Sequence record: OK428535.1 | DNA length: 64,000 nt | Reading direction: 5' to 3' (one strand) | From: Escherichia phage vB_EcoM_Lh1B | Shown: piece after piece, positions 1 through 64,000 of the stretch | Position numbering within the stretch: position 1 is the first letter of the stretch | How the letters are laid out: every line of letters starts with the position of its first letter | Notes under the pieces: generated by a model | What the model was told of the DNA's origin: nothing | What the model saw: the letters and a program-made list of their open reading frames with translations, nothing else | Database searches by the model: none | Translations under genes and position numbers: made by a program

Positions 1-61
1 TTGATTCATGGCCAGAAGGCATTGAGGAAAAATCGAAAACGCGAGTTGACTTCTAAGTAAG

Positions 62-97
62 CTAGGCACTCTTCGGAGTGCCTATTATTTTTTTTCT
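62..97 (+). terminator. Rho-independent terminator for an upstream gene outside the window
   Basis: Inverted repeat taggcactc-ttcg-gagtgccta followed by a T-run. Confidence 0.6.
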
Positions 98-159
98 TTA
101 CGTATGCTCGCTATATTGTGACACCACTACAATTAATTAAACTTTTGGGGAAGAATAAA

Positions 160-783
160 ATGTTAAACTCAGTGGCGCTGGATGGTCCAGATTTTTCTGG
201 CAAATCAACACTCGCGAAAATGATTCAAGCGATGTTGCGCTCCGCTGGCGTTAATGTCATCATCGTCAATCACCCGACGAATACCACTGAAGCCGGTATT
301 AGTGCACGTTCTCTGGTTATCCAGCACGCTTCTAACGAACGCATTGCTAAAGCGATGTGTCTGGATTTCCAATACACGATGGATTTCGTTGTACCAGAGC
401 ACGATGTCGTTATTTTTGACCGTTTTTGTCAATCGACTATTGTCTACCAGGGCGTCGATGGTAAAGGGGAAGTTTTCCGTTCGCGGGTATTAGACCACAT
501 TAACGCACCAAAGCTTTACGTGGCAACCGATGTATCTTACGAAACCGCCACAGAACGCTTTAAGAAGCGCGTAGAGGCACAAGGTAAGAACTGGGATGAT
601 GAGGTACTGACAGCGAAGTATCTGCGCTCACAGACCGATTGGGACGCCTTACGCGACCATTACCGTTTTGCTTTCCACATCACCACAGATGGCGGCGATA
701 AGTTCCCGCTGATGCGTGTTACGGCTGACGACGATATAGCCTTACAAGCCGCCCGTATCGTTGAACGTATTCTGGCAGGTTAG
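160..783 (+). CDS. Nucleoside monophosphate kinase, thymidylate-kinase-like
   Basis: P-loop LDGPDFSGKST near the N-terminus, as in dTMP/dNMP kinases. ATG at 160 has a GGGGAAG Shine-Dalgarno; the track's GTG at 118 has none. Confidence 0.6.
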   Translation: MLNSVALDGPDFSGKSTLAKMIQAMLRSAGVNVIIVNHPTNTTEAGISARSLVIQHASNERIAKAMCLDFQYTMDFVVPEHDVVIFDRFCQSTIVYQGVDGKGEVFRSRVLDHINAPKLYVATDVSYETATERFKKRVEAQGKNWDDEVLTAKYLRSQTDWDALRDHYRFAFHITTDGGDKFPLMRVTADDDIALQAARIVERILAG

Positions 784-788
784 TTGTA

Positions 789-828
789 CCCCTCTTACCT
801 TCGGGTAAGAGGGCATTGTCTTTTTTTA
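789..828 (+). terminator. Rho-independent terminator
   Basis: cctcttacc-ttcg-ggtaagagg hairpin followed by a T7 run, directly after the stop at 781-783. Confidence 0.7.
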
Positions 829-860
829 CAGATCAGAACAGTCCTATGCTTTTTGCTTCC

Positions 861-947
861 AGTCCACTAAATTTCAGATATATATTACTTAGGTGAGAGT
901 TGCTCGTAAACTCTCTAATCGACTATTAATCTAAAAGGAGTATTCTA
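861..947 (+). promoter_or_regulatory. Promoter-like element plus 5' leader, copy 1 of a near-identical repeat (second copy at 20660-20738)
   Basis: TTTCAGATATATATTACTTAGGTGAGAGTT followed by CTAATCGAC..AAGGAG directly upstream of the start at 948; about 80 nt nearly identical to the 20.7 kb copy. Promoter function is inferred. Confidence 0.5.
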
Positions 948-1313
948 ATGCGTTTTAAACATCAAACCGTTGTGTTGGCAAAGAAAGCATTTCTGGTTCG
1001 TCTCTCTTACATTATTNCTCGTGTCACTGCGAAGGATGTTACGCAGAAAGACATTGCATTGTTGGTAGGCNGNTNNCCNNCACAAANNTNTGNGNTTAAA
1101 AATGAACGCGAGAAAGCCGTGACTATCGAAACTCTGATGCGTGTTGCCGATACACTGCGCCTGAATTACGAAATCGTTTACCGTTCCATCAACGGCAAAT
1201 GCCGCCATAGCTTCAAAATTGAATCCTGCATCGACTACATGAATAACTGTCCTATCCGGGTACGAGAAACAGGACTTAAAGTCATGGCACGTAAACCTTC
1301 TGCAGTGATGTAG
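948..1313 (+). CDS. Hypothetical protein, possible helix-turn-helix DNA binder
   Basis: ORF with AAGGAG Shine-Dalgarno. The segment VTAKDVTQKDIALLVG...KNEREKAVTIETLMRVADTLRL resembles an XRE-type HTH, but Ns interrupt the presumed recognition helix. Confidence 0.4.
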   Translation: MRFKHQTVVLAKKAFLVRLSYIIXRVTAKDVTQKDIALLVGXXXXQXXXXKNEREKAVTIETLMRVADTLRLNYEIVYRSINGKCRHSFKIESCIDYMNNCPIRVRETGLKVMARKPSAVM

Positions 1314-1324
1314 GGAGCAAACGT

Positions 1325-1711
1325 ATGAATTGGTATGTGAGCGGTATCACCCGTCGTGTAATGACGGAAGAGGATGATCGATGTAAACATCTTAAAGTGG
1401 GGTCTATAGCTCCACGTTATACGGCAGAGTGCGACCCATGGGGCCGCGAAACGTATTACATGTGCGAGAACTGCTGGGAAAAANTGCNGGNNNAAATNGN
1501 NGNTGAAGAAGTGGTNTGCGNCGATTGCAAAGGTACCTTCCCGAAACGGGATACTGTTGNGNGGAAATGGCACGACTTTGACCCCAGTCAAGGGGATAAA
1601 GAACTTTGTATCTGTAATAACTGCGTGTCTTTACCGACACATTTAAACCGTGTAGAGAATGACCGTCGGGCATTTGAACACGACTTTCCAGAAGCAGCTT
1701 TCTGGGATTAA
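1325..1711 (+). CDS. Hypothetical Cys-rich protein, possible zinc ribbon
   Basis: Paired cysteines (CENCW, CxDC, CICNNC); Ns present in the middle. Confidence 0.5.
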   Translation: MNWYVSGITRRVMTEEDDRCKHLKVGSIAPRYTAECDPWGRETYYMCENCWEKXXXXXXXEEVXCXDCKGTFPKRDTVXXKWHDFDPSQGDKELCICNNCVSLPTHLNRVENDRRAFEHDFPEAAFWD

Positions 1712-2250
1712 CTAGTATAACCCTTAAGGAGTATATCATGGCGAAGGCCCCTAAAACTGTAGCAAAAGATTCAATGGCAAGCAACGCGATTAAAGCCACA
1801 AAAACGCGTACTACCGAATTTCCACGTTCACCTACCATTCCTAAACCGGATGTAATTGTACCAATCAGTGAACGTCTGAAAACGATTCACATCGAACGTG
1901 AATTTCCGATTGACCTTGGTCAGGAAATCGTTGCGGTTAATCTTGGTAGTGATGTCCGCTTTACTATCTACAAGGGATTAACTAGTGTAAACCTTAAGGA
2001 GTATATCATGGCGAAGGCCCCTAAAACTGTAGCAAAAGATTCAACGGCAAGCACCGCGACTAAATCTGCAAAAACGTCTACTACAGAATTTCCACGTTCA
2101 CCTACCATTCCCAAACCGGATGTAATTGTACCAATCAGTGAACGTCTGAAAACAATTCACATCGAGCGCGAATATCCGATTGACCTTGGTCAGGAAATCG
2201 TTGCGGTTAACCTTGGTAGCGACGTACGCTTTACCATCTATAAAGGCGCG
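1711..2250 (+). repeat. Diverged tandem direct duplication of two ~270 bp units covering the RBS, start codon and first ~80 codons of the gene at 1738
   Basis: Unit 1 (about 1711-1980) and unit 2 (about 1981-2250) both begin ACTAGT(A/G)TAA(A)CCTTAAGGAGTATATCATGGCGAAGGCCCCTAAAACTG and stay collinear with scattered mismatches. Confidence 0.85.
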
Positions 2251-2664
2251 CATCTGAACAACATGGTGCTAACCCGTGGTGATGAAGTTATCGGTCTGTC
2301 TCGTTACGACACGCAAATCGAAAACATCTATCCGGTGTTTGCAGTAGCGATGTTGCGTTTGTTCATGCAGGATAAAGCCGACCTTTGTGGTCAGCTTGCG
2401 GGTATGGCGGATCGTGTTGGTCATATTCTGCCGACGCTGGTGAAACTGTACCCAGTTACGATTGACGTGGCGTTTACTACTGTAGACAACAACCACGGTT
2501 ATATCGTGCTGACCAAAGACGGTAAAGTTATCGCTGGTAATCTGACTGATAACGAAGTGCAGAAGCATATGGACAAATTTGCGTTCATGGTGAATCGCTT
2601 GGCGCACGTCAGTGTCAAACATTCTGAAACTTGGACGACGCTTGTCTCCAAACCTGAACTGTAA
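1738..2664 (+). CDS. Hypothetical protein with an internal 90-aa tandem repeat
   Basis: ORF reads in frame through both duplication units. A second in-frame AAGGAG+ATG at 2008 could yield a shorter isoform. Confidence 0.7.
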   Translation: MAKAPKTVAKDSMASNAIKATKTRTTEFPRSPTIPKPDVIVPISERLKTIHIEREFPIDLGQEIVAVNLGSDVRFTIYKGLTSVNLKEYIMAKAPKTVAKDSTASTATKSAKTSTTEFPRSPTIPKPDVIVPISERLKTIHIEREYPIDLGQEIVAVNLGSDVRFTIYKGAHLNNMVLTRGDEVIGLSRYDTQIENIYPVFAVAMLRLFMQDKADLCGQLAGMADRVGHILPTLVKLYPVTIDVAFTTVDNNHGYIVLTKDGKVIAGNLTDNEVQKHMDKFAFMVNRLAHVSVKHSETWTTLVSKPEL

Positions 2665-2667
2665 TCA

Positions 2668-2705
2668 TTAAGGGGTCTTCGGACCCCTTAATTTTTTGTC
2701 TTTTT
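2668..2705 (+). terminator. Rho-independent terminator
   Basis: aaggggtc-ttcg-gacccctt hairpin followed by a T-run. Confidence 0.75.
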
Positions 2706-2753
2706 ACGCGTTATCCTCATGTTGTGACAGCATTACCTTTTGAGGGCATTACA

Positions 2754-3752
2754 ATGAAAACTGTGGCTAAATTGTTCCGCAGCAGCATTCGCTCTGCCGA
2801 GTTCCAAAATAACGTCGGTACCGATACTGTACGAGCACGCCGCCTAAAAGAGTTTCTAAAGGACGAGACTTATTCTGTTTACGTGGTACGGAATAAAGAA
2901 ACCTGGGAGGGTTATTTAGTGGCCACCTATCGACACGGTGACCCTACACTAACCTGTCACTATTTTGAGGAGTTTGTACCTGGGGCATTCGATAAAGTTG
3001 GTTTAGCCCTTGTGCTCGACCACACAGGCTTCGAATATATGTCGTGCCCGGCACCTACTGGCGATGTTGAACAAAAACTGGTCGAAAAAGGGTTTGTTCT
3101 TTCAGATATCGTCTGGGCATGTCATTCTAAACTGTTTGATAAAGTAATAACTGCATCGGAAATCAAGATTATTTCTGGTGACGCATACGCAGAACTTTCC
3201 AAGGACGACAAAGACGTTATCCTGAATCTGGTCAGTGGTGCAATTTGCGAAGAGCTAGAGTACGATGTGCGCGGCCACTATACGCACATTGGTCCGTTAG
3301 CAGAAACAGTAATAGCAAGAATTCAGCACGCTAATGTGGAAACCGCGATTNGGCNNNACGGGCGTGATATCGTCGGCATTGCCCAAATGCGTTTGGTCGC
3401 GCCAGGCGTCGTTGAACTTTCTGGCTTGACGGTTGCACCTACGCATCGTAAACGTGGCATTGGTCGCCGGTTAATGGGCGCGCTATTCGATTTCGCACAA
3501 CGTCACTCCGACCAAGTCTATATTGAAACAGCTGCTGATAATAATCCGGCAAATCATCTGTATGGCAACATTCTGCGTTGCAAACAGGTACTGCGTACGC
3601 TAACGTTGAAACGCGACCCNGAGCTTATNAGNTGGAAANGNGNAAAAGGGAACCGCGCCGACCGAGTGCTGAAAGAAGAACCTNGCCTCCCGGTGGAGAC
3701 CAACCCCAGACCAACGATTAATGACATGTTTCAATCTGGCATGAGAGGATAG
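2754..3752 (+). CDS. Protein with a C-terminal GNAT acetyltransferase domain
   Basis: GNAT motif A RKRGIGRRLM in the segment VELSGLTVAPTHRKRGIGRRLMGALFDFA. ATG at 2754 has a GAGGG Shine-Dalgarno; the track's GTG at 2724 has none. Confidence 0.65.
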   Translation: MKTVAKLFRSSIRSAEFQNNVGTDTVRARRLKEFLKDETYSVYVVRNKETWEGYLVATYRHGDPTLTCHYFEEFVPGAFDKVGLALVLDHTGFEYMSCPAPTGDVEQKLVEKGFVLSDIVWACHSKLFDKVITASEIKIISGDAYAELSKDDKDVILNLVSGAICEELEYDVRGHYTHIGPLAETVIARIQHANVETAIXXXGRDIVGIAQMRLVAPGVVELSGLTVAPTHRKRGIGRRLMGALFDFAQRHSDQVYIETAADNNPANHLYGNILRCKQVLRTLTLKRDXELXXWKXXKGNRADRVLKEEPXLPVETNPRPTINDMFQSGMRG

Positions 3753-3758
3753 TAACGG

Positions 3759-4577
3759 ATGATAAGACCAATTTTAAAATGGATGGGTGGTAAGAGTCGT
3801 GTACTGTCCGAGCTTCTACAGGTGCTTCCGGATGCTGAGTATTTCGTTGAACCGTTTGTGGGTGCAGGGTCAGTGTTTTTAAACACTAAATACCCGAACT
3901 ATATTCTCGGCGNCACGAACCCGGACTTAATCGAGTTACTAACCATGGCGCGCGATCGTCCGGAAGCATTGATACTGGAAGCAAAGGCGCTCTTTGCAAA
4001 TGGGCTGGACCGCGGTCTGTACATGAAACGGNGNGNNGAAAAAAACAANGAGACAACCNCGGGGAAACCTAATNTCCAGCGCGCTGCGATGTTCCTGTAT
4101 CTTACACGTCATGGTTACAACGGCTTGTGCAGATACAATCAGTCGGGTGGGTTTAACGTNCCCTATGGTCAACATCCGAACGGTGTCTATTTCCCTGAAG
4201 AGGAAATTCTGGCGTGGGCAAAACGTTGTTCGGAAACTAACGTNGAGCNGCTCTGCGCCGACTTCCGCGACATCCTAAATAAGTGCCCATCTAACGCAGT
4301 GATATACGCTGACCCGCCATACATCCCACTTTCGGATACGGCTAAACATGCGCAGTATCACAGCAAGGAATTTTCACAAGCTGACCACCGCGAGTTAGCG
4401 AAACTTTTAAAACAACAAGCTGCCGATGGCAATAAGGTCGTTCTGTCAAACGCAGATACGTTACTCACACGTGACATCTACTACGGTTTTACCTGGCGTG
4501 AAGTTCAGGTGGGCCGATATATGTCCGCCGATGCGAATAAACGTAAAGCGGTGACAGAGCTAATCGGCACCTTATAA
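3759..4577 (+). CDS. dam: DNA adenine methyltransferase (Dam family)
   Basis: Near-identical blocks to E. coli Dam: LKWMGGK (cf. LKWAGGK), FVEPFVGAGSVFLNT, LYLTRHGYNGLCRYN, ADPPYIPLS (DPPY catalytic motif). Confidence 0.9.
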   Translation: MIRPILKWMGGKSRVLSELLQVLPDAEYFVEPFVGAGSVFLNTKYPNYILGXTNPDLIELLTMARDRPEALILEAKALFANGLDRGLYMKRXXEKNXETTXGKPNXQRAAMFLYLTRHGYNGLCRYNQSGGFNXPYGQHPNGVYFPEEEILAWAKRCSETNXEXLCADFRDILNKCPSNAVIYADPPYIPLSDTAKHAQYHSKEFSQADHRELAKLLKQQAADGNKVVLSNADTLLTRDIYYGFTWREVQVGRYMSADANKRKAVTELIGTL

Positions 4578-4586
4578 GGTACCAAC

Positions 4587-5390
4587 ATGCAACTATTTAA
4601 TCTATACGGTATGGACAAAAATGACCTGACCGTAGAGTTTAGTGGTCGATTGACCACCTTGGGGCAACTCCGTGAACGGATTCAAGATTTGCGACCCGTC
4701 GCAGACCAAGAAGATGATCATTGGTTAGTGTTGAGCAATAGCGGTCGTGCGCAAATGTATTTTCGTGGATGTCGTTCAGGTATTGTTTACTACATCTACG
4801 AGTTGCACGTGCTTTCCGAGCCCCTGTTCCACGAGTGGAAGCGTTTAACGCGACTCCTGGAAGTGCAGATGCTTGATATTACCTGTTTTCCGCATGACAC
4901 CGAACATGCGGCATTGTACCAACGTCTGGGGTTCGAAGCTGTAACGAAGCGTGTGGAGATTACTGTCAGTCCGAAATACGGTTTTACGTCAGACCCATCG
5001 GTTGTCCCGTTGGAGACATTGTCATTAGAACAAACCCAAGATGTTTGCTATCTAATGCGACCCNCNCTAAAAGACGCAGGAACGCGTGAGATGTTGGGTG
5101 AATTAGCAAATGGTTTTGTCTCTGCGTTCGTGGGGTTGCGCGGTCAGAAACCGTTTTCATTAATGCTTTATAAGGAGTTCCCGAAGAGCATCATTACTGA
5201 GCAATTCTGCTGCCAAACTTTTGACCCGATTGCCTACTCGGTAGAGTTTCTAAAACACCACCACGCCATTTTGCATTTGGCGGGACAGAAAGGTAAGAAG
5301 GTCAACATGGGTGTTGCGATAGAGCACGAGTTTCCTTCTATCGAAGGGTTAGAGTATCGTGTAATCACGCATCACTACACCCTTGCGTAA
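4587..5390 (+). CDS. Hypothetical protein
   Basis: 267-aa ORF with protein-like composition, tightly packed after dam. Confidence 0.6.
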   Translation: MQLFNLYGMDKNDLTVEFSGRLTTLGQLRERIQDLRPVADQEDDHWLVLSNSGRAQMYFRGCRSGIVYYIYELHVLSEPLFHEWKRLTRLLEVQMLDITCFPHDTEHAALYQRLGFEAVTKRVEITVSPKYGFTSDPSVVPLETLSLEQTQDVCYLMRPXLKDAGTREMLGELANGFVSAFVGLRGQKPFSLMLYKEFPKSIITEQFCCQTFDPIAYSVEFLKHHHAILHLAGQKGKKVNMGVAIEHEFPSIEGLEYRVITHHYTLA

Positions 5391-5399
5391 GGAGAGAAT

Positions 5400-6212
5400 A
5401 TGCTGAGAGTTATCGAACGCACGGAGAGGATTCTGGACCGAACGTGGTTGGAAGACCGTAAAGCGTTATCGTTGTTAAATGATATCGATCCTTCCACGTT
5501 ACAAGATGAACGTCGTCTTTACTACCGAATCTTTGAAGTGTTCAGTCGGGACACAGTTGCGCCTGATGCGATTGTGCTCTGTCTGGACCACGGATACATG
5601 TTAGAAGTTATCAACATGGTTCGTGCTTTAGACGCCCAGTTAACCTCGCTTGCGGATGCTTTACTCCGCTCGGCGGGGTGTAACTACGCGATGCATTTTA
5701 CTCGTTCGGAAGGGGACGAATATGCTCGCATGGGCTTTTGTTGCGAAACGATAAACTACCGCAAAATTAATACATCGGTGCCTAGCCACGATGAGGATTT
5801 CTGTGGGGATGTCAGTTCGTTGTTCGATAGTAAGAAAGCGTTCTTGGATTGGGTTAGAATGCTTTACGGTACAAGCTCTATCTACTCAACGCTCGTTATG
5901 GGTGGGAGGCTGATGTCGTGGCGGAACGCCGATAGCTACAAGTTGACAGTGCTCTCACATCGTGGACAACGCTGGGTTATTGGTGGATGGTTTACCGCAG
6001 AAGGGGTGGTTACCCTAAGCCGTGAGGAGTTCGGACTGTTGATGCATTGTATCCAATCCGAATTACCGGTGGGGGATGAATTAGTTTACACTTACCACCA
6101 ATATACTGGGGGACCAGCCGCAATGTGGTTATTAGAAAACGGTTGGCTACCCGAAAGTTATGTGTACGGACGTGCCCTGAAAACTACTAATGGAGAAAAT
6201 AATGCAAATTAA
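5400..6212 (+). CDS. Hypothetical protein
   Basis: 270-aa ORF with AAGGAG Shine-Dalgarno. Confidence 0.6.
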   Translation: MLRVIERTERILDRTWLEDRKALSLLNDIDPSTLQDERRLYYRIFEVFSRDTVAPDAIVLCLDHGYMLEVINMVRALDAQLTSLADALLRSAGCNYAMHFTRSEGDEYARMGFCCETINYRKINTSVPSHDEDFCGDVSSLFDSKKAFLDWVRMLYGTSSIYSTLVMGGRLMSWRNADSYKLTVLSHRGQRWVIGGWFTAEGVVTLSREEFGLLMHCIQSELPVGDELVYTYHQYTGGPAAMWLLENGWLPESYVYGRALKTTNGENNAN

Positions 6213-6480
6213 TCGTACAGTGTCGAAGTCTAAAGAAGTCGTTTACAACGTTGAGGACGGCGACGTAATGCAGTTCCGTGCCGTTATTGACGAACAGCAC
6301 GTACTCCAAGTTGTTTATTCGAAAGAAGAGATGACTCGTGCACATAGTCGCGTGTTGGAAAAGCTCGTCGCGAAAGCCAAACAACGCGACGGCATTAAAT
6401 CCTACAACGTTATGTACGGTTATCAGTTACGTGAGGTGGAAGGGGAGCTGTTAATCACCCCTGTTCCGGTAACGGCGTAA
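6202..6480 (+). CDS. Hypothetical protein
   Basis: ATG at 6202 has a GGAG Shine-Dalgarno and overlaps the previous stop; the track's alternative start is 6190. Confidence 0.55.
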   Translation: MQINRTVSKSKEVVYNVEDGDVMQFRAVIDEQHVLQVVYSKEEMTRAHSRVLEKLVAKAKQRDGIKSYNVMYGYQLREVEGELLITPVPVTA

Positions 6481-6520
6481 TTCGCCATTGTATGACCCTT
6501 AAACACCGTTGAGGTTAACT

Positions 6521-7003
6521 ATGGATATGATCGAATTAGGTCAGCTCCCTCAGCACGATTTCGATTTAGGCGTGCGTCATGAGGAAGGGGCCGACGCGAA
6601 CACACTAATGGCCCGCTACTACGAGCTACTGACCGGTCAACCGTTGGACGATGAACACATCAACCGTTTTGAAAAACTGTTGGCACAACTCATCACCTCT
6701 AACGCAGAACGCATTGGCATGTTGAACGAAATGAACTTTGCCGATGTAGAGCCATCAGACGCTCAGAAGATTCTTATCGATGGTCCTGTGCCAAGCGATG
6801 AAGTACAAGACCTTCTGGCAGGTATCCGTGCAGGCTTCGATGAAGCTGCTGAGAAATACGCGGAAGAGCTGGCAGATGTCGATTTGGCTGCGCCGGTTGA
6901 CCCGAATCCGTCTGCAGAGGAGACGGCAGCTGCGAAATTGAAACTCGCACGCTTTATCTGTGCTGCTGTCCTGACAGACGACCGCGAAGAAAACCAACTG
7001 TAA
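6521..7003 (+). CDS. Hypothetical acidic protein
   Basis: ATG at 6521 follows GAGG; the track start is a TTG at 6509. Asp/Glu-rich C-terminal half. Confidence 0.55.
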   Translation: MDMIELGQLPQHDFDLGVRHEEGADANTLMARYYELLTGQPLDDEHINRFEKLLAQLITSNAERIGMLNEMNFADVEPSDAQKILIDGPVPSDEVQDLLAGIRAGFDEAAEKYAEELADVDLAAPVDPNPSAEETAAAKLKLARFICAAVLTDDREENQL

Positions 7004-7009
7004 GGTTTG

Positions 7010-7046
7010 CCTCCTTGCCCACGGGTAAGGAGGTCCCTTTTTATTT
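7010..7046 (+). terminator. Rho-independent terminator
   Basis: cctcctt...aaggagg hairpin followed by a T-run. A CAGTCCACTAA box follows, also seen at about 853. Confidence 0.6.
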
Positions 7047-7099
7047 ACATCAGTCCACTAACTTATGTGAAACAACCCACGTAAAGAGGAATTAAGAGA

Positions 7100-7417
7100 A
7101 TGTGGTTAAGTGCTATTCATCGTGACCTGCCGAAACGTAAAGTAACTATTAATGTCGATGCGGAACCGATTGAAGTCGGTATGGCTAAGTTCGATCGTAT
7201 GGAAGAAGGTCAGTTCGTCGTTGTGGATAATGATGAAAACGAATTCATGTTATTCCATCCCGAAGTTGATGCGTCTGAAATCCGCGAGGGTTCTATCTTG
7301 TTTTCTTGGCAAGACAAAGAAACTAAACAGTGGATGTGGTGCGTTGCTAACACAACCAATGAAAAAGGTACCGCGTATGCCCCAGGACAGCTTCATGTCG
7401 AACCTAAACCCCATTGA
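7100..7417 (+). CDS. Hypothetical protein
   Basis: 105-aa ORF with AAGAGG upstream. Confidence 0.6.
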   Translation: MWLSAIHRDLPKRKVTINVDAEPIEVGMAKFDRMEEGQFVVVDNDENEFMLFHPEVDASEIREGSILFSWQDKETKQWMWCVANTTNEKGTAYAPGQLHVEPKPH

Positions 7418-7709
7418 GCCCACGCTGACGCACCAGGAACTGCACGTCCGTTTTATTCGGGCGTTCACACCCCCGTTAGGTGGTGAGGTACACGATCGTT
7501 CCGTGGTTGCAGAAGTTAAAGGTATCGGCGAAGAACTAATGACACTGTCTAATATTGTGACGGGTGTTGAGTTCACGTTACCGTTAAACGTATTTCGGTT
7601 TATTCCGCGCGTAAACGAAACGCTGCTCATCGACCGTGTACATCATCGGATTATGGCGCAGGTACATCCTAGCCGTAAAGAGTATGTGCGCTTAGAGATG
7701 ATGGTCTAA
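7377..7709 (+). CDS. Hypothetical protein, start uncertain
   Basis: Downstream part of track ORF 7152-7709. In-frame ATGs at 7377 and 7395 both have an A/G-rich Shine-Dalgarno; the upstream part of the track ORF overlaps the 7100-7417 gene out of frame. Confidence 0.4.
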   Translation: MPQDSFMSNLNPIEPTLTHQELHVRFIRAFTPPLGGEVHDRSVVAEVKGIGEELMTLSNIVTGVEFTLPLNVFRFIPRVNETLLIDRVHHRIMAQVHPSRKEYVRLEMMV

Positions 7710-7717
7710 CGCACGAC

Positions 7718-7752
7718 TTTTCAGATAGATGTTATTTTACTGAACCTAACTG
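7718..7752 (+). promoter_or_regulatory. Promoter-like motif TTTCAGATAGATGTTAT..TGAACCT (variant 2)
   Basis: Same core as the 861 and 20660 elements; a near-identical variant sits at 16118-16150. Lies about 50 nt upstream of the start at 7772. Confidence 0.45.
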
Positions 7753-7771
7753 TAAAGAAAGGAAAAAGTAG

Positions 7772-8077
7772 ATGGCTAAACAATACACAATTGTCAAACG
7801 TGCAGGTACGACTCTGCTGTACGTGGAGAAAGGTTGTGAGAACACTGCAACCGCCAAGAAACTGAATCTGCAAGGGTTTCTGTATCAAGGTCTCCGCGCG
7901 GGTTTGACCATCACTTTTAAAGGCTTACCACAGGCGAAGAATCTGCGCGTCGTACGTGCAGACGGTGTAGAGCGTGCCTTGGTAGCCGACACCCCGGTTG
8001 ATACTATCCCTGCCACTAAGAAGGCAGCGAAAGCAACCAAGAAAGTCGTCGATAAACGCAAACGCGTTGTCGCTTAA
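7772..8077 (+). CDS. Hypothetical protein with a basic C-terminal tail
   Basis: Ends KKAAKATKKVVDKRKRVVA; a nucleic-acid-binding role is a guess. Confidence 0.6.
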   Translation: MAKQYTIVKRAGTTLLYVEKGCENTATAKKLNLQGFLYQGLRAGLTITFKGLPQAKNLRVVRADGVERALVADTPVDTIPATKKAAKATKKVVDKRKRVVA

Positions 8078-8082
8078 GTAGT

Positions 8083-8124
8083 CCCCTACCTAACTTCGGT
8101 TAGGTAGGGTTCTTTTTATTTTTA
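8083..8124 (+). terminator. Rho-independent terminator
   Basis: cccctacctaac-ttcg-gttaggtaggg hairpin followed by a T-run. Confidence 0.75.
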
Positions 8125-8143
8125 ACCCTCTGGGGGATATACC

Positions 8144-8596
8144 ATGTTTCAATGTTCAGTCGTCAATGATGCGGAATTGGCCGTGTACAAGCAGCGCACA
8201 ATCCGGGCGCTGGATGCTGAAAAACCAGTCGATCTTAAAACGCGTGCAATCATTAGGGCATTTAGCGAATGGCCGAACATCGCAACCGTTTGGGCATTCA
8301 CGGGAGAAGTTCGCAAAGACGGAGACAAGCTTCGTACACGTAGACACCACAGCTTAACATTTGTGGCAACCGTGGCGGGTCTTAAAGACATTAACCATTT
8401 ATTAGAAGGATGGCAGCCGCACGAGTACGGGAAACGTTTTCAGTTAAACTTTACTTGGCTGCGTCAAGAAGGCAATGCGAATCTCTGTTATCCAAGCTGG
8501 ACGTTTAGACTCAACTATCGACCCGACCCAGATGTGATGGAAAGTGTGATGGAGCACTGGCTCGCACTCGCAATTTTTACAGAACACAACCATTAA
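8144..8596 (+). CDS. Hypothetical protein
   Basis: 150-aa ORF. Confidence 0.55.
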   Translation: MFQCSVVNDAELAVYKQRTIRALDAEKPVDLKTRAIIRAFSEWPNIATVWAFTGEVRKDGDKLRTRRHHSLTFVATVAGLKDINHLLEGWQPHEYGKRFQLNFTWLRQEGNANLCYPSWTFRLNYRPDPDVMESVMEHWLALAIFTEHNH

Positions 8597-8624
8597 ATGA
8601 AGACAACCTTAAGGAGAATTAAAG

Positions 8625-9095
8625 ATGCCAGTTTTATACGGCGGCGTGGACCTGGATGTTCTGGGTCGGTTTAAACTACGAACGTCTAAGGCGCTCGTAA
8701 ACGGTTGGGTTGAGAAAGGCGTACGGGATGCGTGTGAGGTCATTTGTAGTTATCCTGGTGCCACGACAATGTGGTCGTGTCACGGACACGGACCGTATTC
8801 TAAAAAGAACACACCGGGGGAATTTCATGTGGTGTTCGTTCTTGGCATCGGCTTTGAACACAAAGCACATGAGCTTGTCGCTGAGTTAATGAAAGCGGAT
8901 ATTCCGCCACTGTGGGATTTGTGCATGGCGAGACTCTTGTACCCTGATGAGGATTTCGTCTACGACCTCAGCGAGATCACCCTAAAGAACACGTATAACG
9001 CATGGAAAATAACGTATCGGCATCTGCATACCGAACAAACTCTTCGCGAAATTCGTAAAGTATTCCACACTGTCTGTAAAAAGGTTTTTAAGTAA
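8625..9095 (+). CDS. Hypothetical protein
   Basis: 156-aa ORF with AAGGAG Shine-Dalgarno. Confidence 0.6.
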   Translation: MPVLYGGVDLDVLGRFKLRTSKALVNGWVEKGVRDACEVICSYPGATTMWSCHGHGPYSKKNTPGEFHVVFVLGIGFEHKAHELVAELMKADIPPLWDLCMARLLYPDEDFVYDLSEITLKNTYNAWKITYRHLHTEQTLREIRKVFHTVCKKVFK

Positions 9096-9793
9096 TGGCT
9101 AAGCAAAAGAAACCCCGTAACAAAAAGTATAACCCAAAAGCTGCTACAGAGCGTACAGCGCACACCATCGCTGAAAACGCACTGAACCGCATCACCTTTA
9201 TTGGCAGCTCCATTCGCCGCCTCGGCCCGTACGCGGGCCGCGGTTTTCACTTTACAGCAAGTCCACGTATTCGTGCTATCGCCNCAGACATGTTAGTCGG
9301 CGGATTGTTCGACCAACCGCGCCCATGGCACCTGTGGGTGATGCACCTCACCGAACTCGACAGCGGTGAGGTTGTGACTGAATCTGCCGTCGCCACGCTT
9401 GACGATTATACACTGGCTGATTTCTGCGAACATGCCGAAGAGCTGGTTAAATCGCTACGTCCTGAACAGGAAGAAGGGAAATATTTCGGTTATGCGTTTG
9501 TGGCCGCCCCGAACGAGCGGTACGACTTCAAAGCGGAAGAAGACCAACTCATTGAAAACTTCATGCATTCTGGACTACTTGATACGTCGTTACATCTGTC
9601 GGAAGAACAGCAGTTCGTTAGTCGTGCAGATATGGCAAAGTTACTTGTTGGTTATACTCGGAAGTTTGACGTGACCGTTGAACATGTCAAAGAAGTACCA
9701 GAGATTNTNANCNAGAAAGACGAGGTGGTGCTTCCGGTTGACGAGGTTGTCAGTAAAGTAGCGACTGCGATAGGGGCAACGGGGGATTACTGA
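9095..9793 (+). CDS. Hypothetical protein
   Basis: 232-aa ORF; start overlaps the previous stop (TAATG). Confidence 0.6.
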   Translation: MAKQKKPRNKKYNPKAATERTAHTIAENALNRITFIGSSIRRLGPYAGRGFHFTASPRIRAIAXDMLVGGLFDQPRPWHLWVMHLTELDSGEVVTESAVATLDDYTLADFCEHAEELVKSLRPEQEEGKYFGYAFVAAPNERYDFKAEEDQLIENFMHSGLLDTSLHLSEEQQFVSRADMAKLLVGYTRKFDVTVEHVKEVPEIXXXKDEVVLPVDEVVSKVATAIGATGDY

Positions 9794-10002
9794 TGAATCT
9801 ACGTTGGCCGATCGTGGCTGCTGTGTTGTTTTGTATTTATATCGCCATCAGCACCAGTACCCGCACTGCAGAACGTCGCGAGACCGCAACCAGTACGTTC
9901 AGAATGTGCATTGACCGCGTAGACCCGAACAGTACCACTTATCCTGACGCGGTGAATGCGTGCCGTAAAGCAGTTGCTGAGATATTGAAAGAGGAAAATT
10001 AA
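9793..10002 (+). CDS. Small membrane protein
   Basis: 69 aa with one hydrophobic helix (WPIVAAVLFCIYIAISTS); start overlaps the upstream stop. Confidence 0.5.
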   Translation: MNLRWPIVAAVLFCIYIAISTSTRTAERRETATSTFRMCIDRVDPNSTTYPDAVNACRKAVAEILKEEN

Positions 10003-10229
10003 TGGAAAACCTCACGCCGGTTGAGATAGTGGCGCTATTCGATCGTTACGTATATGGACAAACGCAGGCAAAGAAAATGNTGGCGATTGCGCTACGTAAT
10101 CGATACCGTGCCAATAAACTTAACGTAGTGGACCGTATGTCGGTCCACAAACAGAACCTTTTAATAGAAGGTCCAACAGGCACGGGTAANNCNNAGTTGA
10201 TGCGTGAAGAAAAACAGAAACAAAAGTGA
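10002..10229 (+). CDS. Truncated HslU-like ATPase N-terminal fragment
   Basis: LTPVEIVALFDRYVYGQTQAKKM-AIALRNRYR...NLLIEGPTGTG closely parallels the HslU N-terminus up to the Walker A GPTGxGKT box, then diverges and stops. Ns fall within the Walker A codons. Confidence 0.6.
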   Translation: MENLTPVEIVALFDRYVYGQTQAKKMXAIALRNRYRANKLNVVDRMSVHKQNLLIEGPTGTGXXXLMREEKQKQK

Positions 10230-10237
10230 GGTAAAGG

Positions 10238-11245
10238 ATGACGAAGCTCGTTTCGTTTTCAGCAGGGTTGGATTCCACCTGGATAATGTATCAGCTGCTA
10301 TGCAAAGCACCGGCCAATGAAGCACGACATGTCCGTCCTGCGTATTTCTCCATGTGGAATGGAGGTAACGCGAACTTCATGGAAATTCTTTGTAGCGTGG
10401 CCATTGTTGAACGGTTGATGGATAGACACCATGCACAAACCGATCATGTTACATGGGCGGTGCTCGGGGAAGAGAACTTCCCGCCTGTCGTTACCGCTGG
10501 ATATGCTAACGGCTGGTCGCCTCTGGTTCAGCAGGGCAATGTTGTTAATGGTCTCGCTAAACTGATGTGTGGTATTACGCGCAAACAGCACCACGCCTAT
10601 GCAGTTGTTGGTTGGAATAAGCTAGATGCGTTGGAGAATAGTCTAGAGCTGGGAGATTGGACATTAGACGAGTACGCTCGCTTAAAGAACCTCTATAGCG
10701 AATTGATGTATTTCCAAGATCATGCCGGTCGCGTTCCACCGCTTCTAACACCTGCGTGGGATAAAGAGAAACTGGAAATGTGGCAGGAGTTGCCGGAAGA
10801 TGTTCGTAGGTTGGTACAGGTCAGTAACTACAACAACTACGAATTCGCGATAGACCGTGGGAATAACGTGCTCATCGTTTATGCCAATCCGTCAGCAAAG
10901 TCGCAGAATTATCGTAGTCTTGGTATTACACCGTCAGTGGGATGGGAGATTAAAATCAACGATGCTTACAGACGGGTATGGTGTTCTGCTCTTGGTAGTG
11001 CTATTTCTGCTATGGGTTTGGGCGTACCGGCTTTTGCTAACTTTAAGGACCCGGAAAGAAACCACACGNCCTTTACGGTAAGNGAAGATACTGACCGGTT
11101 ATGCATCACATCGTTTACCGCGGAAGAGTGGTGCGAGTATGCGCCACATTTTAAAGCGCTTCAGGAGAAAGAAAAAGAGANAGNNAAAAATGCCAAAGCA
11201 AGTAAAGCTGNGGACGCCCCAACTGGCGAAGNGGCGGATAGCTGA
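10238..11245 (+). CDS. PP-loop superfamily ATPase-like protein
   Basis: N-terminal VSFSAGLDST resembles the SGGxDS PP-loop of QueC/PAPS-reductase-type enzymes. The 3' end is uncertain (Ns, low-complexity tail). Confidence 0.45.
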   Translation: MTKLVSFSAGLDSTWIMYQLLCKAPANEARHVRPAYFSMWNGGNANFMEILCSVAIVERLMDRHHAQTDHVTWAVLGEENFPPVVTAGYANGWSPLVQQGNVVNGLAKLMCGITRKQHHAYAVVGWNKLDALENSLELGDWTLDEYARLKNLYSELMYFQDHAGRVPPLLTPAWDKEKLEMWQELPEDVRRLVQVSNYNNYEFAIDRGNNVLIVYANPSAKSQNYRSLGITPSVGWEIKINDAYRRVWCSALGSAISAMGLGVPAFANFKDPERNHTXFTVXEDTDRLCITSFTAEEWCEYAPHFKALQEKEKEXXKNAKASKAXDAPTGEXADS

Positions 11246-11573
11246 AAAACGGAATTTGCCAAAGCTGGATATAACGGTTAAGTCGGGGCTGAAATATTTG
11301 GCACCCGACTGGGACTTTCTGATGGACTACAAGAAGTCTGACAAAGGCCCCGACGCAGAAGCTGCGTATACCAAACGCTACCTGCAGAAACTTAGTCGGT
11401 TGTTTGATGAAGACACCGATAAGTTGATAGAGATTCTCCGCCAGGGCGAGGTCGTACTAATGTGTTATTGCCCACCGGGGAAATTCTGTCATCGCCACTT
11501 GCTAGTTTCCTACCTTATTGAAATCGGTGAGTGGTTCGGTTATGAAGTAATTTACATGGGCGAGTTATCGTAA
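11190..11573 (+). CDS. Hypothetical protein
   Basis: Track ORF 11139-11573; ATG at 11190 (MPKQVKL) is the likelier start, but Ns at 11171-11232 leave frame and start uncertain. Confidence 0.4.
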   Translation: MPKQVKLXTPQLAKXRIAEKRNLPKLDITVKSGLKYLAPDWDFLMDYKKSDKGPDAEAAYTKRYLQKLSRLFDEDTDKLIEILRQGEVVLMCYCPPGKFCHRHLLVSYLIEIGEWFGYEVIYMGELS

Positions 11574-11584
11574 GGAGAGTCCTC

Positions 11585-11980
11585 ATGAAATTGATTATGC
11601 CTAAAACCGTTCCTAATCAGGATATGGTTACGACTACACTGTTTTCTGAATCATTACGCAACTCTGTACGTCAGACCGCTTCACGTCTAGACGTGGCAGT
11701 TGAAGAACTCGACCCNGAAGTCTTCATGAAGTATGCGTTTATTGCAGAAGGTTACGCGATCGCCCTGAGTTATGCGCGGTATGTCGATGACGTGACAGAA
11801 GCTAAACGTTATTTAGAAGGCTGTTGTCAAGTTTTCCGTGAAGAAATCACCGAGATGGAGATGGTTGACCGCGGCTTACCTGAATTTGTAAAGGTGGGTT
11901 ACGATAAGCTGTTGCAATCCATCGCGGATGAAATCGGACGTCGCGGGTTAACTGTAGTGCACAGCGCTACACTGCACTAA
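11585..11980 (+). CDS. Hypothetical protein
   Basis: 131-aa ORF with AAGGAGAG upstream. Confidence 0.6.
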   Translation: MKLIMPKTVPNQDMVTTTLFSESLRNSVRQTASRLDVAVEELDXEVFMKYAFIAEGYAIALSYARYVDDVTEAKRYLEGCCQVFREEITEMEMVDRGLPEFVKVGYDKLLQSIADEIGRRGLTVVHSATLH

Positions 11981-11994
11981 CACCGTACGAGTAG

Positions 11995-12032
11995 GCTACC
12001 ACACGATCATATGTGTGGTAGCTTATTTTTTT
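11995..12032 (+). terminator. Rho-independent terminator
   Basis: gctaccacac...gtgtggtagc hairpin followed by a T7 run. Confidence 0.75.
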
Positions 12033-12048
12033 GTTTCTGGAGGCGTTA

Positions 12049-12588
12049 ATGGCAGACCGCTATCAGCCCGACCTAACACTCTCGTCGAAAGCGCTTGTCG
12101 TGGCGCTTATCAATCATGACAATAATCTGTCACTTACTGATAAAGAGATTGTGATTAGGGATATTGATGCGAACGCTTCACCAGACATCATCCCGAAGAA
12201 CACACAGGCAAGCGTGGCCAAAGCACGTAAGCCAAATGGGAAAACCGTGACAGTCTATTATGACCGGTTAAGTGCGTCTACCGTGCTAGACAGTTTTCAG
12301 CCGCTATTGGTGTCCTTAGACGGAACCGAAACGGACATTCAGCAAATTGCCAGTGTGATTAACGGTTACTGCGGTACAAACTTGTCAGCAGCAGACTTAC
12401 AGTCTGCGCCAATCGTGGTCAGCGACGATTTTACCCTGGTGAATATCACTGGCGATTCCCCAGCATGGCTTGGGACATTTATCGCAACCCTGTTTACCAA
12501 AAATGAGTACGTTCTTTCAACTGACACTGACACGGTGCTGTGTCTGGATGAGAACACTGTGCTCGTACTGACTGACGAGGAAGAGTAA
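12049..12588 (+). CDS. Hypothetical protein
   Basis: ATG at 12049 lies 5 nt after GGAGG; the track start is a TTG at 12031. Confidence 0.6.
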   Translation: MADRYQPDLTLSSKALVVALINHDNNLSLTDKEIVIRDIDANASPDIIPKNTQASVAKARKPNGKTVTVYYDRLSASTVLDSFQPLLVSLDGTETDIQQIASVINGYCGTNLSAADLQSAPIVVSDDFTLVNITGDSPAWLGTFIATLFTKNEYVLSTDTDTVLCLDENTVLVLTDEEE

Positions 12589-13073
12589 TGGCCAGCCCAG
12601 TTAAAAAGCAAACATTTGAGAGCTTACCATTTTATACCGATATCACCAACGTGAAAGATGGGATGTTCTTGTTTATCAAAGATGGGAAAGCGTATCAGTA
12701 CCCGCTCGAGATGTTGGGTGTCCAGAAGGTTGCTCAGGGTGTCGTTATTCGTGATGCGGCGTATGAGTTGGAAGCGGCAGCAGCCACTGATTGGTACCTA
12801 GGACTGTCGCAACCGGAAACCGATCTCACTATTAAACCTGATGGAGTATTGGGGGCATTTCGGTACACGCTCAACCTGACTATTCTTCAGGGAACGGGAG
12901 CCAACAAAATTAACTGGCCTTCCAACGTGAAGTTCCCCCATGATGCATACCCGGTGCTGTCGTACCAGAAAGGGAAATCGGACATGATTACCCTGACTAC
13001 AATCGACGGCGGTTACACCTGGAAAGGTGGCGTTAGTGGAACAGGATATACAGAATGGGTAGAAACTCCTTAA
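12588..13073 (+). CDS. Hypothetical protein
   Basis: 161-aa ORF; start overlaps the upstream stop. Confidence 0.6.
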   Translation: MASPVKKQTFESLPFYTDITNVKDGMFLFIKDGKAYQYPLEMLGVQKVAQGVVIRDAAYELEAAAATDWYLGLSQPETDLTIKPDGVLGAFRYTLNLTILQGTGANKINWPSNVKFPHDAYPVLSYQKGKSDMITLTTIDGGYTWKGGVSGTGYTEWVETP

Positions 13074-16072
13074 TCGCAGTACGGACAGGGATTAACTACG
13101 CACTGTCGCTGGCTTACGGACATCAGGACTTTGTTCGTCGAAACACCGGCTTAACTAACGACGCCCACAATGACCATTATCTGATTAACCCAGAAGGGGT
13201 GCTATCTAATAACCGGCATTTCATTGCTGACTCCATGGCAGTGTATCAACCTAATGGTGACGCCACCACAGAAGGTCAATCGTTGCTGATTATTGGCTAC
13301 TGTCACATGTACATTGCTACCAAAAACCAGATGTGGTTAGATGCGGCGATTCATGCATGGGAAGCGTACGCTACCTACTATTACGCAGGTCAGGCCATTC
13401 CCGATTCACCACAACGTTGGATTTGTAACTGGCTAGTTAACGGTAAAGAGCCAGTGCTGGCAGACTATCCGGTGCATCCGACCGAGCCAACCCACGGTGG
13501 TTATAAGTGTGTACCGGTAACGTTTACGAACGGGCGTTGCCAGATACCCCAAGGCGCACCATTCTTTGGTGAATATCTGAACAATTTCTTTTCTGCGCAT
13601 CGTGGCCATCCTACTTGGGGTGCGGTTAATGCCGACGTACAGAAAATTAAGGAATCGGAAGACGGGTTAATTGACTGGTCTAAAGTCCCTGATTACTTAA
13701 TCGTCAATCCAGAGAAACCTTACGATGTAAAAGCGTGGGTGGACTGGAACACGATGCTAAACGACCCAACCGGATATACACCAATATGGGGCGGTTCTAC
13801 CTCGAAAGGTCCGCGGTACGAACCTGACTGGTTTGTTGTGTGGACGGGTGAGAAGGTTCAAGACGGCGATGTCATCGAATCCGGTTTACCTGATGCCCAG
13901 AAAGGAACCGTACAATTAAAGGACACTAGTATTAACGGTGTGTATTTGATTAACTACGCTTCCCAGGTACCTGTAGAGCACGGCGGATATTTGTTTGACC
14001 GCAATGAGCCGTGGCACAACCGTCCGGTTCATACCCCGTTAAAAGGGTCTGTTAACCAGATGGGTAACGCGGCAGATGCGGAAGTGTGGTTTATTGATGC
14101 CTGTTATCTGCTCTGGCGTATCACAGGTGAACCGCGCTATAAAGCCGCATTAGACTCCGTGTTCTATACAGCGCACGAGTACACGTATATCGATGCGAAG
14201 GACAAGTTTTTCCGTCGTTCTAAGCTAGCCGAAACACCATTTACAGATGGTATCTCGTACGACTATAAATACCCCAGCACCGTTGAGGTCGCTTACAGTC
14301 GTGATGAAAATGGTGATATTGTGTTCCGTTCTGAGGAAGCTGTGCAGAACTTTATGGAACAGCAAGCCGTGCGTTTCAGGATAAACAGTCAATCGAAGTT
14401 ACGTGTGACATATGGCGGTGTTTGTGACAACGGTGATGCACTTGCGTGTAAAGTGATGGTGGATATTAACCCCGTCAAAGCGGATACTGAAGAAGTAAAC
14501 TGGTACGGCTGTACGCTCCCGGGATCAACATCGATGGAAGTAGAACAGCATGACATCGATTTAGGGCATCTGGCCAGAATGACCAATCCGGCCAACGGCG
14601 AAGATTACATCATTGCCGATGCGCGAGCATGTTCGGACTACGGTGGGTGTACGTGGCAGGAGAAGTTTGAGAACAACATTTACGATGGTCGTTCAGGGAC
14701 AATCGTAGAAGCGTTATTCCCGAACGACGATGCGGGTTTCATTATCGGTTTCTGGTTAACCGATGCCGGTGTTGCACCCCCACAGTCAATTGTCTATCGT
14801 GCCGATGCTGATTTCAACTTCCGTTTCGAAGATACCGACAAGTGGCGTTGGTGGTGGATGTTGCCCGCGACTAACGGGGAATGGAAACAGGTTATTATTC
14901 GCCCTGAAGACGCAACACTCTCGGGCTATCAACCTGACCACGATACCGACGTCGAACCAAAACCGGCTGCGCCAAACTATACAACTATCGATCAGGTAAC
15001 CATACTGCCCGATTCGGCTGTGGAGAATGCGCACTTTAGCTGGTATTGCGTAAACGATGTTCCGCCCCTGTTTAATGCAGACGACGGTTGGACGTTAACG
15101 TTCCGTATTGTAATTCGGGGAGGTTCTGCATTTACGGGTAAGGTGGGCGATTGTACGATAAAAGATTACCGTCTTGACTCGCTCGCGTATTGTCCAGGTA
15201 CGATACCGTTCTCGAACATTTATTCGGAAGGAACGTATCAGCTAGGTGCATGGCACGGGATGCCGTATCCCGGCTATCAGTATCCGTTTATGTACACCAT
15301 ACACACCGATGATCGCTACAAAGACTGGCTCTTAAATCAGATTCGGTTTATGCACGATTCACAAACCAACTACCAAACGCAGATAGGTGAGTTAGGTCCA
15401 GGTTGTGCGGCGTATATTTGGAACCGTTGGGATAACTACTCTTACGGCCCGGCAGATACGTGGACAACGTTCCATTGGGGCGATGGACATCCGTGGGCAG
15501 GTTATCAGCCGCGCGCGTATAACGCCGCTGCGCGTTGTTGGTACGAATTAGTTGTGCGTGGTAAAGAGGTTCCACCTGAGCTAGTAGTGTACGTTGAAAA
15601 TTGGGCTAAGTGGCTCGTAGGGTTCTTAGACCGCTTTGACAACCACACCCCGAATGAATTCCCTACGGCACCAAATAAACCGGTATGGGTAGAGAATGAT
15701 TTCACAGCACATATGTGTGCGCTCTGGATAGCAGGCAGTGCTTATGCGGCAATGGCCGGCTGTACAGTGGAAGGGTTGAGCCGTATTATGGATATGGGGA
15801 TGAAGGAGATGGGTGACAACTTCACCGTCACCGACATTCCAGGAAAAGCCATTAACGGTGCCTGGTCTCCATGGGCAAATCCCACCACGGATAACGGTCA
15901 GGCTTTTGGGTTTTATACTGGAGAAGCGATGCGTGCAATCGGGTTGTATCTCCTCTATAAAGAACACGGCGCAGGACATGATATTTATCGTGACTTGGCA
16001 ATCCCCGACCACACAACAGCCTCGCTCGATATAACGTTTACTATCCCAGACGATCCGCTCGAAACTAATTAA
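13055..16072 (+). CDS. Large hypothetical protein (1005 aa)
   Basis: Long uninterrupted ORF, Trp/Tyr-rich; no motif I can assign. Confidence 0.7.
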   Translation: MGRNSLIAVRTGINYALSLAYGHQDFVRRNTGLTNDAHNDHYLINPEGVLSNNRHFIADSMAVYQPNGDATTEGQSLLIIGYCHMYIATKNQMWLDAAIHAWEAYATYYYAGQAIPDSPQRWICNWLVNGKEPVLADYPVHPTEPTHGGYKCVPVTFTNGRCQIPQGAPFFGEYLNNFFSAHRGHPTWGAVNADVQKIKESEDGLIDWSKVPDYLIVNPEKPYDVKAWVDWNTMLNDPTGYTPIWGGSTSKGPRYEPDWFVVWTGEKVQDGDVIESGLPDAQKGTVQLKDTSINGVYLINYASQVPVEHGGYLFDRNEPWHNRPVHTPLKGSVNQMGNAADAEVWFIDACYLLWRITGEPRYKAALDSVFYTAHEYTYIDAKDKFFRRSKLAETPFTDGISYDYKYPSTVEVAYSRDENGDIVFRSEEAVQNFMEQQAVRFRINSQSKLRVTYGGVCDNGDALACKVMVDINPVKADTEEVNWYGCTLPGSTSMEVEQHDIDLGHLARMTNPANGEDYIIADARACSDYGGCTWQEKFENNIYDGRSGTIVEALFPNDDAGFIIGFWLTDAGVAPPQSIVYRADADFNFRFEDTDKWRWWWMLPATNGEWKQVIIRPEDATLSGYQPDHDTDVEPKPAAPNYTTIDQVTILPDSAVENAHFSWYCVNDVPPLFNADDGWTLTFRIVIRGGSAFTGKVGDCTIKDYRLDSLAYCPGTIPFSNIYSEGTYQLGAWHGMPYPGYQYPFMYTIHTDDRYKDWLLNQIRFMHDSQTNYQTQIGELGPGCAAYIWNRWDNYSYGPADTWTTFHWGDGHPWAGYQPRAYNAAARCWYELVVRGKEVPPELVVYVENWAKWLVGFLDRFDNHTPNEFPTAPNKPVWVENDFTAHMCALWIAGSAYAAMAGCTVEGLSRIMDMGMKEMGDNFTVTDIPGKAINGAWSPWANPTTDNGQAFGFYTGEAMRAIGLYLLYKEHGAGHDIYRDLAIPDHTTASLDITFTIPDDPLETN

Positions 16073-16077
16073 GTGTA

Positions 16078-16121
16078 TACCAGCTATCCTTCGGGGTGGC
16101 TGGTACGCTTTATTTTATTTC
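16078..16121 (+). terminator. Rho-independent terminator
   Basis: accagc...gctggt hairpin followed by a T-rich run. Confidence 0.6.
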
Positions 16122-16150
16122 AGATAGATGTTATCTCAGTGAACCTCTGA
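16118..16150 (+). promoter_or_regulatory. Promoter-like motif TTTCAGATAGATGTTATCTCAGTGAACCT (variant 2)
   Basis: Near-identical to the element at 7718-7752; precedes the start at 16200. Confidence 0.45.
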
Positions 16151-16199
16151 AATTTACGTTTCAATCAGAGCTTATGTCATGTATTAAGGAGCACTTAAA

Positions 16200-16532
16200 A
16201 TGTCTAAAGTCTATCACATTGCGGTATTGCGTCAGGCAACTGACCTTGAAGGCGACGGTGAACTTCGAATGCAGGAAGCCATTCTGAGCACTGTTAAAGA
16301 ACTTAACCAAGCAAACAATTTCGATGCACGATTCGAAGCGCTGCCTGTAAGCCGTGGTGCTTTCTACGGCAGTCAAATACTGGCAACCCAGTATGCGATG
16401 GCTTTAAGTGAATTGCGCAATAACCCTAGCCCAGAGACCGCAGCGAAGATGAACAAGCTGTCGCTATGGATGAATAACCTGGATGTCCCCGCAGCATCCA
16501 CTGTAAGTGGTTTGGGGGTGGTCAATGAGTAG
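16200..16532 (+). CDS. Hypothetical protein
   Basis: 110-aa ORF with AAGGAG upstream. Confidence 0.6.
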   Translation: MSKVYHIAVLRQATDLEGDGELRMQEAILSTVKELNQANNFDARFEALPVSRGAFYGSQILATQYAMALSELRNNPSPETAAKMNKLSLWMNNLDVPAASTVSGLGVVNE

Positions 16533-16860
16533 AGTAATCGGTGTTGCCAGACCAATGCGTCTCAATAGGACACCGATGATAAATCGTGATATCGGTGAAG
16601 CTGTAAAACAGTTGTCGAATATCGACGGTTACACCTTTAAAGTGATAACACTGTACGACTACCCAGAAGGTAAAGTTCCGCAAGAGGCGCTGGATAAATT
16701 CGTTAATGTATTAGACGATTGCCTTAAGAGTCCAACGGACGTAAATCTTATCAAACTAAACACCATGTCCCTTGAACTGTACCGGCTGCGTAAAATGGGC
16801 ATTCATGCTCGCATCGGTAAAGGTGACCAAACGTTAGCCGAATACTGGGCTAAACAGTAA
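16525..16860 (+). CDS. Hypothetical protein
   Basis: ATG at 16525 follows GGGGGTGG and overlaps the upstream stop. Confidence 0.55.
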   Translation: MSRVIGVARPMRLNRTPMINRDIGEAVKQLSNIDGYTFKVITLYDYPEGKVPQEALDKFVNVLDDCLKSPTDVNLIKLNTMSLELYRLRKMGIHARIGKGDQTLAEYWAKQ

Positions 16861-16887
16861 GCTATTTTAAATCCTAAGGAGCATTAA

Positions 16888-17406
16888 ATGAATATTATCA
16901 TGAACCTGTATACCAAACGGGAACGTAACGTTTTAGAATCGGGCGTTGCCCCGGAAGTATTGGCTGCGGGGGATATTAGTATCGACCCATTGAAAGTGAA
17001 AGTCGCAGAACTGTTCCCTCGTGATGAATGGGACATCTGGTATTTCCGTTGTTCGTCGGTATTAAATGCAATCAAACAACTGTCTGATTATCAGCCTGGT
17101 CCGTATATCGGTACTTGGCACTGGTACGTTCCACGCACACCAAACTTCCTTTACCTGCACGACGATGATAAACGTACTCATATTCGCACTGTAGCGACGC
17201 CTGCGCGTTTGGAGCGTTATCTGGAGCTAATCCACGACCGGCCTCGTAACGAGCTGCAGAGCATCGTAGAGGTGCTCAGACAGGTACCTTTAGACGGTAT
17301 ACTGGAACTGGACATGAAAATCGCCGATCGTCCGAGACATTACTGGGAATTTTCCTGGGTAGACGCGAAGTACGAAAACCATAACGTTATCTATCTGAAG
17401 CGTTAA
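16888..17406 (+). CDS. Hypothetical protein
   Basis: 172-aa ORF with AAGGAG upstream. Confidence 0.6.
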   Translation: MNIIMNLYTKRERNVLESGVAPEVLAAGDISIDPLKVKVAELFPRDEWDIWYFRCSSVLNAIKQLSDYQPGPYIGTWHWYVPRTPNFLYLHDDDKRTHIRTVATPARLERYLELIHDRPRNELQSIVEVLRQVPLDGILELDMKIADRPRHYWEFSWVDAKYENHNVIYLKR

Positions 17407-17416
17407 GGGGGACAGG

Positions 17417-17737
17417 ATGTTGAACTGGTTACTGGCGCTGATTAACAAGCGACAAAAACAACTGTACGAAGAAAACCGAGAATTAGCTGCCGCTAACCGT
17501 NGTGTNNAGGNCCATAACTTGCAGTTAAGACACGACCTCGCGAAACTGGACGTTAATGCGAGTAGGCTCTGCACGCACATAAGTCGCTGTCACGACATTA
17601 TCGAACGTATTGGGCACTACCATCTTACGTCCCCTGCCCGGCGTGCCTATGACGCGGCCGTTCAGGGATTAAAAGATACCAGGAGTGCGTACGACGAGAT
17701 GTTAGAAGAATTTAGTAAACGTGAGGATAAAGACTAA
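17417..17737 (+). CDS. Hypothetical protein
   Basis: 106-aa ORF with Ns inside. Confidence 0.5.
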   Translation: MLNWLLALINKRQKQLYEENRELAAANRXXXXHNLQLRHDLAKLDVNASRLCTHISRCHDIIERIGHYHLTSPARRAYDAAVQGLKDTRSAYDEMLEEFSKREDKD

Positions 17738-18120
17738 TGGAAACACCACCGAACACCGATTTAGCACTGGCTATCGAGCACATGAAAAATCATCAGCTGA
17801 CGTTACTGAACGCAGACATAGATGGACAACGTCAAGGGTACGCGCTCGTTGCAAAAGCAGCGTTAGAACTTAACAAAATCCTGCTCGCTAAACTCTACGG
17901 CCTGGAGAATAGCGTGCTTCACGCAACGCATCTGGGTGAGGCCAGCGAGCTGGTTACAGACGTGCGCCTATATGCATCGCGCGAAATGGAGCGCTTAGTC
18001 AACGAGTGGAATGTTCAGTGTAACAGTGAGCGTGCTGATAACGATCCACGTAAAGTTGCACTGACGCCAGGCGTGTATATCAAGGACGGTAGCATCAACG
18101 AATATACCGGATTTAACTGA
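17737..18120 (+). CDS. Hypothetical protein
   Basis: 127-aa ORF; start overlaps the upstream stop. Confidence 0.55.
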   Translation: METPPNTDLALAIEHMKNHQLTLLNADIDGQRQGYALVAKAALELNKILLAKLYGLENSVLHATHLGEASELVTDVRLYASREMERLVNEWNVQCNSERADNDPRKVALTPGVYIKDGSINEYTGFN

Positions 18121-18143
18121 TCGGTAGATAAGGGTAATTGATA

Positions 18144-18569
18144 ATGTTAACCATAGACGTAGCTATCTCTATCGAGCTTCAACGCATCGGTGTAGGTACA
18201 CTAAAACTTCGTTATCGTGATTTACCGCATTACAACAAGATGTTTGATGTTGGGGTGATAAAGTTTTATAACCGGTACGGGCCAAGAGAACTGTGTCTAT
18301 GGTTTGTTGAGTTAGCGATAACCTACGGCGAGTTTTATCATCCTAACATACCGCATGTCAGACACGTGTCAAGNGGGCACCTGGAAACTTCCAGAGAGTT
18401 CTGTCAGCGATTGTATAGCGCGATGGAGGAGTCCGCACCCATCGACTTTGACGTACCACCTGAACCGTTATTAATCGACCATGAAGGAGAAGCCGATGTC
18501 TATTTCATTACAGGGATTGACCATTCACGAGATTCAGAAATATTTACTCGAGGGCGGGAAACTGACTGA
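18144..18569 (+). CDS. Hypothetical protein
   Basis: ATG at 18144; the track start is a TTG at 18138. Confidence 0.5.
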   Translation: MLTIDVAISIELQRIGVGTLKLRYRDLPHYNKMFDVGVIKFYNRYGPRELCLWFVELAITYGEFYHPNIPHVRHVSXGHLETSREFCQRLYSAMEESAPIDFDVPPEPLLIDHEGEADVYFITGIDHSRDSEIFTRGRETD

Positions 18570-18801
18570 CGACTATCAAACCGCAGATATGTTGCTGCAG
18601 TCATTTGTGCCGCTACGCGCTGAGTATTACGAAATCGCGTTTCTGGGCGATGAGTATTGTGTCCGTACACAAAGTCGCGAGTACGAAGCAGTTCGCGTAC
18701 CACGAACACTCGGCGGGGTGATGATACTTATCGCTAATATCGAAGCACTCAATGCGAAATGTGCGTTATACATCGCACAGGGAGGTCGCAATGGATTTTA
18801 A
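18496..18801 (+). CDS. Hypothetical protein
   Basis: ATG at 18496 follows GGAG; overlaps the previous gene by about 74 nt in another frame. Confidence 0.45.
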   Translation: MSISLQGLTIHEIQKYLLEGGKLTDDYQTADMLLQSFVPLRAEYYEIAFLGDEYCVRTQSREYEAVRVPRTLGGVMILIANIEALNAKCALYIAQGGRNGF

Positions 18802-18866
18802 GTGGGAACCGTTAACGTTAGCAGAAATTCGTAACAGAATCGACAGGGCTATTGNAAGGAGAAAAC

Positions 18867-19268
18867 ATGTTCGGCCTGTTTCAGGAGAAAAAACAGATGC
18901 GTCGCCAATTAGAAATACTGGAATTGGAACTCAGCCTATCAAAGACTGAGTTGGAAATTTCGAAAGAAGCGTGGAAAAGAAATCTCGANGAATCTTTCGA
19001 AGAACGCCGTAAGCTTACGCGATTACTTTCTGAGGAACAGTCTAAGAACCGGAAACTCGAAGACGAGCTACGGGATGCCCGACGAGATGCGGATCTGCGT
19101 GACAAGATGTTAGGATGGAACCTGGGTGCCCTAATCTATTTCATAGAGCAGCGTTGGGAACCAAAGACACTCCTTGAGTTACTCTATGAAAAACTCTCCT
19201 GTGTAGGTAAACGTTCTGCGGCCATCGAGTATTTTCGTAGTCATGGATACGAGGTAAAAGATGAGTAA
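18867..19268 (+). CDS. Hypothetical coiled-coil protein
   Basis: ATG at 18867 follows AAGGAG. Charged heptad-like stretch (ELELSLSKTELEISKEAWKRNL...KLEDELRDARRD). Confidence 0.55.
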   Translation: MFGLFQEKKQMRRQLEILELELSLSKTELEISKEAWKRNLXESFEERRKLTRLLSEEQSKNRKLEDELRDARRDADLRDKMLGWNLGALIYFIEQRWEPKTLLELLYEKLSCVGKRSAAIEYFRSHGYEVKDE

Positions 19269-19346
19269 ATTAGAGGTTGGCAGGCTGTTCGTTAATCCTT
19301 AAAAAACAACAGTTTCAAATTAGTTACGACCATAAGGAGTATTAAA

Positions 19347-20150
19347 ATGTTAAAGCCACGCAAACAGAAAAGATTACAGTTTGTCAAAATAGTACATCCA
19401 CAGTCCCGTCGTGTTACAGGTGGACGTCTCTACGTGGGTAAACACCGTAGTCGTCTTATCACCTGGTCGGCAATGGCCAACGTAGCCACCCAACTCCAGG
19501 CAATGGTTGAAGACCGTTGCCAGTTAAAAGGGGATTTCTTTCAAGAGAAGAAACCCTATCGTGATATCTTCCGTACACTAAAAGCGTGCTGGGTACTCAG
19601 CTGGGTGCCTGGCCGCGAACAACTTTATTTTCTGCGTAAGTTCCCACGCCCTATGCCGAAGGAAAACATTAGCGTTTTCTTAGACAAACTAAAACGCTTT
19701 AATGACATCGGCATAAACGCTAATAAAGAGCAGGTTTCTGCTACAGTAGCAGCCCGAAAACACTTACGCGATTATGTGGCCGATCGAGATGTTGAGTTCG
19801 CTTATATGACGCCGACTGTACCGCTGCTAAACGGTGATGCATCGAAAGCGAAGATGGAAGAGATCGCGTTGAAGTTTCCTAACATCAGACACATCGCACC
19901 AGACGCGGTACTACAGCTGAACACTGAAGGCTGCACGCGTTTACCGACAGTCTCTGACACGGTGTTAGTATCAACACCTGATGTTCCTGATGGAAAGTCG
20001 TTCCTTGAAATGATAAAGAAACGTACAGAGGGTGGATATCAACCGATCTTTCTGGATTCCCTTTCACAACATCCTGAAGTAGAACAAGAATTTAACATGA
20101 ACACTAACAGCCCTTACGACTCCCTATACAAGGACGATAATGATGCTTAA
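19347..20150 (+). CDS. Hypothetical protein
   Basis: 267-aa ORF with AAGGAG upstream. Confidence 0.6.
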   Translation: MLKPRKQKRLQFVKIVHPQSRRVTGGRLYVGKHRSRLITWSAMANVATQLQAMVEDRCQLKGDFFQEKKPYRDIFRTLKACWVLSWVPGREQLYFLRKFPRPMPKENISVFLDKLKRFNDIGINANKEQVSATVAARKHLRDYVADRDVEFAYMTPTVPLLNGDASKAKMEEIALKFPNIRHIAPDAVLQLNTEGCTRLPTVSDTVLVSTPDVPDGKSFLEMIKKRTEGGYQPIFLDSLSQHPEVEQEFNMNTNSPYDSLYKDDNDA

Positions 20151-20532
20151 GCCTAAGAAACGTAAAGATGGTGCGGTCATTTTCTCTCCGAGAATCGCTG
20201 TAGCAGTTGGTAAGAAATTACTGGTCCAGGACGGTAAGTGGGTCAGTGACGGATTCAGTCAGTACACCTCGCTATGCATCTCTTCCGAGATGAATCAGAT
20301 GCACGGGAAGAAAGTACGTGACCGACGATCTCAGATGCCAAAAGTTATCCGTGTTGTGGCCGGCTGGTATAAGCGATACATGAAAAAGAACTTCCCACAC
20401 GCAGCGCCGCCGTTTGAAGAAGGGTCTTTTGTTCGTACAGAACCCACCGAAGCGGGTGGCGAATTACCGGTGCGTACCGGCACGGCGTATTCGACGCTGA
20501 CTTCCTTGTGTCGTCAGTCGTACGAAAAGTAG
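20140..20532 (+). CDS. Hypothetical protein
   Basis: 130-aa ORF overlapping the upstream stop. Confidence 0.55.
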   Translation: MMLKPKKRKDGAVIFSPRIAVAVGKKLLVQDGKWVSDGFSQYTSLCISSEMNQMHGKKVRDRRSQMPKVIRVVAGWYKRYMKKNFPHAAPPFEEGSFVRTEPTEAGGELPVRTGTAYSTLTSLCRQSYEK

Positions 20533-20602
20533 AAGGCGTTGAAGGACACTCTACTCCACATCAACTAGGATGACGCTTATCCCAAGGGTAGCGAATAAAG
20601 CA

Positions 20603-20641
20603 GCACCCTACTCCCGAAGGAGTAGGGTTTCTTCTTTTTTG
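20603..20641 (+). terminator. Rho-independent terminator
   Basis: caccctactcc-cgaa-ggagtagggt hairpin followed by a T-run. Confidence 0.75.
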
Positions 20642-20659
20642 TCTAGTGTGATTACAATT

Positions 20660-20738
20660 ATTTTCAGATATATATTACTTAGGTGAGAGTTAACCATTAA
20701 CTCTTATCTAATCGACCATTATCTTAAGGAGTTTTAAC
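20660..20738 (+). promoter_or_regulatory. Promoter-like element plus 5' leader, copy 2 of the repeat at 861-947
   Basis: Identical TTTCAGATATATATTACTTAGGTGAGAGTT core and similar leader ending in AAGGAG, directly upstream of the start at 20739. Confidence 0.5.
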
Positions 20739-21185
20739 ATGTACATTCTGAATAACGAACTTACTAAGTACGCTAGCAAAAACCCGANTATGATTTNTTT
20801 NCTAATCGTGATGGCGGCCAACAAACAAGACCCTAGCGAATTCACTACTGAGGTCTTCGAAGAGATTATCGCTAACGCCAAAGAAGCCACGTTCCAGACC
20901 ACAGNGCCTACTCGCGACGAGTTCCCCCTAGGTGAAGCCGGCGATGTAATGTTTAACGACATGGTTGCTTCGTACTACATCAATAGACGTGGTATGGAAA
21001 TCGAATACGATGAACTTCCTACTAGCAGCTTTGCTGAAATGATTCGTGATTATCGTCGTCAAGTTGTCTCTGACGATATCGTAAAGAAATACATGGCACA
21101 AATCAGCCCATTCAGTCTTGAATTCGAAAACCGCGCGGTTGCCTTAGCAACACATCGCCTGCGTTTAGAAAAAGAAGTACACTAA
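20739..21185 (+). CDS. Hypothetical protein
   Basis: 148-aa ORF downstream of the repeated promoter-like element; Ns near the 5' end. Confidence 0.55.
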   Translation: MYILNNELTKYASKNPXMIXXLIVMAANKQDPSEFTTEVFEEIIANAKEATFQTTXPTRDEFPLGEAGDVMFNDMVASYYINRRGMEIEYDELPTSSFAEMIRDYRRQVVSDDIVKKYMAQISPFSLEFENRAVALATHRLRLEKEVH

Positions 21186-21246
21186 TAATAACCCGGCGGG
21201 CAAAGTCCCGCCAATCAACCTGCAATCTACAAAAAAGGAATATCCC

Positions 21247-21465
21247 ATGCGCAACCTCTTCTCCAAATCTGAAATCAAACCTGTTGTTGAAACCGCAGCC
21301 AAACGTAAACCTGACANGNNTGANCTGNNGCTGAAAANGTNTGNAGCAGAAGCCAAAGCGTTNCNGNAAACAATGAAAGACGGNGATAAAATGATTGACA
21401 ATGTTGAAGTAACCTACGGTGTTAAAGACCGCCCAAAGAATAACGGCCTCGTGTGGGTCTGTTAA
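21247..21465 (+). CDS. Hypothetical protein
   Basis: 72-aa ORF with AAAGGAA upstream; many Ns in the middle. Confidence 0.4.
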   Translation: MRNLFSKSEIKPVVETAAKRKPDXXXLXLKXXXAEAKAXXXTMKDXDKMIDNVEVTYGVKDRPKNNGLVWVC

Positions 21466-21486
21466 TCGACGATTGAGGATAAAGTC

Positions 21487-21621
21487 ATGAAGAACAAAAA
21501 GCTTCGGCTCCCCTTCTTTTTTTGTTTCCTTTTCTTTTTTGTTTGCTCTTGTTCGGATTCTGGTACGCACTACGCTTTTAATATGCTGGCAGGGGGTCTA
21601 AAAATCTTACGACCTCAATAA
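21487..21621 (+). CDS. Candidate small Phe-rich membrane peptide (44 aa)
   Basis: Hand translation gives MKNKKLRLPFFFCFLFFFVCSCSDSG... with GAGGAT 8 nt upstream. It lies in a T-rich segment that could instead be a terminator tail. Confidence 0.25.
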   Translation: MKNKKLRLPFFFCFLFFFVCSCSDSGTHYAFNMLAGGLKILRPQ

Positions 21622-21643
21622 TCCCTTAACTCGAGTTAACGCG

Positions 21644-22441
21644 ATGTCTTTTACTTCAAAACAGAATCTGCTAAAACTCATCAACGAAGAGAATAAGATA
21701 AGCCCACCGCTTACCTTTGACGATGTTGATATCGGACTGCCGGAGGTTGTGTCAGTAGACGGTCGTGATTCGGAGGTAGTCCTTACCTCGAAGATGCGCG
21801 GTGATGAAGGTACGCAAGTGATTGTGGACTACCATCGTCGTCCATTAGAGGACTACCTTAAAGGCGATGTTGCCTTTGGAGACGAGGACGTGCAAACCAC
21901 GCACGACTTACTCGCGGCGATTAACGAGCGTTTTAATCTGTCTATCTTACCTGAGGATATCGAAGATAACCCCATTGATGGACAGACGCACACAGTCGTT
22001 GCTGTTGAAACTTCCCACGAGTGGCGAAGTCAAGCGGTCATCGAGCTGAAACCTGCTACACCTCTGGCAGAAGTAGTAACCAATACAGAGTTGAGCGGTC
22101 TTCTGTACCCGGATCACCAGGACATCCAGTTGGGTCAGGCGTATATCTATTCGCGTGACATCGATTGTAGCCACATCTCTCGTTTCCTGAGCCTCTTAGC
22201 GGTCGGTATCGAGGTAGATGACACGGCGTTGGCAATCGAACTCAACAAATGTGTTCCTGAGATTTGGGTAGCTGAAGATACCCCATCCCCGTATAACCTG
22301 CGTGGTGCCACTGTCGTATTCGACGGCGTACCTGCAGACTTGCCGGGAGCAAATACGGCGTTCGCGAAAGTCGTGTCAGTGCAACTGACCGATAAATGTA
22401 CGAACTTCCAGGGCAGCCTCAACCTACACTTTAACAACTAG
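21644..22441 (+). CDS. Paralog family A member 1; putative virion/receptor-binding protein
   Basis: First of seven tandem genes. C-terminal CTNFQGSLNLHFNN motif as in A4 and a weaker version of the shared N-terminal module. Confidence 0.7.
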   Translation: MSFTSKQNLLKLINEENKISPPLTFDDVDIGLPEVVSVDGRDSEVVLTSKMRGDEGTQVIVDYHRRPLEDYLKGDVAFGDEDVQTTHDLLAAINERFNLSILPEDIEDNPIDGQTHTVVAVETSHEWRSQAVIELKPATPLAEVVTNTELSGLLYPDHQDIQLGQAYIYSRDIDCSHISRFLSLLAVGIEVDDTALAIELNKCVPEIWVAEDTPSPYNLRGATVVFDGVPADLPGANTAFAKVVSVQLTDKCTNFQGSLNLHFNN

Positions 22442-22451
22442 GAGGGTATAG

Positions 22452-23294
22452 ATGTCTATTTACGATAAGCCCTCGAAAGAGATGTTGTTAGATGCTATTA
22501 ACCGACAGAACGGATTAACGGCCAATCCACTCACATGGGAGCAGGTTGCAACTGGCTTCCCTGAGTCTGTCCAAACGCCTGGCGCTGACCGGAATACGCG
22601 TGTGCTCTTATACGGGTTGAACGGCAAGGGCTACAAAGGCAACGTTACGCTCGAATACGACCGTATCGAAATGGAAATTCTGTTCAGGAACGTAATACCG
22701 GTAGTCGTTGCCGACCCGGTAAATAAACTCTCTGAGTTGTTGCCGTTTCTGAATGCGAAATACGGCTTGTCTTTAGTTGCCGACGATATCGTTGACCAGT
22801 CAGTAAAAGATTTGGGAGAAAGCTGGTTAATCGATGTGACTATTAAGCCTGGTTGCTTGGCCTGGCAAGGTGGTTTCCGTTTACGCTTTGCGAAGTTCTT
22901 CCCGAACTTGGCGGATGTGGTGACGGATGTTGACCTCAGCGCAATTATCGCGCCGTTCGTGGTTGCTAGTAAACCACAGGCTGAGTATGTGGCGTATGGT
23001 TACGATTGGACTGAACTGCAAAAACAGTTCACTACCGATTGGGCTTACAACCGCGCAATCACCGCGGCGGATGTTGAATTGCTTAACGAAGTGGTGCCAT
23101 TAAAGTTTGCATATGTGACGGGGGCGACTGCGCAACCTGAACAAATTGCGCTTCAAGGTGCACGATATATGGGGATAACTTCAGTCACACCGAACGATAG
23201 TTACAACCCCGATTATCAGCGTGTGGCGATTATCAAGCTAGCTGCGGACAGCAACTACGCCGGTAATCTCATCCTTCACTATCTCCCGATATAA
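22452..23294 (+). CDS. Paralog family A member 2
   Basis: N-terminal module LLDAINRQN...DRNTRVLLYGLNGKGYKGNVTLEYDRIEMEILF; GGAGGG Shine-Dalgarno. Confidence 0.75.
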   Translation: MSIYDKPSKEMLLDAINRQNGLTANPLTWEQVATGFPESVQTPGADRNTRVLLYGLNGKGYKGNVTLEYDRIEMEILFRNVIPVVVADPVNKLSELLPFLNAKYGLSLVADDIVDQSVKDLGESWLIDVTIKPGCLAWQGGFRLRFAKFFPNLADVVTDVDLSAIIAPFVVASKPQAEYVAYGYDWTELQKQFTTDWAYNRAITAADVELLNEVVPLKFAYVTGATAQPEQIALQGARYMGITSVTPNDSYNPDYQRVAIIKLAADSNYAGNLILHYLPI

Positions 23295-23304
23295 GGATTT
23301 TGAC

Positions 23305-24150
23305 ATGCCACTTTTAGCCACTGCTGAAAAGATTATTATCGCGGAGGTTAACGTCGAAAACAATCTCGATTTAAAAGTCGAAGATGTGGTTTTCGGTGTC
23401 CCTGCGATTCCGACGTCTGACGAAGACCTGGCAAAAGCCAATGGTCATAACGCGATGGTGCGCATTCAGGCATTGGCCACCGCTAATGCTATCGGTGCCA
23501 CTACCGTGTATTACGATCGTGTTGACTTCGCAGACATGTTTACCGACCCAGACGGGATTCAACCTTTACGTGTTCCTGCACGTCTCGATGCTGTTTACCA
23601 GATGCATGACGTGGTCGGGTTAATTAACCAGTATTACGGTCTCAGTCTTAAACCTGCAGATGTGGTGAATACCGAAATCGACAGGAAGACATGGCGTGTG
23701 GATCTGATTGCCACGCCCACTTCTTTAGGTTGGATAGGGCAACAACAGGTACAGCTGTTACCAGGCGATGCGTTGCTTCCTGCAAACTTCGAACCCTTAA
23801 CAGTAACACCTTACGAGTATCCGTATTTTAACATCAAGGTCGGTCAAGGTGCAGTTTATTCGTATCCCTGGCGCTTTGATAATTTCGCGGAGGAATTTCA
23901 ACGACTAGGTGCTGCGATAACCGCAGAACGTCTGGCACAGATTCTCAAAACGGTCACCGGTGATAACTGGACAACGTACCGTAACCCAATCGACTTTAAC
24001 CTTCGTGAAGCCGTCGTCGTCTATAACGGGCGTAACAAAGCGGAATTACCAACCAACCCAGCAGTCGACAACGTGCTGATTGTGGAGCTGTCGTTGTACT
24101 GTCTGAATTTTGGCGGGCGTTTGTATTTGCACTACAACGACCCTGATTAA
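23305..24150 (+). CDS. Paralog family A member 3
   Basis: C-terminal CLNFGGRLYLHYNDPD motif; tandem position. Confidence 0.7.
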   Translation: MPLLATAEKIIIAEVNVENNLDLKVEDVVFGVPAIPTSDEDLAKANGHNAMVRIQALATANAIGATTVYYDRVDFADMFTDPDGIQPLRVPARLDAVYQMHDVVGLINQYYGLSLKPADVVNTEIDRKTWRVDLIATPTSLGWIGQQQVQLLPGDALLPANFEPLTVTPYEYPYFNIKVGQGAVYSYPWRFDNFAEEFQRLGAAITAERLAQILKTVTGDNWTTYRNPIDFNLREAVVVYNGRNKAELPTNPAVDNVLIVELSLYCLNFGGRLYLHYNDPD

Positions 24151-24171
24151 TCCTGAGTAAAGGAAGTAAGA

Positions 24172-25083
24172 ATGAAACCTTTAAACAAAACGTCCGATCA
24201 GCTGGTTCTGGATTTTATTAATGAGAAAAACCCAGACGCAGAACTGGAACTTTCTAAAATAACGCTCGGCACACCGACCCCTATTATCGATGAAGGTGCC
24301 GATCGCAATACCAGCATGACCCTGACTGCGAAAAAGAACTCCGGGTACATCGGTACTCAGGACGTGACTTATAATCGCCTGGAAGGCGGTGCGCTGTTCC
24401 GNAACGTAACGGCATACCTCGACGTTAAACTGCCGAAAACCACCACAGACCTGCTGACGACCCTGAACACCCAATACGGATTGAAGCTGACCGAAGACGA
24501 TATCGTTCCGGCGGCTATTCCGGAAAATACCAACCCGCCGCTGACTAACCCGAACGATCCGGACCCAGCACCGGTTGACCATGTCATTACCTTCAAAGAA
24601 GACTGCTACGCTTATCTGGGCAGCATCCCGGTTAAAATCGGTGCTAAGCCTCAGGTTGGTGAACGTCTGAGTCTGGTGGTAACACAAACCAAGCTCGACG
24701 GCCTGGTTTACCCAGATGGTCCAAGCGAAGCGAAGGGTCAGGGCTACATCTACTCTTACGGTGTAGACTGCACAGCAATCGCAGCATTCCTGAAAGTACA
24801 GGCGAAAGGTGTTATCGCTGGCGACTCTGCATTCCCGGTTGAGCTGAATAAAGTTGTGCCGGAACTGTGGGTTGCATCTGATGAGCCTGCGGATTATAAC
24901 CTGAAAGGTGCTAACGTGTTGTACGTTGGTTCTACTACTGACGATGGCACTGCTTCAGGCGACGATCCTAAGAAACCGGTTGAAGGTGCAAACACTGCTT
25001 ACAACCAGGTTCTGCTGCTGCAGCTGGATGACACTCTGTGCACCAACTTCCAGGGCGTCATGTACCTGCACTTTAATGCCTAA
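24172..25083 (+). CDS. Paralog family A member 4
   Basis: N-terminal module LVLDFINEKNP...DRNTSMTL...GYIGTQDVTYNRL; C-terminal half collinear with A1 (CTNFQGVMYLHFNA). Confidence 0.75.
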   Translation: MKPLNKTSDQLVLDFINEKNPDAELELSKITLGTPTPIIDEGADRNTSMTLTAKKNSGYIGTQDVTYNRLEGGALFXNVTAYLDVKLPKTTTDLLTTLNTQYGLKLTEDDIVPAAIPENTNPPLTNPNDPDPAPVDHVITFKEDCYAYLGSIPVKIGAKPQVGERLSLVVTQTKLDGLVYPDGPSEAKGQGYIYSYGVDCTAIAAFLKVQAKGVIAGDSAFPVELNKVVPELWVASDEPADYNLKGANVLYVGSTTDDGTASGDDPKKPVEGANTAYNQVLLLQLDDTLCTNFQGVMYLHFNA

Positions 25084-25092
25084 TTAGGCCTC

Positions 25093-25137
25093 GCTGGGAG
25101 GAGGAAATCCTCCTCCTGGCTACTCCTTTCTTTTTTG
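25093..25137 (+). terminator. Hairpin terminator or attenuator inside the paralog array
   Basis: ggaggagg-aaat-cctcctcc hairpin followed by a T-run, between A4 and A5. Confidence 0.5.
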
Positions 25138-25152
25138 GCCGAGGAGGCTATT

Positions 25153-25992
25153 ATGGCTTTATATAGTCTGTCTCAGCGACAATATCTGTACGATGCGATT
25201 AATGCCGAAAACCCGGATGCTGTTCTACCGATGGGTTTAGACAATGCTATCATCGGTACGCCGAAAGCAATCACACCGACAGCAAGCGGTGCCAATACTG
25301 AGATTATCATTCGTGGTCGTCAAGGTCGTGGCTATATCGGTCCTCAGACGTTCCGTTATAAGCGCTTGTCGCTGAACGACTTATTTAAGAACATGACACC
25401 TCAGGTAACTGCACCGAATGCCTACGGTTGGTTGAACGTGGAGTCGAAACGTACTGCGTTTGCGCAGAACCTGAACGGTCGTTATGGATTAAACCTGGTT
25501 GCAGACGATATCCCAGAACAATACGTTTATCTGAACGTAAACAACACGATGCGTATTAACGCTAGCTGTATCCAATACACTGGCAGCATCACCTTTATGT
25601 CTATCCGGGGTAAGAATAGTCTCGAAGACCTCGTGGTAAACGACATCTTGTCGGCTTTGAACCACCCTGCAGCAGCAAGCACTGGTAAGAAATACATGGG
25701 CTTCTTGACGTACGGGGAAGACTTTACTGATGAAGTGCAGGTTATGGCCTCGTTTAAGAACGGGCGAATGGACGTAGGAAGTAACTTTGATTTGGGTTAC
25801 ACGTCCAATCTGATGGCCACATTGGTCGCACGTGGGGTACCGTCGTTTGATCCGACGAACTGCACAATTACCCGCTACAAAACGAGTGAGTTGGCGACCG
25901 CCAATAAAGCGTACGATAACGTATTGCTGATTACCGGCATTCAGAACGACCCGAAAGTAATCGGCGAGTGTATGTTGCACTACAACAACTAG
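25153..25992 (+). CDS. Paralog family A member 5
   Basis: ATG at 25153 lies 6 nt after GAGGAGG; the track's TTG start is 25135. N-terminal module and C-terminal CMLHYNN. Confidence 0.75.
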   Translation: MALYSLSQRQYLYDAINAENPDAVLPMGLDNAIIGTPKAITPTASGANTEIIIRGRQGRGYIGPQTFRYKRLSLNDLFKNMTPQVTAPNAYGWLNVESKRTAFAQNLNGRYGLNLVADDIPEQYVYLNVNNTMRINASCIQYTGSITFMSIRGKNSLEDLVVNDILSALNHPAAASTGKKYMGFLTYGEDFTDEVQVMASFKNGRMDVGSNFDLGYTSNLMATLVARGVPSFDPTNCTITRYKTSELATANKAYDNVLLITGIQNDPKVIGECMLHYNN

Positions 25993-26002
25993 GAATTAGC
26001 GA

Positions 26003-26890
26003 ATGGCTATTTATCAACCTTCTAAAGACGTCCTGTTGGCAGCAGTGAACGCACAGAACTCGCTTGCTGTTAAGATGACTGACATCATCTGGTCCTCGCC
26101 AAAGGACATCCGTGGTACGGAGAAGGAAACGCTGACTAACCGTAACACGCAAATTAAAATTACGGCAGATGGGGTAACGGGCTCTACCTGGTCGGGTAAG
26201 AAAAATGTCTTCTACAACCGCATGAAGGTCGAAGACTTGTTAGTGTTGATTGGTGACACGTTGGCGATCGGCCCATCCAACGAAACCTTGTATGCGGCCA
26301 TTCCTGGACTGAACCAACGTTACGGTTTTGTTCTGGAAGAAGCTGACCTGCAGGACGCAGATATCGAATGGAACGGTGATAAGACCGAAGGTACTGTGCG
26401 TGTTGTTGCACATCCAGAGTCTATCGGTTGGGTTGGACAGGCGACATTTAAAGTCGTGAAAGGCGATGAGTCGTTAGTCTCTGCAGTCACCACTAACGTC
26501 CTGACCGGTCTGAAATACCCGAACGGTCAGATGGGTTCCGAAACCGTTACTGCGGTCATTGCAGAGGTTTATTCCTACCCGTACAACTTCACTAAGTACC
26601 GAGATGCTCTGCTGGCATACAAGCCGGGNATTCTGTCTGGNCAGCCGTTAACGGATATGGTTAACCTGCTGAAAGATATCACGGGTACTGCATGGGTAGC
26701 GACCACTTCCGCTTCCTACGGTTTGGCGGGCGCGGAGGTTATCAGCGTTGGTCTGAATGACCCTGTTGCAATGCCGACAAACGCGAAGTACAAGTATGCG
26801 CTGGTGTTGAAACTGCCTGTTACCTGTACCACCATCGTCGGAACGTTGTATCTCCAGTTCAACGATCTGGACGATCCAAGCGAGGTATAA
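26003..26890 (+). CDS. Paralog family A member 6
   Basis: N-terminal module LLAAVNAQN...NRNTQIKI...; C-terminal LYLQFNDLDD. Confidence 0.75.
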   Translation: MAIYQPSKDVLLAAVNAQNSLAVKMTDIIWSSPKDIRGTEKETLTNRNTQIKITADGVTGSTWSGKKNVFYNRMKVEDLLVLIGDTLAIGPSNETLYAAIPGLNQRYGFVLEEADLQDADIEWNGDKTEGTVRVVAHPESIGWVGQATFKVVKGDESLVSAVTTNVLTGLKYPNGQMGSETVTAVIAEVYSYPYNFTKYRDALLAYKPXILSXQPLTDMVNLLKDITGTAWVATTSASYGLAGAEVISVGLNDPVAMPTNAKYKYALVLKLPVTCTTIVGTLYLQFNDLDDPSEV

Positions 26891-26893
26891 TTG

Positions 26894-27721
26894 ATGATCA
26901 ACTATGCTAAGCCGTCAAACGAGTTGGTCTTTGACCTCATTAACCGGGATAACCCAAACCTACCTATTAAAGCGTCGCCGGCAAACTGCTACGTGGAGAA
27001 AGTGACGCAGGTTCCCGTTAATGCAGCTTCCAACAACCGCAATACGTCGGCACGCTTGCGCGGTATTCAGGGTTCCGGATTTCGAGACGCAATCACCGTT
27101 TACTACGACCGTGTGAACTTAGCGCGGTTATTGCCGTGGGGTCCTTCTGTCCAGGCGCAGTTCGTCACGTTTGACGCGCCCAACCTCCACTCAGCCTTTT
27201 CGGTGCTCTTGGATACTTACGGAGTAAACTTCTCCGCAATCGATATCCAAAACTACTCACTGTTTGGTGCCAATACCCCAAATTACACCAATACACAGAC
27301 CATTGCAGCGCTATCGACATCTCCGGCTTATATCGGTTCTGCGACGTTGCGTTATAACCGTGGTTTACCGGTACTAGACACTTCGGTGAAATCAGATGTC
27401 TTGAATGCGATTCAAGAGCCTATTTCACCGTCTCTCGGTAAGAAGTGTATTGATTTGTTGACGTACGGTATTGACTTTACCGCGTATAAAAACCTACTGA
27501 CAGTAGATGCTTCTGGCCTACCGCAGTGGGCTGGTTTGCGTAAGGTGTTGGATGACCTGGGTATTCCGAACTACGCGGGGCCACTGAACAGTAACACCGT
27601 TCAGGATGTGCCGACTTCCACCGCTCAGTTCGCTAACAAATCGTACGACCGCGTGGTTATCCAAACGGGCATCGATGAGGAAGGCGTGAAAGGCGTGGCG
27701 TACTACCACTATAACAGCTAA
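26894..27721 (+). CDS. Paralog family A member 7
   Basis: MINYAKPSNELVFDLINRDNP...NRNT...YYDRVNLARLL; C-terminal YYHYNS. ATG at 26894; the track's TTG is 26891. Confidence 0.75.
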   Translation: MINYAKPSNELVFDLINRDNPNLPIKASPANCYVEKVTQVPVNAASNNRNTSARLRGIQGSGFRDAITVYYDRVNLARLLPWGPSVQAQFVTFDAPNLHSAFSVLLDTYGVNFSAIDIQNYSLFGANTPNYTNTQTIAALSTSPAYIGSATLRYNRGLPVLDTSVKSDVLNAIQEPISPSLGKKCIDLLTYGIDFTAYKNLLTVDASGLPQWAGLRKVLDDLGIPNYAGPLNSNTVQDVPTSTAQFANKSYDRVVIQTGIDEEGVKGVAYYHYNS

Positions 27722-27726
27722 GTGTA

Positions 27727-27753
27727 GGGGCTCTTCGGAGCCCCATCTTTTGG
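27727..27753 (+). terminator. Hairpin terminator or attenuator
   Basis: ggggctc-ttcg-gagcccc hairpin followed by a short T-run. Confidence 0.55.
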
Positions 27754-27768
27754 CGATGCGGAGTCCCT

Positions 27769-29181
27769 ATGCTATTTTACTCGAAGGAGTCGGCACTGCT
27801 TGTATACGACCAAGTCAATCGGGATAATCCTGATTTAGTTGTTAAGCTGACGCCGGCTATCGCTGCTTTAACCAGCGGCCCAACTTCAGTTACGTTAAAC
27901 CAGCGTAACACCAAAGCTGTTTTCACCGGGTATCCAGGGACAGGTGTACAAGGTAATGTTACCGTGTACTACGACCGGATTAACCTGGCCACTTTATTTA
28001 ATTTTGTGCCGACTGTGGCTATCAAAGATACAGTCTTAACGGTACGAGACGCGCTACCTGCAATAAACGACGCATTGGGGCTTACATTAGTTGCTTCTGA
28101 TTTGCAGTCACCTGACGCAAGTTTACCTAAACCGAGCGCTTCGCCGCAGACGTTGAAATTAAATATCTCAGGTAATTGCCCTGCGTTTACAGGCAGCTTA
28201 ACGATACGTTATACCGTCCCGAGTGGTGCAATTTACCCCGATTCTGGACCTGGCCCTAAAACGTTGCTGCAAGGTAACACTATCGCGGGTTATTTCGGAA
28301 CAACCACAATTGCAGAGTTGTTTACACACTCTCAACTTCTTAATGCCACTATATCGGCCGGTGCGTTACCACCGGTACATTCTGGTGCCGAAGGTTGGTA
28401 CAAGTTCTTTTACCAGGGTAGGGTTATTTACCTCCCGATTAGTCCTGTCGCTAGCTCCATCTCCTGGAATACGTTATATACAAACGGACTCGTTTACGGA
28501 ACAGACGATAATGGTAAATACCCTGCGGCGACGCCCGTTAACCAGGGACGCATCATTAGCTTTACAGGCGCAGACAACAAAAGGTTTTACTTCCGCGTTC
28601 GTCTACCTAGTGCCGGGAAAGACCCATACGTCAGCGGCACCCCAACTGCCGCTGAGTTAGCAGGTAGTGAGTTTGAGATGTTCAACTTTCTGTATAATGG
28701 AACGTGGGACAAACCGATTAACAGTTACTGGACGCTGTTCTGTTTATTGAAAGATACACTGAACACCAACGTCGCCAATCATCGCATGGCGACGTTGTCT
28801 GGAGCCAGTTGGACAAACTTAGGAAAATCATCGAGCGCAGGCAACTACTACTGGTTCCCGGTGCTAGAGTTGGTGGATAAGTCCACAGTTACCTTGGGTT
28901 TAGAAGATATCCATGGTGCGGTAGATTACAGTCTCCAACCGNNCAGNGTGTCCGCAGAAAANNCNTTTAGNCTCANNCCNTTGGTNCTCGGTAATCCAGA
29001 TACTACCGATTTCGAACCGGTAGTTGTTACTTCAGAAAACAGTTTCGCACNGCATCCGCCTGCTTTAATGCTGCCGAAGACAGTCGACTTCCAACCCATT
29101 GCGGCTACCGCTGAAATGTATACGCCACCCGACAAGACATCGTTAACGTCACTTAACGGTGAACTGGACGGCTTTAAGTAG
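27769..29181 (+). CDS. Paralog family B member 1 (A-type N-module, shared central module, NGELDGF C-terminus)
   Basis: N-terminus LVYDQVNRDNP...NQRNT...YYDRINLATLF; central PDSGPGPKTLLQGN..GYFG and W.KF..GR module; ends LNGELDGFK. Confidence 0.75.
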   Translation: MLFYSKESALLVYDQVNRDNPDLVVKLTPAIAALTSGPTSVTLNQRNTKAVFTGYPGTGVQGNVTVYYDRINLATLFNFVPTVAIKDTVLTVRDALPAINDALGLTLVASDLQSPDASLPKPSASPQTLKLNISGNCPAFTGSLTIRYTVPSGAIYPDSGPGPKTLLQGNTIAGYFGTTTIAELFTHSQLLNATISAGALPPVHSGAEGWYKFFYQGRVIYLPISPVASSISWNTLYTNGLVYGTDDNGKYPAATPVNQGRIISFTGADNKRFYFRVRLPSAGKDPYVSGTPTAAELAGSEFEMFNFLYNGTWDKPINSYWTLFCLLKDTLNTNVANHRMATLSGASWTNLGKSSSAGNYYWFPVLELVDKSTVTLGLEDIHGAVDYSLQPXXVSAEXXFXLXXLXLGNPDTTDFEPVVVTSENSFAXHPPALMLPKTVDFQPIAATAEMYTPPDKTSLTSLNGELDGFK

Positions 29182-29192
29182 AGGTATCATCC

Positions 29193-30191
29193 ATGTCTTT
29201 TACTTTGCGTTGGAAAAATCCAAACGTAATCTCTACGGTAGTAAAAATCTACCGTGACGTTAAAGATATCACACCGAGCGCTTTGCCTGAACCGATTGCA
29301 ACGCTCTCAAATGGCGAGACAGAATGGCGTGATACCACCGCCGCACCAGGCGCAACCTATTATTACCTTCTGACGGTAACCGCCAACGGTAAAACAGTGG
29401 CATCGTCTAGCCAGAAATACACCATTGAGATAAAGCGTGGGATTGGCCCAATGACTATTCTAAACGGTAACGACCGTTTAGGGTTTATGGGTGCGGTTCC
29501 TTACGACGAACAATGGCTTCCGTCGCAAATGCCACCTGCATTTTTGGCGATGTTCCCTAATCTATTAACCGATCGTGTGGCGTTGTATAAATTTACCCGA
29601 AACGGGAAAATCTATTACATGCTATCTAACACGTCGCAGTTCCCGAATACGCCTGTGGACTGGGCTTCCCTCTATCAAGCTGGTTTAGTCTATGGTACGG
29701 GCGATGCTGGTCCAGAGAACGGCCATGGAACGCTACCGGCCACTCCACAAGACGCTAAGATAGTCCACAAAGGGGATACGTACATTATGCGTCTTCCTCG
29801 CGGCCTGACGACGTCTAGCGAGCCTCCTGCGTATCCTTTCGTAGCTGACTATAATGGGAAAACCCATGATGAAATCGCTTCTCTAACCAACCCGTGTGAG
29901 TATAACGATTTACTTTACACGATGGTTAACGAGGTGCCGAAGAAACAGCGTTGGGCTAACTGGGCAACGTACAGTTATAATTATCTGGGGCAGGGTACTT
30001 TGGGAACCTCGGCAACGTATTTCGGCGGTGGTGTTCTCTGTATGGAACACGACACCACGGAAGACCGTGTGCTCCATCGTGGTATTTTTAACAATGCCGG
30101 TGGAACACCCGTATCCGCGATTCAGCGTATAAACTATTTATCACCCACCACGAAAGGGCGTTACTACCCTATCTTTGAACTGGTTGAGTAA
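29193..30191 (+). CDS. Paralog family C member 1 (FN3-like N-terminus plus shared central module)
   Basis: N-terminus VKIYRD...LPEPIATLSNGETEWRDTTAAPGATYYYLLTVTANG looks like a fibronectin-III/Ig-like fold; GTGDAGPENGHG central motif. Confidence 0.7.
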   Translation: MSFTLRWKNPNVISTVVKIYRDVKDITPSALPEPIATLSNGETEWRDTTAAPGATYYYLLTVTANGKTVASSSQKYTIEIKRGIGPMTILNGNDRLGFMGAVPYDEQWLPSQMPPAFLAMFPNLLTDRVALYKFTRNGKIYYMLSNTSQFPNTPVDWASLYQAGLVYGTGDAGPENGHGTLPATPQDAKIVHKGDTYIMRLPRGLTTSSEPPAYPFVADYNGKTHDEIASLTNPCEYNDLLYTMVNEVPKKQRWANWATYSYNYLGQGTLGTSATYFGGGVLCMEHDTTEDRVLHRGIFNNAGGTPVSAIQRINYLSPTTKGRYYPIFELVE

Positions 30192-30200
30192 GGGGCAGTC

Positions 30201-31124
30201 ATGACTATACGGTTAAGCTGGCCGTCTCAAGCCAGTAAAGGTCTTACCGCGATTGAAATCTATCGCAAAGAAGGCTGGAACGCAACTATAGACGTTTACA
30301 ATCCAGGCACGCCCCACGCAACTTTATCTGGCAACGCGGTAGAGTTTGTAGATAATATCGATACCCTGACGAAGAATACAACCTATCGTTACTGGGTAGC
30401 TGCTGTAAAAGACAGTGAACGACTTATCGGCAATCCGATTACGCAAGGATTCTATCCGGACACCGGGCCGGGTCCGCAAACTATTTTGCGTGGTGACTGG
30501 GCTTCAGGTTATTTCGGTACAGTACCGAATACAGAGTTCTTTAATACAGCCGAGTTAAAACTCATGTTAACTGCGCAGCAGGGAAACATGTTTATCTACG
30601 ACCCTCAGGAATGGCACAAGTTTATTTTCCGTGGGCGAATTGTGTTCTTCCCAGCGTCGATGCATTCGAAAACCAACTCGGTACAAATGGCGTATCAGTA
30701 CGGTATGATGTACGGGACCGATGATGTCGGAAGTATTGTTCCGCTGGGAGCCACGGCCACCAAACAAGATTGTAAGGTCACGAAGGATGGTCGTACGTAC
30801 CGTATCCGGTTACCTTACGCAGTCCCGTACGATGCGACTCTCTCAGGACAGGATTACAACAACGGCGAATGGCGAAACACAATGGGCCGTTTGTATCCTG
30901 TCAGTGCACAGTTCCCAGCCCTTGGTCTTGGTGCCATCGATTCAATACCGGCGCAAGGTTCAACTTCCCAGCCTAACGAAACAGGTGCTGCTGCATTAGC
31001 CCCTTTATGGAGCAACAACATTTTCGCTTATGCGTACGGTTATGCGCCTATAGGGATTAGTAACACCTCAGGTGTCGGGAACTCGACCACGATGTTCTTT
31101 GCTTTTGAATTAGTCTTACCGTAA
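30201..31124 (+). CDS. Paralog family C member 2
   Basis: IEIYRKEGWNATIDVYNPGTPHATLSGN...TTYRYWVAAVKD then PDTGPGPQTILRGDWASGYFG and WHKFIFRGR module. Confidence 0.7.
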   Translation: MTIRLSWPSQASKGLTAIEIYRKEGWNATIDVYNPGTPHATLSGNAVEFVDNIDTLTKNTTYRYWVAAVKDSERLIGNPITQGFYPDTGPGPQTILRGDWASGYFGTVPNTEFFNTAELKLMLTAQQGNMFIYDPQEWHKFIFRGRIVFFPASMHSKTNSVQMAYQYGMMYGTDDVGSIVPLGATATKQDCKVTKDGRTYRIRLPYAVPYDATLSGQDYNNGEWRNTMGRLYPVSAQFPALGLGAIDSIPAQGSTSQPNETGAAALAPLWSNNIFAYAYGYAPIGISNTSGVGNSTTMFFAFELVLP

Positions 31125-31137
31125 CGGAGTAAAAGCC

Positions 31138-32634
31138 ATGGGGTTGTATACAGAACCTTCAATGGAACTGCTCTGCCAACAAATTGTGCGTGACAATCCC
31201 GGTTTAGCAGGAAAAATCACCGCTGACTCCATTGGGGTCAGGGGNGTTCCTGTTGCGAAAAACGTTAACGGACGAAACACACAGATTACGTTGGTAGGAA
31301 AACCCGGTAAAGGATTTGCTGGGGAAATAACGGTATATTACGACCGGTTGAATCTGGCCAGTCTATTTAAGTCTGGCCCAAATATGGTGAGTATTCCACG
31401 TAGCGNACAAACCCATGCGGAAGNGTTACCGGCGTTCAATGAATTGAACGGGTTNAACTTAACCGCGAGTGATATCACCAGTCCAAACGTTGCATTAATG
31501 AAATACGCTACGCCGGAAACTGTAACTCTGACGGCGCACGCTAACTCCTTGTGTTATACCGGGTCATGCAAGATGACCTATGTTTACGAACCGATTGCGA
31601 TGTATCCGAAGTCGGGTCCTGGGCCAAAAGGATTAATGGCTGGTAATGAGTTATACGGATTCTTTGGGCTGGTAAGCGCGGAAGAGTTATTCACATCTGA
31701 TGAAATGGTGTATGCCCTCTATAACGGCACCACCTGGCCTAACCGCTACGCTATCAAGTGGCTCAAATTCTTTCTGAATGGGGNGGTAGTGTTTGTTCCG
31801 ACCCGTGCGNTTTGCAACGTTACCTGGGCAGACCTGTACAACAAGGGTGCAATATTTGATTCCGGAGACGCAGGACCTCGCCCGAAGTCGACTTACACAC
31901 CTGTCGATGTTGAACAGTTGAAATACATGGTAAAACGGGATGATGAAGGAACGCATTATTTCAGAATGTCTATCCCGTATTACACCGAGAACGCCGCCGC
32001 GCCTGATTGGAGTAAACCGCCGTCAATCACCTCTATCCTGTCACTGACCAGCAAATTGGGGTCGGTGAACGTATATGGGGAGTGGGGAACTCTTAGCACG
32101 ACTGATGCTAACTTCCTGGATTACGTGTGGTTACGACACCAGTTCGGTGCCGACCAAGCGTATTACCAGTCTATCAGTGGGAGCTATCGTTCATACACCT
32201 ACATCTACACCTCTTCTGGCTTTTGGCCAATCCTGGAGATGTTTGATGTTGCCAATGAACCTGTGCCGTTGATTGACGAAGGTGCAGAATTAACATGGGC
32301 ACCGTCCGTGGTTACTCTGACGGACATCGACCAAAATGAATCGCTTCGTGTGGTGCCTATTACGGAAACCTCCGCTGCAGCGAATCCACGTCCGTTAGTT
32401 TTCAACACCGACAACACCGAAACTGCCACCCCTGCCTGGGTGCGGGAAACGTCATCAGACTCACCACGTCCTCTGCTTGCCACGACGGACAATGATGAAC
32501 GTGCATATTCCGTCGCGGTAACAGGCATGGCTAGCGTTAAGATTAGACCGATTATTCTCACGACTGACCAAATCGCCCAACCTTCAAAAATTACTCTGGG
32601 CGATACTAACGGTGAGTTGGATGGATTCCAATAA
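31138..32634 (+). CDS. Paralog family B member 2
   Basis: N-module LLCQQIVRDNP...GRNTQI...YYDRLNLASLF; PKSGPGPKGLMAGN..GFFG; ends TNGELDGFQ. Confidence 0.75.
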   Translation: MGLYTEPSMELLCQQIVRDNPGLAGKITADSIGVRXVPVAKNVNGRNTQITLVGKPGKGFAGEITVYYDRLNLASLFKSGPNMVSIPRSXQTHAEXLPAFNELNGXNLTASDITSPNVALMKYATPETVTLTAHANSLCYTGSCKMTYVYEPIAMYPKSGPGPKGLMAGNELYGFFGLVSAEELFTSDEMVYALYNGTTWPNRYAIKWLKFFLNGXVVFVPTRAXCNVTWADLYNKGAIFDSGDAGPRPKSTYTPVDVEQLKYMVKRDDEGTHYFRMSIPYYTENAAAPDWSKPPSITSILSLTSKLGSVNVYGEWGTLSTTDANFLDYVWLRHQFGADQAYYQSISGSYRSYTYIYTSSGFWPILEMFDVANEPVPLIDEGAELTWAPSVVTLTDIDQNESLRVVPITETSAAANPRPLVFNTDNTETATPAWVRETSSDSPRPLLATTDNDERAYSVAVTGMASVKIRPIILTTDQIAQPSKITLGDTNGELDGFQ

Positions 32635-32646
32635 GAGGTAACGACA

Positions 32647-33636
32647 ATGGCTTTTACAATTCGTTGGNCGAACAATAACCCTGGGGCTTCGACCGTGAAG
32701 CTGTACCGCGACACCAAACCTCTGGTGCGTACGGCATTACCTGAACCCCTGGCAACGTTCACTAACGGGGAAACTGAGTATACTGACCGAACAGCGATAC
32801 TGGGGACAACGTATTACTACATGACCACTGTGACAGTGGGAAGCCGAACACTGTTCAGTCCGCAGAAATCAATTCTAATTCAGAACCGTCGCGGTATCGG
32901 CATCGTGGCTCCACAGTACGGTGATGACCGCTTTGCGTATTACGGGTACGTGGCGTACGGNGAATTACCTAGNGCGGGNGATTTTCCGCCAGGGTTTGNG
33001 GCCCTTTCTGGATACGACCCAACTGTTAAGCCGGGCTTGATGAAGTTCCAGCTAGACGGTAAAATTCTGTATCTGTTTAGTGGTCTTCGTGTGAACGGCA
33101 ACACGCTGTATAGCCGTGATGCGATTTATAACGCGGGTTTGCTGTACGGTGTGGCGGGACCTGGTCCGGAAGGCGGTCATGGCGATTTACCTGACGTTGA
33201 CCAGGCTGGGGAGTTTACGTGGTTGGGTGACCGCTATCGGATGCGCCTGCTGCGCGGTTTAACACTCGACAGTGAAAGCCCGGTCATGACACTCGATGCA
33301 CAGTGGGACGGTAAACTCCATGACGCGTCACCGTATACTGCCGATAGCGAATACAACCGACTCATCTATGGGATAAGTAGCTGGTTCCCAGAAAAGAAAA
33401 AAGTGATGTCCCTGATAAAGTGGTCGAACTCCAGCATATTTGGAAATGGATNNNTGGTGGCAGGCCGTGGGGCGCATTGTCAGGAGTTTGACCCAGAACN
33501 TAAGTTGGGGCTGACGCGCGGATTGGCGGCGGTGGATTCCACTGATACCGTGGATAACCTCCAGCGTATACAACATGTCCCTGGTGCGACCGTGGGCGGT
33601 ATTTGGATTCCAGTAATCGAGCTTATCGAGGATTAA
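32647..33636 (+). CDS. Paralog family C member 3
   Basis: Collinear with C1 (VKLYRD...LPEPLATFTNGETEYTDRTAILGTTYYYMTTVT...GVAGPGPEGGHG). Confidence 0.7.
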   Translation: MAFTIRWXNNNPGASTVKLYRDTKPLVRTALPEPLATFTNGETEYTDRTAILGTTYYYMTTVTVGSRTLFSPQKSILIQNRRGIGIVAPQYGDDRFAYYGYVAYXELPXAXDFPPGFXALSGYDPTVKPGLMKFQLDGKILYLFSGLRVNGNTLYSRDAIYNAGLLYGVAGPGPEGGHGDLPDVDQAGEFTWLGDRYRMRLLRGLTLDSESPVMTLDAQWDGKLHDASPYTADSEYNRLIYGISSWFPEKKKVMSLIKWSNSSIFGNGXXVAGRGAHCQEFDPEXKLGLTRGLAAVDSTDTVDNLQRIQHVPGATVGGIWIPVIELIED

Positions 33637-33638
33637 TC

Positions 33639-34538
33639 ATGCCTATTACATTACACTTTGCACAACGGAAGCCACAGGCGCTCGATAACATCGAAATCTA
33701 TCGCAAGACGCCGGGCAACGCCACAATTGATGTTAATGCACCGGGAACGCCTCTGGCAACCCTTCCGGGTGACGCTACATCGTACGAAGACAACGCTGTG
33801 GAAAACAACACCACTTACCGTTATTGGATAGCTGCGGTTAAAGACGGTGAGCGTGTCTTCAANACCCCNNCCNCCCAAGGGTTTTTTTTANACNCCGGGN
33901 CNGGCCCCCANAAANTGTTATACGGNGNCNGGCACNCNGGATACTTTGGAANANNAACNCCAGNAGANTTATTCACTAACACGGAACTGAACGGCCTCGT
34001 GGTGAATATGTTCAGTTCCGCCGTTGGTGCCTGGCATAAATTCATTTACAAAAACCGTATTCTGTTTATGTCCGATAACTCGATAATAAACGCTAGCCCG
34101 CAGTTCATTTATAACCAGGGGATGATGTACGGCCAGGATGGCAATGGATATGTACCGGGCTGGGCTACTGCACGTAACCAACGGCGCACGGTGACGAAAA
34201 ACGGTTACGAATACGTGGTGCGCTTGCCGTATTTGTTCGACTACAAATTCTGGACGTCTTACGTTGGAAGCGGTAACACTGAGTTGTATCTCGACGGTGA
34301 GTGGTTTAACACCTTCGCGCGCCTGTACAACNACAGGGGGCGGTTTCCGCGCTTTTACGAACTTCCGGTCGGTTCAATCGATTCGGTTACTGCCCAACAA
34401 TCTGCATTCTTTGCGGCTATGAATAACACGTCCAGTCAGTGGTACAACCGTCCACCTTACCCTGAGTCGCCGTCGTGGAGTAACTACGGTACCACTACAA
34501 TACGCTCCATTGCGGTACTTGAACTCGTTCTGCCTTAA
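33639..34538 (+). CDS. Paralog family C member 4
   Basis: Collinear with C2 (IEIYRKTPGNATIDVNAPGTPLATLPGD...TTYRYWIAAVKDGERVF; WHKFIYKNR module). ATG at 33639 follows GAGGA; heavy N content at 33863-33968. Confidence 0.65.
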   Translation: MPITLHFAQRKPQALDNIEIYRKTPGNATIDVNAPGTPLATLPGDATSYEDNAVENNTTYRYWIAAVKDGERVFXTXXXQGFFLXXGXGPXKXLYXXXHXGYFGXXXPXXLFTNTELNGLVVNMFSSAVGAWHKFIYKNRILFMSDNSIINASPQFIYNQGMMYGQDGNGYVPGWATARNQRRTVTKNGYEYVVRLPYLFDYKFWTSYVGSGNTELYLDGEWFNTFARLYNXRGRFPRFYELPVGSIDSVTAQQSAFFAAMNNTSSQWYNRPPYPESPSWSNYGTTTIRSIAVLELVLP

Positions 34539-34585
34539 CAGGAGACTTCATGGGATNGNATAGCGNACTTCACCATAACAGCTAA

Positions 34586-34618
34586 AAATAGGCCCTTCAG
34601 GGCCTATTTTCTTTTTTA
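34586..34618 (+). terminator. Rho-independent terminator
   Basis: aataggccc-ttca-gggcctatt hairpin followed by a T-run. Confidence 0.7.
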
Positions 34619-34628
34619 GGACGTTGCA

Positions 34629-35948
34629 ATGATCAACTATAACAAACCTGTCATGCAGCTGGTTTGGGATCAGATTAATCGTGATAACCCGCAGCTCAAG
34701 AAACCACTCAACGCAACCAACGTGGCGTTATTACAAGGTCCTTTAACCAATGCCTTGCGCGATGGCCGCAACAGCCGTATAGTGGTAAACGGATTACAGG
34801 GTGGCGGTTACAGCGGTAAGATGGACATCTACTACGACCGCTTAAACCTTTCGCAGTATTTTAAAGGCGTCAGCGTACCGGTTAAAGTACCTTATCGGGC
34901 GACGTCCTACCGCGACATCATCGACCGGATTTCCGCAGCTTGTGGGCTGGTGCTTACTGCTGACGATTTAACGTATCCTGACAGCCAGTTTGCAATGATC
35001 ACTGTGGCAACGGGCGATCGGACGGTGGCGATTAAATCGGATAACCCCGCATTCACGGGTCACATTCCTATTAGCTTTATTCGTGAAGAGCCCAGCTTTG
35101 CCGACTTGTACCACACCACCGAAACCGGAGCTTGGGAACCCATGGATGTTTACAGCACGGTCTATCGACTCGACTGGAGCATGTACACCCAACAGATAAT
35201 CAATATCCCGATGGGTACCCCGCTGCGACTAAACAGTAACTCGTACATGACCCAGTTCATCGCGGCGCTGTCGGCATGGTCGGGCATCCCGTTCACTATC
35301 GGTAATGCTGCTACTGATAACCCGTATGACCTCTATGGGTATGTCGCTACACGCAATAACAACCCAGGCTTAGACCCTGATATGCGTGGGGAGTACAATT
35401 ACTGCGTGAAGTTGACGCCACCTGAGGATATGGGTAATCTCCGCCGTCCGTTCTTCTTGCACTTTGGTCCGAAAAATAACGTGGCCNATTTGGCGCAGGA
35501 AAAGGANGNCGAACGTTATGCGCGTTACATGAGGTTCCGGGAAACCAGCCCAAATTCGATGAGCGTCACGTTGTATCAAAACGAGTACGTGTTGACTCGG
35601 GCAGAATCGCCTGAAACTGCGGATGATTTAACGGGTTCCCCGTATGGCACTCGATACTGTACCGGGAGTATTCGACGGCTGATGCAACACGCGTTTCCGA
35701 CCGAAGAGATGTTCCAAGAAAGTATTGCTAACCGGCGTCGGGTACTGTACCACACTGCTTACACCACCACGACATCAGCTATTACTTACCAGGGACTATA
35801 CCGTAACGGATACCAATCCAAACAAATGACGAGCCTCTACTCGAATTACTGTAACTATTTCATCTATTACGACCCAAGCAAAGGCGGCTATATGGTCTAC
35901 AGTCCATATAGCAAAACCGCCCCGGTCCCTTGGTATCCACCGCTATAG
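34629..35948 (+). CDS. Paralog family D member 1 (A-type N-module, distinct C-terminus)
   Basis: MINYNKPVMQLVWDQINRDNP...GRNSRIVV...YYDRLNLSQYF; C-terminus ...SPYSKTAPVPWYPPL shared with the next gene. Confidence 0.75.
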   Translation: MINYNKPVMQLVWDQINRDNPQLKKPLNATNVALLQGPLTNALRDGRNSRIVVNGLQGGGYSGKMDIYYDRLNLSQYFKGVSVPVKVPYRATSYRDIIDRISAACGLVLTADDLTYPDSQFAMITVATGDRTVAIKSDNPAFTGHIPISFIREEPSFADLYHTTETGAWEPMDVYSTVYRLDWSMYTQQIINIPMGTPLRLNSNSYMTQFIAALSAWSGIPFTIGNAATDNPYDLYGYVATRNNNPGLDPDMRGEYNYCVKLTPPEDMGNLRRPFFLHFGPKNNVAXLAQEKXXERYARYMRFRETSPNSMSVTLYQNEYVLTRAESPETADDLTGSPYGTRYCTGSIRRLMQHAFPTEEMFQESIANRRRVLYHTAYTTTTSAITYQGLYRNGYQSKQMTSLYSNYCNYFIYYDPSKGGYMVYSPYSKTAPVPWYPPL

Positions 35949-35962
35949 ACTAAGGTGTCACC

Positions 35963-45094: not shown

Positions 45095-45982
45095 TTAAAT
45101 ATAATCAATGGCGAATAAAGGATCTTCGTCTACGTTAGCGCCAGGCACCAGTAACATCGGGTCGTGATAGGCAGCTAAAATTTTGTTCAGGTCGGCGTGT
45201 CTTTCGTTCAGACGTTTCAAATCGGCCAACGTTACCGAACGACCACGAATCTCAGAAACAGCTTCTGCTTCTTCTTTCGTTAAATCCACCTTCGTTAAGA
45301 GGAAACTTACCAGCTTACTCAAATCCGCTTCTGTCGCCGGGTAATCCCCATATCGGGTTTGAACCAGGTGTTGCATCCACGGCTTACGAATACGTTTGGT
45401 GATTTCAAAATCGTCAGTCAGCGCATACCAGACAGAACGCTTTTTATCCCACACGAACTTATAGCTATACGCCATCATGTCCGCTAAACGGGTGATGCCG
45501 AGTTCTTTATACCCCTCGATATCGATGTATGGTTCGGTGTCGAAATACGTTTCCGTATCGGCAGGTACCAGTACAAAGTAGTAAGGGAACGAGCCCAGAT
45601 AGTCCGGACTCCACCAACGGCGCGCCATCGGTTTTGCTTCAAGTTCGTCAAACGGTGTAAACATCAGTTCTAAATCGACGCTGTTGTTCAAAATCCCTTC
45701 GCTGAAGAAATACTTACCGTCGACTAACACGCCACGAGAGTTACCATCGCCGTTAAAGATAACGATGGCCTCTGCAACCATATCACGGATCTTAAACGTA
45801 TTTTCTACGGTGTAGTTCTTCTTGTCGGTCAAGAAGCGACCACGAACCTTTGGCCACTCACCAGGAATCTGTGCAATCAGTCTGACTTTGTCAGCAAGGT
45901 GCGCACGCACTGAATCTGGGGAAGATAGATGCAGCGGGTGGTTGAATGTGGTTTTATACGCAAGATGCAAATCGTTTTTCAT
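45095..45982 (-). CDS. Hypothetical protein between the Cys-rich peptides and the rSAM genes
   Basis: 295-aa ORF with GGAG Shine-Dalgarno; no motif assigned. Confidence 0.65.
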   Translation of the reverse strand: MKNDLHLAYKTTFNHPLHLSSPDSVRAHLADKVRLIAQIPGEWPKVRGRFLTDKKNYTVENTFKIRDMVAEAIVIFNGDGNSRGVLVDGKYFFSEGILNNSVDLELMFTPFDELEAKPMARRWWSPDYLGSFPYYFVLVPADTETYFDTEPYIDIEGYKELGITRLADMMAYSYKFVWDKKRSVWYALTDDFEITKRIRKPWMQHLVQTRYGDYPATEADLSKLVSFLLTKVDLTKEEAEAVSEIRGRSVTLADLKRLNERHADLNKILAAYHDPMLLVPGANVDEDPLFAIDYI

Positions 45983-46004
45983 TTAATACTCCGAACGTTT
46001 TCTG

Positions 46005-46211
46005 TTATCGATTCCCCGCTCCACGGCTACAGCTTCCGCTGCAGGACCAGCTACACCCACCATTACAGTTATAGTGAGAAAGCGGTAAGCCAGCCAGGTT
46101 ATTTGTGGTCGACACGGTGCCCTGGTTAGCGATATAGTTGTTTGCCTGTGCGGTTGTAATGTAACCTTCTACCGTAACGAGACGGTTTCGAATAGTCTTG
46201 AGACTGATCAT
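46005..46211 (-). CDS. Cys-rich leader/core peptide P3 (68 aa); candidate rSAM substrate
   Basis: MISLKTIRNRL leader related to P1/P2, then SHYNCNGGCSWSCSGSCS core; GGAGG Shine-Dalgarno. Confidence 0.7.
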   Translation of the reverse strand: MISLKTIRNRLVTVEGYITTAQANNYIANQGTVSTTNNLAGLPLSHYNCNGGCSWSCSGSCSRGAGNR

Positions 46212-46226
46212 ATAAGCCTCCGTCAG

Positions 46227-46631
46227 TTAGGAGTTAGGACCTGAACAACCACCAGAACACGCGCCGGAGCAGTTTGCGGAACAGGATTTGCCACAGCCGC
46301 CAGAGCAGTTACCAGTACACGTTCCGCTACAACCACCAGAACATGAAGAGCTGCAACCCGTACAGCTGCTGCTACAGCCCGATACACAGTTTGCGGAACA
46401 AGTCGACCCACAACCACCCGTAGCAGACCCAGTACACCCGCCAGAACAACTCGAGCAACTAAAAGAGCATGTGCCACCACAGTCATAGTGCGAACGGCCT
46501 TGACCTGCGAACAAGTCGGCGTTATTCGTAGCTTTATTGCGAATGTAGTTTTGCACATTCGTGGTGTTCTTTAAAGCGTTTGCATCGATCGTGTTTAATC
46601 GGTTATTCAGTTCTTTTAATCCAATTGCCAT
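46227..46631 (-). CDS. Cys-rich leader/core peptide P2 (134 aa); candidate rSAM substrate
   Basis: MAIGLKELNNRL leader, then about 80 aa of C-(G/S/T)3-C repeats starting HYDCGGTCSFSCSSCSGGC; AAGGGGGA Shine-Dalgarno. Confidence 0.75.
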   Translation of the reverse strand: MAIGLKELNNRLNTIDANALKNTTNVQNYIRNKATNNADLFAGQGRSHYDCGGTCSFSCSSCSGGCTGSATGGCGSTCSANCVSGCSSSCTGCSSSCSGGCSGTCTGNCSGGCGKSCSANCSGACSGGCSGPNS

Positions 46632-46641
46632 TTAATCCCCC

Positions 46642-47034
46642 TTAGCGACCTGAACAGCCGCCGGNGCAGGCCCCGGNGCAGTTTGCGGAANAGNAGCCNC
46701 CNCAACCNNCTGAAAAGTTACCGGTACAGCTACTACTGCAACCACCAGAACAACCAGAGCAACCAGAACAGTTACCGCCACACGTCGAAGAACAGCTACC
46801 GATACAAGAAGCAGAACAGCTTCCTGAACAGCTCGAACAGCCATGCGAGCAACCGTTAGAGCANGTCCAAGAACATGTCCCGCCGCAATCTAGCTGTGCT
46901 TTCGTCCAACCCCCAAATCGGTCTGCTGCATTATGGGCTTTAGAGGCCACTTGCGCCTCGATGCGGGGGCCTGTCGCCATGTTAGCTTCGACNATCTGGA
47001 CGCGGTTTCTGACGTCTTTAATAGATATCGCCAT
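46642..47034 (-). CDS. Cys-rich leader/core peptide P1 (130 aa); candidate rSAM substrate
   Basis: MAISIKDVRNRV leader, then QLDCGGTCSW.CSNGCSHGCSSCSGSC... repeats; AAGGAAG Shine-Dalgarno; Ns near the 3' end. Confidence 0.75.
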   Translation of the reverse strand: MAISIKDVRNRVQXVEANMATGPRIEAQVASKAHNAADRFGGWTKAQLDCGGTCSWXCSNGCSHGCSSCSGSCSASCIGSCSSTCGGNCSGCSGCSGGCSSSCTGNFSXGXXGXXSANCXGACXGGCSGR

Positions 47035-47045
47035 TACGCTTCCTT

Positions 47046-47091
47046 AAAAAGTAGAACGAGCGGACTATGTCCATAAACATAGTCCGGCTCG
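47046..47091 (-). terminator. Intra-operon hairpin, possible attenuator between the fibre gene and the Cys-rich peptide genes
   Basis: cgagcggactatg...catagtccggctcg stem with a T-rich tail on the minus strand, immediately before the P1 RBS. Confidence 0.45.
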
Positions 47092-47099
47092 TAAACAAG

Positions 47100-48302
47100 T
47101 TACTTAGTACCCGCTTCAGCTTGAACATCGTCGCGCGAGGTGAGGCTGTTGTTGACGTGAACAGCAGCCTGCACAACACCTCCATACTGTTTATGGAGGT
47201 AATTCGGGTGTGGGTTATCCGCAGCCGCATGGTTCGCCAGATTCTGGTTTGCCTGCGAAATTGCGTTGGTGTTGTTTATAACCTGAGTTTTAAGACTGTT
47301 GATTTGTCCTTGCAGGTTATCAATTTGCTGTTGGAAGTCTTTGCCCTGATTCTCAAGATCCGTGACGCGCTGATTTGTTTCATTCAGTGCAGACTGAAGA
47401 TCGTTAACCATCTTCTGTAATTGCAACACCAGAGAATTAAGGTTAGCTAATGCTAACGACATTTTCTGGTAATTTTGAGCAACCACGTTAAGCTGGTCGT
47501 TCCACGCGGCTAACGAAGCCACAATTGCATCGATGCGTTGCCCCAACGCCGTGTCTGCTNCTCTTAAGTCGCCGATATCGTTGATAGTGGCGTCAATGGC
47601 AGTCTGTACACTTTGAATCAGGGCACGAATCTCCGTCTCCGTCAGGCCATTAACCTGATGAATGTCGAGATTGTGTACGTTACCTTCGGCGTTGATGTGT
47701 GTATTTAAGGCGTCGAGGAAGTCGTTTCTCAGACCGTCCAGAATACCTTTAATTTCTTCCAGCTGTACTGCAGAGCCGGAGTTAATCGCATCTTTAATCC
47801 CCGCGAGTACGGTAATGATATACTCAAAACCGTAGATATCGCCAAGGTCTTTATACGTCGGGGCGGACGGGAACGTATCGGGTACGTTTCGAAGATCCTT
47901 GAAGTCCACCACACGGTCTTCAATTTTCAGCGACGCAATCGCTTGTCGGATGCCTTCGACGTTCGCGGACTGAAAACCACCAACGACTTGCGCAGAGACT
48001 TCGATATCAGTAGGAATGGCCGAGTTAGTTACCACCACACCCATGACCACTTCGCGGTTCTTGGTCATTTTCTGATATGCAGTATGTGCAAAAATCAGTT
48101 CGTAGTCTGTGCCGCGTTTGTACGGGTAGACACCTGGTTTATTCGCAGCTGCCAAGCGGAAGGTATCCGCGTAGAAAGCTCCGTCAGGAAAAGCAAAAGC
48201 CCGGTTAACTTTACCAGAACCTAACGTAATACGCCGTGTAACGGCGTTCGACGTTAATGTCCCGGTAAGGTCGAGCGGGTACTGATGAATGATTTCGGCC
48301 AT
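47100..48302 (-). CDS. Tail fibre-like protein with gp17-like N-terminal motif and central coiled coil
   Basis: ATG at 48302 (MAEIIHQ) follows AAGGAG; track start 48338 lacks an RBS. N-terminus RAFAFPDGAFYADTFRL...KRGTDYELIF fits the T7 gp17 anchor pattern; heptad-like LANLNSLVLQLQKMVNDLQSALNETNQRVTDLENQ. Confidence 0.7.
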   Translation of the reverse strand: MAEIIHQYPLDLTGTLTSNAVTRRITLGSGKVNRAFAFPDGAFYADTFRLAAANKPGVYPYKRGTDYELIFAHTAYQKMTKNREVVMGVVVTNSAIPTDIEVSAQVVGGFQSANVEGIRQAIASLKIEDRVVDFKDLRNVPDTFPSAPTYKDLGDIYGFEYIITVLAGIKDAINSGSAVQLEEIKGILDGLRNDFLDALNTHINAEGNVHNLDIHQVNGLTETEIRALIQSVQTAIDATINDIGDLRXADTALGQRIDAIVASLAAWNDQLNVVAQNYQKMSLALANLNSLVLQLQKMVNDLQSALNETNQRVTDLENQGKDFQQQIDNLQGQINSLKTQVINNTNAISQANQNLANHAAADNPHPNYLHKQYGGVVQAAVHVNNSLTSRDDVQAEAGTK

Positions 48303-48349
48303 TGCCAAACTCCTTTGATTGGGGCTTCCTTGCCCCATAGCGCTATCTG

Positions 48350-51300
48350 TTAGGTACGGAACATAAGATTGACCTGGATAATATCAGGCTGTTGACGTCC
48401 TCTCTCGTTCACCCAATCGTGTGCAATCGTTAACGTAAGATCATCGCCTTCCCACGACACGATCGGTGGTGGGAATAAACCCTGAGCGCCCGTGGTAACA
48501 ACCGGGATTGCACCTGCCACATTCGTAAACGTATAGCTACGACTGTTCAGAACAACCGGTGTGCCGTGGGTCTCTCCCGGCTGTGGTAAGATTTGAATCT
48601 TACTATCCGAAAGATCGGTGGTGATTGGTAGACCCCCAGCGTCCGTGAAAAGCCAAGAGCAAATATNCTGGTTNGCTGTTTCGAGCGCTGAAGAACTCTT
48701 CACAGCCGCGAAAGTAAAGGTGCACGGCACGCCTGCTGGCAGAGAGTGCTGTTTGTGGTGCACGGTATGTGGTGACGGCAATAACACTTCTGGATTTTCG
48801 TCAATGTTAACATCCGTACCTTCCGCCTCGACGTTGTAGAAAAAGCCATCCACCGCCTCCCATGGGGCAACGTGGACATTAAAGGTCGTTTCTACTCCCG
48901 GTGTACCTGGGACGACGAATTTACTTTGCACCACCACCATCATAGTTCTTGAGGTCGGTGAGAAAGCGGGCGTTGGAATACCTACCCACTCCATTCCCAA
49001 CGATGCCGCTTCACCGTTCTCATCAGCCGTTACCGTCGCGATTGTTGTAGGATGTTTCCAAAACGCCCCCGACTTGTTTGCCTGAGTAAACGCCGGCAAA
49101 GTTTTCAAGCCTTCGAAACGTTTGGACACCATCGCTTTACCGCGACGCTGTGCGTCAGATACGGTATAAAGCAACTGACTATCCAGATAGCCTTTCGTAG
49201 CATCGATCGACAAAGGACCCATCGCTTCTTTACGCAATGGTGCCAGTCTGCCCGTTGCTGCATCCCTTCCCACTTCCACATCATGCTTATTCTCAACCGC
49301 CGCATGTTCCAACAGTTGTTTCACCGCCCCCAATCGCTTAGCATGTTCGACGTTAGTCTCGACGACTCGTGACGAGCCCGTTTTAACATACCCGATATAG
49401 AGTTCCGTTTCAGTGTCTGGATGTTGAATCACGTCCATTACGTACTTCGGTGTACCATTTTCTACCTTGGCGTGCAGGTAGAATGTCCGGTTCTGATGGT
49501 TTGTTGGAAATGCTGCGCTGAGGTCAATATACCACGTAGGCAGCTTATAAGTGCTCGAGCCGAAACGCAGGTCAACTTCCTCAGTCACATATACCAGCCA
49601 ACCTTCGGCTGTTTCCACNCCAGCAATGACGACCGATTCAGTCGGGCCACTAAAATTAGGAGCCGCGACAAAATCACTCGACGACATTGCGATACCACCA
49701 CAATAGACGTAGTCGAGAGATGAGTTGTGTAGCATCACCTGATCACGATGAGCCAGATAAGCTGGGCTGACTGGAGTGTGTGATGGTGCCATGCGTCCAA
49801 TGCCGTGTGGAGCAGAAGAACGCGTCCAGGTACCATTAGACAGCGTAAGACCAACACCGTAGTTAAGCGCACCCAAGTCGCCAATTTGGCGCAAGGTTAA
49901 CGTGTGTGGAAGATACAACCCGAACTGCGTACCATCTACTGACACCAGTGTAGGTTGTCCCGGCCGGCGTGTTTTTCCTCCCGTTATCTCACCCAACGTA
50001 GCATAGTTCAAGCCATAGTCGAGGTTGTTATAGAAGTCAAACAATGCCAATATCGCTGCCGGGAATGTTACCTGCCCGTTACTGATTGTTGGTTTCAGTG
50101 TAAAGTAGTAGATATCCAACAAGTTAACATTGTTCACAGTACGCGTACATGCTACTTGTGCTAACGTGAGCGGTGTGGCCGTACCAATGCCGATGAACCA
50201 AATGGAGAACAGTGCCTTTCCGGCGTTATTTGCGGCAAGGATAAATTCCGAAGCATAACCATTCGCAGCGCCAGCCGGTGCGCCGTCGATAATCATCTGC
50301 TTCATCTTATCCCATTCGGCTTGTGACAGCGTCAACCGATCGGCATGAATCGTGAAAGTGCCAGAAACGTTGTGGTAAGGGAATGTTTCTGGTCCTGTGC
50401 AATACCAGCCGTTTAACTCTGTACCAGGCGACGCCGGTGTAACAATGTGGCACATCTGCGACAGATTCTCGTACGTGGTAGAATCTACTACACGACGATT
50501 GTTAGTTGGTCCATACCCCGCTTTACCTGAATAAGTGGTGTTCGGATCAAACTCAACTTCAATTGCCAAACGGGTACGCGGCTGTGACAACCAGATAAGT
50601 CTGGAATTCGCTCCCAGAGTCAGCGGATACGCCATGCCCAGCTCGTAGATAGAACCACGACCTTGGTTTAACATTACCGCACTAAAACTTCTGGCAGTGA
50701 AGTTGTAGTCGCACGACAGGTACTCGTACCAACTCACACCGTCATCTAACGTTGTAATCGTGACATAAGGCATTAGGTCGCGATCGCCTGCATGTCCTTG
50801 CGAAACGATATACTTGTCTTGCGATGTTGCAAAGGTTCGGTTATTAGCTTGACCTTCGCCCCATTTCCGGCTCGGAATCCCAATCTCAGCGCCACCGTTA
50901 TAACGAACCGTGGTAAGATCGGCCACAATAGGGAATCGATCAGCACCTTCCAGCGTTATCGTCATTGAACTACAATCAACAACAAAGCTTGACACCCATT
51001 GTTTAAAGTTAATAGTTTGCCCTGTAGTAGAAGCAAACCAAACCGTTGGAGTTAAACCAACACGAAAGTTCAGCCCATCCACACCAATCGCGTGATTACA
51101 TTCCGGACCATGGACAAATTTCGTCGCACTATTCCACTTCGCCGATGCGTCTGCGTAGATTTGTGTTACTGGCGCTACCAACACATCTGTATCAGAACGN
51201 TTCTGACCCTGACGCAAGTAGATATTATCTCCCGACGTTAACATCCCACCTGTTAACACATCCGCCACAAACGTGTTGCTACCACCCAGATTAAGTTCGT

Positions 51301-53533
51301 CGAGTGCGATGCTACGCATACTCACGAAATAGTCACCGGAGGTAAGCACAGTACGGAGCAGATAAACCCGCTCGTTGCAAACGATCAAATCGTTTGTTGA
51401 TGGATCAACAACCCATGGAGCGGTTGTAACTGACACCGGCCCGTTACCATTTCGGTAATCGCCCAACTGAACTTTAACAACACGATGATGTTTTGCATGG
51501 TCAATGGTGCCGTCAAAGATGACCAGGTAGTACGCACCGTCACTGCCTAAGCAGATCATTGCATCTGTACCGGTAATCACAATAGCAACCAGATTCACCC
51601 CAGGATACGCCGACATTCCAGCGGGTCGATAACGTACGGACGTCTGCTGCATATTTTCCAGCGTATTGCTTGGCGACACATCAGCATAGGCGTAATAGAT
51701 AGCCCAGTCACCTGGTGGATTCCCGTTAGAACCATTACGGAGCGAGTAAACCTTACCAGACTCGTAACGCGCCAAACCTTTCTGCCAGGTTTGGTTTTTG
51801 GTATACCCTTCGTAGTTCCCCTGGACAGGTATAGGCAAGAAGTTATTGTTGCCGTACGATGATCCGCCGACAGTCCATGCGGGCAACAGCGTAGCAATCT
51901 TGTCATTCAGTGTGTCAATCTTTTGTTCAAGCAAGAAGCCCTGACGCGAAGTGACCATCTTATCCGAGGTAGTGTCGATTGCATCCCACAGTTTAGCCAA
52001 ACCTGTAACAGACGTGGATGCGTACGGCACGTTATCGAGATCTGCAATGGTGTGGGTGTGCGTTGTAAGCGCTTTGCCTGATAGCACGGTGCGCAACGCA
52101 TTAGTAACCGGTTTCTCCAGCGGCCCGGTATTGTTCATCTTCTCAATACCGAAATCTGCCGCGGTTAAGGTCAGATGCATCTGCCCGTTTGAATCTAATA
52201 CAAACCCTTTACCATTGACTGTATACGTGTCGTCCACATATCCGTCGAGTTTGTTCTTCAAGTCAGTAACAGCTTTTTGGGAAATCGCTGTGGANGCCGC
52301 AGCGGACGCCGAAAGGTTAGTAATCGCAAACAAACCCTGCACAGTTGTGGTTGCTGCAGGCAGCTCCGCATTCATGTAAACTTTGTTTGTTTCTTTACCA
52401 GAGCCGTAAATCTTCAACGTGTCGCTGGACTTGAAGTAGGCGTTTGCTGGAAGTATCTTCACCGAGGTCAAGTACATCTTAACCATATCCGGTGTAACGA
52501 GATACACGCTGTTATACACAGGTGCAAGCACACCTGCATCATAAGCGCCCCACTTGTCACCTGCTTTACCCGAGTGAACCCAAAGCGTGTTCAGACCAGC
52601 ACTGAACTCCGTAGCGATACCCGGTTCGTTGTTATCCCGGTCAGCTTTTAATACCAGCGGTTTTGTCGAGGTGATAATGAACTTCTCACCCTTCATGCTG
52701 ATAACGTGACCAGACGTTGTTTGGAACGTAATCGCGTCGTTATTCAGAACACGCATACGGCCCAGTAAATCGCCCAGGGTATTATCCAGAAGCATGTCAA
52801 CGTGTTTCTGTTGGATGCCACTGGTAGACATTAACGTCACTAACTCTGCCAGTGTACGTCCAAACGCTTTAGTCGCATCCACGGCCTTACCGAGCACAGG
52901 GAGTGCGCCAATGTCACCGCAGGTGTAACCATGTGCATTTTTAATCAGGTGGTGTTGATACATTTCGTCATCAAACACCTGTTTACCGTTCTGATAAATC
53001 AAATCGGTAACTTCGGCAAATGCCTCATCCAGTTCGTGGGCGCGCTCTAAAATACCCAGACGGATATCTTCCAACGCCTTTACGATTTCATCGCGAAGAA
53101 TCGCTTCTTCGAGATCTTTTGGCGGGTCGATTGGCGAGATAATCGGTGGATATTTCATCAGCTCAGACCAATCGCAGTTGCGCGGGTCTTTCATATCCGT
53201 CTTAACCAGATACTTGCCGATTTCAGAAGCAGGGATGCGGTACTGTCGACCAACCGACAACAACTCGTATTCTACCTCTGTGGCGTTCAGCAGCATTATG
53301 CTGCCGTATATTGCATCGTTCTCAGCCTCGGCTAATTCCTGGAAGTAATGTCCTAAGAAATAATCAAGACCTTCTATTAACTTGCGTTTGGTTCCGGTTA
53401 TTTTATCGGTAACGGTTAACGTTAACCCGATGCGATAGAACGGTGCTTCGACGGGAATGACCGTCGAATAACGGTTCGGGTAAGTAGCGGTACTGAGGGT
53501 ACCGTTAAACTGCGCCGCATCTTCTCTCGGCAT
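48350..53533 (-). CDS. Giant tail fibre/spike-like protein (about 1727-1742 aa) with gp17-like N-terminal motif
   Basis: N-terminus VIPVEAPFYRIGLTLTV...KLIEGLDYFLGHYF. ATG at 53533 has GGAG upstream; the track's TTG start is 53578. Confidence 0.75.
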   Translation of the reverse strand: MPREDAAQFNGTLSTATYPNRYSTVIPVEAPFYRIGLTLTVTDKITGTKRKLIEGLDYFLGHYFQELAEAENDAIYGSIMLLNATEVEYELLSVGRQYRIPASEIGKYLVKTDMKDPRNCDWSELMKYPPIISPIDPPKDLEEAILRDEIVKALEDIRLGILERAHELDEAFAEVTDLIYQNGKQVFDDEMYQHHLIKNAHGYTCGDIGALPVLGKAVDATKAFGRTLAELVTLMSTSGIQQKHVDMLLDNTLGDLLGRMRVLNNDAITFQTTSGHVISMKGEKFIITSTKPLVLKADRDNNEPGIATEFSAGLNTLWVHSGKAGDKWGAYDAGVLAPVYNSVYLVTPDMVKMYLTSVKILPANAYFKSSDTLKIYGSGKETNKVYMNAELPAATTTVQGLFAITNLSASAAXSTAISQKAVTDLKNKLDGYVDDTYTVNGKGFVLDSNGQMHLTLTAADFGIEKMNNTGPLEKPVTNALRTVLSGKALTTHTHTIADLDNVPYASTSVTGLAKLWDAIDTTSDKMVTSRQGFLLEQKIDTLNDKIATLLPAWTVGGSSYGNNNFLPIPVQGNYEGYTKNQTWQKGLARYESGKVYSLRNGSNGNPPGDWAIYYAYADVSPSNTLENMQQTSVRYRPAGMSAYPGVNLVAIVITGTDAMICLGSDGAYYLVIFDGTIDHAKHHRVVKVQLGDYRNGNGPVSVTTAPWVVDPSTNDLIVCNERVYLLRTVLTSGDYFVSMRSIALDELNLGGSNTFVADVLTGGMLTSGDNIYLRQGQXRSDTDVLVAPVTQIYADASAKWNSATKFVHGPECNHAIGVDGLNFRVGLTPTVWFASTTGQTINFKQWVSSFVVDCSSMTITLEGADRFPIVADLTTVRYNGGAEIGIPSRKWGEGQANNRTFATSQDKYIVSQGHAGDRDLMPYVTITTLDDGVSWYEYLSCDYNFTARSFSAVMLNQGRGSIYELGMAYPLTLGANSRLIWLSQPRTRLAIEVEFDPNTTYSGKAGYGPTNNRRVVDSTTYENLSQMCHIVTPASPGTELNGWYCTGPETFPYHNVSGTFTIHADRLTLSQAEWDKMKQMIIDGAPAGAANGYASEFILAANNAGKALFSIWFIGIGTATPLTLAQVACTRTVNNVNLLDIYYFTLKPTISNGQVTFPAAILALFDFYNNLDYGLNYATLGEITGGKTRRPGQPTLVSVDGTQFGLYLPHTLTLRQIGDLGALNYGVGLTLSNGTWTRSSAPHGIGRMAPSHTPVSPAYLAHRDQVMLHNSSLDYVYCGGIAMSSSDFVAAPNFSGPTESVVIAXVETAEGWLVYVTEEVDLRFGSSTYKLPTWYIDLSAAFPTNHQNRTFYLHAKVENGTPKYVMDVIQHPDTETELYIGYVKTGSSRVVETNVEHAKRLGAVKQLLEHAAVENKHDVEVGRDAATGRLAPLRKEAMGPLSIDATKGYLDSQLLYTVSDAQRRGKAMVSKRFEGLKTLPAFTQANKSGAFWKHPTTIATVTADENGEAASLGMEWVGIPTPAFSPTSRTMMVVVQSKFVVPGTPGVETTFNVHVAPWEAVDGFFYNVEAEGTDVNIDENPEVLLPSPHTVHHKQHSLPAGVPCTFTFAAVKSSSALETXNQXICSWLFTDAGGLPITTDLSDSKIQILPQPGETHGTPVVLNSRSYTFTNVAGAIPVVTTGAQGLFPPPIVSWEGDDLTLTIAHDWVNERGRQQPDIIQVNLMFRT

Positions 53534-53536
53534 TGC

Positions 53537-53575
53537 AAACACTCCTAATCTGTAATAAAACGGAGACCGCCCTCC
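53537..53575 (-). terminator. Intra-operon hairpin between two fibre genes
   Basis: accgcccttcc...gggagggcggt stem followed by ctccgttttatt on the minus strand, between the 1376-aa stop and the 1742-aa start. Confidence 0.4.
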
Positions 53576-53628
53576 CAATAACGGAAGGGCGGTTTACCTA
53601 CGGACTACCCGCCCGTAGGCAGTCCGTC

Positions 53629-64000: not shown

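What the first reader, a model, noticed from the sequence alone, without database searches (positions are those of the whole stretch)
861..947. Near-identical ~80-nt promoter/leader duplicated 20 kb apart, plus a related motif at two further sites
TTTCAGATATATATTACTTAGGTGAGAGTT followed by CTAATCGAC..AAGGAG occurs at 861-947 and 20660-20738, each right after a terminator and right before a gene. A variant (TTTCAGATAGATGTTAT..TGAACCT) occurs at 7718-7752 and 16118-16150. The shared core TTTCAGATAKATRTTA looks like a phage-specific promoter class, and the conserved leader could be a shared RNA regulatory or translation-initiation element.
Basis: seen in the sequence. Interest (0 to 1): 0.5.

Follow-up and report, generated by a model that had tools for sequence, protein, structure and literature searches.

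The report
Jumbo-phage early promoters with structured leader
The repeated motif is the early promoter that this SPN3US-like giant phage's own injected RNA polymerase most likely uses, a known kind of element; the two near-identical copies also carry a conserved leader with a 5' hairpin and a short invariant box whose role is unproven.

Summary
TTTCAGATAKATRTTA occurs four times in the window against 0.1 expected. Copies at 872 and 20662 share an exact 30-nt run and are 75% identical over about 90 nt.

The window is an SPN3US-like jumbo phage, about 97% identical to Escherichia phage EC001. The motif matches published early-promoter consensi of phiKZ-related phages. In the complete EC001 genome the family has 26 members, all read by eye as intergenic and co-oriented with the next gene. 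One operon they head contains a non-virion RNA polymerase gene. The promoter reading is therefore supported, and it is a new member of a known kind.

The two near-identical copies belong to a six-member subclass with a composite leader:
- A hairpin starts at the inferred transcription start. Its stem sequence changes between copies and between orthologues, but pairing is kept.
- An unstructured box, TCGACYATTAAYC, is invariant in six orthologues.
- A strong ribosome-binding site follows.

I infer that the hairpin stabilises early mRNA, as in the T7 gene 10 leader. The function of the box is unresolved. No transcription start has been mapped in this phage group.

The parts
790..827 (+). Intrinsic terminator ending the upstream thymidylate kinase unit: stem-loop 790-813 followed by a T-run.
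   Evidence: sequence. Conserved in orthologous regions.
849..895 (+). Early-promoter copy 1, class 1. It has an A-rich upstream part, TTTCAGA at 872-878, the -10-like element TATATTAC at 881-888, then TTAGG and TG. The inferred start is G895 (+/-2).
   Evidence: nhmmer E=1e-7. Match to the published consensus. The start position is inferred from 'AT-rich element centred at about -10' (PMC7598289) and from the identical TATATTAC-N5-TG spacing in phiKZ.
895..915 (+). 5'-terminal hairpin of the predicted transcript: GAGAGTT (895-901), loop GCTCGTA (902-908), AACTCTC (909-915).
   Evidence: MFE hairpin, kept in the centroid. Covariation.
917..931 (+). Conserved single-stranded box AATCGACTATTAATC.
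   Evidence: 4 hits against 0.29 expected in the window. (13 in EC001, all + strand). (invariant in 6 orthologues). Unpaired.
935..950 (+). Shine-Dalgarno AAGGAG (935-940) and start codon (948-950) of the Cro/C1-type HTH gene at 948-1313.
7696..7742 (+). Early-promoter variant, class 2: TTTCAGATAGATGTTAT at 7719-7735, inferred start G7742. The leader is short (about 30 nt) with no 5' hairpin and no box. The gene is 7772-8077.
   Evidence: (E=2e-6).
16078..16105 (+). Intrinsic terminator ending the tail-associated-protein gene, directly before the next promoter.
16095..16141 (+). Early-promoter variant, class 2: TTTCAGATAGATGTTAT at 16118-16134, inferred start G16141. The leader is about 59 nt, with only a weak hairpin (6 bp, 14-nt loop) starting at +6. 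The gene is 16200-16532.
   Evidence: (E=3e-7).
20605..20640 (+). Intrinsic terminator: stem-loop 20605-20628 followed by a T-run.
20639..20685 (+). Early-promoter copy 2, class 1: TTTCAGA at 20662-20668, TATATTAC at 20671-20678, inferred start G20685.
   Evidence: E=2e-6.
20685..20705 (+). 5'-terminal hairpin: GAGAGTTAA, loop CCA, TTAACTCTT. Nine pairs including one G-U.
   Evidence: -8.4 kcal/mol, kept in the centroid.
20710..20723 (+). Conserved box AATCGACCATTATC.
20725..20741 (+). Shine-Dalgarno TAAGGAG (20725-20731) and start codon (20739-20741) of the gene at 20739-21185, of unknown function.

Best explanation
The four sites are early promoters of an SPN3US-like, phiKZ-related jumbo phage. 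I infer that they are read by the multisubunit RNA polymerase that is packaged in the virion and injected with the DNA.

Recognition rests on an AT-rich -10-like element (TATATTAC, or GATGTTAT/GATATTAT in other family members). This is preceded by TTTCAGA and an A-rich stretch, and followed five bases later by TG. Transcription is inferred to start at that G: 895, 7742, 16141 and 20685.

The two near-identical copies belong to a six-member subclass in this genome type. In this subclass the first 21 or so nucleotides of the transcript fold into a hairpin. A single-stranded box TCGACYATTAAYC, a consensus Shine-Dalgarno site and the start codon follow.

The hairpin most likely shields the 5' end of these first-wave mRNAs from 5'-end-dependent decay, as the T7 gene 10 and ompA leaders do. 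The box is most likely a recognition site near the ribosome-binding site for a regulator or enhancer of translation; this is the least certain step.

Shown here: the motif, its family, its context, the structural covariation and the conservation of the box. Inferred: the polymerase, the start site and the functions of the hairpin and box.
For: 1. Identity of the phage. The window is about 95-97% identical to Seoulvirus genomes. Against EC001 it has 1865 non-N mismatches in 64 kb.

2. Match to published promoters. PMC7058600 Table 2 lists the predicted early promoters N1M2 TBYAWWWWWTTTCARRYAKATATTATYWAAGTGWA, OBP, 201phi2-1 ...TATATTACDWHDGTG and phiKZ TATATTAC. By my own count, copy 1 fits the N1M2 string at about 27 of 30 positions. 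In phiKZ itself, TATATTAC-N5-TG has the same spacing.

3. A review states that every RNAP-encoding jumbo phage has such a motif upstream of early operons, centred at about -10, and that the motif proved to be the early promoter wherever it was tested (PMC7598289). The 201phi2-1 TSS data place the AT-rich motif about 10 bp upstream of the start.

4. Family. An iterated nhmmer search finds 26 sites in EC001, 24 of them on the + strand. By eye, all lie in intergenic DNA ahead of a co-oriented gene. Only the four sites in question are found in the window.

5. Early-gene context. The first genes downstream are one HTH protein and otherwise proteins of unknown function. EC001 MGA_25 is the orthologue of phiKZ gp55 (E=2e-41), which is a non-virion RNAP subunit. 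MGA_25 lies in an operon headed by two family members.

6. Not a host promoter. No sigma-70-like match lies at the + strand sites, and such matches are not enriched (18 against 27.7 expected).

7. Hairpin.
- 33 of 43 distinct class-1 leaders from about 14 jumbo genomes have a hairpin that starts within the first 4 nt and has dG <= -4, against 8% of shuffles.
- Several pair types occur at each stem position, and 34 of 299 pairs are G-U. Mean MFE is -6.0 on the sense strand and -4.6 on the antisense strand.
- Swapping 3' halves between leaders raises the mean MFE from -5.75 to -3.22 +/- 0.31, and 0 of 300 swaps reach the observed value.
- Orthologues show AGAGTT/AACTCT, AGCATT/AATGCT and AGATTA/TAATCT.

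8. Box. It occurs 4 times in the window against 0.29 expected. EC001 has 13 copies, all on the + strand, and 8 of them lie 28-31 nt before a start codon. It is invariant in six orthologues from two genera while the loop and linker vary, and it is unpaired in the folds.
Against: - No transcription start has been mapped in any SPN3US-like phage that I could find, so the polymerase and the start site are inferred by homology.
- Ten of 43 class-1 leaders, and 12 of the 20 other family members in EC001, lack a convincing 5' hairpin. The hairpin is therefore not needed for promoter function, and its benefit is untested.
- In the first 50 kb of phiKZ, by my eye, only about 3 of 8 early promoters are followed by an obvious hairpin, so the feature is not general.
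- The box also occurs without an early promoter, in mid-operon positions and directly after a strong terminator. This fits a promoter or DNA operator as well as an RNA site.
- The box shows no complementarity to 16S rRNA beyond chance.
- Whole-leader folding energies are not unusual (z from -0.2 to -2).
Confidence: 0.75

Rival explanations
1. The box is a second promoter for the non-virion RNA polymerase, placed in tandem behind the early promoter. The genes would then be transcribed early and also later, and the hairpin would simply lie between the two promoters.
For: - Tandem early plus middle or late promoters are documented for AR9 continuously expressed genes and for phiKZ gene 54.
- The box is strictly strand-specific, and invariant like a polymerase recognition site.
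- In EC001 the single gene MGA_211 lies between two strong terminators, with only the box and the SD upstream.
- Two loci have promoter, hairpin, terminator, box, gene in that order.
Against: - The box lacks the phiKZ-type signatures: TATG at the start, or TAC(T) at about -22. Elements with those signatures are visible separately in the same genome.
- In related Erwinia phages GACYATC abuts AAGGAG directly. A start 7-10 nt downstream of the box would therefore fall inside or after the SD.
- No box lies before any of the minus-strand structural genes.
Confidence: 0.15
2. The conserved DNA is an operator set for the Cro/C1-type HTH protein encoded right after copy 1. That protein would bind the box, or the partly palindromic promoter core, to repress or time a regulon of early genes.
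For: - The gene at 948-1313 is an HTH_3 / XRE-type protein.
- The same promoter-leader-HTH arrangement is kept in six phages of two genera.
- The box contains TAATC ... TAATC 11 bp apart (sequence). The general family core AGATAGATATTATCT is nearly palindromic and works in both directions at two EC001 sites.
Against: - The hairpin arms vary in sequence while pairing is kept, with G-U pairs favouring the sense RNA. The inverted repeat is therefore not a fixed protein site.
- The box is a direct repeat at best, not the inverted repeat usual for XRE dimers.
- Boxes also sit in mid-operon positions without any promoter.
- Binding was not tested.
Confidence: 0.15
3. The long similarity of the two copies reflects recent duplication or gene conversion of a mobile promoter cassette, like the promoter-early-stem-loop cassettes of T4-type phages. 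The leader itself would have no function.
For: The two copies share an exact 30-nt run and the same order of parts. Each genome has about six such cassettes in front of unrelated small genes of unknown function.
Against: - The 20-mer GATATATATTACYTAGGTGA is exact at 45 places in about 14 genomes of different genera, while the flanks differ.
- Stems change by compensatory pairs instead of being copied.
- The box is invariant in orthologues whose loops and linkers have diverged.
- These patterns indicate selection rather than recent copying.
Confidence: 0.1
4. The hairpin is a DNA structure that forms part of the promoter, as in coliphage N4, whose virion polymerase recognises an extruded DNA hairpin.
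For: A virion polymerase is involved, and an inverted repeat lies next to the conserved promoter sequence.
Against: - The repeat lies downstream of the inferred start, not upstream.
- 12 of 26 family members lack it.
- G-U pairs make the sense strand fold better than the antisense strand.
- From my own knowledge, the N4 enzyme is a single-subunit polymerase unrelated to the split beta/beta' enzymes annotated here.
Confidence: 0.03

Closest known systems
Early (virion-RNAP) promoters of phiKZ-related jumbo phages: phiKZ TATATTAC, 201phi2-1, and OBP / N1M2 TTTCARRYAKATATTATYWAAGTGWA
   Same: - The same core, the same TTTCA upstream element and the same spacing to a downstream (G)TG.
- Intergenic and co-oriented with operons of unknown-function genes and non-virion polymerase genes.
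- The genome encodes split beta/beta' polymerase sets.
   Different: - In this phage group the promoters have only been predicted, never mapped.
- The family here splits into TATATATTAC, GATGTTAT and GATATTAT variants.
- The class-1 variant carries a fixed initial transcribed sequence (GTGAG) and a structured leader. I found no description of this for phiKZ or 201phi2-1 in the papers I could read.
T7 phi10 promoter plus gene 10 leader (the pET expression cassette), and the 5' stem-loops of ompA and papA mRNAs
   Same: The order of parts is the same: phage-polymerase promoter, purine-rich start, 5'-terminal stem-loop, unstructured A/U-rich spacer carrying a short conserved element, strong SD, then AUG. 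The role of 5'-terminal base pairing against RNase E / RppH-dependent decay is established (references in PMC3997798; the T7 leader is from my own knowledge).
   Different: - The polymerase and the sequence are unrelated.
- The box has no rRNA complementarity, unlike the T7 epsilon enhancer.
- Stabilisation has not been tested here.
T4 RegA-type translational operators on early mRNAs
   Same: A short single-stranded sequence shared by a subset of early messages and placed at the ribosome-binding region. Such a site could allow coordinated shut-off. This is an analogy from my own knowledge.
   Different: No RegA homologue was sought or found. The box lies upstream of the SD, not over the AUG. 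Binding has not been tested.
Premature termination in 5' UTRs that yields short RNAs in phiKZ and 201phi2-1
   Same: Two sister cassettes in EC001, outside the window, have promoter, hairpin, intrinsic terminator, box, gene in that order. This resembles the conditional terminators reported in PMC10914365 and PMC11512511.
   Different: The two copies in the window have no terminator in the leader.

Membership tests
phiKZ-like (Chimalliviridae) early / virion-RNAP promoter | Highly conserved AT-rich element of about 10 nt of the TATATTAC type. | tested here: met
   TATATTAC at 881-888 and 20671-20678; GATGTTAT at 7728-7735 and 16127-16134. The consensus is from PMC7058600 and PMC7598289.
phiKZ-like (Chimalliviridae) early / virion-RNAP promoter | Extended match to the consensus of relatives, including the upstream TTTCA / A-rich part and the downstream GTG. 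| tested here: met
   My comparison of copy 1 with the N1M2 string gives about 27 of 30 positions. phiKZ sites show the same TATATTAC-N5-TG spacing.
phiKZ-like (Chimalliviridae) early / virion-RNAP promoter | Many copies per genome, intergenic, co-oriented with early operons that include non-virion RNAP genes. | tested here: met
   26 sites in EC001, read by eye as all preceding a co-oriented gene. The gp55 orthologue MGA_25 lies in an operon headed by two of them.
phiKZ-like (Chimalliviridae) early / virion-RNAP promoter | The phage encodes virion and non-virion multisubunit RNA polymerases. | tested here: met
   Several split beta/beta'-like genes are annotated in the near-identical genome EC001. 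The SPN3US virion RNAP is described in PMC5694885. None of these genes lies inside the window.
phiKZ-like (Chimalliviridae) early / virion-RNAP promoter | Primary 5' ends about 10 nt downstream; transcription independent of host RNAP and of new protein synthesis. | not testable with these tools
   No transcript data for Seoulvirus were found.
Bacterial sigma-70 promoter | TTGACA-like and TATAAT-like hexamers 16-18 bp apart. | tested here: not met
   No + strand match at any of the four sites. Matches are not enriched: 18 against 27.7 expected.
N4-type virion-polymerase hairpin promoter | A DNA hairpin upstream of the start that is required for recognition. | tested here: not met
   The hairpin lies at or after the inferred start, is absent from 12 of 26 family members, and G-U pairs favour the sense RNA.
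Any curated RNA family (Rfam 15) | A covariance-model match to the leader. | tested here: not met
   No match in 1-24000 at E <= 1 except one chance snoRNA hit elsewhere.
phiKZ-type middle or late (non-virion RNAP) promoter, considered for the box | TATG at the start (late) or TAC(T) centred at about -22 (middle). | tested here: not met
   The box reads CGACYATTA and has neither signature.

The most novel reading that the evidence does not exclude
The class-1 leader is a dedicated post-transcriptional address label for the first wave of mRNAs of nucleus-forming jumbo phages. Its parts are the fixed GUGAG start, the covarying 5' hairpin and the invariant single-stranded TCGACYATTAAYC box. A phage protein would read it, for example to move these transcripts out of the early infection vesicle, to load them on ribosomes preferentially, or to switch them off together later.
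Probability: 0.12. Interest if true: 0.7.

Novelty: new member of a known kind. Interest (0 to 1): 0.3.

Why it matters
The promoter gives a ready list of candidate immediate-early transcription units for SPN3US-like phages, which are used as genetic models and therapy candidates. It also sets start-site predictions that can be tested to within a base or two.

The leader would matter more if it proves functional. It is a compact, conserved cassette of strong phage promoter, stabilising hairpin, box and consensus ribosome-binding site. Such a cassette could be used for expression during jumbo-phage infection. It may also point to unrecognised control of early mRNA in phages that separate transcription from translation.

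Tried and rejected
- **Covariance model of promoter plus hairpin.** MAFFT and cmsearch kept the sequences ungapped, so the 3' arms were out of register and pair counts would have been meaningless. I used fold-based tests and a half-swap permutation instead.
- **IMG/VR scan with the OBP/N1M2 consensus.** Only 5 hits, too few to test the hairpin in that clade.
- **IMG/VR scan for box plus AGGA.** The pattern was too loose and the result is uninformative.
- **Supplementary TSS tables of the phiKZ and 201phi2-1 papers.** None is held, so the exact offset of the start from TATATTAC rests on the papers' text.
- **Box complementarity to E. coli 16S rRNA.** 7-8 Watson-Crick pairs against a null mean of 6.9. 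Rejected.
- **Rfam.** Nothing.
- **phiKZ, first 50 kb only.** The promoter spacing is confirmed. 5' hairpins are not general there, and I judged this by eye on 8 sites.
- **A possible middle-promoter pattern, TTTAC-N13-18-YATGY.** 7 hits against 4.15 expected, not significant.
- **E. coli genomes.** Chromosomal hits were only chance-level.

Full report
**1. The observation**

TTTCAGATAKATRTTA, with up to two mismatches allowed, gives exactly four hits in 64 kb, all on the + strand. Shuffles give 0.10 on average, and none of 100 reaches four. An independent repeat search recovers both families.

The two long copies are less alike than 'near-identical ~80 nt' implies. They share an exact 30-nt run (872-901 = 20662-20691) and 70 of 93 aligned columns from the promoter to the start codon. 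The two variants share 17 exact bases and little else.

Three of the four sites follow an intrinsic terminator, at 790-813, 16078-16105 and 20605-20628. The 7719 site instead starts ten bases after a stop codon. All four precede a gene.

**2. What the window is**

The window is 94-97% identical to Seoulvirus genomes: SPN3US and its relatives from Salmonella, Escherichia, Proteus and Erwinia. It corresponds to positions 96001-160000 of Escherichia phage vB_EcoM_EC001, with 1865 non-N differences and 259 N.

These are phiKZ-related jumbo phages with split beta/beta' RNA polymerase genes and a virion-packaged polymerase (PMC5694885). I fetched the whole EC001 genome so that the motif could be scanned genome-wide.

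**3. What the motif is**

A paper on Klebsiella jumbo phage N1M2 tabulates the predicted early promoters of this phage group (PMC7058600):
- N1M2: TBYAWWWWWTTTCARRYAKATATTATYWAAGTGWA
- OBP: nearly the same
- 201phi2-1: ...TTTRARR_BTATATTACDWHDGTG
- phiKZ: TATATTAC

Copy 1 reads AAATTTCAGATATATATTACTTAGGTGAG. By my count it fits the N1M2 string at about 27 of 30 positions and contains the phiKZ octamer exactly. The variants (TTTCAGATAGATGTTATCTCAGTGAA) fit almost as well. In the first 50 kb of phiKZ itself, the early promoters show the same TATATTAC-N5-TG spacing.

The literature supports the assignment:
- A review states that every RNAP-encoding jumbo phage has such a motif upstream of early operons.
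- The motif is an AT-rich stretch of about 10 nt centred near -10.
- It proved to be the early promoter wherever transcripts were mapped (PMC7598289).
- The 201phi2-1 long-read data place it about 10 bp upstream of the start.

On that basis I infer starts at G895, G7742, G16141 and G20685, give or take two bases.

**4. The family**

An nhmmer profile seeded with ten sites and iterated on EC001 converges on 26 sites with consensus aAAa..TTtCAGATAGATATTATCTnaGTGA. Twenty-four are on the + strand, and by eye all sit ahead of a co-oriented gene.

At two places the nearly palindromic core serves divergent genes in both directions. Only the four sites of the finding are present in the window, because the rest of the window is mostly structural genes.

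Several observations fit an early promoter:
- The first genes downstream are a Cro/C1-type HTH protein and otherwise proteins of unknown function, as reported for early promoters of 201phi2-1.
- EC001 MGA_25 is the orthologue of phiKZ gp55 (E = 2e-41). gp55 is a subunit of the purified non-virion polymerase (PMC4666361). MGA_25 lies in an operon headed by two family members.
- Sigma-70-like matches are absent from the + strand at the four sites and are not enriched (18 against 27.7 expected).

The promoter reading is therefore well supported. The element is a further member of a known class.

**5. The leader of the two long copies: the hairpin**

The string AGATATATATTACYTAGGTGA occurs six times in EC001. 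Each occurrence is followed by an inverted repeat whose sequence differs between copies, for example GAGAGTT/AACTCTC, GATAGA/TCTATC, AGATT/AATCT and AGCGTTA/TAACGCT.

An exact scan of IMG/VR for the 20-mer found 45 sites in about 14 jumbo-phage genomes of several genera, giving 43 distinct leaders. The tests on these leaders gave the following:
- Thirty-three of the 43 fold into a hairpin that begins within the first four nucleotides after the T of GTG and has dG of -4 kcal/mol or better. Only 8% of shuffled versions do.
- Each stem position shows several pair types, and 34 of 299 pairs are G-U.
- The sense strand folds better than the antisense strand (-6.0 against -4.6), which points to RNA rather than DNA.
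- After collapsing near-identical leaders to 33, swapping the 3' halves between leaders raises the mean energy from -5.75 to -3.22 +/- 0.31. None of 300 swaps reaches the real value. Each 3' arm is therefore matched to its own 5' arm.
- In the orthologous tmk-to-HTH spacer of six phages from two genera, the stem changes by compensating pairs (AGAGTT/AACTCT, AGCATT/AATGCT, AGATTA/TAATCT) while the loop drifts.

The hairpin is thus a selected structure at the very 5' end of the inferred transcript: 895-915 and 20685-20705 in the window.

It is not a general property of the promoter family. All six class-1 sites in EC001 have it, but only 8 of the 20 other members do, and several of those have leaders of about 20 nt. 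The variant at 7719 has none, and the variant at 16118 has only a weak one.

**6. The leader of the two long copies: the box**

After the hairpin comes AATCGACYATTAAYC, predicted to be unpaired.
- AATCGACYAT occurs four times in the window against 0.29 expected.
- It occurs 13 times in EC001, all on the + strand, and eight of these lie 28-31 nt before a start codon.
- TCGACTATTAA is invariant in the six orthologues, although the loop and linker vary.
- In Erwinia phages a shorter form, GACYATC, abuts the AAGGAG directly.
- About half of the class-1 leaders have it (26 of 49).

The box also occurs without an early promoter. It is found between genes within an operon and, in EC001, directly after a strong terminator in front of a gene that is itself followed by a terminator.

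It has no complementarity to 16S rRNA beyond chance and no Rfam match.

**7. How it most likely works**

*Inferred by homology.* The injected virion polymerase binds the AT-rich element and its TTTCAGA / A-rich upstream part, and starts at the G of the conserved TG.

*Shown as structure, inferred as function.* In the class-1 units the nascent RNA immediately forms a hairpin of 7-9 bp with no more than one or two unpaired 5' nucleotides. In E. coli such 5'-terminal base pairing protects messages from RppH / RNase E-dependent decay (references collected in PMC3997798). From my own knowledge, the T7 phi10 / gene 10 leader has the same order of parts.

*Shown.* The rest of the leader is unstructured and A/U-rich, with a consensus SD, which suits efficient initiation.

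*Least certain.* My preferred reading of the box is a single-stranded recognition site near the ribosome-binding site, for a translational regulator or enhancer, by analogy with T4 RegA operators. I give this only about one chance in three. A DNA operator for the adjacent HTH protein and a second promoter remain open.

The second-promoter idea is weakened for two reasons. Elements with phiKZ-type middle or late signatures (TAC near -22, TATG at the start) are visible separately. In the Erwinia phages, a start downstream of the box would fall in or after the SD.

**8. Comparison with what is known, and novelty**

The promoter meets every defining feature of the phiKZ-type early promoter that can be tested by sequence. 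The one feature that cannot be tested here is the mapped, host-independent start.

I found no transcript mapping for any Seoulvirus or Erskinevirus phage. I also found no description of the hairpin-plus-box leader in the papers I could read, although the library does not hold the 2014 phiKZ paper or the 2016 AR9 genome paper, which predicted motifs across the group.

I therefore class the finding as a new member of a known kind, with an apparently undescribed but modest leader architecture. Interest is low to moderate. The promoter would not surprise a specialist. The covarying 5' hairpin and the invariant box are the only parts worth an experiment.

Noticed in passing
window 1704-2243: A 270-nt unit is repeated in tandem at 92% identity. 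Each copy carries its own TTAAGGAGTAT ribosome-binding site, and both lie in and just before the ORF at 1738-2664. This looks like a recent in-frame internal duplication of 90 codons.
   Followed up: no
window 825-849, 7044-7068, 16153-16177, also about 97-125 and 2703-2730: After several terminators there is TTTAC(R), then 13-18 nt, then YATGT(T)GTGA. This resembles the phiKZ middle promoter (TAC(T) centred at -22, PMC8244752) combined with the TATG start. One such element lies just upstream of early-promoter copy 1, and one lies inside the leader of the 16118 variant, which suggests tandem promoters as at phiKZ gene 54. As a bare pattern it is not significant: 7 hits against 4.15 expected.
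   Followed up: partly
window about 40890-41040 and 61470-61560 (EC001 136890-137040 and 157470-157560): Divergent spacers in front of structural genes carry (T/C)AGTATGA on both strands, matching the phiKZ late-promoter core TATG. The same motif is seen before other late genes of EC001. It was read by eye only, with no statistics.
   Followed up: no
window 18473-18482: A copy of the box, AATCGACCAT, lies inside a coding region, directly followed by GAAGGAG and the start of the overlapping next gene (ATG at about 18496). This is a box that is kept even though it must also encode protein.
   Followed up: no
EC001 (L004) 36258-36360 and 38085-38200, outside the window: Two sister cassettes have early promoter, 5' hairpin, strong intrinsic terminator, box and gene in that order. 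They would give a short RNA of 55-80 nt unless the terminator is read through, like the 5'-UTR-derived short RNAs reported for phiKZ and 201phi2-1.
   Followed up: partly
EC001 (L002) 16625/16697 and (L005) 13134/13206, outside the window: The nearly palindromic core AGATWGATATTATCT scores as an early promoter on both strands at two divergent spacers. These are probably bidirectional early promoters.
   Followed up: no
L177 (NZ_CP173450.1, 166883-171956): A 221,873-bp circular 'plasmid' in the RefSeq assembly of a human urine E. coli isolate is really a jumbo-phage genome. It encodes an S80-family prohead protease, and the 87-nt query matches it at four places. The one place I read (L177 2430-2600) has the same terminator, promoter, hairpin, box and SD cassette.
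   Followed up: partly
window 1017-1095 and scattered elsewhere: The window contains 259 N, in patches that interrupt the HTH gene after copy 1. I used the EC001 sequence for the protein searches.
   Followed up: yes

Follow-up and report, generated by a model that had tools for sequence, protein, structure and literature searches.

A 75-codon open reading frame (ORF) of Escherichia phage vB_EcoM_Lh1B that resembles the N-terminus of the bacterial unfoldase HslU is very probably the scar of a deletion in a phage HslU-like gene. We regard it as a non-functional remnant and not as a purpose-built decoy. The ORF lies in a stretch of 64,000 nucleotides of sequence record OK428535.1, which we call the window, and all positions are counted from its first letter. 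Close relatives carry the full-length gene at the same locus, the two parts of the ORF meet at a 9-nt repeat that occurs at both ends of the missing segment, and the same truncation is present in genomes that contain no ambiguous bases.

A short ORF that begins like HslU

The ORF, its parts and its neighbours are arranged as follows.

9793..10002, + strand: upstream neighbour, a 69-aa homologue of SPN3US gp150 (phrog_28359 match); left border of the variable locus
9991..9994, + strand: Shine-Dalgarno-like GAGG, 7 nt 5' of the ATG, read from the sequence
10002..10229, + strand: 75-codon chimeric ORF, ATG at 10002 and TGA at 10227-10229, from the ORF list, the EC001 translation and the junction alignment
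10002..10195, + strand: HslU-like-derived part of the ORF (N-terminal helices, strand beta-1 and the P-loop region GPTGTG(K/N)...), 11% of the 586-aa parent
10190..10195, + strand: four Ns (10190, 10191, 10193, 10194) and an A (10195) at the Walker A Lys-Thr codons, from the junction alignment
10196..10204, + strand: GTTGATGCG, the 9-nt junction microhomology, with one parental copy in hslU-like codons 65-68 and another close to the end of the gp148 homologue, both read in the L-M-R phase
10205..10237, + strand: gp148-homologue-derived part, comprising the last 7 codons (EEKQKQK), the stop and a short spacer with the ribosome-binding site (RBS) of the next gene
10238..11245, + strand: downstream neighbour, a 335-aa homologue of SPN3US gp147 (phrog_8825 match); right border of the variable locus

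The predicted protein is MENLTPVEIVALFDRYVYGQTQAKKMxAIALRNRYRANKLNVVDRMSVHKQNLLIEGPTGTGxxxLMREEKQKQK. It is composed of hslU-like codons 1 to about 65, the repeat-encoded L-M-R and, from the gp148 homologue, the stop and the 7 codons before it. The N-free counterpart in phage EC001 is the same 228-nt ORF, reads ...GPTGTGKTALMREEKQKQK up to its stop, and is annotated as a 'putative heat shock protein' (QKN85958.1, EC001 gp120).

The ORF sits within a co-directional gene block. The initial annotation had described an RBS and close gene packing, and both are present: the GAGG at 9991-9994 precedes the start, the ATG shares a base with the stop codon of the upstream ORF (TAATG at 10000-10004), and the downstream gene begins 9 nt past the stop codon of the ORF. 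The AGAGGAAAAnTAATG context around the GAGG is identical in the full-length alleles of phages 1252 and MET. Because the same context surrounds the full-length gene in these relatives, the RBS and packing are inherited features, and the GAGG was passed on unchanged from the full-length parent. When we scanned 9000-11600 for promoters and terminators, nothing rose above shuffled expectation, and there were no signals specific to the 75-codon ORF.

The resemblance to HslU is real and far beyond chance. BLASTP of the fragment against E. coli HslU gave 33 identities in 68 positions (49%) without gaps (E=1e-19), spanning residues 1-68 of both proteins, and the N-containing version from the window was 45.6% identical to HslU by tblastn. 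The best NCBIfam family was TIGR00390 (hslU), matched at profile positions 1-65 of 441 (E=1.9e-16). The score of 60 bits falls below the curated cut-off of 362 bits for this equivalog. HslU chains in the PDB matched over residues 1-69 (E=5e-14). In a Pfam search of the fragment and its neighbours the fragment had no match because it is too short; NCBIfam and PHROGs did detect it. The match had first been described as nearly residue-for-residue. The homology is indeed colinear and free of gaps, but at 46-49% identity only about half of the residues agree.

The reading of the ORF as a truncated N-terminal fragment of the HslU type was borne out, since the alignment stops after residues 1-68 and the truncation is genuine in N-free genomes. 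The similarity to bacterial HslU (ClpY), the ATPase subunit of HslUV, takes in the IGQ..AK..AIALRNR helix and runs into the GPTGxGKT P-loop. GPTGTG is present in the window ORF, while the codons for the Walker A Lys-Thr are masked (AAN NCN); EC001 has GKT here, and JN03 and SPLA1a have GPRGTGKT. In contrast to bacterial HslU, the fragment has no pore loop, I domain, Walker B, sensors, small domain or HslV-activating tail, and no hslV lies nearby. It stops ahead of both the GYVG pore loop and the I (intermediate) domain. Walker B, sensor-1, the Arg finger and sensor-2 are missing from the ORF and from the remainder of the window, and tblastn of the 64-kb window found no other part of an hslU-like gene, no hslV, and no body of gp149 or gp148.

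The parent is a full-length gene of the phage lineage

The region around the ORF is 92-99% identical to genomes of Seoulvirus, a group of SPN3US-like jumbo phages of Salmonella and E. coli. End-to-end gapless matches to this region came only from vB_EcoM_EC001 and from Salmonella phages SPLA1a and JN03. When the fragment was used as a tblastn query, it matched 135 phage records, and in those related jumbo-phage loci that we opened, a long gene begins with this stretch. Salmonella phages 1252, MET_P1_082_240, SPLA3 and SPAsTU encode at this locus a full-length HslU-like AAA+ protein of 586 aa. Full-length genes are also found in other genera, in Erwinia phages Machina and ChrisDB (578-580 aa), in Wellington (580 aa) and in Cronobacter phage CR5 (687 aa).

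With the full-length 1252 protein as query, tblastn returned 28 records at a coverage of at least 80%. Phages 1252, SPLA3 and MET_P1_082_240 are 96-100% identical over 586 aa. SPAsTU, STsAS and pEa_SNUABM_29 are more distant at 72%, and Machina, Huxley, ChrisDB, Wellington, Kwan, CR5, Derbicus and others are at 43-51%. The fragment is 93-100% identical to the full-length Seoulvirus genes over the first 68 residues and 60-85% identical to those of other genera; the tblastn match to residues 1-68 of phage 1252 is 92.6%. At the nucleotide level, 10002..10195 is 98.9% identical to the 5' end of the full-length SPLA3 gene.

The full-length phage proteins carry Walker A, GYVG, Walker B (VVFLDE[IF]DK), sensor-1 (LFVAAGSF), an Arg finger (ELQGRFP) and sensor-2 (LGARRL). 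In place of the bacterial I domain they have an unrelated insert of about 300 aa, and like the fragment they lack the C-terminal tail that docks and activates HslV. On the hslU model they score 206-210 bits, under the 362-bit cut-off. A PHROG search placed the 1252 protein at positions 2-529 of the 552 in phrog_4339 (E=1.8e-148) and the fragment at positions 2-70 of the same family (E=1.9e-31). These data indicate that the full-length proteins are best classed as HslU-like phage unfoldases (phrog_4339) and not as HslU orthologues. By the same comparisons, the 75-aa fragment is a truncated derivative of a phrog_4339 member, and a functional member neither of phrog_4339 nor of bacterial HslU. 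The full-length members (1252 XAN61431.1; MET_P1_082_240 WFG41614.1, named 'HslU'; Machina gp129; CR5_127) share locus, start codon and RBS with the window ORF. Unlike them, the ORF keeps 11% of the protein, has lost everything past the P-loop, and takes its last 7 codons from another gene.

The deletion junction lies in a 9-nt direct repeat

Past ...GPTGTG(KTA)LMR the ORF departs from HslU and ends in EEKQKQK and a stop. This had been described as a sequence that diverges and terminates after Walker A. The departure is there, but it is not drift: a deletion has attached the closing stretch of another gene, the gp148 homologue, and this makes up the tail. In SPN3US the locus lacks an hslU-like gene and encodes gp149 (161 aa) and gp148 (110 aa). 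The gp148 of SPN3US, 1252 and MET ends in ...AKLMREEKQKQK and a stop, a tail shared with the window ORF, and the gp148 3' end and spacer are identical at 41 of 41 positions between the window and SPLA3, 1252, MET and SPN3US.

Nucleotide alignment locates the join. In 1252 and MET the hslU-like gene reads ...GGTAAAACGGC-GTTGATGCG-GGTACTGAAAAC... at the repeat, and the gp148 3' end reads ...CTGAACGCTAA-GTTGATGCG-TGAAGAAAAACAGAAACAAAAGTGA. EC001, JN03 and SPLA1a have hslU-type sequence on the left, a single GTTGATGCG, and gp148-type sequence on the right. Thus 1252, MET and SPLA3 each have the 9-mer at the two endpoints, and the window has it once, at 10196-10204. The distance from one copy to the other is 1956 bp in 1252, where gp149 is missing, 2427 bp in MET and 2428 bp in SPLA3. 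Since each copy is read as L-M-R, with its codons in register, the join preserves the reading frame, which runs on to the stop of gp148. With the intact parental arrangement preserved in close relatives and a junction that is a direct repeat with one copy kept, the 75-codon ORF has the hallmarks of a deletion remnant, as far as the aligned genomes can tell. The SPFM14 locus was left out of the junction analysis since the deposited record is block-scrambled.

The truncation does not depend on the ambiguous bases

The ORF contains Ns at 10080, 10190, 10191, 10193 and 10194. These are substitutions and not indels and, base by base, the ORF lines up with its N-free 228-nt counterpart in EC001, JN03 and SPLA1a. 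The concern raised at the outset, that a resolved sequence might reveal an intact full-length ATPase behind an N or frameshift artefact, can be set aside, as the N-free genomes have the identical 75-codon ORF. A full-length gene masked by a frameshift or by Ns was likewise ruled out by the junction alignment and by tblastn of the window.

The four Ns at 10190-10194 and the A at 10195 coincide exactly with the five positions, immediately before the 9-mer, that distinguish the end of gp148 from hslU. The junction in the window likely reads GGTAA joined to CGCTAAGTTGATGCG (G-N-A-K), which would place the crossover 7-8 nt upstream of that in EC001, JN03 and SPLA1a. The protein would then read GPTGTG-NAK-LMR..., without the Walker A Lys-Thr, at the same junction length as in EC001. 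Such an upstream crossover would mean that, inside one and the same 17-nt imperfect repeat, the deletion either arose again independently or was resolved in another way. When the junction pattern of the window was scanned for with the masked positions left free, there were 0 exact-pattern matches in IMG/VR viral contigs and 0 in JGI metagenome contigs. Of the candidate proteins for the window (GNAK, GKTE and GKTA, each with V7), none was found in a collection of 15 billion proteins, where the EC001 version alone was present.

The stretch that holds 10190-10195 reads GGTCCAACAGGCACGGGTAA....GTTGATGCGTGAAG.

The window corresponds index for index to positions 96001-160000 of EC001 (MN445185.1), with 1865 substitutions, 259 Ns and 0 indels in 64,000 positions. 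Every other relative breaks into 4-10 blocks per 25 kb when compared with the window. The absence of indels over 64 kb suggests that the window is a consensus templated on EC001. The Ns are concentrated in SNP-dense patches where the window differs from EC001. We also considered the Ns as sites of a mixed population, polymorphic among relatives, and rejected this, since only 1 of 13 N sites was polymorphic against a background of 9%.

Templating on EC001 raises the question of whether the deletion in the window was itself inherited from the template, such that the sequenced phage may have an intact hslU-like gene, gp149 and gp148 like SPLA3, which is closest to it at this locus. The lack of indels and the N-rich patches fit this idea. 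So do the flanks of the junction, which on both sides are 99.5% identical to SPLA3, a phage with the full-length gene, and 95-98% identical to the other truncated genomes. In addition, the only non-reference calls near the junction are the five positions that separate the gp148 3' end from hslU. However, if the reads came from an intact hslU gene, disagreement with the template would be expected on the right-hand side of the 9-mer as well, where no base is ambiguous. The outright call of A at 10195 fits reads that span GGTAA and CGCTAAGTTGATGCG at the same length as the template junction, and truncated alleles with V7, as in the window, occur independently (P0002). We therefore consider an inherited deletion unlikely. 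Even if it were true, the truncated allele is genuine in EC001, JN03 and SPLA1a, which were assembled independently, and the biological conclusion would be unchanged.

The HslU-like gene was lost more than once in Seoulvirus

We defined five architectures over the interval between the gp150 and gp147 homologues.

Type A: hslU-like gene, gp149 and gp148; MET and SPLA3
Type B: hslU-like gene and gp148; 1252
Type C: 12-codon hslU stub, gp149 and gp148; SPN3US, SaP7, SEGD1, SPLA5c and the SPFM series, about 25 records
Type D: 12-codon stub and gp148; Proteus phage 7
Type E: 75-codon fusion; the window, EC001, JN03 and SPLA1a

The full-length gene is found in all outgroup genera, which indicates that its presence is ancestral. 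The type E junction is identical in the three N-free genomes, EC001, JN03 and SPLA1a. An exact protein look-up found the EC001 75-aa peptide on 5 contigs, Salmonella Larochelle assemblies among them. The stub of types C and D is the product of a separate 1750-bp deletion between two GCGCTATT 8-mers, one in hslU codons 11-13 and the other just past the hslU stop, which left 12 codons. About 26 of roughly 35 Seoulvirus records have this 12-codon stub, and the 75-codon stump is missing from them. Judged from these alignments, the HslU-like gene was lost at least twice in Seoulvirus, each time by a deletion between short direct repeats. The second loss, through a different deletion of 1750 bp, indicates that these phages can do without the gene.

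The stump shows no sign of selection

JN03 and SPLA1a both carry T59R, which turns GPTG into GPRG at a residue that is invariant in E. coli HslU and in the five full-length phage proteins aligned. SPLA1a additionally carries A11S and L12P. A +1 frameshift in the A-run changes the tail of one cluster mate to EEKTETKVR, and M46H/S47T is found in a second. T59R, L12P and the frameshifted tail were seen in truncated alleles only. Substitutions in the fragment number 7 synonymous to 1 non-synonymous in the window and 7 to 3 in SPLA1a, too few for dN/dS. Most of the synonymous changes are polymorphisms common to full-length alleles and so cannot be placed after the deletion; they probably predate it or came by recombination. 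The reading frame is intact, with a good RBS, in every truncated genome seen, and a selected micro-protein would look alike. However, with divergence of 5% or less, disruption of a 228-nt frame is not yet expected, so the intact frame is uninformative. We see no indication in these alleles of selection on the stump.

These data bear on the proposal that the ORF is an exapted micro-protein kept by selection, either as a dominant-negative subunit or decoy that poisons hexamers of host HslU (ClpY) or by titrating a factor that recognises the HslU N-terminus. In its favour, the frame and its inherited RBS are intact in at least 5 independent assemblies and in variants, and no part of the family is better conserved than the N-terminal 68 residues. 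Yet the deletion that created the ORF also destroyed gp148, and gp149 where present, and the many Seoulvirus phages that keep only 12 codons propagate normally. The peptide matches host HslU at no more than 46-49% of residues. Since it stops at the P-loop or within it, most of the alpha/beta core is missing, as are the small domain, pore loop, I domain and HslV-docking tail. Some truncated alleles have changed the invariant T59 or shifted the frame of the tail, and in the window the Walker A Lys-Thr has probably been replaced by Asn-Ala.

The small domain forms the subunit interfaces of AAA+ proteins, and the architecture of HslU is well established (e.g. PDB 1G4A, 1DO0). When the alignment is read against this architecture, the stump has one strand of the five-stranded core, and the interfaces that a dominant-negative subunit needs are missing. 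The decoy or dominant-negative role suggested in the initial annotation is thus unsupported: the ORF is the product of a deletion, most members of the genus do without it, it has no elements for hexamer formation, substrate engagement or HslV docking, and its P-loop and tail are changed. We consider an exapted micro-protein very unlikely.

A related proposal is that the stump is translated and was co-opted as a peptide of N-terminal helices that competes with the N-terminal region of host HslU or ClpX, or with a partner of the lost unfoldase. If selected, such a peptide could also account for essentially the same deletion on two backgrounds with two slightly different crossover points (the EC001 type and the window type), but we give this proposal little credence.

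Finally, among bacterial proteins the fragment matches HslU best, but recent capture of part of a host hslU gene by illegitimate recombination, or a host-derived remnant as first suggested, is refuted on a recent time scale by the identity figures and the junction alignment: the parent is the syntenic gene of the phage lineage itself, the fragment being 93-100% identical to these phage genes against 46-49% to the HslU of Salmonella and E. coli, and the phage genes have an insert of about 300 aa that is not an I domain, no bacterial C-terminal tail, and 206-210 bits where 362 are required. The divergence of the phage genes from bacterial HslU indicates that any acquisition from a cell predates the split of several jumbo-phage genera.

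A model for the origin of the stump

We therefore return to the deletion scar as the reading we prefer. In an ancestral Seoulvirus, the space between the homologues of gp150 and gp147 would have been taken up by the full-length gene for a 586-aa HslU-like unfoldase and, behind it, gp148, with gp149 present or absent. The two GTTGATGCG copies, one of them in hslU-like codons 65-68 and the other 7 codons ahead of the stop of gp148, are part of a 17-nt imperfect repeat. Slippage during replication, or recombination, between them would then have removed about 2.0-2.4 kb (1956 or about 2428 bp). We infer the deletion mechanism from the position of the repeats, and either slippage or short-homology recombination would produce the observed junction. 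The fused ORF would have retained the parental RBS and start and would terminate at the gp148 stop, just ahead of the RBS of the next gene. Within its co-directional block, the stump is probably still transcribed and translated.

What would be made is a peptide of N-terminal helices, one beta-strand and at most the P-loop of the AAA+ domain. Such a peptide is predicted to be unable to bind or hydrolyse ATP, to form hexamers, or to engage substrate or HslV. The stump would thus have no function of its own, a lack that we infer from the elements it is missing, and may persist simply because a 228-nt frame decays slowly.

Deletions between short direct repeats (microhomology deletions) are classically described in phages T4 rII and T7. 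The events described here are of the same kind and show no difference from them: the endpoints lie in perfect repeats of 8-9 nt (GTTGATGCG in one event and GCGCTATT in the other), and one copy is kept. The mechanism by which the ORF was formed is a textbook one, and the finding is of little importance in itself.

The full-length parent has a distant homologue, at about 32% identity, in gp116 of Erwinia phage RAY, an HslUV-family protein that localises to the phage nucleus and is accessory rather than core in the nucleus-forming (chimallin) phages (Prichard et al., Cell Rep 2023, PMC10299810). RAY gp116 is full-length, folded and expressed, whereas the window has the stump only. Its accessory status agrees with the repeated loss of the gene in Seoulvirus, and its nuclear localisation suggests that even the parent protein may not act on host HslUV.

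These results have consequences for how the sequences are used. Since the window looks to be templated on EC001, its structural features should not be counted as independent observations. The 'putative heat shock protein' label of EC001 gp120, and similar entries, name a stump that is 11% of the gene; such records ought to be marked as remnants, or as fusions to the 3' end of gp148. For the biology of these phages, the repeated losses indicate that SPN3US-type nucleus-forming jumbo phages can grow on Salmonella or E. coli without their HslU-like unfoldase, and the stub-bearing genomes are natural knock-outs in which the role of the full-length unfoldase may be studied.

The window sequence and related deposited records

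Compared with Escherichia phage vB_EcoM_EC001, which carries the same 75-aa ORF in an N-free genome, window 1-64000 is colinear index for index with MN445185.1 96001-160000, with 1865 substitutions, 259 Ns and 0 indels. SNP density is highly uneven, from 161 per 2 kb at 50001-52000 to 0 per 2 kb at 54001-56000, and the Ns are concentrated where SNPs are dense. These data suggest that the window is a consensus templated on EC001, and its structural features are therefore not independent of MN445185.1.

Ten SPFM records (SPFM5-15/20) match the 75-aa-ORF locus in about 30 short pieces. In SPFM14 (LR535912.1 134969-139148), the gp148 tail is directly joined to gp147 5' sequence. The deposited SPFM records appear block-scrambled at this locus.

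Deposits for Salmonella enterica serovar Larochelle assemblies also include a peptide identical to the 75-aa one of EC001 (protein cluster P0001-P0005). The peptide lies on a 240,428-bp contig, and therefore a complete Seoulvirus genome was co-assembled with the bacterial isolate, reflecting either a carrier state or contamination.

Genes flanking and missing from the locus

Two ORFs follow the 75-aa ORF, and two SPN3US genes are absent:

Window 10238-11245, +: 335-aa ORF, phrog_8825, start MTKLVSFSAGLDSTW
Window 11139-11573, +: 144-aa ORF, SPN3US gp146 homologue, annotated DUF488 family protein
SPN3US locus 2594-3079: gp149, absent from the window
SPN3US locus 3076-3408: gp148, absent from the window

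The 335-aa ORF is kept in every Seoulvirus genome examined. It has no Pfam match; its opening MTKLVSFSAGLDSTW resembles a PP-loop (SGGxDS) ATP-pyrophosphatase motif. Its end is overlapped by about 55-107 nt by the start region of the gp146 homologue, whose start-codon choice varies among records (384 vs 435 nt).

The window-type allele has lost gp148 and gp149 alike. At its N-terminus, gp148 has a Sec signal peptide of the typical kind (MKKVLVLLGALVAPMVAHA). The 'head maturation protease' label of gp149 comes from phrog_7478. This label is doubtful, because gp149 has no Pfam support and because phage 1252, Proteus phage 7 and phages of the window type are viable although they lack it.

The HslU-like gene in other jumbo-phage genomes

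Separately from the window-type deletion, a 1750-bp deletion between two GCGCTATT 8-mers removed the HslU-like gene from SPN3US-type genomes. The repeat pair is present in phage 1252, which has the gene, at L007 3531 and 5281. What remains is a 12-codon stub (MENLTPIEIVAL...), unannotated in SPN3US-type records, inside the gp150-gp149 spacer (SPN3US locus 2503-2594).

Full-length jumbo-phage HslU-like genes occupy the following intervals:

L007 (phage 1252) 3501-5261
L008 3501-5261
L003 2501-4237
L005 2474-4216
L006 2480-4543

No hslV lies near any of these five genes. Unlike bacterial HslU, their products lack the C-terminal HslV-docking tail, and they contain an insert of ~300-400 aa that has no relation to the I domain of the bacterial protein. 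All retain the GYVG pore loop and every AAA+ motif, and a distant homologue, Erwinia phage RAY gp116, is nuclear (PMC10299810).

Follow-up and report, generated by a model that had tools for sequence, protein, structure and literature searches.

Gene content of the locus

The window analysed here, a stretch of 64,000 nucleotides from Escherichia phage vB_EcoM_Lh1B (OK428535.1), belongs to a Seoulvirus, a jumbo phage of the SPN3US group, and carries six tandem genes whose whole 6770 bp is 96-97% identical in DNA to Salmonella phage SPN3US. Each has its orthologue among SPN3US gp145-gp150 (locus tags SPN3US_0145-0150), in the same order and position and with gene-by-gene protein identities of 91-98%. 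All are on the plus strand, and the ORFs lie where the sequence-only reading had placed them, with the order B1-C1-C2 (27769-31124) recurring collinearly as B2-C3-C4 (31138-34538). Below, each such triad is called a cassette or unit, and its first- and second-position C genes are called Calpha and Cbeta.

21644..27721, plus strand: A1-A7, seven tandem full-length DUF7941 genes (SPN3US gp138-144), from the ORFs, numbered from JN641803
27727..27744, plus strand: hairpin between A7 and B1, G+C-rich, with a 7-pair stem (6 G-C pairs), followed by a T-rich tail
27769..29181, plus strand: B1 (gp145 orthologue, unit type I), 470 aa
29193..30191, plus strand: C1 (gp146 orthologue, Calpha of unit I), FN3 and core domain, 332 aa
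30201..31124, plus strand: C2 (gp147 orthologue, Cbeta of unit I), FN3 at residues 1 to ~80 and core at 80-307, 307 aa
31138..32634, plus strand: B2 (gp148 orthologue, unit type IIa), B1-like architecture, 498 aa
32647..33636, plus strand: C3 (gp149 orthologue, Calpha of unit IIa), assigned by BLASTP, orthology and trees, 329 aa
33639..34538, plus strand: C4 (gp150 orthologue, Cbeta of unit IIa), 299 aa from the ATG annotated in relatives
34550..34585, plus strand: deletion scar in which the first 19 nt of gp151, the third B gene that is now missing, run into the 3' remnant of a degenerate DUF7941 gene, from alignment of the window with SPN3US
34585..34610, plus strand: strong terminator-like hairpin at the end of the B-C-C array, an 11-pair stem followed by CTTTTTT
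34629..35948, plus strand: D (gp154), full DUF7941 with an additional C-terminal domain
35963..38131, plus strand: E (gp155), DUF7941 N-terminal module(s) with a T4-gp38-like glycine-rich adhesin domain (PF25613 83.5 bits, PF05268 62.1 bits)
48350-61485, minus strand: orthologues of SPN3US paralog family C

Judged solely by its match to the consensus, the hairpin at 27727-27744 is likely a terminator ending the A array. Both cassettes probably form a single transcription unit. For C4, the mechanical ORF list also gives an alternative TTG start at 33603.

The six genes belong to the published SPN3US "paralog family B" of virion proteins, which comprises gp83, gp138-154, gp160/161 and gp237, varies in size among phages, and has members detected in virions (PMC5694885; PMC10052503). 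In SPN3US proteomics, gp145-153 are found in purified particles at ~1-4 spectral counts per kDa per member (PMC10052503 supplement), and we assume from the near-identity of the sequences that the proteins encoded in the window are likewise virion components. Neither PMC5694885 nor PMC10052503 was found to describe B-Calpha-Cbeta as a cassette, the duplication of that block, the domain folds or copy-number change within the genus. A "glycosyl hydrolase" label attached to C genes in two GenBank records has no Pfam or PHROG support.

The two units are paralogous

Cognate genes of the two units are related in protein and strongly diverged in DNA, as the sequence-only reading had proposed. Global alignment gave protein identities of 33% for B1/B2, 38.5% for C1/C3 and 46% for C2/C4, against 25-31% for non-cognate C pairs, while codon-aligned DNA identity between the units is 44-53%. 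BLASTP among the window proteins likewise favoured the cognate pairs (B1/B2, 28% over 507 columns, E 1e-56; C1/C3, 38%, E 2e-61; C2/C4, 44%, E 3e-56) over the non-cognate ones (C1/C2, E 1e-12; C1/C4, E 1e-9; C3/C4, E 8e-5), with no significant match for C2/C3. Megablast of unit 1 against unit 2 found no match, with just five short patches of 72-80% at E <1. The unit period, measured between conserved motifs, is 3369 bp, and dN/dS values of 0.08-0.62 indicate purifying selection on all six genes.

The duplication would have been called into question had B1 been no closer to B2 than to members of the A family. For the whole proteins this is rejected, since B1 matches B2 end to end, whereas its similarity to A-family members is confined to ~150 N-terminal residues, with A7 as the best match at E 5e-21. 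For the N-terminal module alone it is nearly true, with 40% identity between B1 and B2 and 37% between B1 and A7.

Cassettes were copied as blocks

Trees across six to seven phages placed B, Calpha and Cbeta each in a clade of its own, and all cores (54/54) fell into three positional clades; C1, for example, groups with the Calpha clade at a bootstrap of 100, is 96% identical to SPN3US gp146 and matches phrog_1062 at E 1.6e-57. The B, Calpha and Cbeta trees recover matching unit types I, IIa, IIb, III and IV. The exception is the single unit of CR5, in which B groups weakly with type IV and both C genes with type III. Because the three gene trees agree on the unit types, whole units were copied rather than single genes. 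Unit 1 of the window is 45-69% identical to orthologues in Erwinia phages of other genera and 28-44% identical to unit 2, so the duplication is older than those genera. These data bear out an old block duplication followed by diversification, and the cassette itself is far older than its duplication here.

It could be argued that the repeated order arose by independent single-gene duplications or through an assembly error, and the N-terminal modules of B1 and B2 are indeed only marginally nearer each other (40%) than to A7 (37-40%). We consider this highly improbable given the three congruent gene trees, the conserved order in every phage examined and the 3369-bp period. The DNA identity of 44-53% excludes read collapse or a mis-join, and the shared arrangement in >30 independent GenBank genomes likewise excludes an assembly artefact, which the sequence-only reading had already discounted.

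Domain architecture of the B and C proteins

B proteins consist of a DUF7941 N-terminal module, a lectin-like core and a disordered tail, built from degenerate repeats, that closes with the invariant peptide NGELDGF. In B1 the module spans residues 1-150 and the core 151-370, with the tail ending NGELDGFK; the B2 tail carries PRPL..TDN repeats, and B2 as a whole is 98% identical to SPN3US gp148. Calpha and Cbeta carry an N-terminal FN3 domain with the beta-sandwich fold, then the same core as B, such that one ~220-residue core is common to all three proteins.

Against Pfam PF25613 (cut-off 27), B1 scores 110.6 bits and B2 99.5 bits (residues 1-150), covering only profile positions 1-153 of 276; A4 and A7 score 285 and 293 bits over the full profile length, and C1-C4 have no match. 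The module has the N-terminal globular fold of phiKZ gp127 (PDB 9XQD), and the DUF7941 linker and C-terminal globular domain are absent from B1 and B2 by Pfam. A YPD-G motif starts both the core and this missing part, which raised the idea that the two are homologous; hhalign gave a probability of 0.04 and the idea was rejected.

The core probably has a C-type-lectin/FGE-like fold, with fold matches to Mtd, TvpA and TaqVP. PDB searches by sequence only, with B1, C1 and family profiles, returned nothing but a weak FN3 match, and the C-type-lectin-fold proteins (Bordetella phage Mtd, Treponema TvpA, Thermus TaqVP and FGE-like domains) have no sequence similarity to the core. Retroelement-type hypervariation, suggested by these fold matches, was rejected, as no template/variable repeat pair was found in 21000-39000, just short conserved-motif repeats. 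Unlike in Mtd-type systems, the proteins of this locus probably owe their diversity to duplicated genes and to cassettes gained or lost, rather than to targeted mutagenesis.

The core family comprises 1642 representative clusters. It includes giant proteins with 2-10 cores per chain alongside Laminin_G_3, Kelch, DUF285 (BspA-type) and glycine-rich domains, a domain company that is adhesin-like. The fused multi-core proteins show no fixed B-Calpha-Cbeta order; they were set aside as proof of a three-subunit complex and support cores acting in multiples, not a trimer specifically. The triad also exists in a form that lacks the DUF7941 module: PhiEaH1 has two of these and RSL2 carries this form as well, and PhiPA3 has a looser triad whose first gene contains the core and no DUF7941 module. 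The cassette is an ancient triad. This triad, its forms lacking the module, its copy-number alleles, and the deletion and the other contractions described below are new here.

Copy number and deletion junctions

Whole cassettes number one in CR5, two in the window, EC001 and SPLA3, three in SPN3US, phiEaH2 and JN03, and four in ChrisDB, a spread that reflects continuing gain and loss of units by the array. Compared with SPN3US, the window lacks the third cassette (type IIb) through a 3456-bp deletion and retains types I and IIa; the array here is an allele shortened from three units to two. The breakpoint in the window-SPN3US alignment has a 9-nt microhomology, ATAGCGnAC, at 34560-34568. The junction in EC001, which was isolated on E. 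coli, is identical, and three other Seoulvirus genomes show independent contractions, making four independent junctions in all. Together, the collinear units, congruent trees and copy-number alleles with junctions in relatives show that the array grows and shrinks by unequal and microhomology-mediated recombination between repeated gene ends. Since unit IIb was lost in several isolates, these phages can do without at least this unit when growing on their isolation host.

Two other apparent signs of variation were dismissed. A ~240-bp insertion in SaP7 and SPFM19/21/22 is only a second BLAST piece that extends into the third B gene. The window also contains 259 scattered N, which were considered as possible flags of hypervariable positions. 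Of the 49 N sites in the region, only 4 vary among five relatives, against 8.5% of other sites; the N reflect sequence ambiguity rather than biology.

Location in the virion and possible function

DUF7941 (PF25613) is known from chimalliviruses, in phiKZ gp126/gp127/gp143 and in Goslar gp22/gp23 and fusions (bioRxiv 10.64898/2026.04.21.720040; PMC13250141, PDB 9XQD). Compared with these, B has a lectin-like core and repeat tail in place of the linker and C-terminal domain, the C proteins lack any DUF7941 part, and the SPN3US proteins are head-associated by mass spectrometry. Two recent structural studies and two proteomic ones give conflicting positions for DUF7941 proteins.

A baseplate-anchored DUF7941 "fibre cloud" has been proposed for Goslar, on which reading the presence of these proteins in tailless heads would be a co-purification artefact. 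In the phiKZ model, the outer peripheral baseplate has the N-terminal domain of gp127 at its tip (PMC13250141, 9XQD). Goslar gp22 forms filaments in vitro, the DUF7941 N-terminal module is proposed to polymerise head to tail in that phage, and Goslar DUF7941 proteins are fused to carbohydrate-binding domains (bioRxiv 10.64898/2026.04.21.720040). Self-assembly into filaments makes co-purification with heads possible. However, no density for DUF7941 was observed at the Goslar baseplate itself (same preprint), and SPN3US 255(am107) particles, which have no tail, contain gp138-155 at levels matching the wild type (ratio 0.9-1.7), whereas true tail proteins fall 20-200-fold (PMC10052503 supplement). 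A near-constant head-to-virion ratio for 18 of 18 proteins in triplicate data is hard to obtain from loose contamination. Because gp138-155 are undiminished without tails, the baseplate-anchored model from phiKZ and Goslar does not fit these data, and we regard it as unlikely for these phages.

The same mass spectrometry, together with the classification of family B as head proteins by Ali et al. 2017 (PMC5694885), suits purely structural head components, such as capsid decoration or internal or ejected proteins without host recognition, their duplication representing architectural redundancy of a very large capsid. This account is possible but doubtful. The family is absent from the list of prohead-protease substrates (PMC5694885), unlike usual ejection proteins, the B module has a fold seen at the phiKZ outer baseplate, and DUF7941 proteins self-assemble into filaments. 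Folds of the FN3 and lectin-like kinds, and a gp38 adhesin domain such as that of the sister protein E, are what one expects in binding proteins that are exposed.

The reading we favour, to which we would give an even chance of being correct, is that the locus encodes two ancient paralogous cassettes of virion-borne proteins forming cognate, tethered ligand-binding complexes. By analogy with the folds and domain partners above, the proteins are probably virion-tethered, sugar-binding modules, and the gp38-type adhesin domain of the neighbouring DUF7941 protein E supports an adhesin role; complex formation, ligand binding and any host-range role we infer. B, Calpha and Cbeta of one cassette would assemble as one cognate hetero-oligomer, anchored to the DUF7941 scaffold of the particle by the B N-terminal module and perhaps also its tail. 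The lectin-like surfaces of the complex would bind host-surface ligands, and divergence of the cassettes could have given a set of differing binding specificities. A precedent for cognate hetero-oligomers is offered by another tandem array of paralogs that these phages carry, the tail-fibre proteins gp131-gp135 of phiKZ (gp168-170, paralog family C, in SPN3US): in phiKZ, its diverged members build hetero-oligomeric fibres (PMC13250141). Family C is unrelated to the B/C cassette in sequence and fold and is clearly composed of tail proteins by mass spectrometry (PMC10052503).

Significance

The duplicated cassette is real and ordinary in kind. SPN3US-type phages devote ~18 adjoining genes (gp138-155) to particle proteins. 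Once nine of these are recognised as one ancient triad present three times, a confusing paralog list becomes a testable unit. SPN3US carries three cassettes and the window two, and the triad has been repeatedly lost and recombined among near-identical isolates from different hosts, so that two-cassette alleles (the window, EC001 and SPLA3) are natural material for studying cassette function. A more speculative extension, which we think quite unlikely as it stands, is that B-Calpha-Cbeta is a cognate hetero-oligomeric lectin-like adhesin displayed from the capsid rather than the tail by way of the DUF7941 module, with the array serving as a swappable library of specificities. Reshuffling of this library by unequal recombination would change the hosts or surfaces to which the particle first attaches. 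If true, such a system would recognise hosts from the head and would differ from both tail fibres and Hoc-type decoration.

Two tandem copies of a three-gene cassette

Over its full length, the 6.8-kb region shares 94-97% DNA identity with Salmonella phage SPN3US and with more than 30 further Seoulvirus genomes. Correspondences to the original SPN3US locus tags are listed below.

Features of the locus (strand where given)
21644-27721: seven ~280-aa A-family genes (A1-A7), upstream, gp138-144
27769-31124: unit 1, B1, C1 and C2, gp145-147
30201-31124, +: C2
31138-34538: unit 2, B2, C3 and C4, gp148-150
Downstream: 439-aa gene, gp154
35963-38131, +: 722-aa gene, gp155
42838-45073, -: two neighboring radical SAM superfamily genes, gp163 and gp164
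48350-61485, -: three giant paralogous genes (1742, 1376 and 1237 aa), gp168-170

The radical SAM pair also keeps its position beside this locus in phiEaH2 and CR5. Two GenBank records, one of them MT679221, name the C genes "glycosyl hydrolase"; Pfam and PHROG gave no match backing this name. The window also contains 259 N, spread over its whole length and often in small clusters (e.g., 28942-28986, 33863-33968, 37598-37676). Hypervariability was rejected as their source, with 4 of the 49 N sites in the studied region varying among five relatives and thus no enrichment; they look like sequence ambiguity.

The sequence-only reading proposed that a B-C-C gene block was duplicated in tandem long ago and then diversified, and the six open reading frames lie exactly where it placed them. 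The collinear repeat is far beyond chance. In BLASTP among window proteins, the cognate pairs B1/B2 (full length), C1/C3 and C2/C4 gave E-values of 1e-56, 2e-61 and 3e-56, while non-cognate C pairs ranged from 1e-12 at best to not significant. Global alignments agreed, with protein identities of 33, 38.5 and 46% between cognates, whereas C proteins that are not cognate share 25-31%. The predicted divergence at the DNA level was also found, as codon-aligned identity was only 44-53%, and megablast of unit 1 against unit 2 returned no match. Compared as whole proteins, B1 is closer to B2, which it resembles over its entire length, than to the A family, which it resembles over the first ~150 residues only; for this N-terminal module by itself, identity is barely higher to B2 (40%) than to A7 (37%).

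Architecture and expression of the cassette genes

In Pfam, DUF7941 (PF25613) matched residues 1-150 of B1 and B2 with the N-terminal half of its profile only; A-family genes matched the profile end to end. Alignment revealed a core of ~220 residues common to both proteins, which spans 151-370 in B and runs from ~80 to the C-terminus in C. It contains the motif GPGP-x(5)-G-x(5)-GYFG and closes with a hydrophobic strand ...P-V-L-E-L-V; its modeled fold appears lectin-like. Given the Pfam extent and the common core, B consists of a DUF7941 N-terminal module, core and tail, and C of FN3 and core. B tails are degenerate ~26-residue repeats whose number differs among isolates by whole repeats: there is one extra in JN03 B1 (2153-3643 of its locus extract, L011) and one less in SPLA5c B2 (6002-7420 of L010). 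The tails undergoing this repeat-wise length change are disordered. Nearly all B tails examined close with NGEL(D/N/S/T)GF, with one-residue departures in JN03 B1 (NDELDGF) and JN03 B3 (NGELLGF).

Genes of the two units are spaced 2-14 nt apart. The only terminator-like hairpins are those at 27727-27744 and 34585-34610, so both units seem to be transcribed together. Values of dN/dS for all six genes against SPN3US and EC001 were 0.08-0.62, so selection maintains each of them. C2 is an outlier, with dS of 0.25 from both phages against 0.02-0.07 for its neighbors, which suggests a recombinant patch and acquisition of the gene by recombination with a less closely related lineage.

Age of the duplication and distribution of the triad

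Neighbor-joining trees were built from B and C genes of SPN3US, SPAsTU, JN03 and SPLA5c (Seoulvirus), ChrisDB (Machinavirus), phiEaH2 (Erskinevirus) and CR5 (Derbicusvirus). The B and C trees yielded the same unit types, with bootstrap values mostly of 83-100 and weaker for type IV.

Unit types
I: window unit 1 and the first unit of each SPN3US-like phage
IIa: unit 2 of the window, SPN3US and JN03
IIb: SPN3US unit 3, ChrisDB unit 2, SPAsTU unit 2
III and IV: all other units

The sole mismatch is the single CR5 unit, whose B gene falls weakly with type IV and whose C genes fall with type III. When all 54 cores were placed in one tree, B, first-position C and second-position C cores each formed one clade (bootstrap 33, 100 and 50), so the triad was already in place before any unit was copied. 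Window proteins share 45-69% identity with their unit I orthologues in Erwinia phages, far more than the 28-44% seen when the two window units are compared with each other, and the I/II duplication thus predates these genera. Matching unit types and cross-genus identities together support an old block duplication followed by diversification; the duplication is real, and the interpretation first placed on it is right.

Class-specific profiles identified two triads in PhiEaH1, one in RSL2 and one of looser form in PhiPA3. In each, a first gene with an N-terminal B-type core is followed by two FN3+core genes. These first genes lack the DUF7941 module, so the DUF7941-core fusion is confined to the SPN3US-like clade; the triad is still older than the I/II duplication. 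A core profile search of a 1.84-billion-protein library recovered 1642 representative clusters (961 at E <=1e-10), with architectures of FN3+core, core alone, DUF7941+core and giant proteins. The last carry 2-10 cores per chain with Laminin_G_3, Kelch, DUF285 (BspA-type) or glycine-rich domains, and contigs of 250-275 kb carry two of them.

Recurrent contraction of the array

Cassettes per genome
1: CR5
2: window, Escherichia phage EC001, SPLA3
3: SPN3US and most Seoulvirus genomes, phiEaH2, JN03
4: ChrisDB

Alignment of the window to SPN3US is unbroken to 34568 and resumes 3456 bp downstream in SPN3US, with a 9-nt overlap, ATAGCGnAC, at the junction (34560-34568). At the scar, 19 nt from the start of gp151 are fused to what is left of the 3' end of a decayed DUF7941 gene, directly before the terminator. 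EC001, which is 96.5% identical to the window across 16.6 kb with zero indels, has the identical junction; the deletion is therefore real and common to both phages, not an assembly error.

Three further contractions are independent. In SPLA3, the 5' end of gp151 recombined with a homologous 5' remnant behind gp153, and in SPLA5c unequal crossover joined gp149 and gp152 at the single patch of ~74% identity between them. JN03 unit IIb has an internal 2.87-kb deletion leaving 392 and 123 nt of the unit ends; gp154 and gp155 are absent, and a type IV unit (L011 9499-12917) stands in place of IIb and these two genes. Within a single genus, cassettes are thus exchanged at the 3' end of the array. 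In SPN3US, the short ORF behind gp153, a 30-codon relic after the last cassette (19151-19243 of its extract, L001), derives from the 5' end of a B gene of type IV, with ~66 nt nearly identical to the JN03 gene; on its 3' side lies the end of a full-length DUF7941 gene that has decayed. In SPLA5c this relic survives as a mosaic of 91 codons, longer than that of SPN3US (L010 9425-9700). The type IV remnant shows that the ancestor carried at least four units.

Virion location and proposed role

The paralog family is already published and the genus well studied. Gp83, gp138-154, gp161 and gp237 form SPN3US "paralog family B", which has 2 to 20 members depending on the phage, termed head proteins of unknown function (Ali et al. 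2017). Gp168-170 make up "paralog family C", also published, whose members are related to phiKZ gp131 and are candidates for baseplate or tail-fiber proteins. The cassette proteins are present in the SPN3US virion. In 2023 quantitative data on tailless particles, gp138-155 had head-to-virion ratios of 0.9-1.7; gp168-170, sheath, tube and tape measure were down 20-200-fold. Spectral counts per kDa for gp145-153 were of the order of magnitude of the 12-copy portal. In the phiKZ atlas, the gp127 N-terminal domain is modeled in the outer baseplate, where the gp139 band ends. The Goslar preprint describes in vitro filaments of a DUF7941 protein and carbohydrate-binding, glycosidase or LRR domains on some members, and proposes a baseplate-anchored "fibre cloud". 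Evidence on location thus conflicts, with proteomics pointing to the head and the structure of a distant homologue to the baseplate. No description of the B-Calpha-Cbeta cassette (Calpha and Cbeta being the first- and second-position C), its folds or its copy-number dynamics was found in these SPN3US, phiKZ and Goslar papers. The present analysis adds the cassette view, its deep ancestry, fold assignments and natural two-, three- and four-cassette alleles.

In the gp155 orthologue, two stretches resembling the DUF7941 N-terminal module precede a glycine-rich adhesin domain of T4 gp38 type (PF05268, 62 bits), and the last ~110 residues are 29% identical to the C-terminus of the gp154 orthologue. 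By published mass spectrometry, gp155 stays on tailless heads.

The array arose by block duplication, diverged under purifying selection and contracted recurrently through unequal and microhomology recombination. Distant genera have kept the triad, its genes were duplicated together, their trees are congruent and their products are similarly abundant, which suggests that the three products of one cassette form a cognate complex. This complex would be tethered via the DUF7941 module and display lectin-like binding surfaces. Several diverged cassettes may then widen the range of ligands recognized, and the adhesin domain of gp155 points the same way.

Follow-up and report, generated by a model that had tools for sequence, protein, structure and literature searches.

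A C-terminal NGELDGF motif in three Seoulvirus proteins as the local version of the DUF7941 linker and a candidate subunit-docking peptide

[quoted passage not shown] In the AlphaFold3 (AF3) models of that study, the linker of one protomer, with or without the C-terminal domain (CTD), lies on the N-terminal domain (NTD) of its neighbour; purified Goslar gp22 yields filaments in negative stain; and Goslar gp23, made of NTD and linker only, is present in ~2140 copies (bioRxiv 10.64898/2026.04.21.720040). The filament model rests mainly on these AF3 predictions for Goslar and phiKZ proteins. In SPN3US, the genes that correspond to those described here had been grouped by the Thomas laboratory as 'paralog family B' (gp83, gp138-154, gp160 and gp237); the SPN3US papers defined this family by PSI-BLAST and virion location only, and make no mention of a motif, a linker or a way of assembly. 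Mass spectrometry found gp138-154 and gp160 in purified SPN3US virions. The gp160 protein is of high abundance, with more than 300 copies (PMC5694885), and proteomics placed the family on the head, as it is present in tailless particles (PMC5694885, PMC10052503).

Three proteins with a C-terminal NGELDGF motif

The DNA analysed here, referred to as the window, is a stretch of 64,000 nucleotides from Escherichia phage vB_EcoM_Lh1B (OK428535.1), a Seoulvirus and SPN3US-like jumbo phage. Six-frame translation of the window, relaxed patterns included, revealed exactly three copies of NGELDGF and no further match, against ~5.7e-5 copies expected by chance from the window amino-acid frequencies. All three are on the plus strand: at 29155-29175 in B1 (ORF 27769-29181, 470 aa, ending ...TSLNGELDGFK), at 32608-32628 in B2 (ORF 31138-32634, 498 aa, ending ...GDTNGELDGFQ) and at 41534-41554 in a 182-aa protein (ORF 41033-41581, ending ...TTNGELDGFVSQNNVSM). 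Each copy stands close to the C-terminus, as the preliminary description had reported, at 1-8 residues from it. The 21-nucleotide stretches that encode the motif have 16-18 of 21 bases in common and all differences are synonymous, which rules out recent gene conversion and argues for selection on the peptide. The conserved unit spans at least 14 residues in the three proteins, K-T/I-x-L-x-x-x-N-G-E-L-D-G-F: KTSLTSLNGELDGF in B1 (29134-29175, aa 456-469, followed by K and the stop codon), KITLGDTNGELDGF in B2 (32587-32628, aa 484-497, followed by Q and the stop codon) and KTDLSTTNGELDGF in the 182-aa protein (41513-41554, aa 161-174, with the last NTD strand immediately before it and a variable 8-aa end behind it).

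The three carriers had been taken for otherwise different proteins, a view that does not hold, as all three have an N-terminal DUF7941 domain. They are the orthologues of SPN3US gp145 (B1), gp148 (B2) and gp160 (the 182-aa protein), with a DNA identity of 95-97%, and they score 110.6, 99.5 and 43.5 bits, respectively, with the Pfam model PF25613 (DUF7941; gathering cut-off 27 bits). B1 and B2 are paralogues over their full length (29% identity over 507 columns, E 3e-57). The likeness of the small protein to B2 is not limited to the 7 residues of the motif and covers its last 47 residues, which align to B2 451-497 with 19 of 48 columns identical (40%); PHROG cross-hits also tie these two proteins. 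The NTD of the window proteins agrees in fold with the solved NTD of phiKZ gp127, in keeping with family membership; phiKZ gp127 was not retrieved by Foldseek when a gp160-type AlphaFold2 (AF2) model was compared to the PDB, and neither the 182-aa protein nor B1 gave a significant match when its sequence was searched against the PDB.

[quoted passage not shown] All three belong with the proteins that have no CTD, as Goslar gp23 does, so that this is no bar to DUF7941 membership. The 182-aa protein consists of the NTD and the tail only. In B1 the DUF7941 NTD (aa 1-150) is followed by a C-type-lectin-like centre (aa ~152-373) and then by an extension of disordered repeats (aa 380-455), with the motif at the end, and B2 has the same architecture; in this type, insertion of the lectin-like domain and the disordered repeat region has parted the motif from the NTD. 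The gp160-type protein is modelled by AF2 with a mean pLDDT of 94.6, its tail being a coil with a short helical turn and not a β-strand. In the B1 monomer model the NTD has a pLDDT of 82-94 and the extension (380-470) is below 50 throughout; such a predicted disordered tail would be expected of a peptide that folds on its partner, and the model gives structural support neither way. A C-terminal Peptidase_S74 domain, the autocleaving intramolecular chaperone of tail fibres, was also considered and ruled out, as neither Pfam nor PHROG gave a match to it in B1, B2 or the 182-aa protein and AF2 predicts disorder at the C-terminus of B1.

Further genes with related domains lie around these, all on the plus strand. 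Upstream of B1, seven tandem full-length DUF7941 paralogues of 265-303 aa (21644-27721; SPN3US gp138-144) carry the motif internally, between NTD and CTD, for example as LAEVVTNTELSGLL (22064-22105), LSLVVTQTKLDGLV (24667-24708) and LVSAVTTNVLTGLK (26474-26515). Between B1 and B2, C1 and D1 (29193-31124; 332 and 307 aa) combine an FN3-like N-terminus with the lectin-like domain of B1, a relationship to which phrog_1062 and phrog_3589 cross-hits attest; they have neither the DUF7941 NTD nor the tail, and end (…ELVE and …ELVLP) where the B extension starts. A second pair, C2 and D2, follows at 32647-34538. Two further DUF7941 proteins of 439 and 722 aa are encoded at 34629-38131. The first comprises NTD, linker, CTD and one extra domain; the second joins a T4 gp38-like adhesin domain (GP38, PF05268, E 8.9e-17) to one or more NTDs, the first of which is immediately followed by the linker DINTVYTVTNIILTL. 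An orthologue of this second protein, P0136, gives two NTD matches.

The motif and the post-NTD linker of the family

The tail segment KTDLSTTNGELDGF aligns to the segment that follows the NTD throughout the family (consensus L..φT.T.L(D/N)G(F/L).YP) in hhalign, and in the same register in MAFFT. The hhalign comparison of the gp160 family (1-177) with the full-length family (1-181) has a probability of 98.5% (E 2.7e-15) and runs through the tail, and the linker alignment takes in the full-length paralogues as well as Goslar gp22, gp31, gp33, gp34 and gp23. The linker was first sought with a strict regular expression, which proved too narrow (29% of NTDs match versus 8% background) and gave way to an ungapped position-specific scoring matrix (PSSM). 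Of the seven full-length paralogues of the window, six have a linker that this PSSM locates; on the tails it gives weak scores of 7.2-7.4 bits, which ~8e-4 of null windows exceed, and the tail of B1 escapes it. Taken together, the alignments identify NGELDGF, at the level of sequence, as the local version, or conserved core, of the DUF7941 post-NTD linker of jumbo-phage (Chimalliviridae) virion proteins.

In most relatives the linker segment is internal, standing ahead of the C-terminal domain or of the next NTD of a tandem array. It is terminal only where the protein stops there, as in the gp160, gp83 and gp237 types. Proteins made of NTD plus linker that end right behind the motif include SPN3US gp83 (…RALDGFRPGEFLNG and stop) and gp237 (…TELNGLVYDVSDMAQA and stop), Machina gp166 (…DGELDGFN and stop) and P0188 and P0257 (…L(G/T)GF and stop). 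Tandem NTDs, 2-10 per chain, are present in 65 of the 143 top family representatives beyond those retrieved earlier; in 50 instances the next NTD comes after the motif, at a median distance of 5 residues. In some tails the motif core is doubled or tripled (…ITGFDDQPLTGFDGEPITFFDAE and stop). The special terminal position first attributed to the motif applies to the proteins that end after the linker and to the B-type, whereas most homologues carry it inside the chain; a motif that belongs to a longer conserved domain and has no special terminal position in homologues, which had been named as the observation that would speak against a terminal tag, is largely what was found.

Across 60 orthologues of gp160, the tail motif ranks third in conservation among 10-aa stretches, and it is one of the best-conserved parts in orthologues with identities as low as 44%; conservation drops sharply right behind F174, the later residues being variable. 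Most homologues of the B-type, with identities as low as 27%, keep the B1 tail motif, which is present in ~13 of 16 representatives of B-type clusters with less than 50% mutual identity, at ~300 residues from the NTD. The 14-residue peptide is hence separable from its domain, yet conserved. Some B1 orthologues (of Erwinia phages Machina, Huxley, Caitlin and others) have no motif, so that it is dispensable for at least the B1 subunit. In Machina, an annotation artefact was rejected as the cause, as the stop codon abuts the next gene and no motif is found in another frame.

A proposed docking peptide and alternative readings

What this analysis establishes is the homology of motif and linker, its conservation and portability, and the domain architecture; from the models and filaments of the preprint, together with the indirect evidence gathered here, we infer a docking and filament role. 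Following the head-to-tail model proposed for Goslar and phiKZ, we put at somewhat better than even the chance that the motif acts as a donor peptide, docking on the NTD of the DUF7941 subunit that follows. The occurrence of covalently tandem NTDs joined by the motif, a Rosetta-stone-like arrangement, favours docking, and the NTD of fellow DUF7941 subunits is the likely partner. Docking to a common virion partner, one of the functions initially suggested, is thus the best-supported reading, although the peptide is the post-NTD linker of the family and not a dedicated terminal tag. Under the donor-peptide model, the linker of one subunit would dock on the NTD of the next to give flexible head-to-tail filaments, in which the 182-aa gp160-type protein, with its acceptor domain and donor tail, would be the minimal and abundant building block. 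Between the acceptor domain at the N-terminus and a gp160-type donor tail at the extreme C-terminus, B1 and B2 would carry a C-type-lectin-like module that probably binds glycans, along with a disordered spacer; inserted into gp160-type chains or attached to them, these two proteins may provide units for host recognition.

Could the tail instead pack on its own NTD, completing or capping the fold without joining subunits? The lectin module of B1 and B2 would then be a large insertion in a discontinuous DUF7941 N-domain. The motif stands directly behind the last NTD strand in nearly all family members, and the gp160-type AF2 monomer has a pLDDT of 92 for residues 161-170 and 75 for 171-180, a high-confidence placement of the tail that could reflect such packing in cis. 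However, the B1 NTD folds confidently in AF2 with its tail disordered, B1 orthologues without the motif exist, tandem-NTD proteins and multi-copy tails are better suited to docking in trans, and the AF3 models of the preprint set the linker on the neighbouring protomer; we therefore regard the cis reading as unlikely. A partner outside the family, such as the capsid surface (as in Hoc-like decoration) or a peripheral baseplate protein, seems quite improbable to us. Tailless heads of SPN3US contain family B, gp160 included, in equal or greater amounts (PMC5694885, PMC10052503), and a low-resolution SPN3US map has extra density at every hexamer centre (PMC7552025), as a head partner would predict. 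In the phiKZ and Goslar capsid structures at 3.5-3.6 Å, however, the hexon-centre density is explained by a barrel that the C-terminal arms of the capsid protein itself form, and the models include no DUF7941 protein, while self-assembling filaments could co-purify with heads; moreover, phiKZ gp127, the only DUF7941 domain in a virion map, meets the baseplate via its NTD and not its linker. The location of the family is itself in conflict, being the head in SPN3US proteomics versus the baseplate in the phiKZ and Goslar structures and the filament model.

The preliminary description had also offered processing or sorting; in such a reading the motif would mark proteins for prohead protease cleavage or targeted incorporation and would then be removed. 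Its place at or near the C-terminus and its glutamate fit with the cleavage of many phiKZ-like head proteins after glutamate. The sites reported in SPN3US, however, are A-x-E (ATE, AQE, ASE, AVE, ALE) and the motif reads N-G-E, and no family B member is reported among the nine SPN3US proteins that undergo processing (PMC5694885, PMC10052503). In addition, gp160 migrates at its full 18.5 kDa with 89% coverage, the motif is internal in most homologues, and an A/S/G-x-E site with a processed terminus, as expected for substrates of the prohead protease (gp245/phiKZ gp175-type), was not found; the supplements of the SPN3US papers yielded no data on the C-terminal peptide. A sorting role found no support either, and we judge a processing or sorting signal to be extremely improbable.

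Returning to the donor-peptide model, an extension of it is tentative and rather unlikely: the tail would be a portable, specificity-coded plug, and the carriers of KTDLSxTNGELDGF (gp160, B1, B2 and B3) would share one class of NTD socket, so that lectin-bearing B subunits could join gp160 homopolymers. Motif-less orthologues and adhesin fusions would be chain ends, multi-copy tails of other lineages would be branch points, and Seoulvirus filaments would be tethered to the head, besides or instead of the baseplate. If this were true, the phage would display a programmable heteropolymeric host-capture 'hair', whose composition is set by its B-C-D triplet cassettes. The proposed inter-subunit contact is here narrowed to a defined 14-residue peptide, which provides a handle for testing the filament model and a possible route to engineering the choice of displayed receptor-binding modules.

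Comparison with known systems

Chaperone-usher and type V pili resemble the proposed assembly only in its working: a terminal extension occupies the site of the next subunit, giving polar, non-covalent head-to-tail fibres able to take tip adhesins. They differ in that there is no kinship in sequence or fold (Foldseek gave noise hits only), no chaperone or usher, and the tail is not a β-strand. The C-type-lectin-fold receptor-binding domains of phage fibres and of DGR variable proteins (Mtd, TvpA, TaqVP) match with weak scores, and these domains are without the motif.

The closest systems are Goslar gp22/gp23 and phiKZ gp126/gp127 (PDB 9XQD), which have the same NTD (by Pfam, hhalign and fold match) and the same post-NTD linker motif. 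The gp160 protein is like Goslar gp23 in being 'NTD + linker only' and of high copy number, and fusions to carbohydrate-binding or adhesin domains occur in the Goslar/phiKZ family and in the window family alike. Compared with the Goslar/phiKZ linker, KTDLSxTNGELDGF of Seoulvirus and Erwinia phages is a distinct and tightly conserved variant. Unlike in Goslar and phiKZ, where the fusion protein Goslar gp86 keeps the linker beside the NTD, the linker of B1 and B2 is found at the extreme C-terminus, behind the lectin-like domain and ~90 aa of disordered repeats. B1 and B2 are thus a new architectural variant of a recently described system.

The three NGELDGF proteins and the conserved unit

The window shares 95–97% identity with the Salmonella jumbo phage SPN3US and phages related to it (Seoulvirus, phiKZ-like chimalliviruses), and its ORFs were assigned by mapping onto the SPN3US annotation. 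In six-frame translation, NGELDGF occurs exactly three times: in B1 (470 aa, 27769–29181, SPN3US gp145; motif at 29155–29175), in B2 (498 aa, 31138–32634, gp148; motif at 32608–32628) and in a 182-aa protein (41033–41581, gp160; motif at 41534–41554), with the stop codon 1 to 8 residues beyond each copy. As 5.7e-5 copies are expected from the window's amino-acid frequencies, and as the three 21-nt coding stretches differ at 3–5 positions, all synonymous, the repetition noted in the preliminary description is real and has been kept by selection on the protein. The carriers were there called otherwise different proteins, which is incorrect: all three start with DUF7941 (PF25613; 110.6, 99.5 and 43.5 bits respectively, cut-off 27), B1 and B2 can be aligned over their whole length (29% identity, E 3e-57), the last 47 residues of the 182-aa protein match the B2 end (19/48 alignment columns identical, 40%), and the PHROG profiles of the B-type and gp160-type each cross-match the other type's C-terminus. 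The three are paralogues. A third B-type gene of SPN3US, gp151 (C-terminus KTDLATANGELNGF), belongs to a cassette that is absent from the window.

The unit conserved among them has ~14 residues, K-(T/I)-x-L-x-x-x-N-G-E-L-D-G-F. In related phages, where a motif search had been proposed earlier as a check, KTDLSxTNGELDGF followed by 0–8 variable residues is kept in sixty gp160 orthologues (from Seoulvirus, many Erwinia phages, Cronobacter CR5 and metagenomes), down to 44% identity; the motif ranks third in conservation among the 10-residue stretches of gp160, and the information content collapses directly past its phenylalanine. An extra gp160 paralogue, gp166 of Erwinia phage Machina (L008, 23338–23838), also keeps it and ends in DGELDGFN. 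Most homologues of the B type, at identities as low as 27%, bear the same terminal motif; it is absent from five B-type clusters (Erwinia phages Machina, Huxley, Caitlin and others), which end 14 residues earlier in YTPPES. Its absence in Machina is genuine: the next gene directly follows the stop codon, and no motif was found in the other frames at this orthologue. The Machina B2 and B3 orthologues retain it.

The motif within the DUF7941 family

When gp160 was aligned with the seven full-length DUF7941 paralogues of the window (21644–27721), Goslar gp22/31/33/34 and Goslar gp23, its tail fell on the segment that comes after the N-terminal domain (NTD) of each member (e.g., LSLVVTQTKLDGLVYP, LAEVVTNTELSGLLYP, LDDIIAIKELDGLKF and QLATVLADNVADGFV). 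This placement was confirmed by profile–profile comparison of the gp160 family (1–177) with the full-length family (1–181; 98.5% probability, E 2.7e-15), which extends across the tail without a change of register. SPN3US gp83 (ending KLAQLVTKRALDGFRPGEFLNG) and gp237 (ending ISKLITVTELNGLVYDVSDMAQA) are two further proteins made of NTD and linker only. NGELDGF is thus the form that the DUF7941 linker takes in Seoulviruses and Erwinia phages. If the TTG at 26891 is taken as a start, two neighbouring DUF7941 genes of the window (26003–27721) abut in frame, with zero intergenic bases; in the SPN3US annotation the start of the same gene lies one codon downstream, so this TTG is unlikely to be the true one.

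An NTD-only profile matched 3329 proteins among 1.84 billion cluster representatives (E ≤ 1e-3), indicating a DUF7941 NTD family far larger than described. Among the 143 of the 150 best matches listed that were new relative to earlier searches, 65 carry tandem NTDs, 2–10 per protein, and the consensus past the NTD is L...IT.T.L.G(F/L).YP. A significant linker motif is present at 102 NTDs; behind it comes the next NTD in 50 (median gap 5 residues), another domain in 46 and the protein end in only 6. In 17 further NTDs the B-type junction YPxSGPG, where the lectin-like domain starts, replaces the linker. By these counts the motif is part of a longer conserved module and internal in most homologues, which is what the preliminary description had named as its refutation; it is terminal in all proteins that stop behind the linker. 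Full-length B-type proteins carry NGEL.GF at the extreme C-terminus (strict in 11/16, degenerate in 2/16), ~300 residues away from their own NTD, yet conserved; some tails hold the motif two or three times (ITGFDDQPLTGFDGEPITFFDAE). Family members exceed 2000 aa, with a maximum of 10 tandem NTDs by local HMM and up to 13 matched stretches in the remote search. Triple-NTD proteins (among P0115–P0257, family representatives) have C-termini with repeated LLDDG(G/S) or φTGFD motifs, and a subclass of second NTDs ends LH..VN.TLPS.GY.

Cassettes, extensions and the adhesin gene

At 27769–34538 the window has two copies of a B-C-D triplet, in which two FN3-like + lectin proteins come after a DUF7941-lectin-tail protein; SPN3US (L002, 6519–16657) and Machina have three each. 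With the Seoulviruses SaP7 and SPFM19/21/22 the alignment is in two pieces spanning ~7 kb; cassette copy number and order thus vary between close relatives. The disordered extensions before the motif (B1, 28906–29133; B2, 32350–32586) are repetitive. Their degenerate unit is G.PKT(V/I)DF.P(I/V)..F in the lineage of B1 and, in B2/B3, (R/Q)P(L/I)...T(T)D; both look like the last NTD strand continued into the first half of the tail of gp160 (QPIVKTD). Such repeats might offer additional docking sites, e.g., to the N-termini, FN3-like in kind, of the adjacent C and D proteins (29193–31124, 32647–34538). The latter have neither DUF7941 domain nor tail, their SPN3US orthologues are virion proteins (SPN3US proteomics literature), and their ends (ELVE, ELVLP, ELIED) coincide exactly with the end of the B central domain and the start of the B extension.

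In a 722-aa protein (35963–38131), DUF7941 NTD(s) occur together with a glycine-rich adhesin domain like that of T4 gp38 (PF05268, E 8.9e-17). Its C-terminal domain (phrog_6409) recurs in the preceding 439-aa protein, and both proteins end in PW(Y/V)(P/R)P. The window holds 259 ambiguous bases (N) at 225 sites, mostly single-base, densest at 1–2, 33–34, 37–39 and 62–63 kb. The sites cluster in the D2 and gp38-like adhesin genes, a pattern suggestive of a consensus called from a population polymorphic at host-range genes.

Proposed docking of the linker and alternative roles

In a 2026 preprint (bioRxiv 10.64898/2026.04.21.720040), DUF7941 proteins are very abundant in Goslar virions (gp23, NTD and linker only, ~2140 copies; gp22 ~580), purified gp22 forms filaments, AlphaFold3 predicts docking of the linker (± C-terminal domain) of one protomer on the NTD of the next, and a gp126–gp127 head-to-tail dimer fits unexplained baseplate density beside the phiKZ gp127 NTD. 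The phiKZ baseplate entry is cited there as 9QXD and is 9XQD in the structure library. Our results agree with this model and sharpen it, as the linker core is defined and conserved, portable (B-type), multi-copy in some tails and, in covalent tandems, directly before the next NTD, a Rosetta-stone-type argument. On this fit and these linker features, gp160 would be the minimal building block, acceptor and donor in one, and B1/B2 would be lectin-bearing subunits that share its donor tail; candidates for chain ends are the 722-aa protein and those B orthologues that lack the motif.

A tail acting purely within its own protein would agree with its confident placement in the gp160 monomer model, but is disfavoured by the B1 NTD, confident without the tail, and by the motif-less orthologues. 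SPN3US proteomics, which finds the family, including >300 copies of gp160, in tailless heads (PMC5694885, PMC10052503), points towards a different docking partner, the capsid above all. Against this, no DUF7941 protein is seen in the phiKZ and Goslar capsids at high resolution, their hexon-centre density is explained by the capsid protein's own C-terminal arms, and self-assembling filaments could simply co-purify with heads; the evidence on head versus baseplate location conflicts. For family B membership, the text of PMC5694885 names 'gp161' and its tables mark gp160; SPN3US_0161 is an unrelated minus-strand gene. The protease or sorting tag initially envisaged is unsupported: the motif reads N-G-E whereas the reported sites are A-x-E, none of the nine processed proteins was reported as a family member, and gp160 runs at full size (89% coverage).

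We therefore retain docking, also put forward initially, as the best reading, in a more specific form: not as a terminal tag but as the DUF7941 linker, whose motif we infer to dock on the next NTD. The Goslar preprint discusses neither SPN3US nor any sequence motif (bioRxiv 10.64898/2026.04.21.720040). The system itself is known from that very recent work; the new details are the B architecture with its displaced linker and the definition at motif level.

Follow-up and report, generated by a model that had tools for sequence, protein, structure and literature searches.

The locus described here raises the question of whether three reading frames built largely from a four-residue cysteine repeat are genes at all and, if they are, whether their products are precursors of a released peptide or proteins that serve the phage particle. 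The frames, P1, P2 and P3, lie within a 64,000-nt stretch of Escherichia phage vB_EcoM_Lh1B (OK428535.1), hereafter the window. A first-pass annotation had called them paralogous cysteine-rich peptides with a leader and core layout, and all three were found where it had placed them, on the minus strand (Table 1). The strand was absent from that annotation and was established here. P1 contains several N bases in the window, and its full sequence was taken from clean copies in relatives.

Table 1. Features of the P1-P3 region in the window, in the order in which they lie along the minus strand.
Feature	Coordinates	Strand	Description
gp167-like coiled-coil virion protein	47100..48338	-	Immediately upstream of P1; phrog_2163 virion structural protein
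Hairpin of ~17 bp, then U-rich tract	47056..47095	-	Between gp167 stop and P1 ribosome-binding site
P1	46642..47034	-	130 aa; ~49-aa N-terminal region with amphipathic helix and 81-aa CXXX-repeat tail, 21 Cys
P2	46227..46631	-	134 aa; P1 paralogue (55% aa identity), 20 Cys
P3	46005..46211	-	68 aa; short paralogue, N-terminal region and entry motif kept, 4 Cys
gp165-like protein	45095..45982	-	295 aa; always between P3 and radical SAM genes
gp164-like small radical SAM enzyme	44159..45073	-	304 aa; Pfam Radical_SAM 58.8 bits
gp163-like radical SAM/SPASM enzyme	42838..44166	-	442 aa; predicted P1-P3 maturase; best NCBIfam match TIGR04115
gp162-like protein	42309..42875	-	phrog_7988 matches residues 27-213 of 214-aa ORF; 567-nt CDS in relatives
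gp161-like DUF4376 protein	41662..42333	-	Pfam DUF4376 38.8 bits; last gene of co-directional block
GC-rich hairpin and U tract	41621..41644	-	Directly 3' of gp161; terminator scan (clean relative) and window fold

Sequence and composition of P1-P3

The common N-terminus that had been reported is present in P1 (MAISIKDVRNRV), P2 (MAIGLKELNNRL) and P3 (MISLKTIRNRL), as is the common entry motif to the cysteine region (QLDCGGTCSWTCS, HYDCGGTCSFSCS and HYNCNGGCSWSCS, respectively), the conserved form of which can be written Y-x-C-x-G-x-C-S-W. The N-terminal helix is amphipathic, conserved and heptad-patterned, and alignment places a Gly-Gly/Ala-Gly-like motif, not found in all homologues, ten residues ahead of the first cysteine. 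Where about 20 cysteines, mostly spaced CxxxC, had been claimed for the P1 and P2 cores, counting bore this out: 17 of 20 intervals in P1 and 16 of 19 in P2 are C-x3-C, a period of four that is also kept in all orthologues, and the remainder are C-x2-C plus one 8-residue gap. The repeat tract amounts to about 80 residues of C-(S/T/G)-x-x with a cysteine content of ~26%. The residues between the cysteines are small, as had been stated, the cores being made almost only of Ser, Gly, Cys, Thr, Asn and Ala with single Trp/Phe, His, Ile/Val and Lys/Arg residues as exceptions; neither Asp nor Glu occurs in any of the 22 cores examined. Cysteine counts are fixed across the family (that of P1 is the same in 8/8 lineages compared), and P3 of CR5-like phages has 2 cysteines instead of 4. 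An AF2 model of P2 (pLDDT 52) gave moderate support for two N-terminal helices only; AF2 produced no confident model of the cysteine tail, which is unmodelled in P2.

P1-P3 are genes under purifying selection

In the proposed frame P1, P2 and P3 are true genes, paralogous to one another and under purifying selection. Codon-level dN/dS had been put forward in the first-pass annotation as a check, and by the Nei-Gojobori method it lies between 0.00 and 0.06 in this frame, with dS high to saturated, compared with 1.45-6.13 in the four out-of-phase frames; in the antisense frame that shares its wobble positions, it is 0.00-0.17. For P2, shifting the frame on the same strand gives 1.87-4.78 in the two alternatives, of which RefSeq annotates one. 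These values rule out the other reading frames and the opposite strand as coding. The 17 period-4 units of P1 all differ in nucleotide sequence (mean identity 0.51), TRF detected just two short weak arrays in the region, and the C-termini of P1 and P2 are identical at 28 of 30 amino acids yet have only 76% of their nucleotides in common; a tandem repeat at the DNA level or a recent gene conversion is ruled out by this nucleotide identity and by the diverse codons of the units. Thus conservation in another frame, or of the nucleotide repeat without protein-level constraint, either of which had been named as grounds for abandoning the three proteins, was found neither in the dN/dS values nor in the codons of the units. 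Each gene has a strong Shine-Dalgarno sequence, as claimed, 4-5 nt from the start codon, with anti-SD pairing of -6.1, -11.0 and -9.5 kcal/mol for P1, P2 and P3, that of P2 being the strongest. The proteins are conserved at 63-78% nucleotide-diverged distances, and Rfam gave no match on either strand of the region. The notion that these ORFs arise as a by-product of repetitive DNA, or from a gene read in a different frame or from the opposite strand, can appeal to overlapping ORFs in other frames, some of them annotated in public records, but against the selection values, the varied codons with no DNA tandem array behind them, the ribosome-binding sites, the conservation of the proteins and the lack of an Rfam match we consider its probability negligible, the comparative data having refuted it already.

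The warning that overlapping ORFs in other frames and on both strands make the region easy to mis-annotate was well founded, and public records have been misled by them. The RefSeq record of SPN3US has a wrong-frame CDS of 336 nt called inside P2, the annotation of pEa_SNUABM_29 has two CDSs called on the strand opposite to P1-P3, and the annotation of MET_P1_082_240 and SPAsTU leaves the stretch empty. No exact P1 or P2 protein occurs among 15 billion gene calls, in which exact P3, the only member of the three usually found by gene callers, is present on hundreds of ~240-kb contigs.

The first-pass annotation had further suggested an alignment in which leader conservation would be set against core variability. 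This came out the other way, with the core as the more conserved part: orthologues differ at 7-15 positions in the N-terminal 48-50 residues and at 0-2 (P1, P3) or 4-12 (P2) positions in the cores, and pN ranges from 0.083 to 0.206 for the N-terminal parts and from 0.000 to 0.111 for the cores. Of the leader and core claim, then, the RiPP-like maturation context holds, with two radical SAM genes immediately downstream, and the conserved leader with a variable core is not supported. Searches of Pfam, NCBIfam, PHROGs and PADLOC revealed no leader peptidase or exporter in gp161-gp165, and no peptide-recognition domain was identified in any protein of the cluster. The classical leader/core reading of P1-P3 is therefore only partly supported.

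Neighbouring radical SAM genes and transcription unit

The neighbours of P1-P3, gp165 and the two radical SAM genes, had gone unmentioned in the first-pass annotation. The smaller enzyme, gp164, has a CX3CX2C motif, a GGEP motif and three C-terminal cysteines, invariant in orthologues of 40-72% identity. In gp163, CX3CX2C corresponds to C23/C27/C30, and the C-terminal, SPASM-type cysteines are C280, C288, C298, C342, C345, C351, C354 and C379; in an alignment with gp163, seven auxiliary cysteines are invariant across six CXXX-type maturases including bona fide members. The closest solved structure to gp163 is 5WGG, which we take to be CteB, the alignment beginning at chain residue 106 and query residue 22. 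The ~85 N-terminal residues of that solved enzyme, which hold the peptide-recognition domain (RRE) of CteB, are missing from gp163 (PMC8326336). gp165, which has no known fold, is a candidate accessory factor for the radical SAM enzymes. A possible origin of gp165 as a fusion of two prophage accessory proteins (~200 + ~95 aa = 295 aa) was rejected, as BLASTP and hhalign showed no relationship (probability <1%). A role for the cluster in defence or anti-defence was likewise rejected, PADLOC giving just the generic radical SAM core similarity to viperins.

The listed ORF of gp162 extends to 42953, and its start is likely to be the internal ATG used in annotated relatives. gp161 has a weak match to a 'tail protein' PHROG, and the hairpin 3' of it is the predicted end of the transcription unit. 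At the other end, the hairpin ahead of P1 looks terminator- or attenuator-like in the predicted fold; as a whole the 65-nt gp167-P1 intergenic region folds at -24 kcal/mol.

Relationship to the CXXX-repeat target and maturase family

A clean P1 orthologue has a single match, to TIGR04114 ("CXXX-repeat target"), at 18.7 bits against a cut-off of 20, and P2 and P3 do not match this NCBIfam model. TIGR04115 is the best of 64 NCBIfam families for gp163, although at 125.6 bits it is below the cut-off of 350; PapB (NF047865) comes second at 113.6 bits (cut-off 340), also below, and TIGR03974 (SCIFF) reaches 53.9 bits against 425. With all curated family scores under cut-off, the P1-P3 block therefore appears, from these profile matches, to be a divergent branch of the CXXX-repeat target/radical SAM maturase system (TIGR04114/TIGR04115, Pfam PF27846), a bioinformatically defined system whose repeat family is said to have been first defined by Haft and Basu in 2011. 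A prophage homologue pair exceeds both cut-offs (maturase 389.2 against 350, target 20.5 against 20); its target and P1-P3 all match phrog_6085, and TIGR03906 (QhpD-type) is among the matches of the window enzyme and the prophage enzyme alike. The block in the window and this curated system (TIGR04114/TIGR04115/PF27846 tSAM_targ_Cxxx_rpt) both have tandem C-x-x-x units at the C-terminus of the target, with much Ser, Gly and Thr, an adjacent, co-directional radical SAM/SPASM enzyme and members in phage tail modules. They differ in that the window has three paralogous targets rather than one, an N-terminal region of ~48 aa where the curated targets have ~100 aa, an additional radical SAM enzyme of smaller size, and gp165 in place of the ~200-aa and ~95-aa accessory proteins, to which homology is undetectable.

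Targets and maturase are adjacent, co-directional and co-inherited. Twelve IMG/VR jumbo phages, with radical SAM identity of 63-100%, have the genes in the order fibre gene, P1, P2, P3, gp165, small radical SAM gene, large radical SAM gene, gp162 and gp161, and this order is also kept in contigs whose gp165 is just 40-46% identical. A single jumbo-phage group in the phage collection is the source of both the P3 homologues (51 records) and the maturase (62 records), which are ~2 kb apart in the records compared. Beyond this group, a CXXX-repeat protein stands beside this maturase clade in 15/80 best genome loci, concentrated among the closest relatives of the maturase. The CXXX family has 1,138 representatives; members are mostly about 160-260 aa or fused to large proteins, and proteins of 327-1,610 aa carry the module. 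Three of four short-precursor relatives adjoin ABC transporters, and phage-type loci have no exporter or protease.

Tail-fibre setting

The block formed by P1-P3 and the radical SAM genes lies within tail-fibre/baseplate genes in every lineage examined (tail context being taken from loci other than L009 and L010), and the same position is taken, in prophages and gut phages unrelated to this one, by pairs that are bona fide TIGR04114/04115. Elsewhere among phages the gene for the CXXX protein comes, in some lineages, between that for a collagen-like tail fibre and those for holin and endolysin, and in further ones it lies among tail, baseplate and fibre genes; the context thus recurs in a jumbo myophage, Firmicute-type prophages that encode a tape measure, and gut phages. 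In one protein (P0010) a tail-fibre PHROG sequence is fused to the same cysteine tail. A tail-fibre origin was considered for the junction motif N-x-x-x-L-x-G...Y, which presumably resembles a known fibre motif, and was rejected: it occurs once in eight fibre proteins, with 0.58 expected.

The genes upstream of P1, gp167-gp170, encode virion or baseplate/tail-fibre proteins (PMC5694885, PMC5105663); gp167 is part of the published SPN3US virion proteome and gp168-gp170 are baseplate/tail fiber candidates (PMC5694885). gp158, gp160 and gp167-171 appear in the SPN3US proteome tables, in which rows for gp161-166 are lacking. As a result of their mis-annotation in SPN3US, P1-P3 are absent from the annotated protein set normally used in proteomic searches; because they are unannotated and their cores are short of Lys/Arg tryptic sites, their absence from the tables is no evidence either way. 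The N-terminal tryptic peptides are VQIVEANMATGPR, IEAQVASK and FGGWTK for P1 and LNTIDANALK, NTTNVQNYIR and ATNNADLFAGQGR for P2.

Discussion

We propose, with modest confidence, that P1-P3 are proteins that are cross-linked by radical SAM enzymes and themselves work with the tail fibres. The observations behind this are constrained, real genes, a gene order that is kept, the family affinities of enzymes and targets, and a tail-module context that recurs. gp163, probably with gp164 and possibly with gp165 as an accessory factor, would modify P1-P3 and convert many of their cysteine thiols to thioether (Cys-S-to-carbon) cross-links, by analogy with PapB, CteB and QhpD. Such cross-linking would turn a floppy Gly/Ser-rich tail into a rigid, reduction-insensitive chain of small rings, and thioethers could form in the reducing cytoplasm, where disulfides cannot. 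Since every lineage examined has the block inside its tail-fibre/baseplate operon, the tail fibres are the most likely partners of the products, and the mature proteins may be a minor virion component or an assembly factor rather than an exported antibiotic. A role in receptor specificity sits poorly with their very high conservation in phages that infect Salmonella, Erwinia, Escherichia and Proteus. A further step, which we take tentatively and would sooner doubt than assert, is that P1-P3 are multiply cross-linked rods in the SPN3US tail-fibre/baseplate apparatus, possibly assembled via their N-terminal helices, with the thioethers building a virion element.

Known enzymes offer partial parallels. 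PapB links a cysteine to an aspartate four residues on; as the P1-P3 cores have no Asp or Glu, this reaction cannot apply to them as such. Both PapB (freyrasin) and CteB (SCIFF, thermocellin) are SPASM-type formers of cysteine thioethers (PMC8326336) with recognizable similarity to gp163, and the period-4 spacing of the freyrasin precursor resembles that of P1-P3. The ranthipeptides differ from P1 and P2 in having 6 cysteines rather than 20-21, and the window has a tail-fibre operon with no leader-processing or export genes. Sactipeptides, with bonds from Cys sulfur to the alpha-carbon, have a hairpin layout, with donor cysteines in one half and acceptors in the other, that is not seen in P1 and P2, where cysteines are evenly spread along the core. 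Linkage to the alpha-carbon is the only chemistry able to use Gly, which follows ~14% of core cysteines. The chain modified by QhpD is a small gamma subunit. QhpD, a radical SAM/SPASM enzyme outside the RiPP class, makes several cysteine thioethers in an enzyme's own polypeptide, quinohemoprotein amine dehydrogenase, and the modified chain stays in the functional assembly (PMC8326336). Where the product is a modified protein rather than a peptide for export, QhpD is the best analogy, although its acceptors are Asp/Glu, its substrate is non-repetitive, the product is a bacterial periplasmic enzyme and the similarity to gp163 is distant. P1-P3 can also be likened to tail-fibre assembly chaperones and tip adhesins such as T4/T2 gp38 in their position just after a fibre gene, seen in every phage lineage examined, and their Gly-rich, low-complexity composition. 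No similarity to chaperones or gp38-type adhesins was found in sequence or predicted structure, and neither group is Cys-rich or has a radical SAM partner; P1-P3 are highly conserved across hosts, and such adhesins are hypervariable.

Another possibility is that P1-P3 yield a classical RiPP natural product, in which a leader of ~48 residues guides the radical SAM enzymes and is removed, and the cross-linked core, freed at lysis, has an extracellular function, such as signalling or a bacteriocin-like attack on rival bacteria or phages. The small size of P1-P3 (68-134 aa), the conserved amphipathic helix, the Gly-Gly-like motif and an adjacent radical SAM/SPASM enzyme related to RiPP maturases would all suit such a product, as would the maturase relatives in Clostridia, which act on precursors of 45-88 aa and in 3/4 loci adjoin ABC exporters; an exporter would be unnecessary here because phage lysis would release the product. 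We nonetheless consider it unlikely: precursor families typically have diversifying cores, whereas here the core is better conserved than the N-terminus and cysteine counts are fixed, there is no peptidase, exporter or immunity gene, the block is always within the tail-fibre operon, most of the family consists of proteins of about 200 aa or of fusions with large proteins, and the Gly-Gly-like motif is missing from some homologues.

Perhaps, instead, P1-P3 are not radical SAM substrates and are metal-binding or stapled by disulfides or metal, like a metallothionein or a cysteine counterpart of the metal-coordinating repeats of fibre proteins, and the enzymes modify large fibre proteins, a metabolite or nucleic acid. 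The high cysteine content with small flanking residues and no acidic acceptors is consistent with this, as are the below-cut-off scores of all curated target and maturase models and the lack of a recognition domain that would link enzyme to peptides. It is, however, quite improbable in our estimation, as the sole curated match of P1 is to the family defined as the target of that very maturase, and the pairing of CXXX protein and maturase clade recurs in unrelated phages and bacteria, a pattern that would be difficult to account for if neither acted on the other. Substrate status for P1-P3, as our proposal of cross-linked tail-associated proteins would have it, is what the sequence relationships point to, with thioether formation as the chemistry suggested by analogy.

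A full-text literature search found nothing on this cluster, on the function of TIGR04114/04115 or on radical-SAM-modified phage tail proteins, and we found no earlier description of the cross-linking of phage tail-associated proteins by radical SAM enzymes. SPN3US is a genetic model for giant phages, and its reference annotation misses two of P1-P3 and has the wrong frame at the third locus; annotation pipelines systematically miss or mis-call genes of this kind. We note that an amber-mutant toolkit, a host in E. coli/Salmonella and substrates of 130 aa make the cluster tractable for the study of CXXX-repeat radical SAM chemistry. The recurring tail-fibre context suggests that phages apply radical peptide cross-linking to proteins associated with their tails and, if this is true, it would be a new post-translational chemistry in phage assembly and would widen the role of RiPP-type enzymes. 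Should P1-P3 prove to be cross-linked rods, the 'protein-sized' CXXX branch would be a widespread maturation module of phage tail fibres, in which RiPP-type chemistry has come to serve the architecture of the virion instead of the making of secreted natural products.

Coding evidence for P1–P3

The window derives from an SPN3US-like jumbo phage of the genus Seoulvirus. At 45000-48400 its identity is 99.0% with Salmonella phage MET_P1_082_240, 96.9% with SPN3US itself and, at the nucleotide level, 78-81% with the relatives pEa_SNUABM_29 (an Erwinia phage) and SPAsTU (a Salmonella phage). Because 259 N bases are scattered through the window, four clean relatives were analysed alongside. Eight of these bases fall in the 3' end of P1 (46665-46709), the part closest to the 3' end of P2, and may stem from read mis-assignment between the two paralogues during assembly.

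The first-pass annotation had described three Cys-rich ORFs with a common N-terminal segment and core entry motif, each behind a strong Shine-Dalgarno sequence, two of them with about 20 mostly CxxxC-spaced cysteines, and all of this was borne out on the minus strand (see table). P1, P2 and P3 share the segment MAISIKDVRNRV, MAIGLKELNNRL and MISLKTIRNRL and the entry motif QLDCGGTCSWTCS, HYDCGGTCSFSCS and HYNCNGGCSWSCS, respectively; Cys spacing has a period of four in 17/20 intervals of P1 and 16/19 of P2, and the cores consist almost entirely of Ser, Gly, Cys, Thr, Asn and Ala. Shine-Dalgarno pairing was -6.1, -11.0 and -9.5 kcal/mol for P1, P2 and P3, at 4-5 nt from the start.

Features of the P1–P3 cluster
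Feature	Position	Strand	Description
Hairpin	47045-47095	minus	~17 bp, between gp167 stop and P1 ribosome-binding site
P1	46642-47034	minus	130 aa, 21 Cys
P2	46227-46631	minus	134 aa, 20 Cys
P3	46005-46211	minus	68 aa, 4 Cys
gp165	45095-45982	minus	295 aa
gp164	downstream of P3	minus	radical SAM protein, 304 aa
gp163	downstream of P3	minus	radical SAM protein, 442 aa; CX3CX2C at 23-30
gp162	downstream of gp163; listed ORF start 42953	minus	
gp161	downstream of gp162	minus	DUF4376 protein

Nei-Gojobori counts in all six frames, using orthologues from three phages, gave dN/dS values of 0.00-0.06 in the proposed frame, where synonymous divergence was high to saturated, and of 1.45-6.13 in the four out-of-phase frames. 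The antisense frame with common wobble positions returned 0.00-0.17, the expected shadow of the true frame. P1, P2 and P3 are genuine genes. The period-4 units of P1 all differ in nucleotide sequence (17/17; mean pairwise identity 0.51), Tandem Repeats Finder reported just two short weak arrays, and the final 30 residues of P1 and P2 match at 28/30 positions as protein and at 76% as DNA; the periodicity belongs to the protein and not to the DNA. Rfam gave no family match on either strand. Given the out-of-phase dN/dS values and the varied unit sequences, there was neither conservation in another frame nor repeat conservation restricted to nucleotides, the two outcomes that the first-pass annotation had named as counting against it.

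Annotation in public records

The same annotation had warned that the region is easily mis-annotated, and wrong-frame, wrong-strand and empty public records strongly support this. The RefSeq and GenBank entries for SPN3US have no CDS for P1 or P3, genes 00267 and 00268 of pEa_SNUABM_29 lie on the strand opposite P1/P2 (L002 7215-7487, 7722-7934 (+)), a mistake also present in a metagenome gene call (L026 7964-8332, minus strand), the P1–P3 regions of MET_P1_082_240 and SPAsTU are without annotated genes, and 12/51 phage records have no annotation beneath the P3 homologue. SPN3US_0166/ACQ60_gp100 (336 nt; window 46223-46558 (-), L004 7224-7559) is a Val/Ala/Leu-rich ORF that lies inside P2 in the wrong frame. 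In one relative, SPFM2 (LR535921.1), gp163 is annotated as 'albA, subtilosin biosynthesis protein' and gp164 as 'moaA' (window 44126 region), automatic names that over-interpret generic radical SAM similarity.

Hundreds of ~240-kb contigs in a 15-billion-protein collection carry P3 as an exact match, and exact P1 (two variants) and P2 sequences were absent from it; profile-search matches were mostly P3-sized proteins. These contigs are filed as Salmonella enterica or E. coli isolate assemblies. Exact P3 on them implies that a whole jumbo-phage genome is present in many bacterial surveillance genomes, whether as a carrier state, pseudolysogeny or contamination.

Neighbouring genes and family affinities

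Five further same-strand genes follow P3 (gp165 to gp161), with a strong terminator directly after gp161. Upstream of P1 lie gp167, a virion protein, and then gp168–gp170, named "baseplate/tail fiber candidates" in the SPN3US literature, with gp168 a tail protein (PMC5694885, PMC5105663). The hairpin ahead of P1 (whole intergenic fold -24 kcal/mol; U-rich tail UUCUACUUUUU) could be an attenuator or terminator setting the ratio of fibre to P1–P3 transcript, or a 5' stabiliser of processed mRNA. As mechanically listed, the gp162 ORF overlaps gp163 by 116 nt (42838-42953); its PHROG match and the annotation of relatives indicate a probable internal start at ~42875 (38-nt overlap). The AF2 model of gp165 is confident (pLDDT 88.6), with an alpha/beta N-terminal and a helical C-terminal part, and had no structural relative in PDB or BFVD except its own orthologue; gp165 may represent a new fold. 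In gp164 the CX3CX2C and GGEP motifs and three C-terminal cysteines are invariant among orthologues that are 40-72% identical, and the protein is not a decayed copy.

The C-terminal part of gp163, the predicted maturase, carries eight cysteines, including a CX2CX5CX2C stretch. Its top NCBIfam match was TIGR04115, "radical SAM peptide maturase, CXXX-repeat target family" (125.6 bits, cut-off 350), followed by the ranthipeptide maturase PapB (113.6 bits, cut-off 340), and the sole match of a clean P1 orthologue was TIGR04114, "Cys-rich repeat-containing protein" (18.7 bits, cut-off 20), all below the curated cut-offs. Distant P1 homologues led to a prophage whose Cys-rich protein and adjacent enzyme both exceed the curated cut-offs, of TIGR04114 (20.5 bits) and TIGR04115 (389.2 bits) respectively; the Cys-rich protein also matches phrog_6085, the PHROG family of P1–P3. 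Seven auxiliary cysteines are invariant when gp163 is aligned with bona fide TIGR04115 members. Taken together, these matches, the prophage pair and the invariant cysteines argue that the cluster is a divergent branch of the curated CXXX-repeat target/maturase system, itself uncharacterised. The closest solved structure to gp163 is 5WGG, that of CteB, a thioether-forming SCIFF maturase. Since the alignment starts at residue 22 of gp163 and residue 106 of the 5WGG chain, gp163 is without ~85 N-terminal residues relative to 5WGG. CteB has its RRE peptide-recognition domain in the N-terminal region (PMC8326336), whereas gp163 is without this stretch.

The leader/core question

A classical precursor family would have a conserved leader and a variable core, and alignment gave the opposite. 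Between orthologues the N-terminal 48-50 residues of P1–P3 show 7-15 differences, and the cores 0-2 in P1 and P3 and 4-12 in P2. Cysteine counts over eight lineages were 21 in every P1, 20-21 in P2 and 4 in P3, with 2 in P3 of the CR5-like branch, whose sequence ends YRCNGNCSWSASGG.... Neither a peptidase nor an exporter is encoded in the P1–P3/gp161–gp165 cluster, and a classical leader/core layout is a poor fit. A Gly-Gly/Ala-Gly-like motif ten residues ahead of the first Cys (P1 40-42 F-G-G, P2 41-43 F-A-G, P3 39-41 L-A-G in the alignment) resembles double-glycine leader cleavage sites; it is absent from some aligned homologues, and no C39-type peptidase is encoded near P1–P3. In both jumbo-phage lineages compared, hydrophobic residues in the N-terminal helices of P1, P2 and P3 are spaced 3-4-3-4, a pattern compatible with an enzyme-binding amphipathic helix as well as with a short coiled coil; the Cys tail was not modelled by AlphaFold.

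An exhaustive profile search gave 1,138 representative clusters (E <= 1e-3). Most of the 150 listed were 160-260 aa and some were multi-domain proteins of 327-1,610 aa with long CXXX tracts; in one homologue a tail-fibre PHROG sequence is fused straight to the Cys tail. Three multi-domain proteins of 934-1,610 aa (P0102, P0175, P0132) end in or contain very long CXXX tracts. Judged from these sequences, CXXX family members appear to be protein-sized substrates, unlike typical RiPP precursors. Of the RiPP-like reading, the radical SAM maturation system is present, and the proposal of leader/core precursors of a secreted peptide is probably wrong.

Genomic context across lineages

The order fibre gene, P1, P2, P3, gp165, small radical SAM, large radical SAM, gp162, gp161 was found in 12/12 SPN3US-like IMG/VR relatives (maturase 63-100% identical) and is kept in contigs with gp165 just 40-46% identical. 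Among isolated phages the maturase is limited to SPN3US-like jumbo phages of Salmonella, Erwinia, Cronobacter, Escherichia and Proteus and, beyond these, a few gut contigs; the same group supplies the P3 homologues, which in the compared records lie ~2 kb from the maturase gene. A Firmicute-type prophage encodes tape measure, Dit, Tal, collagen-like tail fibre, CXXX protein, two small genes, maturase, holin and endolysin, and a human-gut phage contig places the CXXX module between a 369-aa fibre-like protein and more fibre-like genes. Among the best 80 bacterial loci from a maturase-profile search, L032, L033 and L036 encode CXXX proteins that have a long N-terminal domain and adjoin tail-fibre, baseplate or tail PHROGs; at another such locus, L030, an endolysin gene comes next. 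The tail-fibre context is consistent across unrelated phages. Prophage L033 (9244-9990) has an inverted layout, with the Cys tract N-terminal, an 'LK..M..EY.RR' domain C-terminal and the CXXX gene downstream, not upstream, of the maturase. By contrast, short-precursor relatives (45-88 aa) have the layout of a classical exported RiPP: ABC exporters follow in 3/4 loci (L034, L035, L039), two of which also have FtsX-type permeases. Margulisbacteria (L040-L043, Candidatus Termititenax/Margulisiibacteriota) encode CXXX proteins of 495-667 aa in non-phage chromosomal contexts; these carry up to 63 Cys units in succession, beside the maturase.

Proposed mechanism and function

The nearest characterised enzymes, PapB, CteB and QhpD, are the source of a thioether analogy (PMC8326336). 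By this analogy we propose that gp163 would act on P1–P3, probably together with gp164, and that gp165 might present the substrates. In this scheme the enzymes would make thioether cross-links of the Cys thiols all through the repeat, which would become a string of small rings. Asp and Glu are missing from the cores, and the PapB reaction therefore cannot hold in its literal form. As the residue after Cys in period-4 units is Ser/Thr in ~77-80% and Gly in ~14%, the acceptor could be Ser/Thr or an alpha carbon (sactionine-type); a Thr acceptor has been reported for CteA. In a protein that is made in the cytoplasm and used outside the cell, thioethers would replace disulfides with bonds that resist reduction.

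Because the tail-fibre setting is invariable, P1–P3 most likely act together with the tail fibres, whether as a minor component or as an assembly factor; that they are so well conserved among phages with different hosts speaks against a role in receptor specificity. The SPN3US proteome tables list gp158, gp160 and gp167–171, with no rows for gp161–166 (PMC5694885); since P1–P3 are unannotated and their cores are without tryptic sites, their being missing from these tables carries no meaning. No experiment or paper on the CXXX-repeat family was found in full-text searches; radical SAM, RiPPs and thioethers go unmentioned in a review of jumbo-phage biology from June 2026. The cluster is a variant of the CXXX system in an unexpected, recurrent tail-fibre setting, in a phage that already has a working genetic system.
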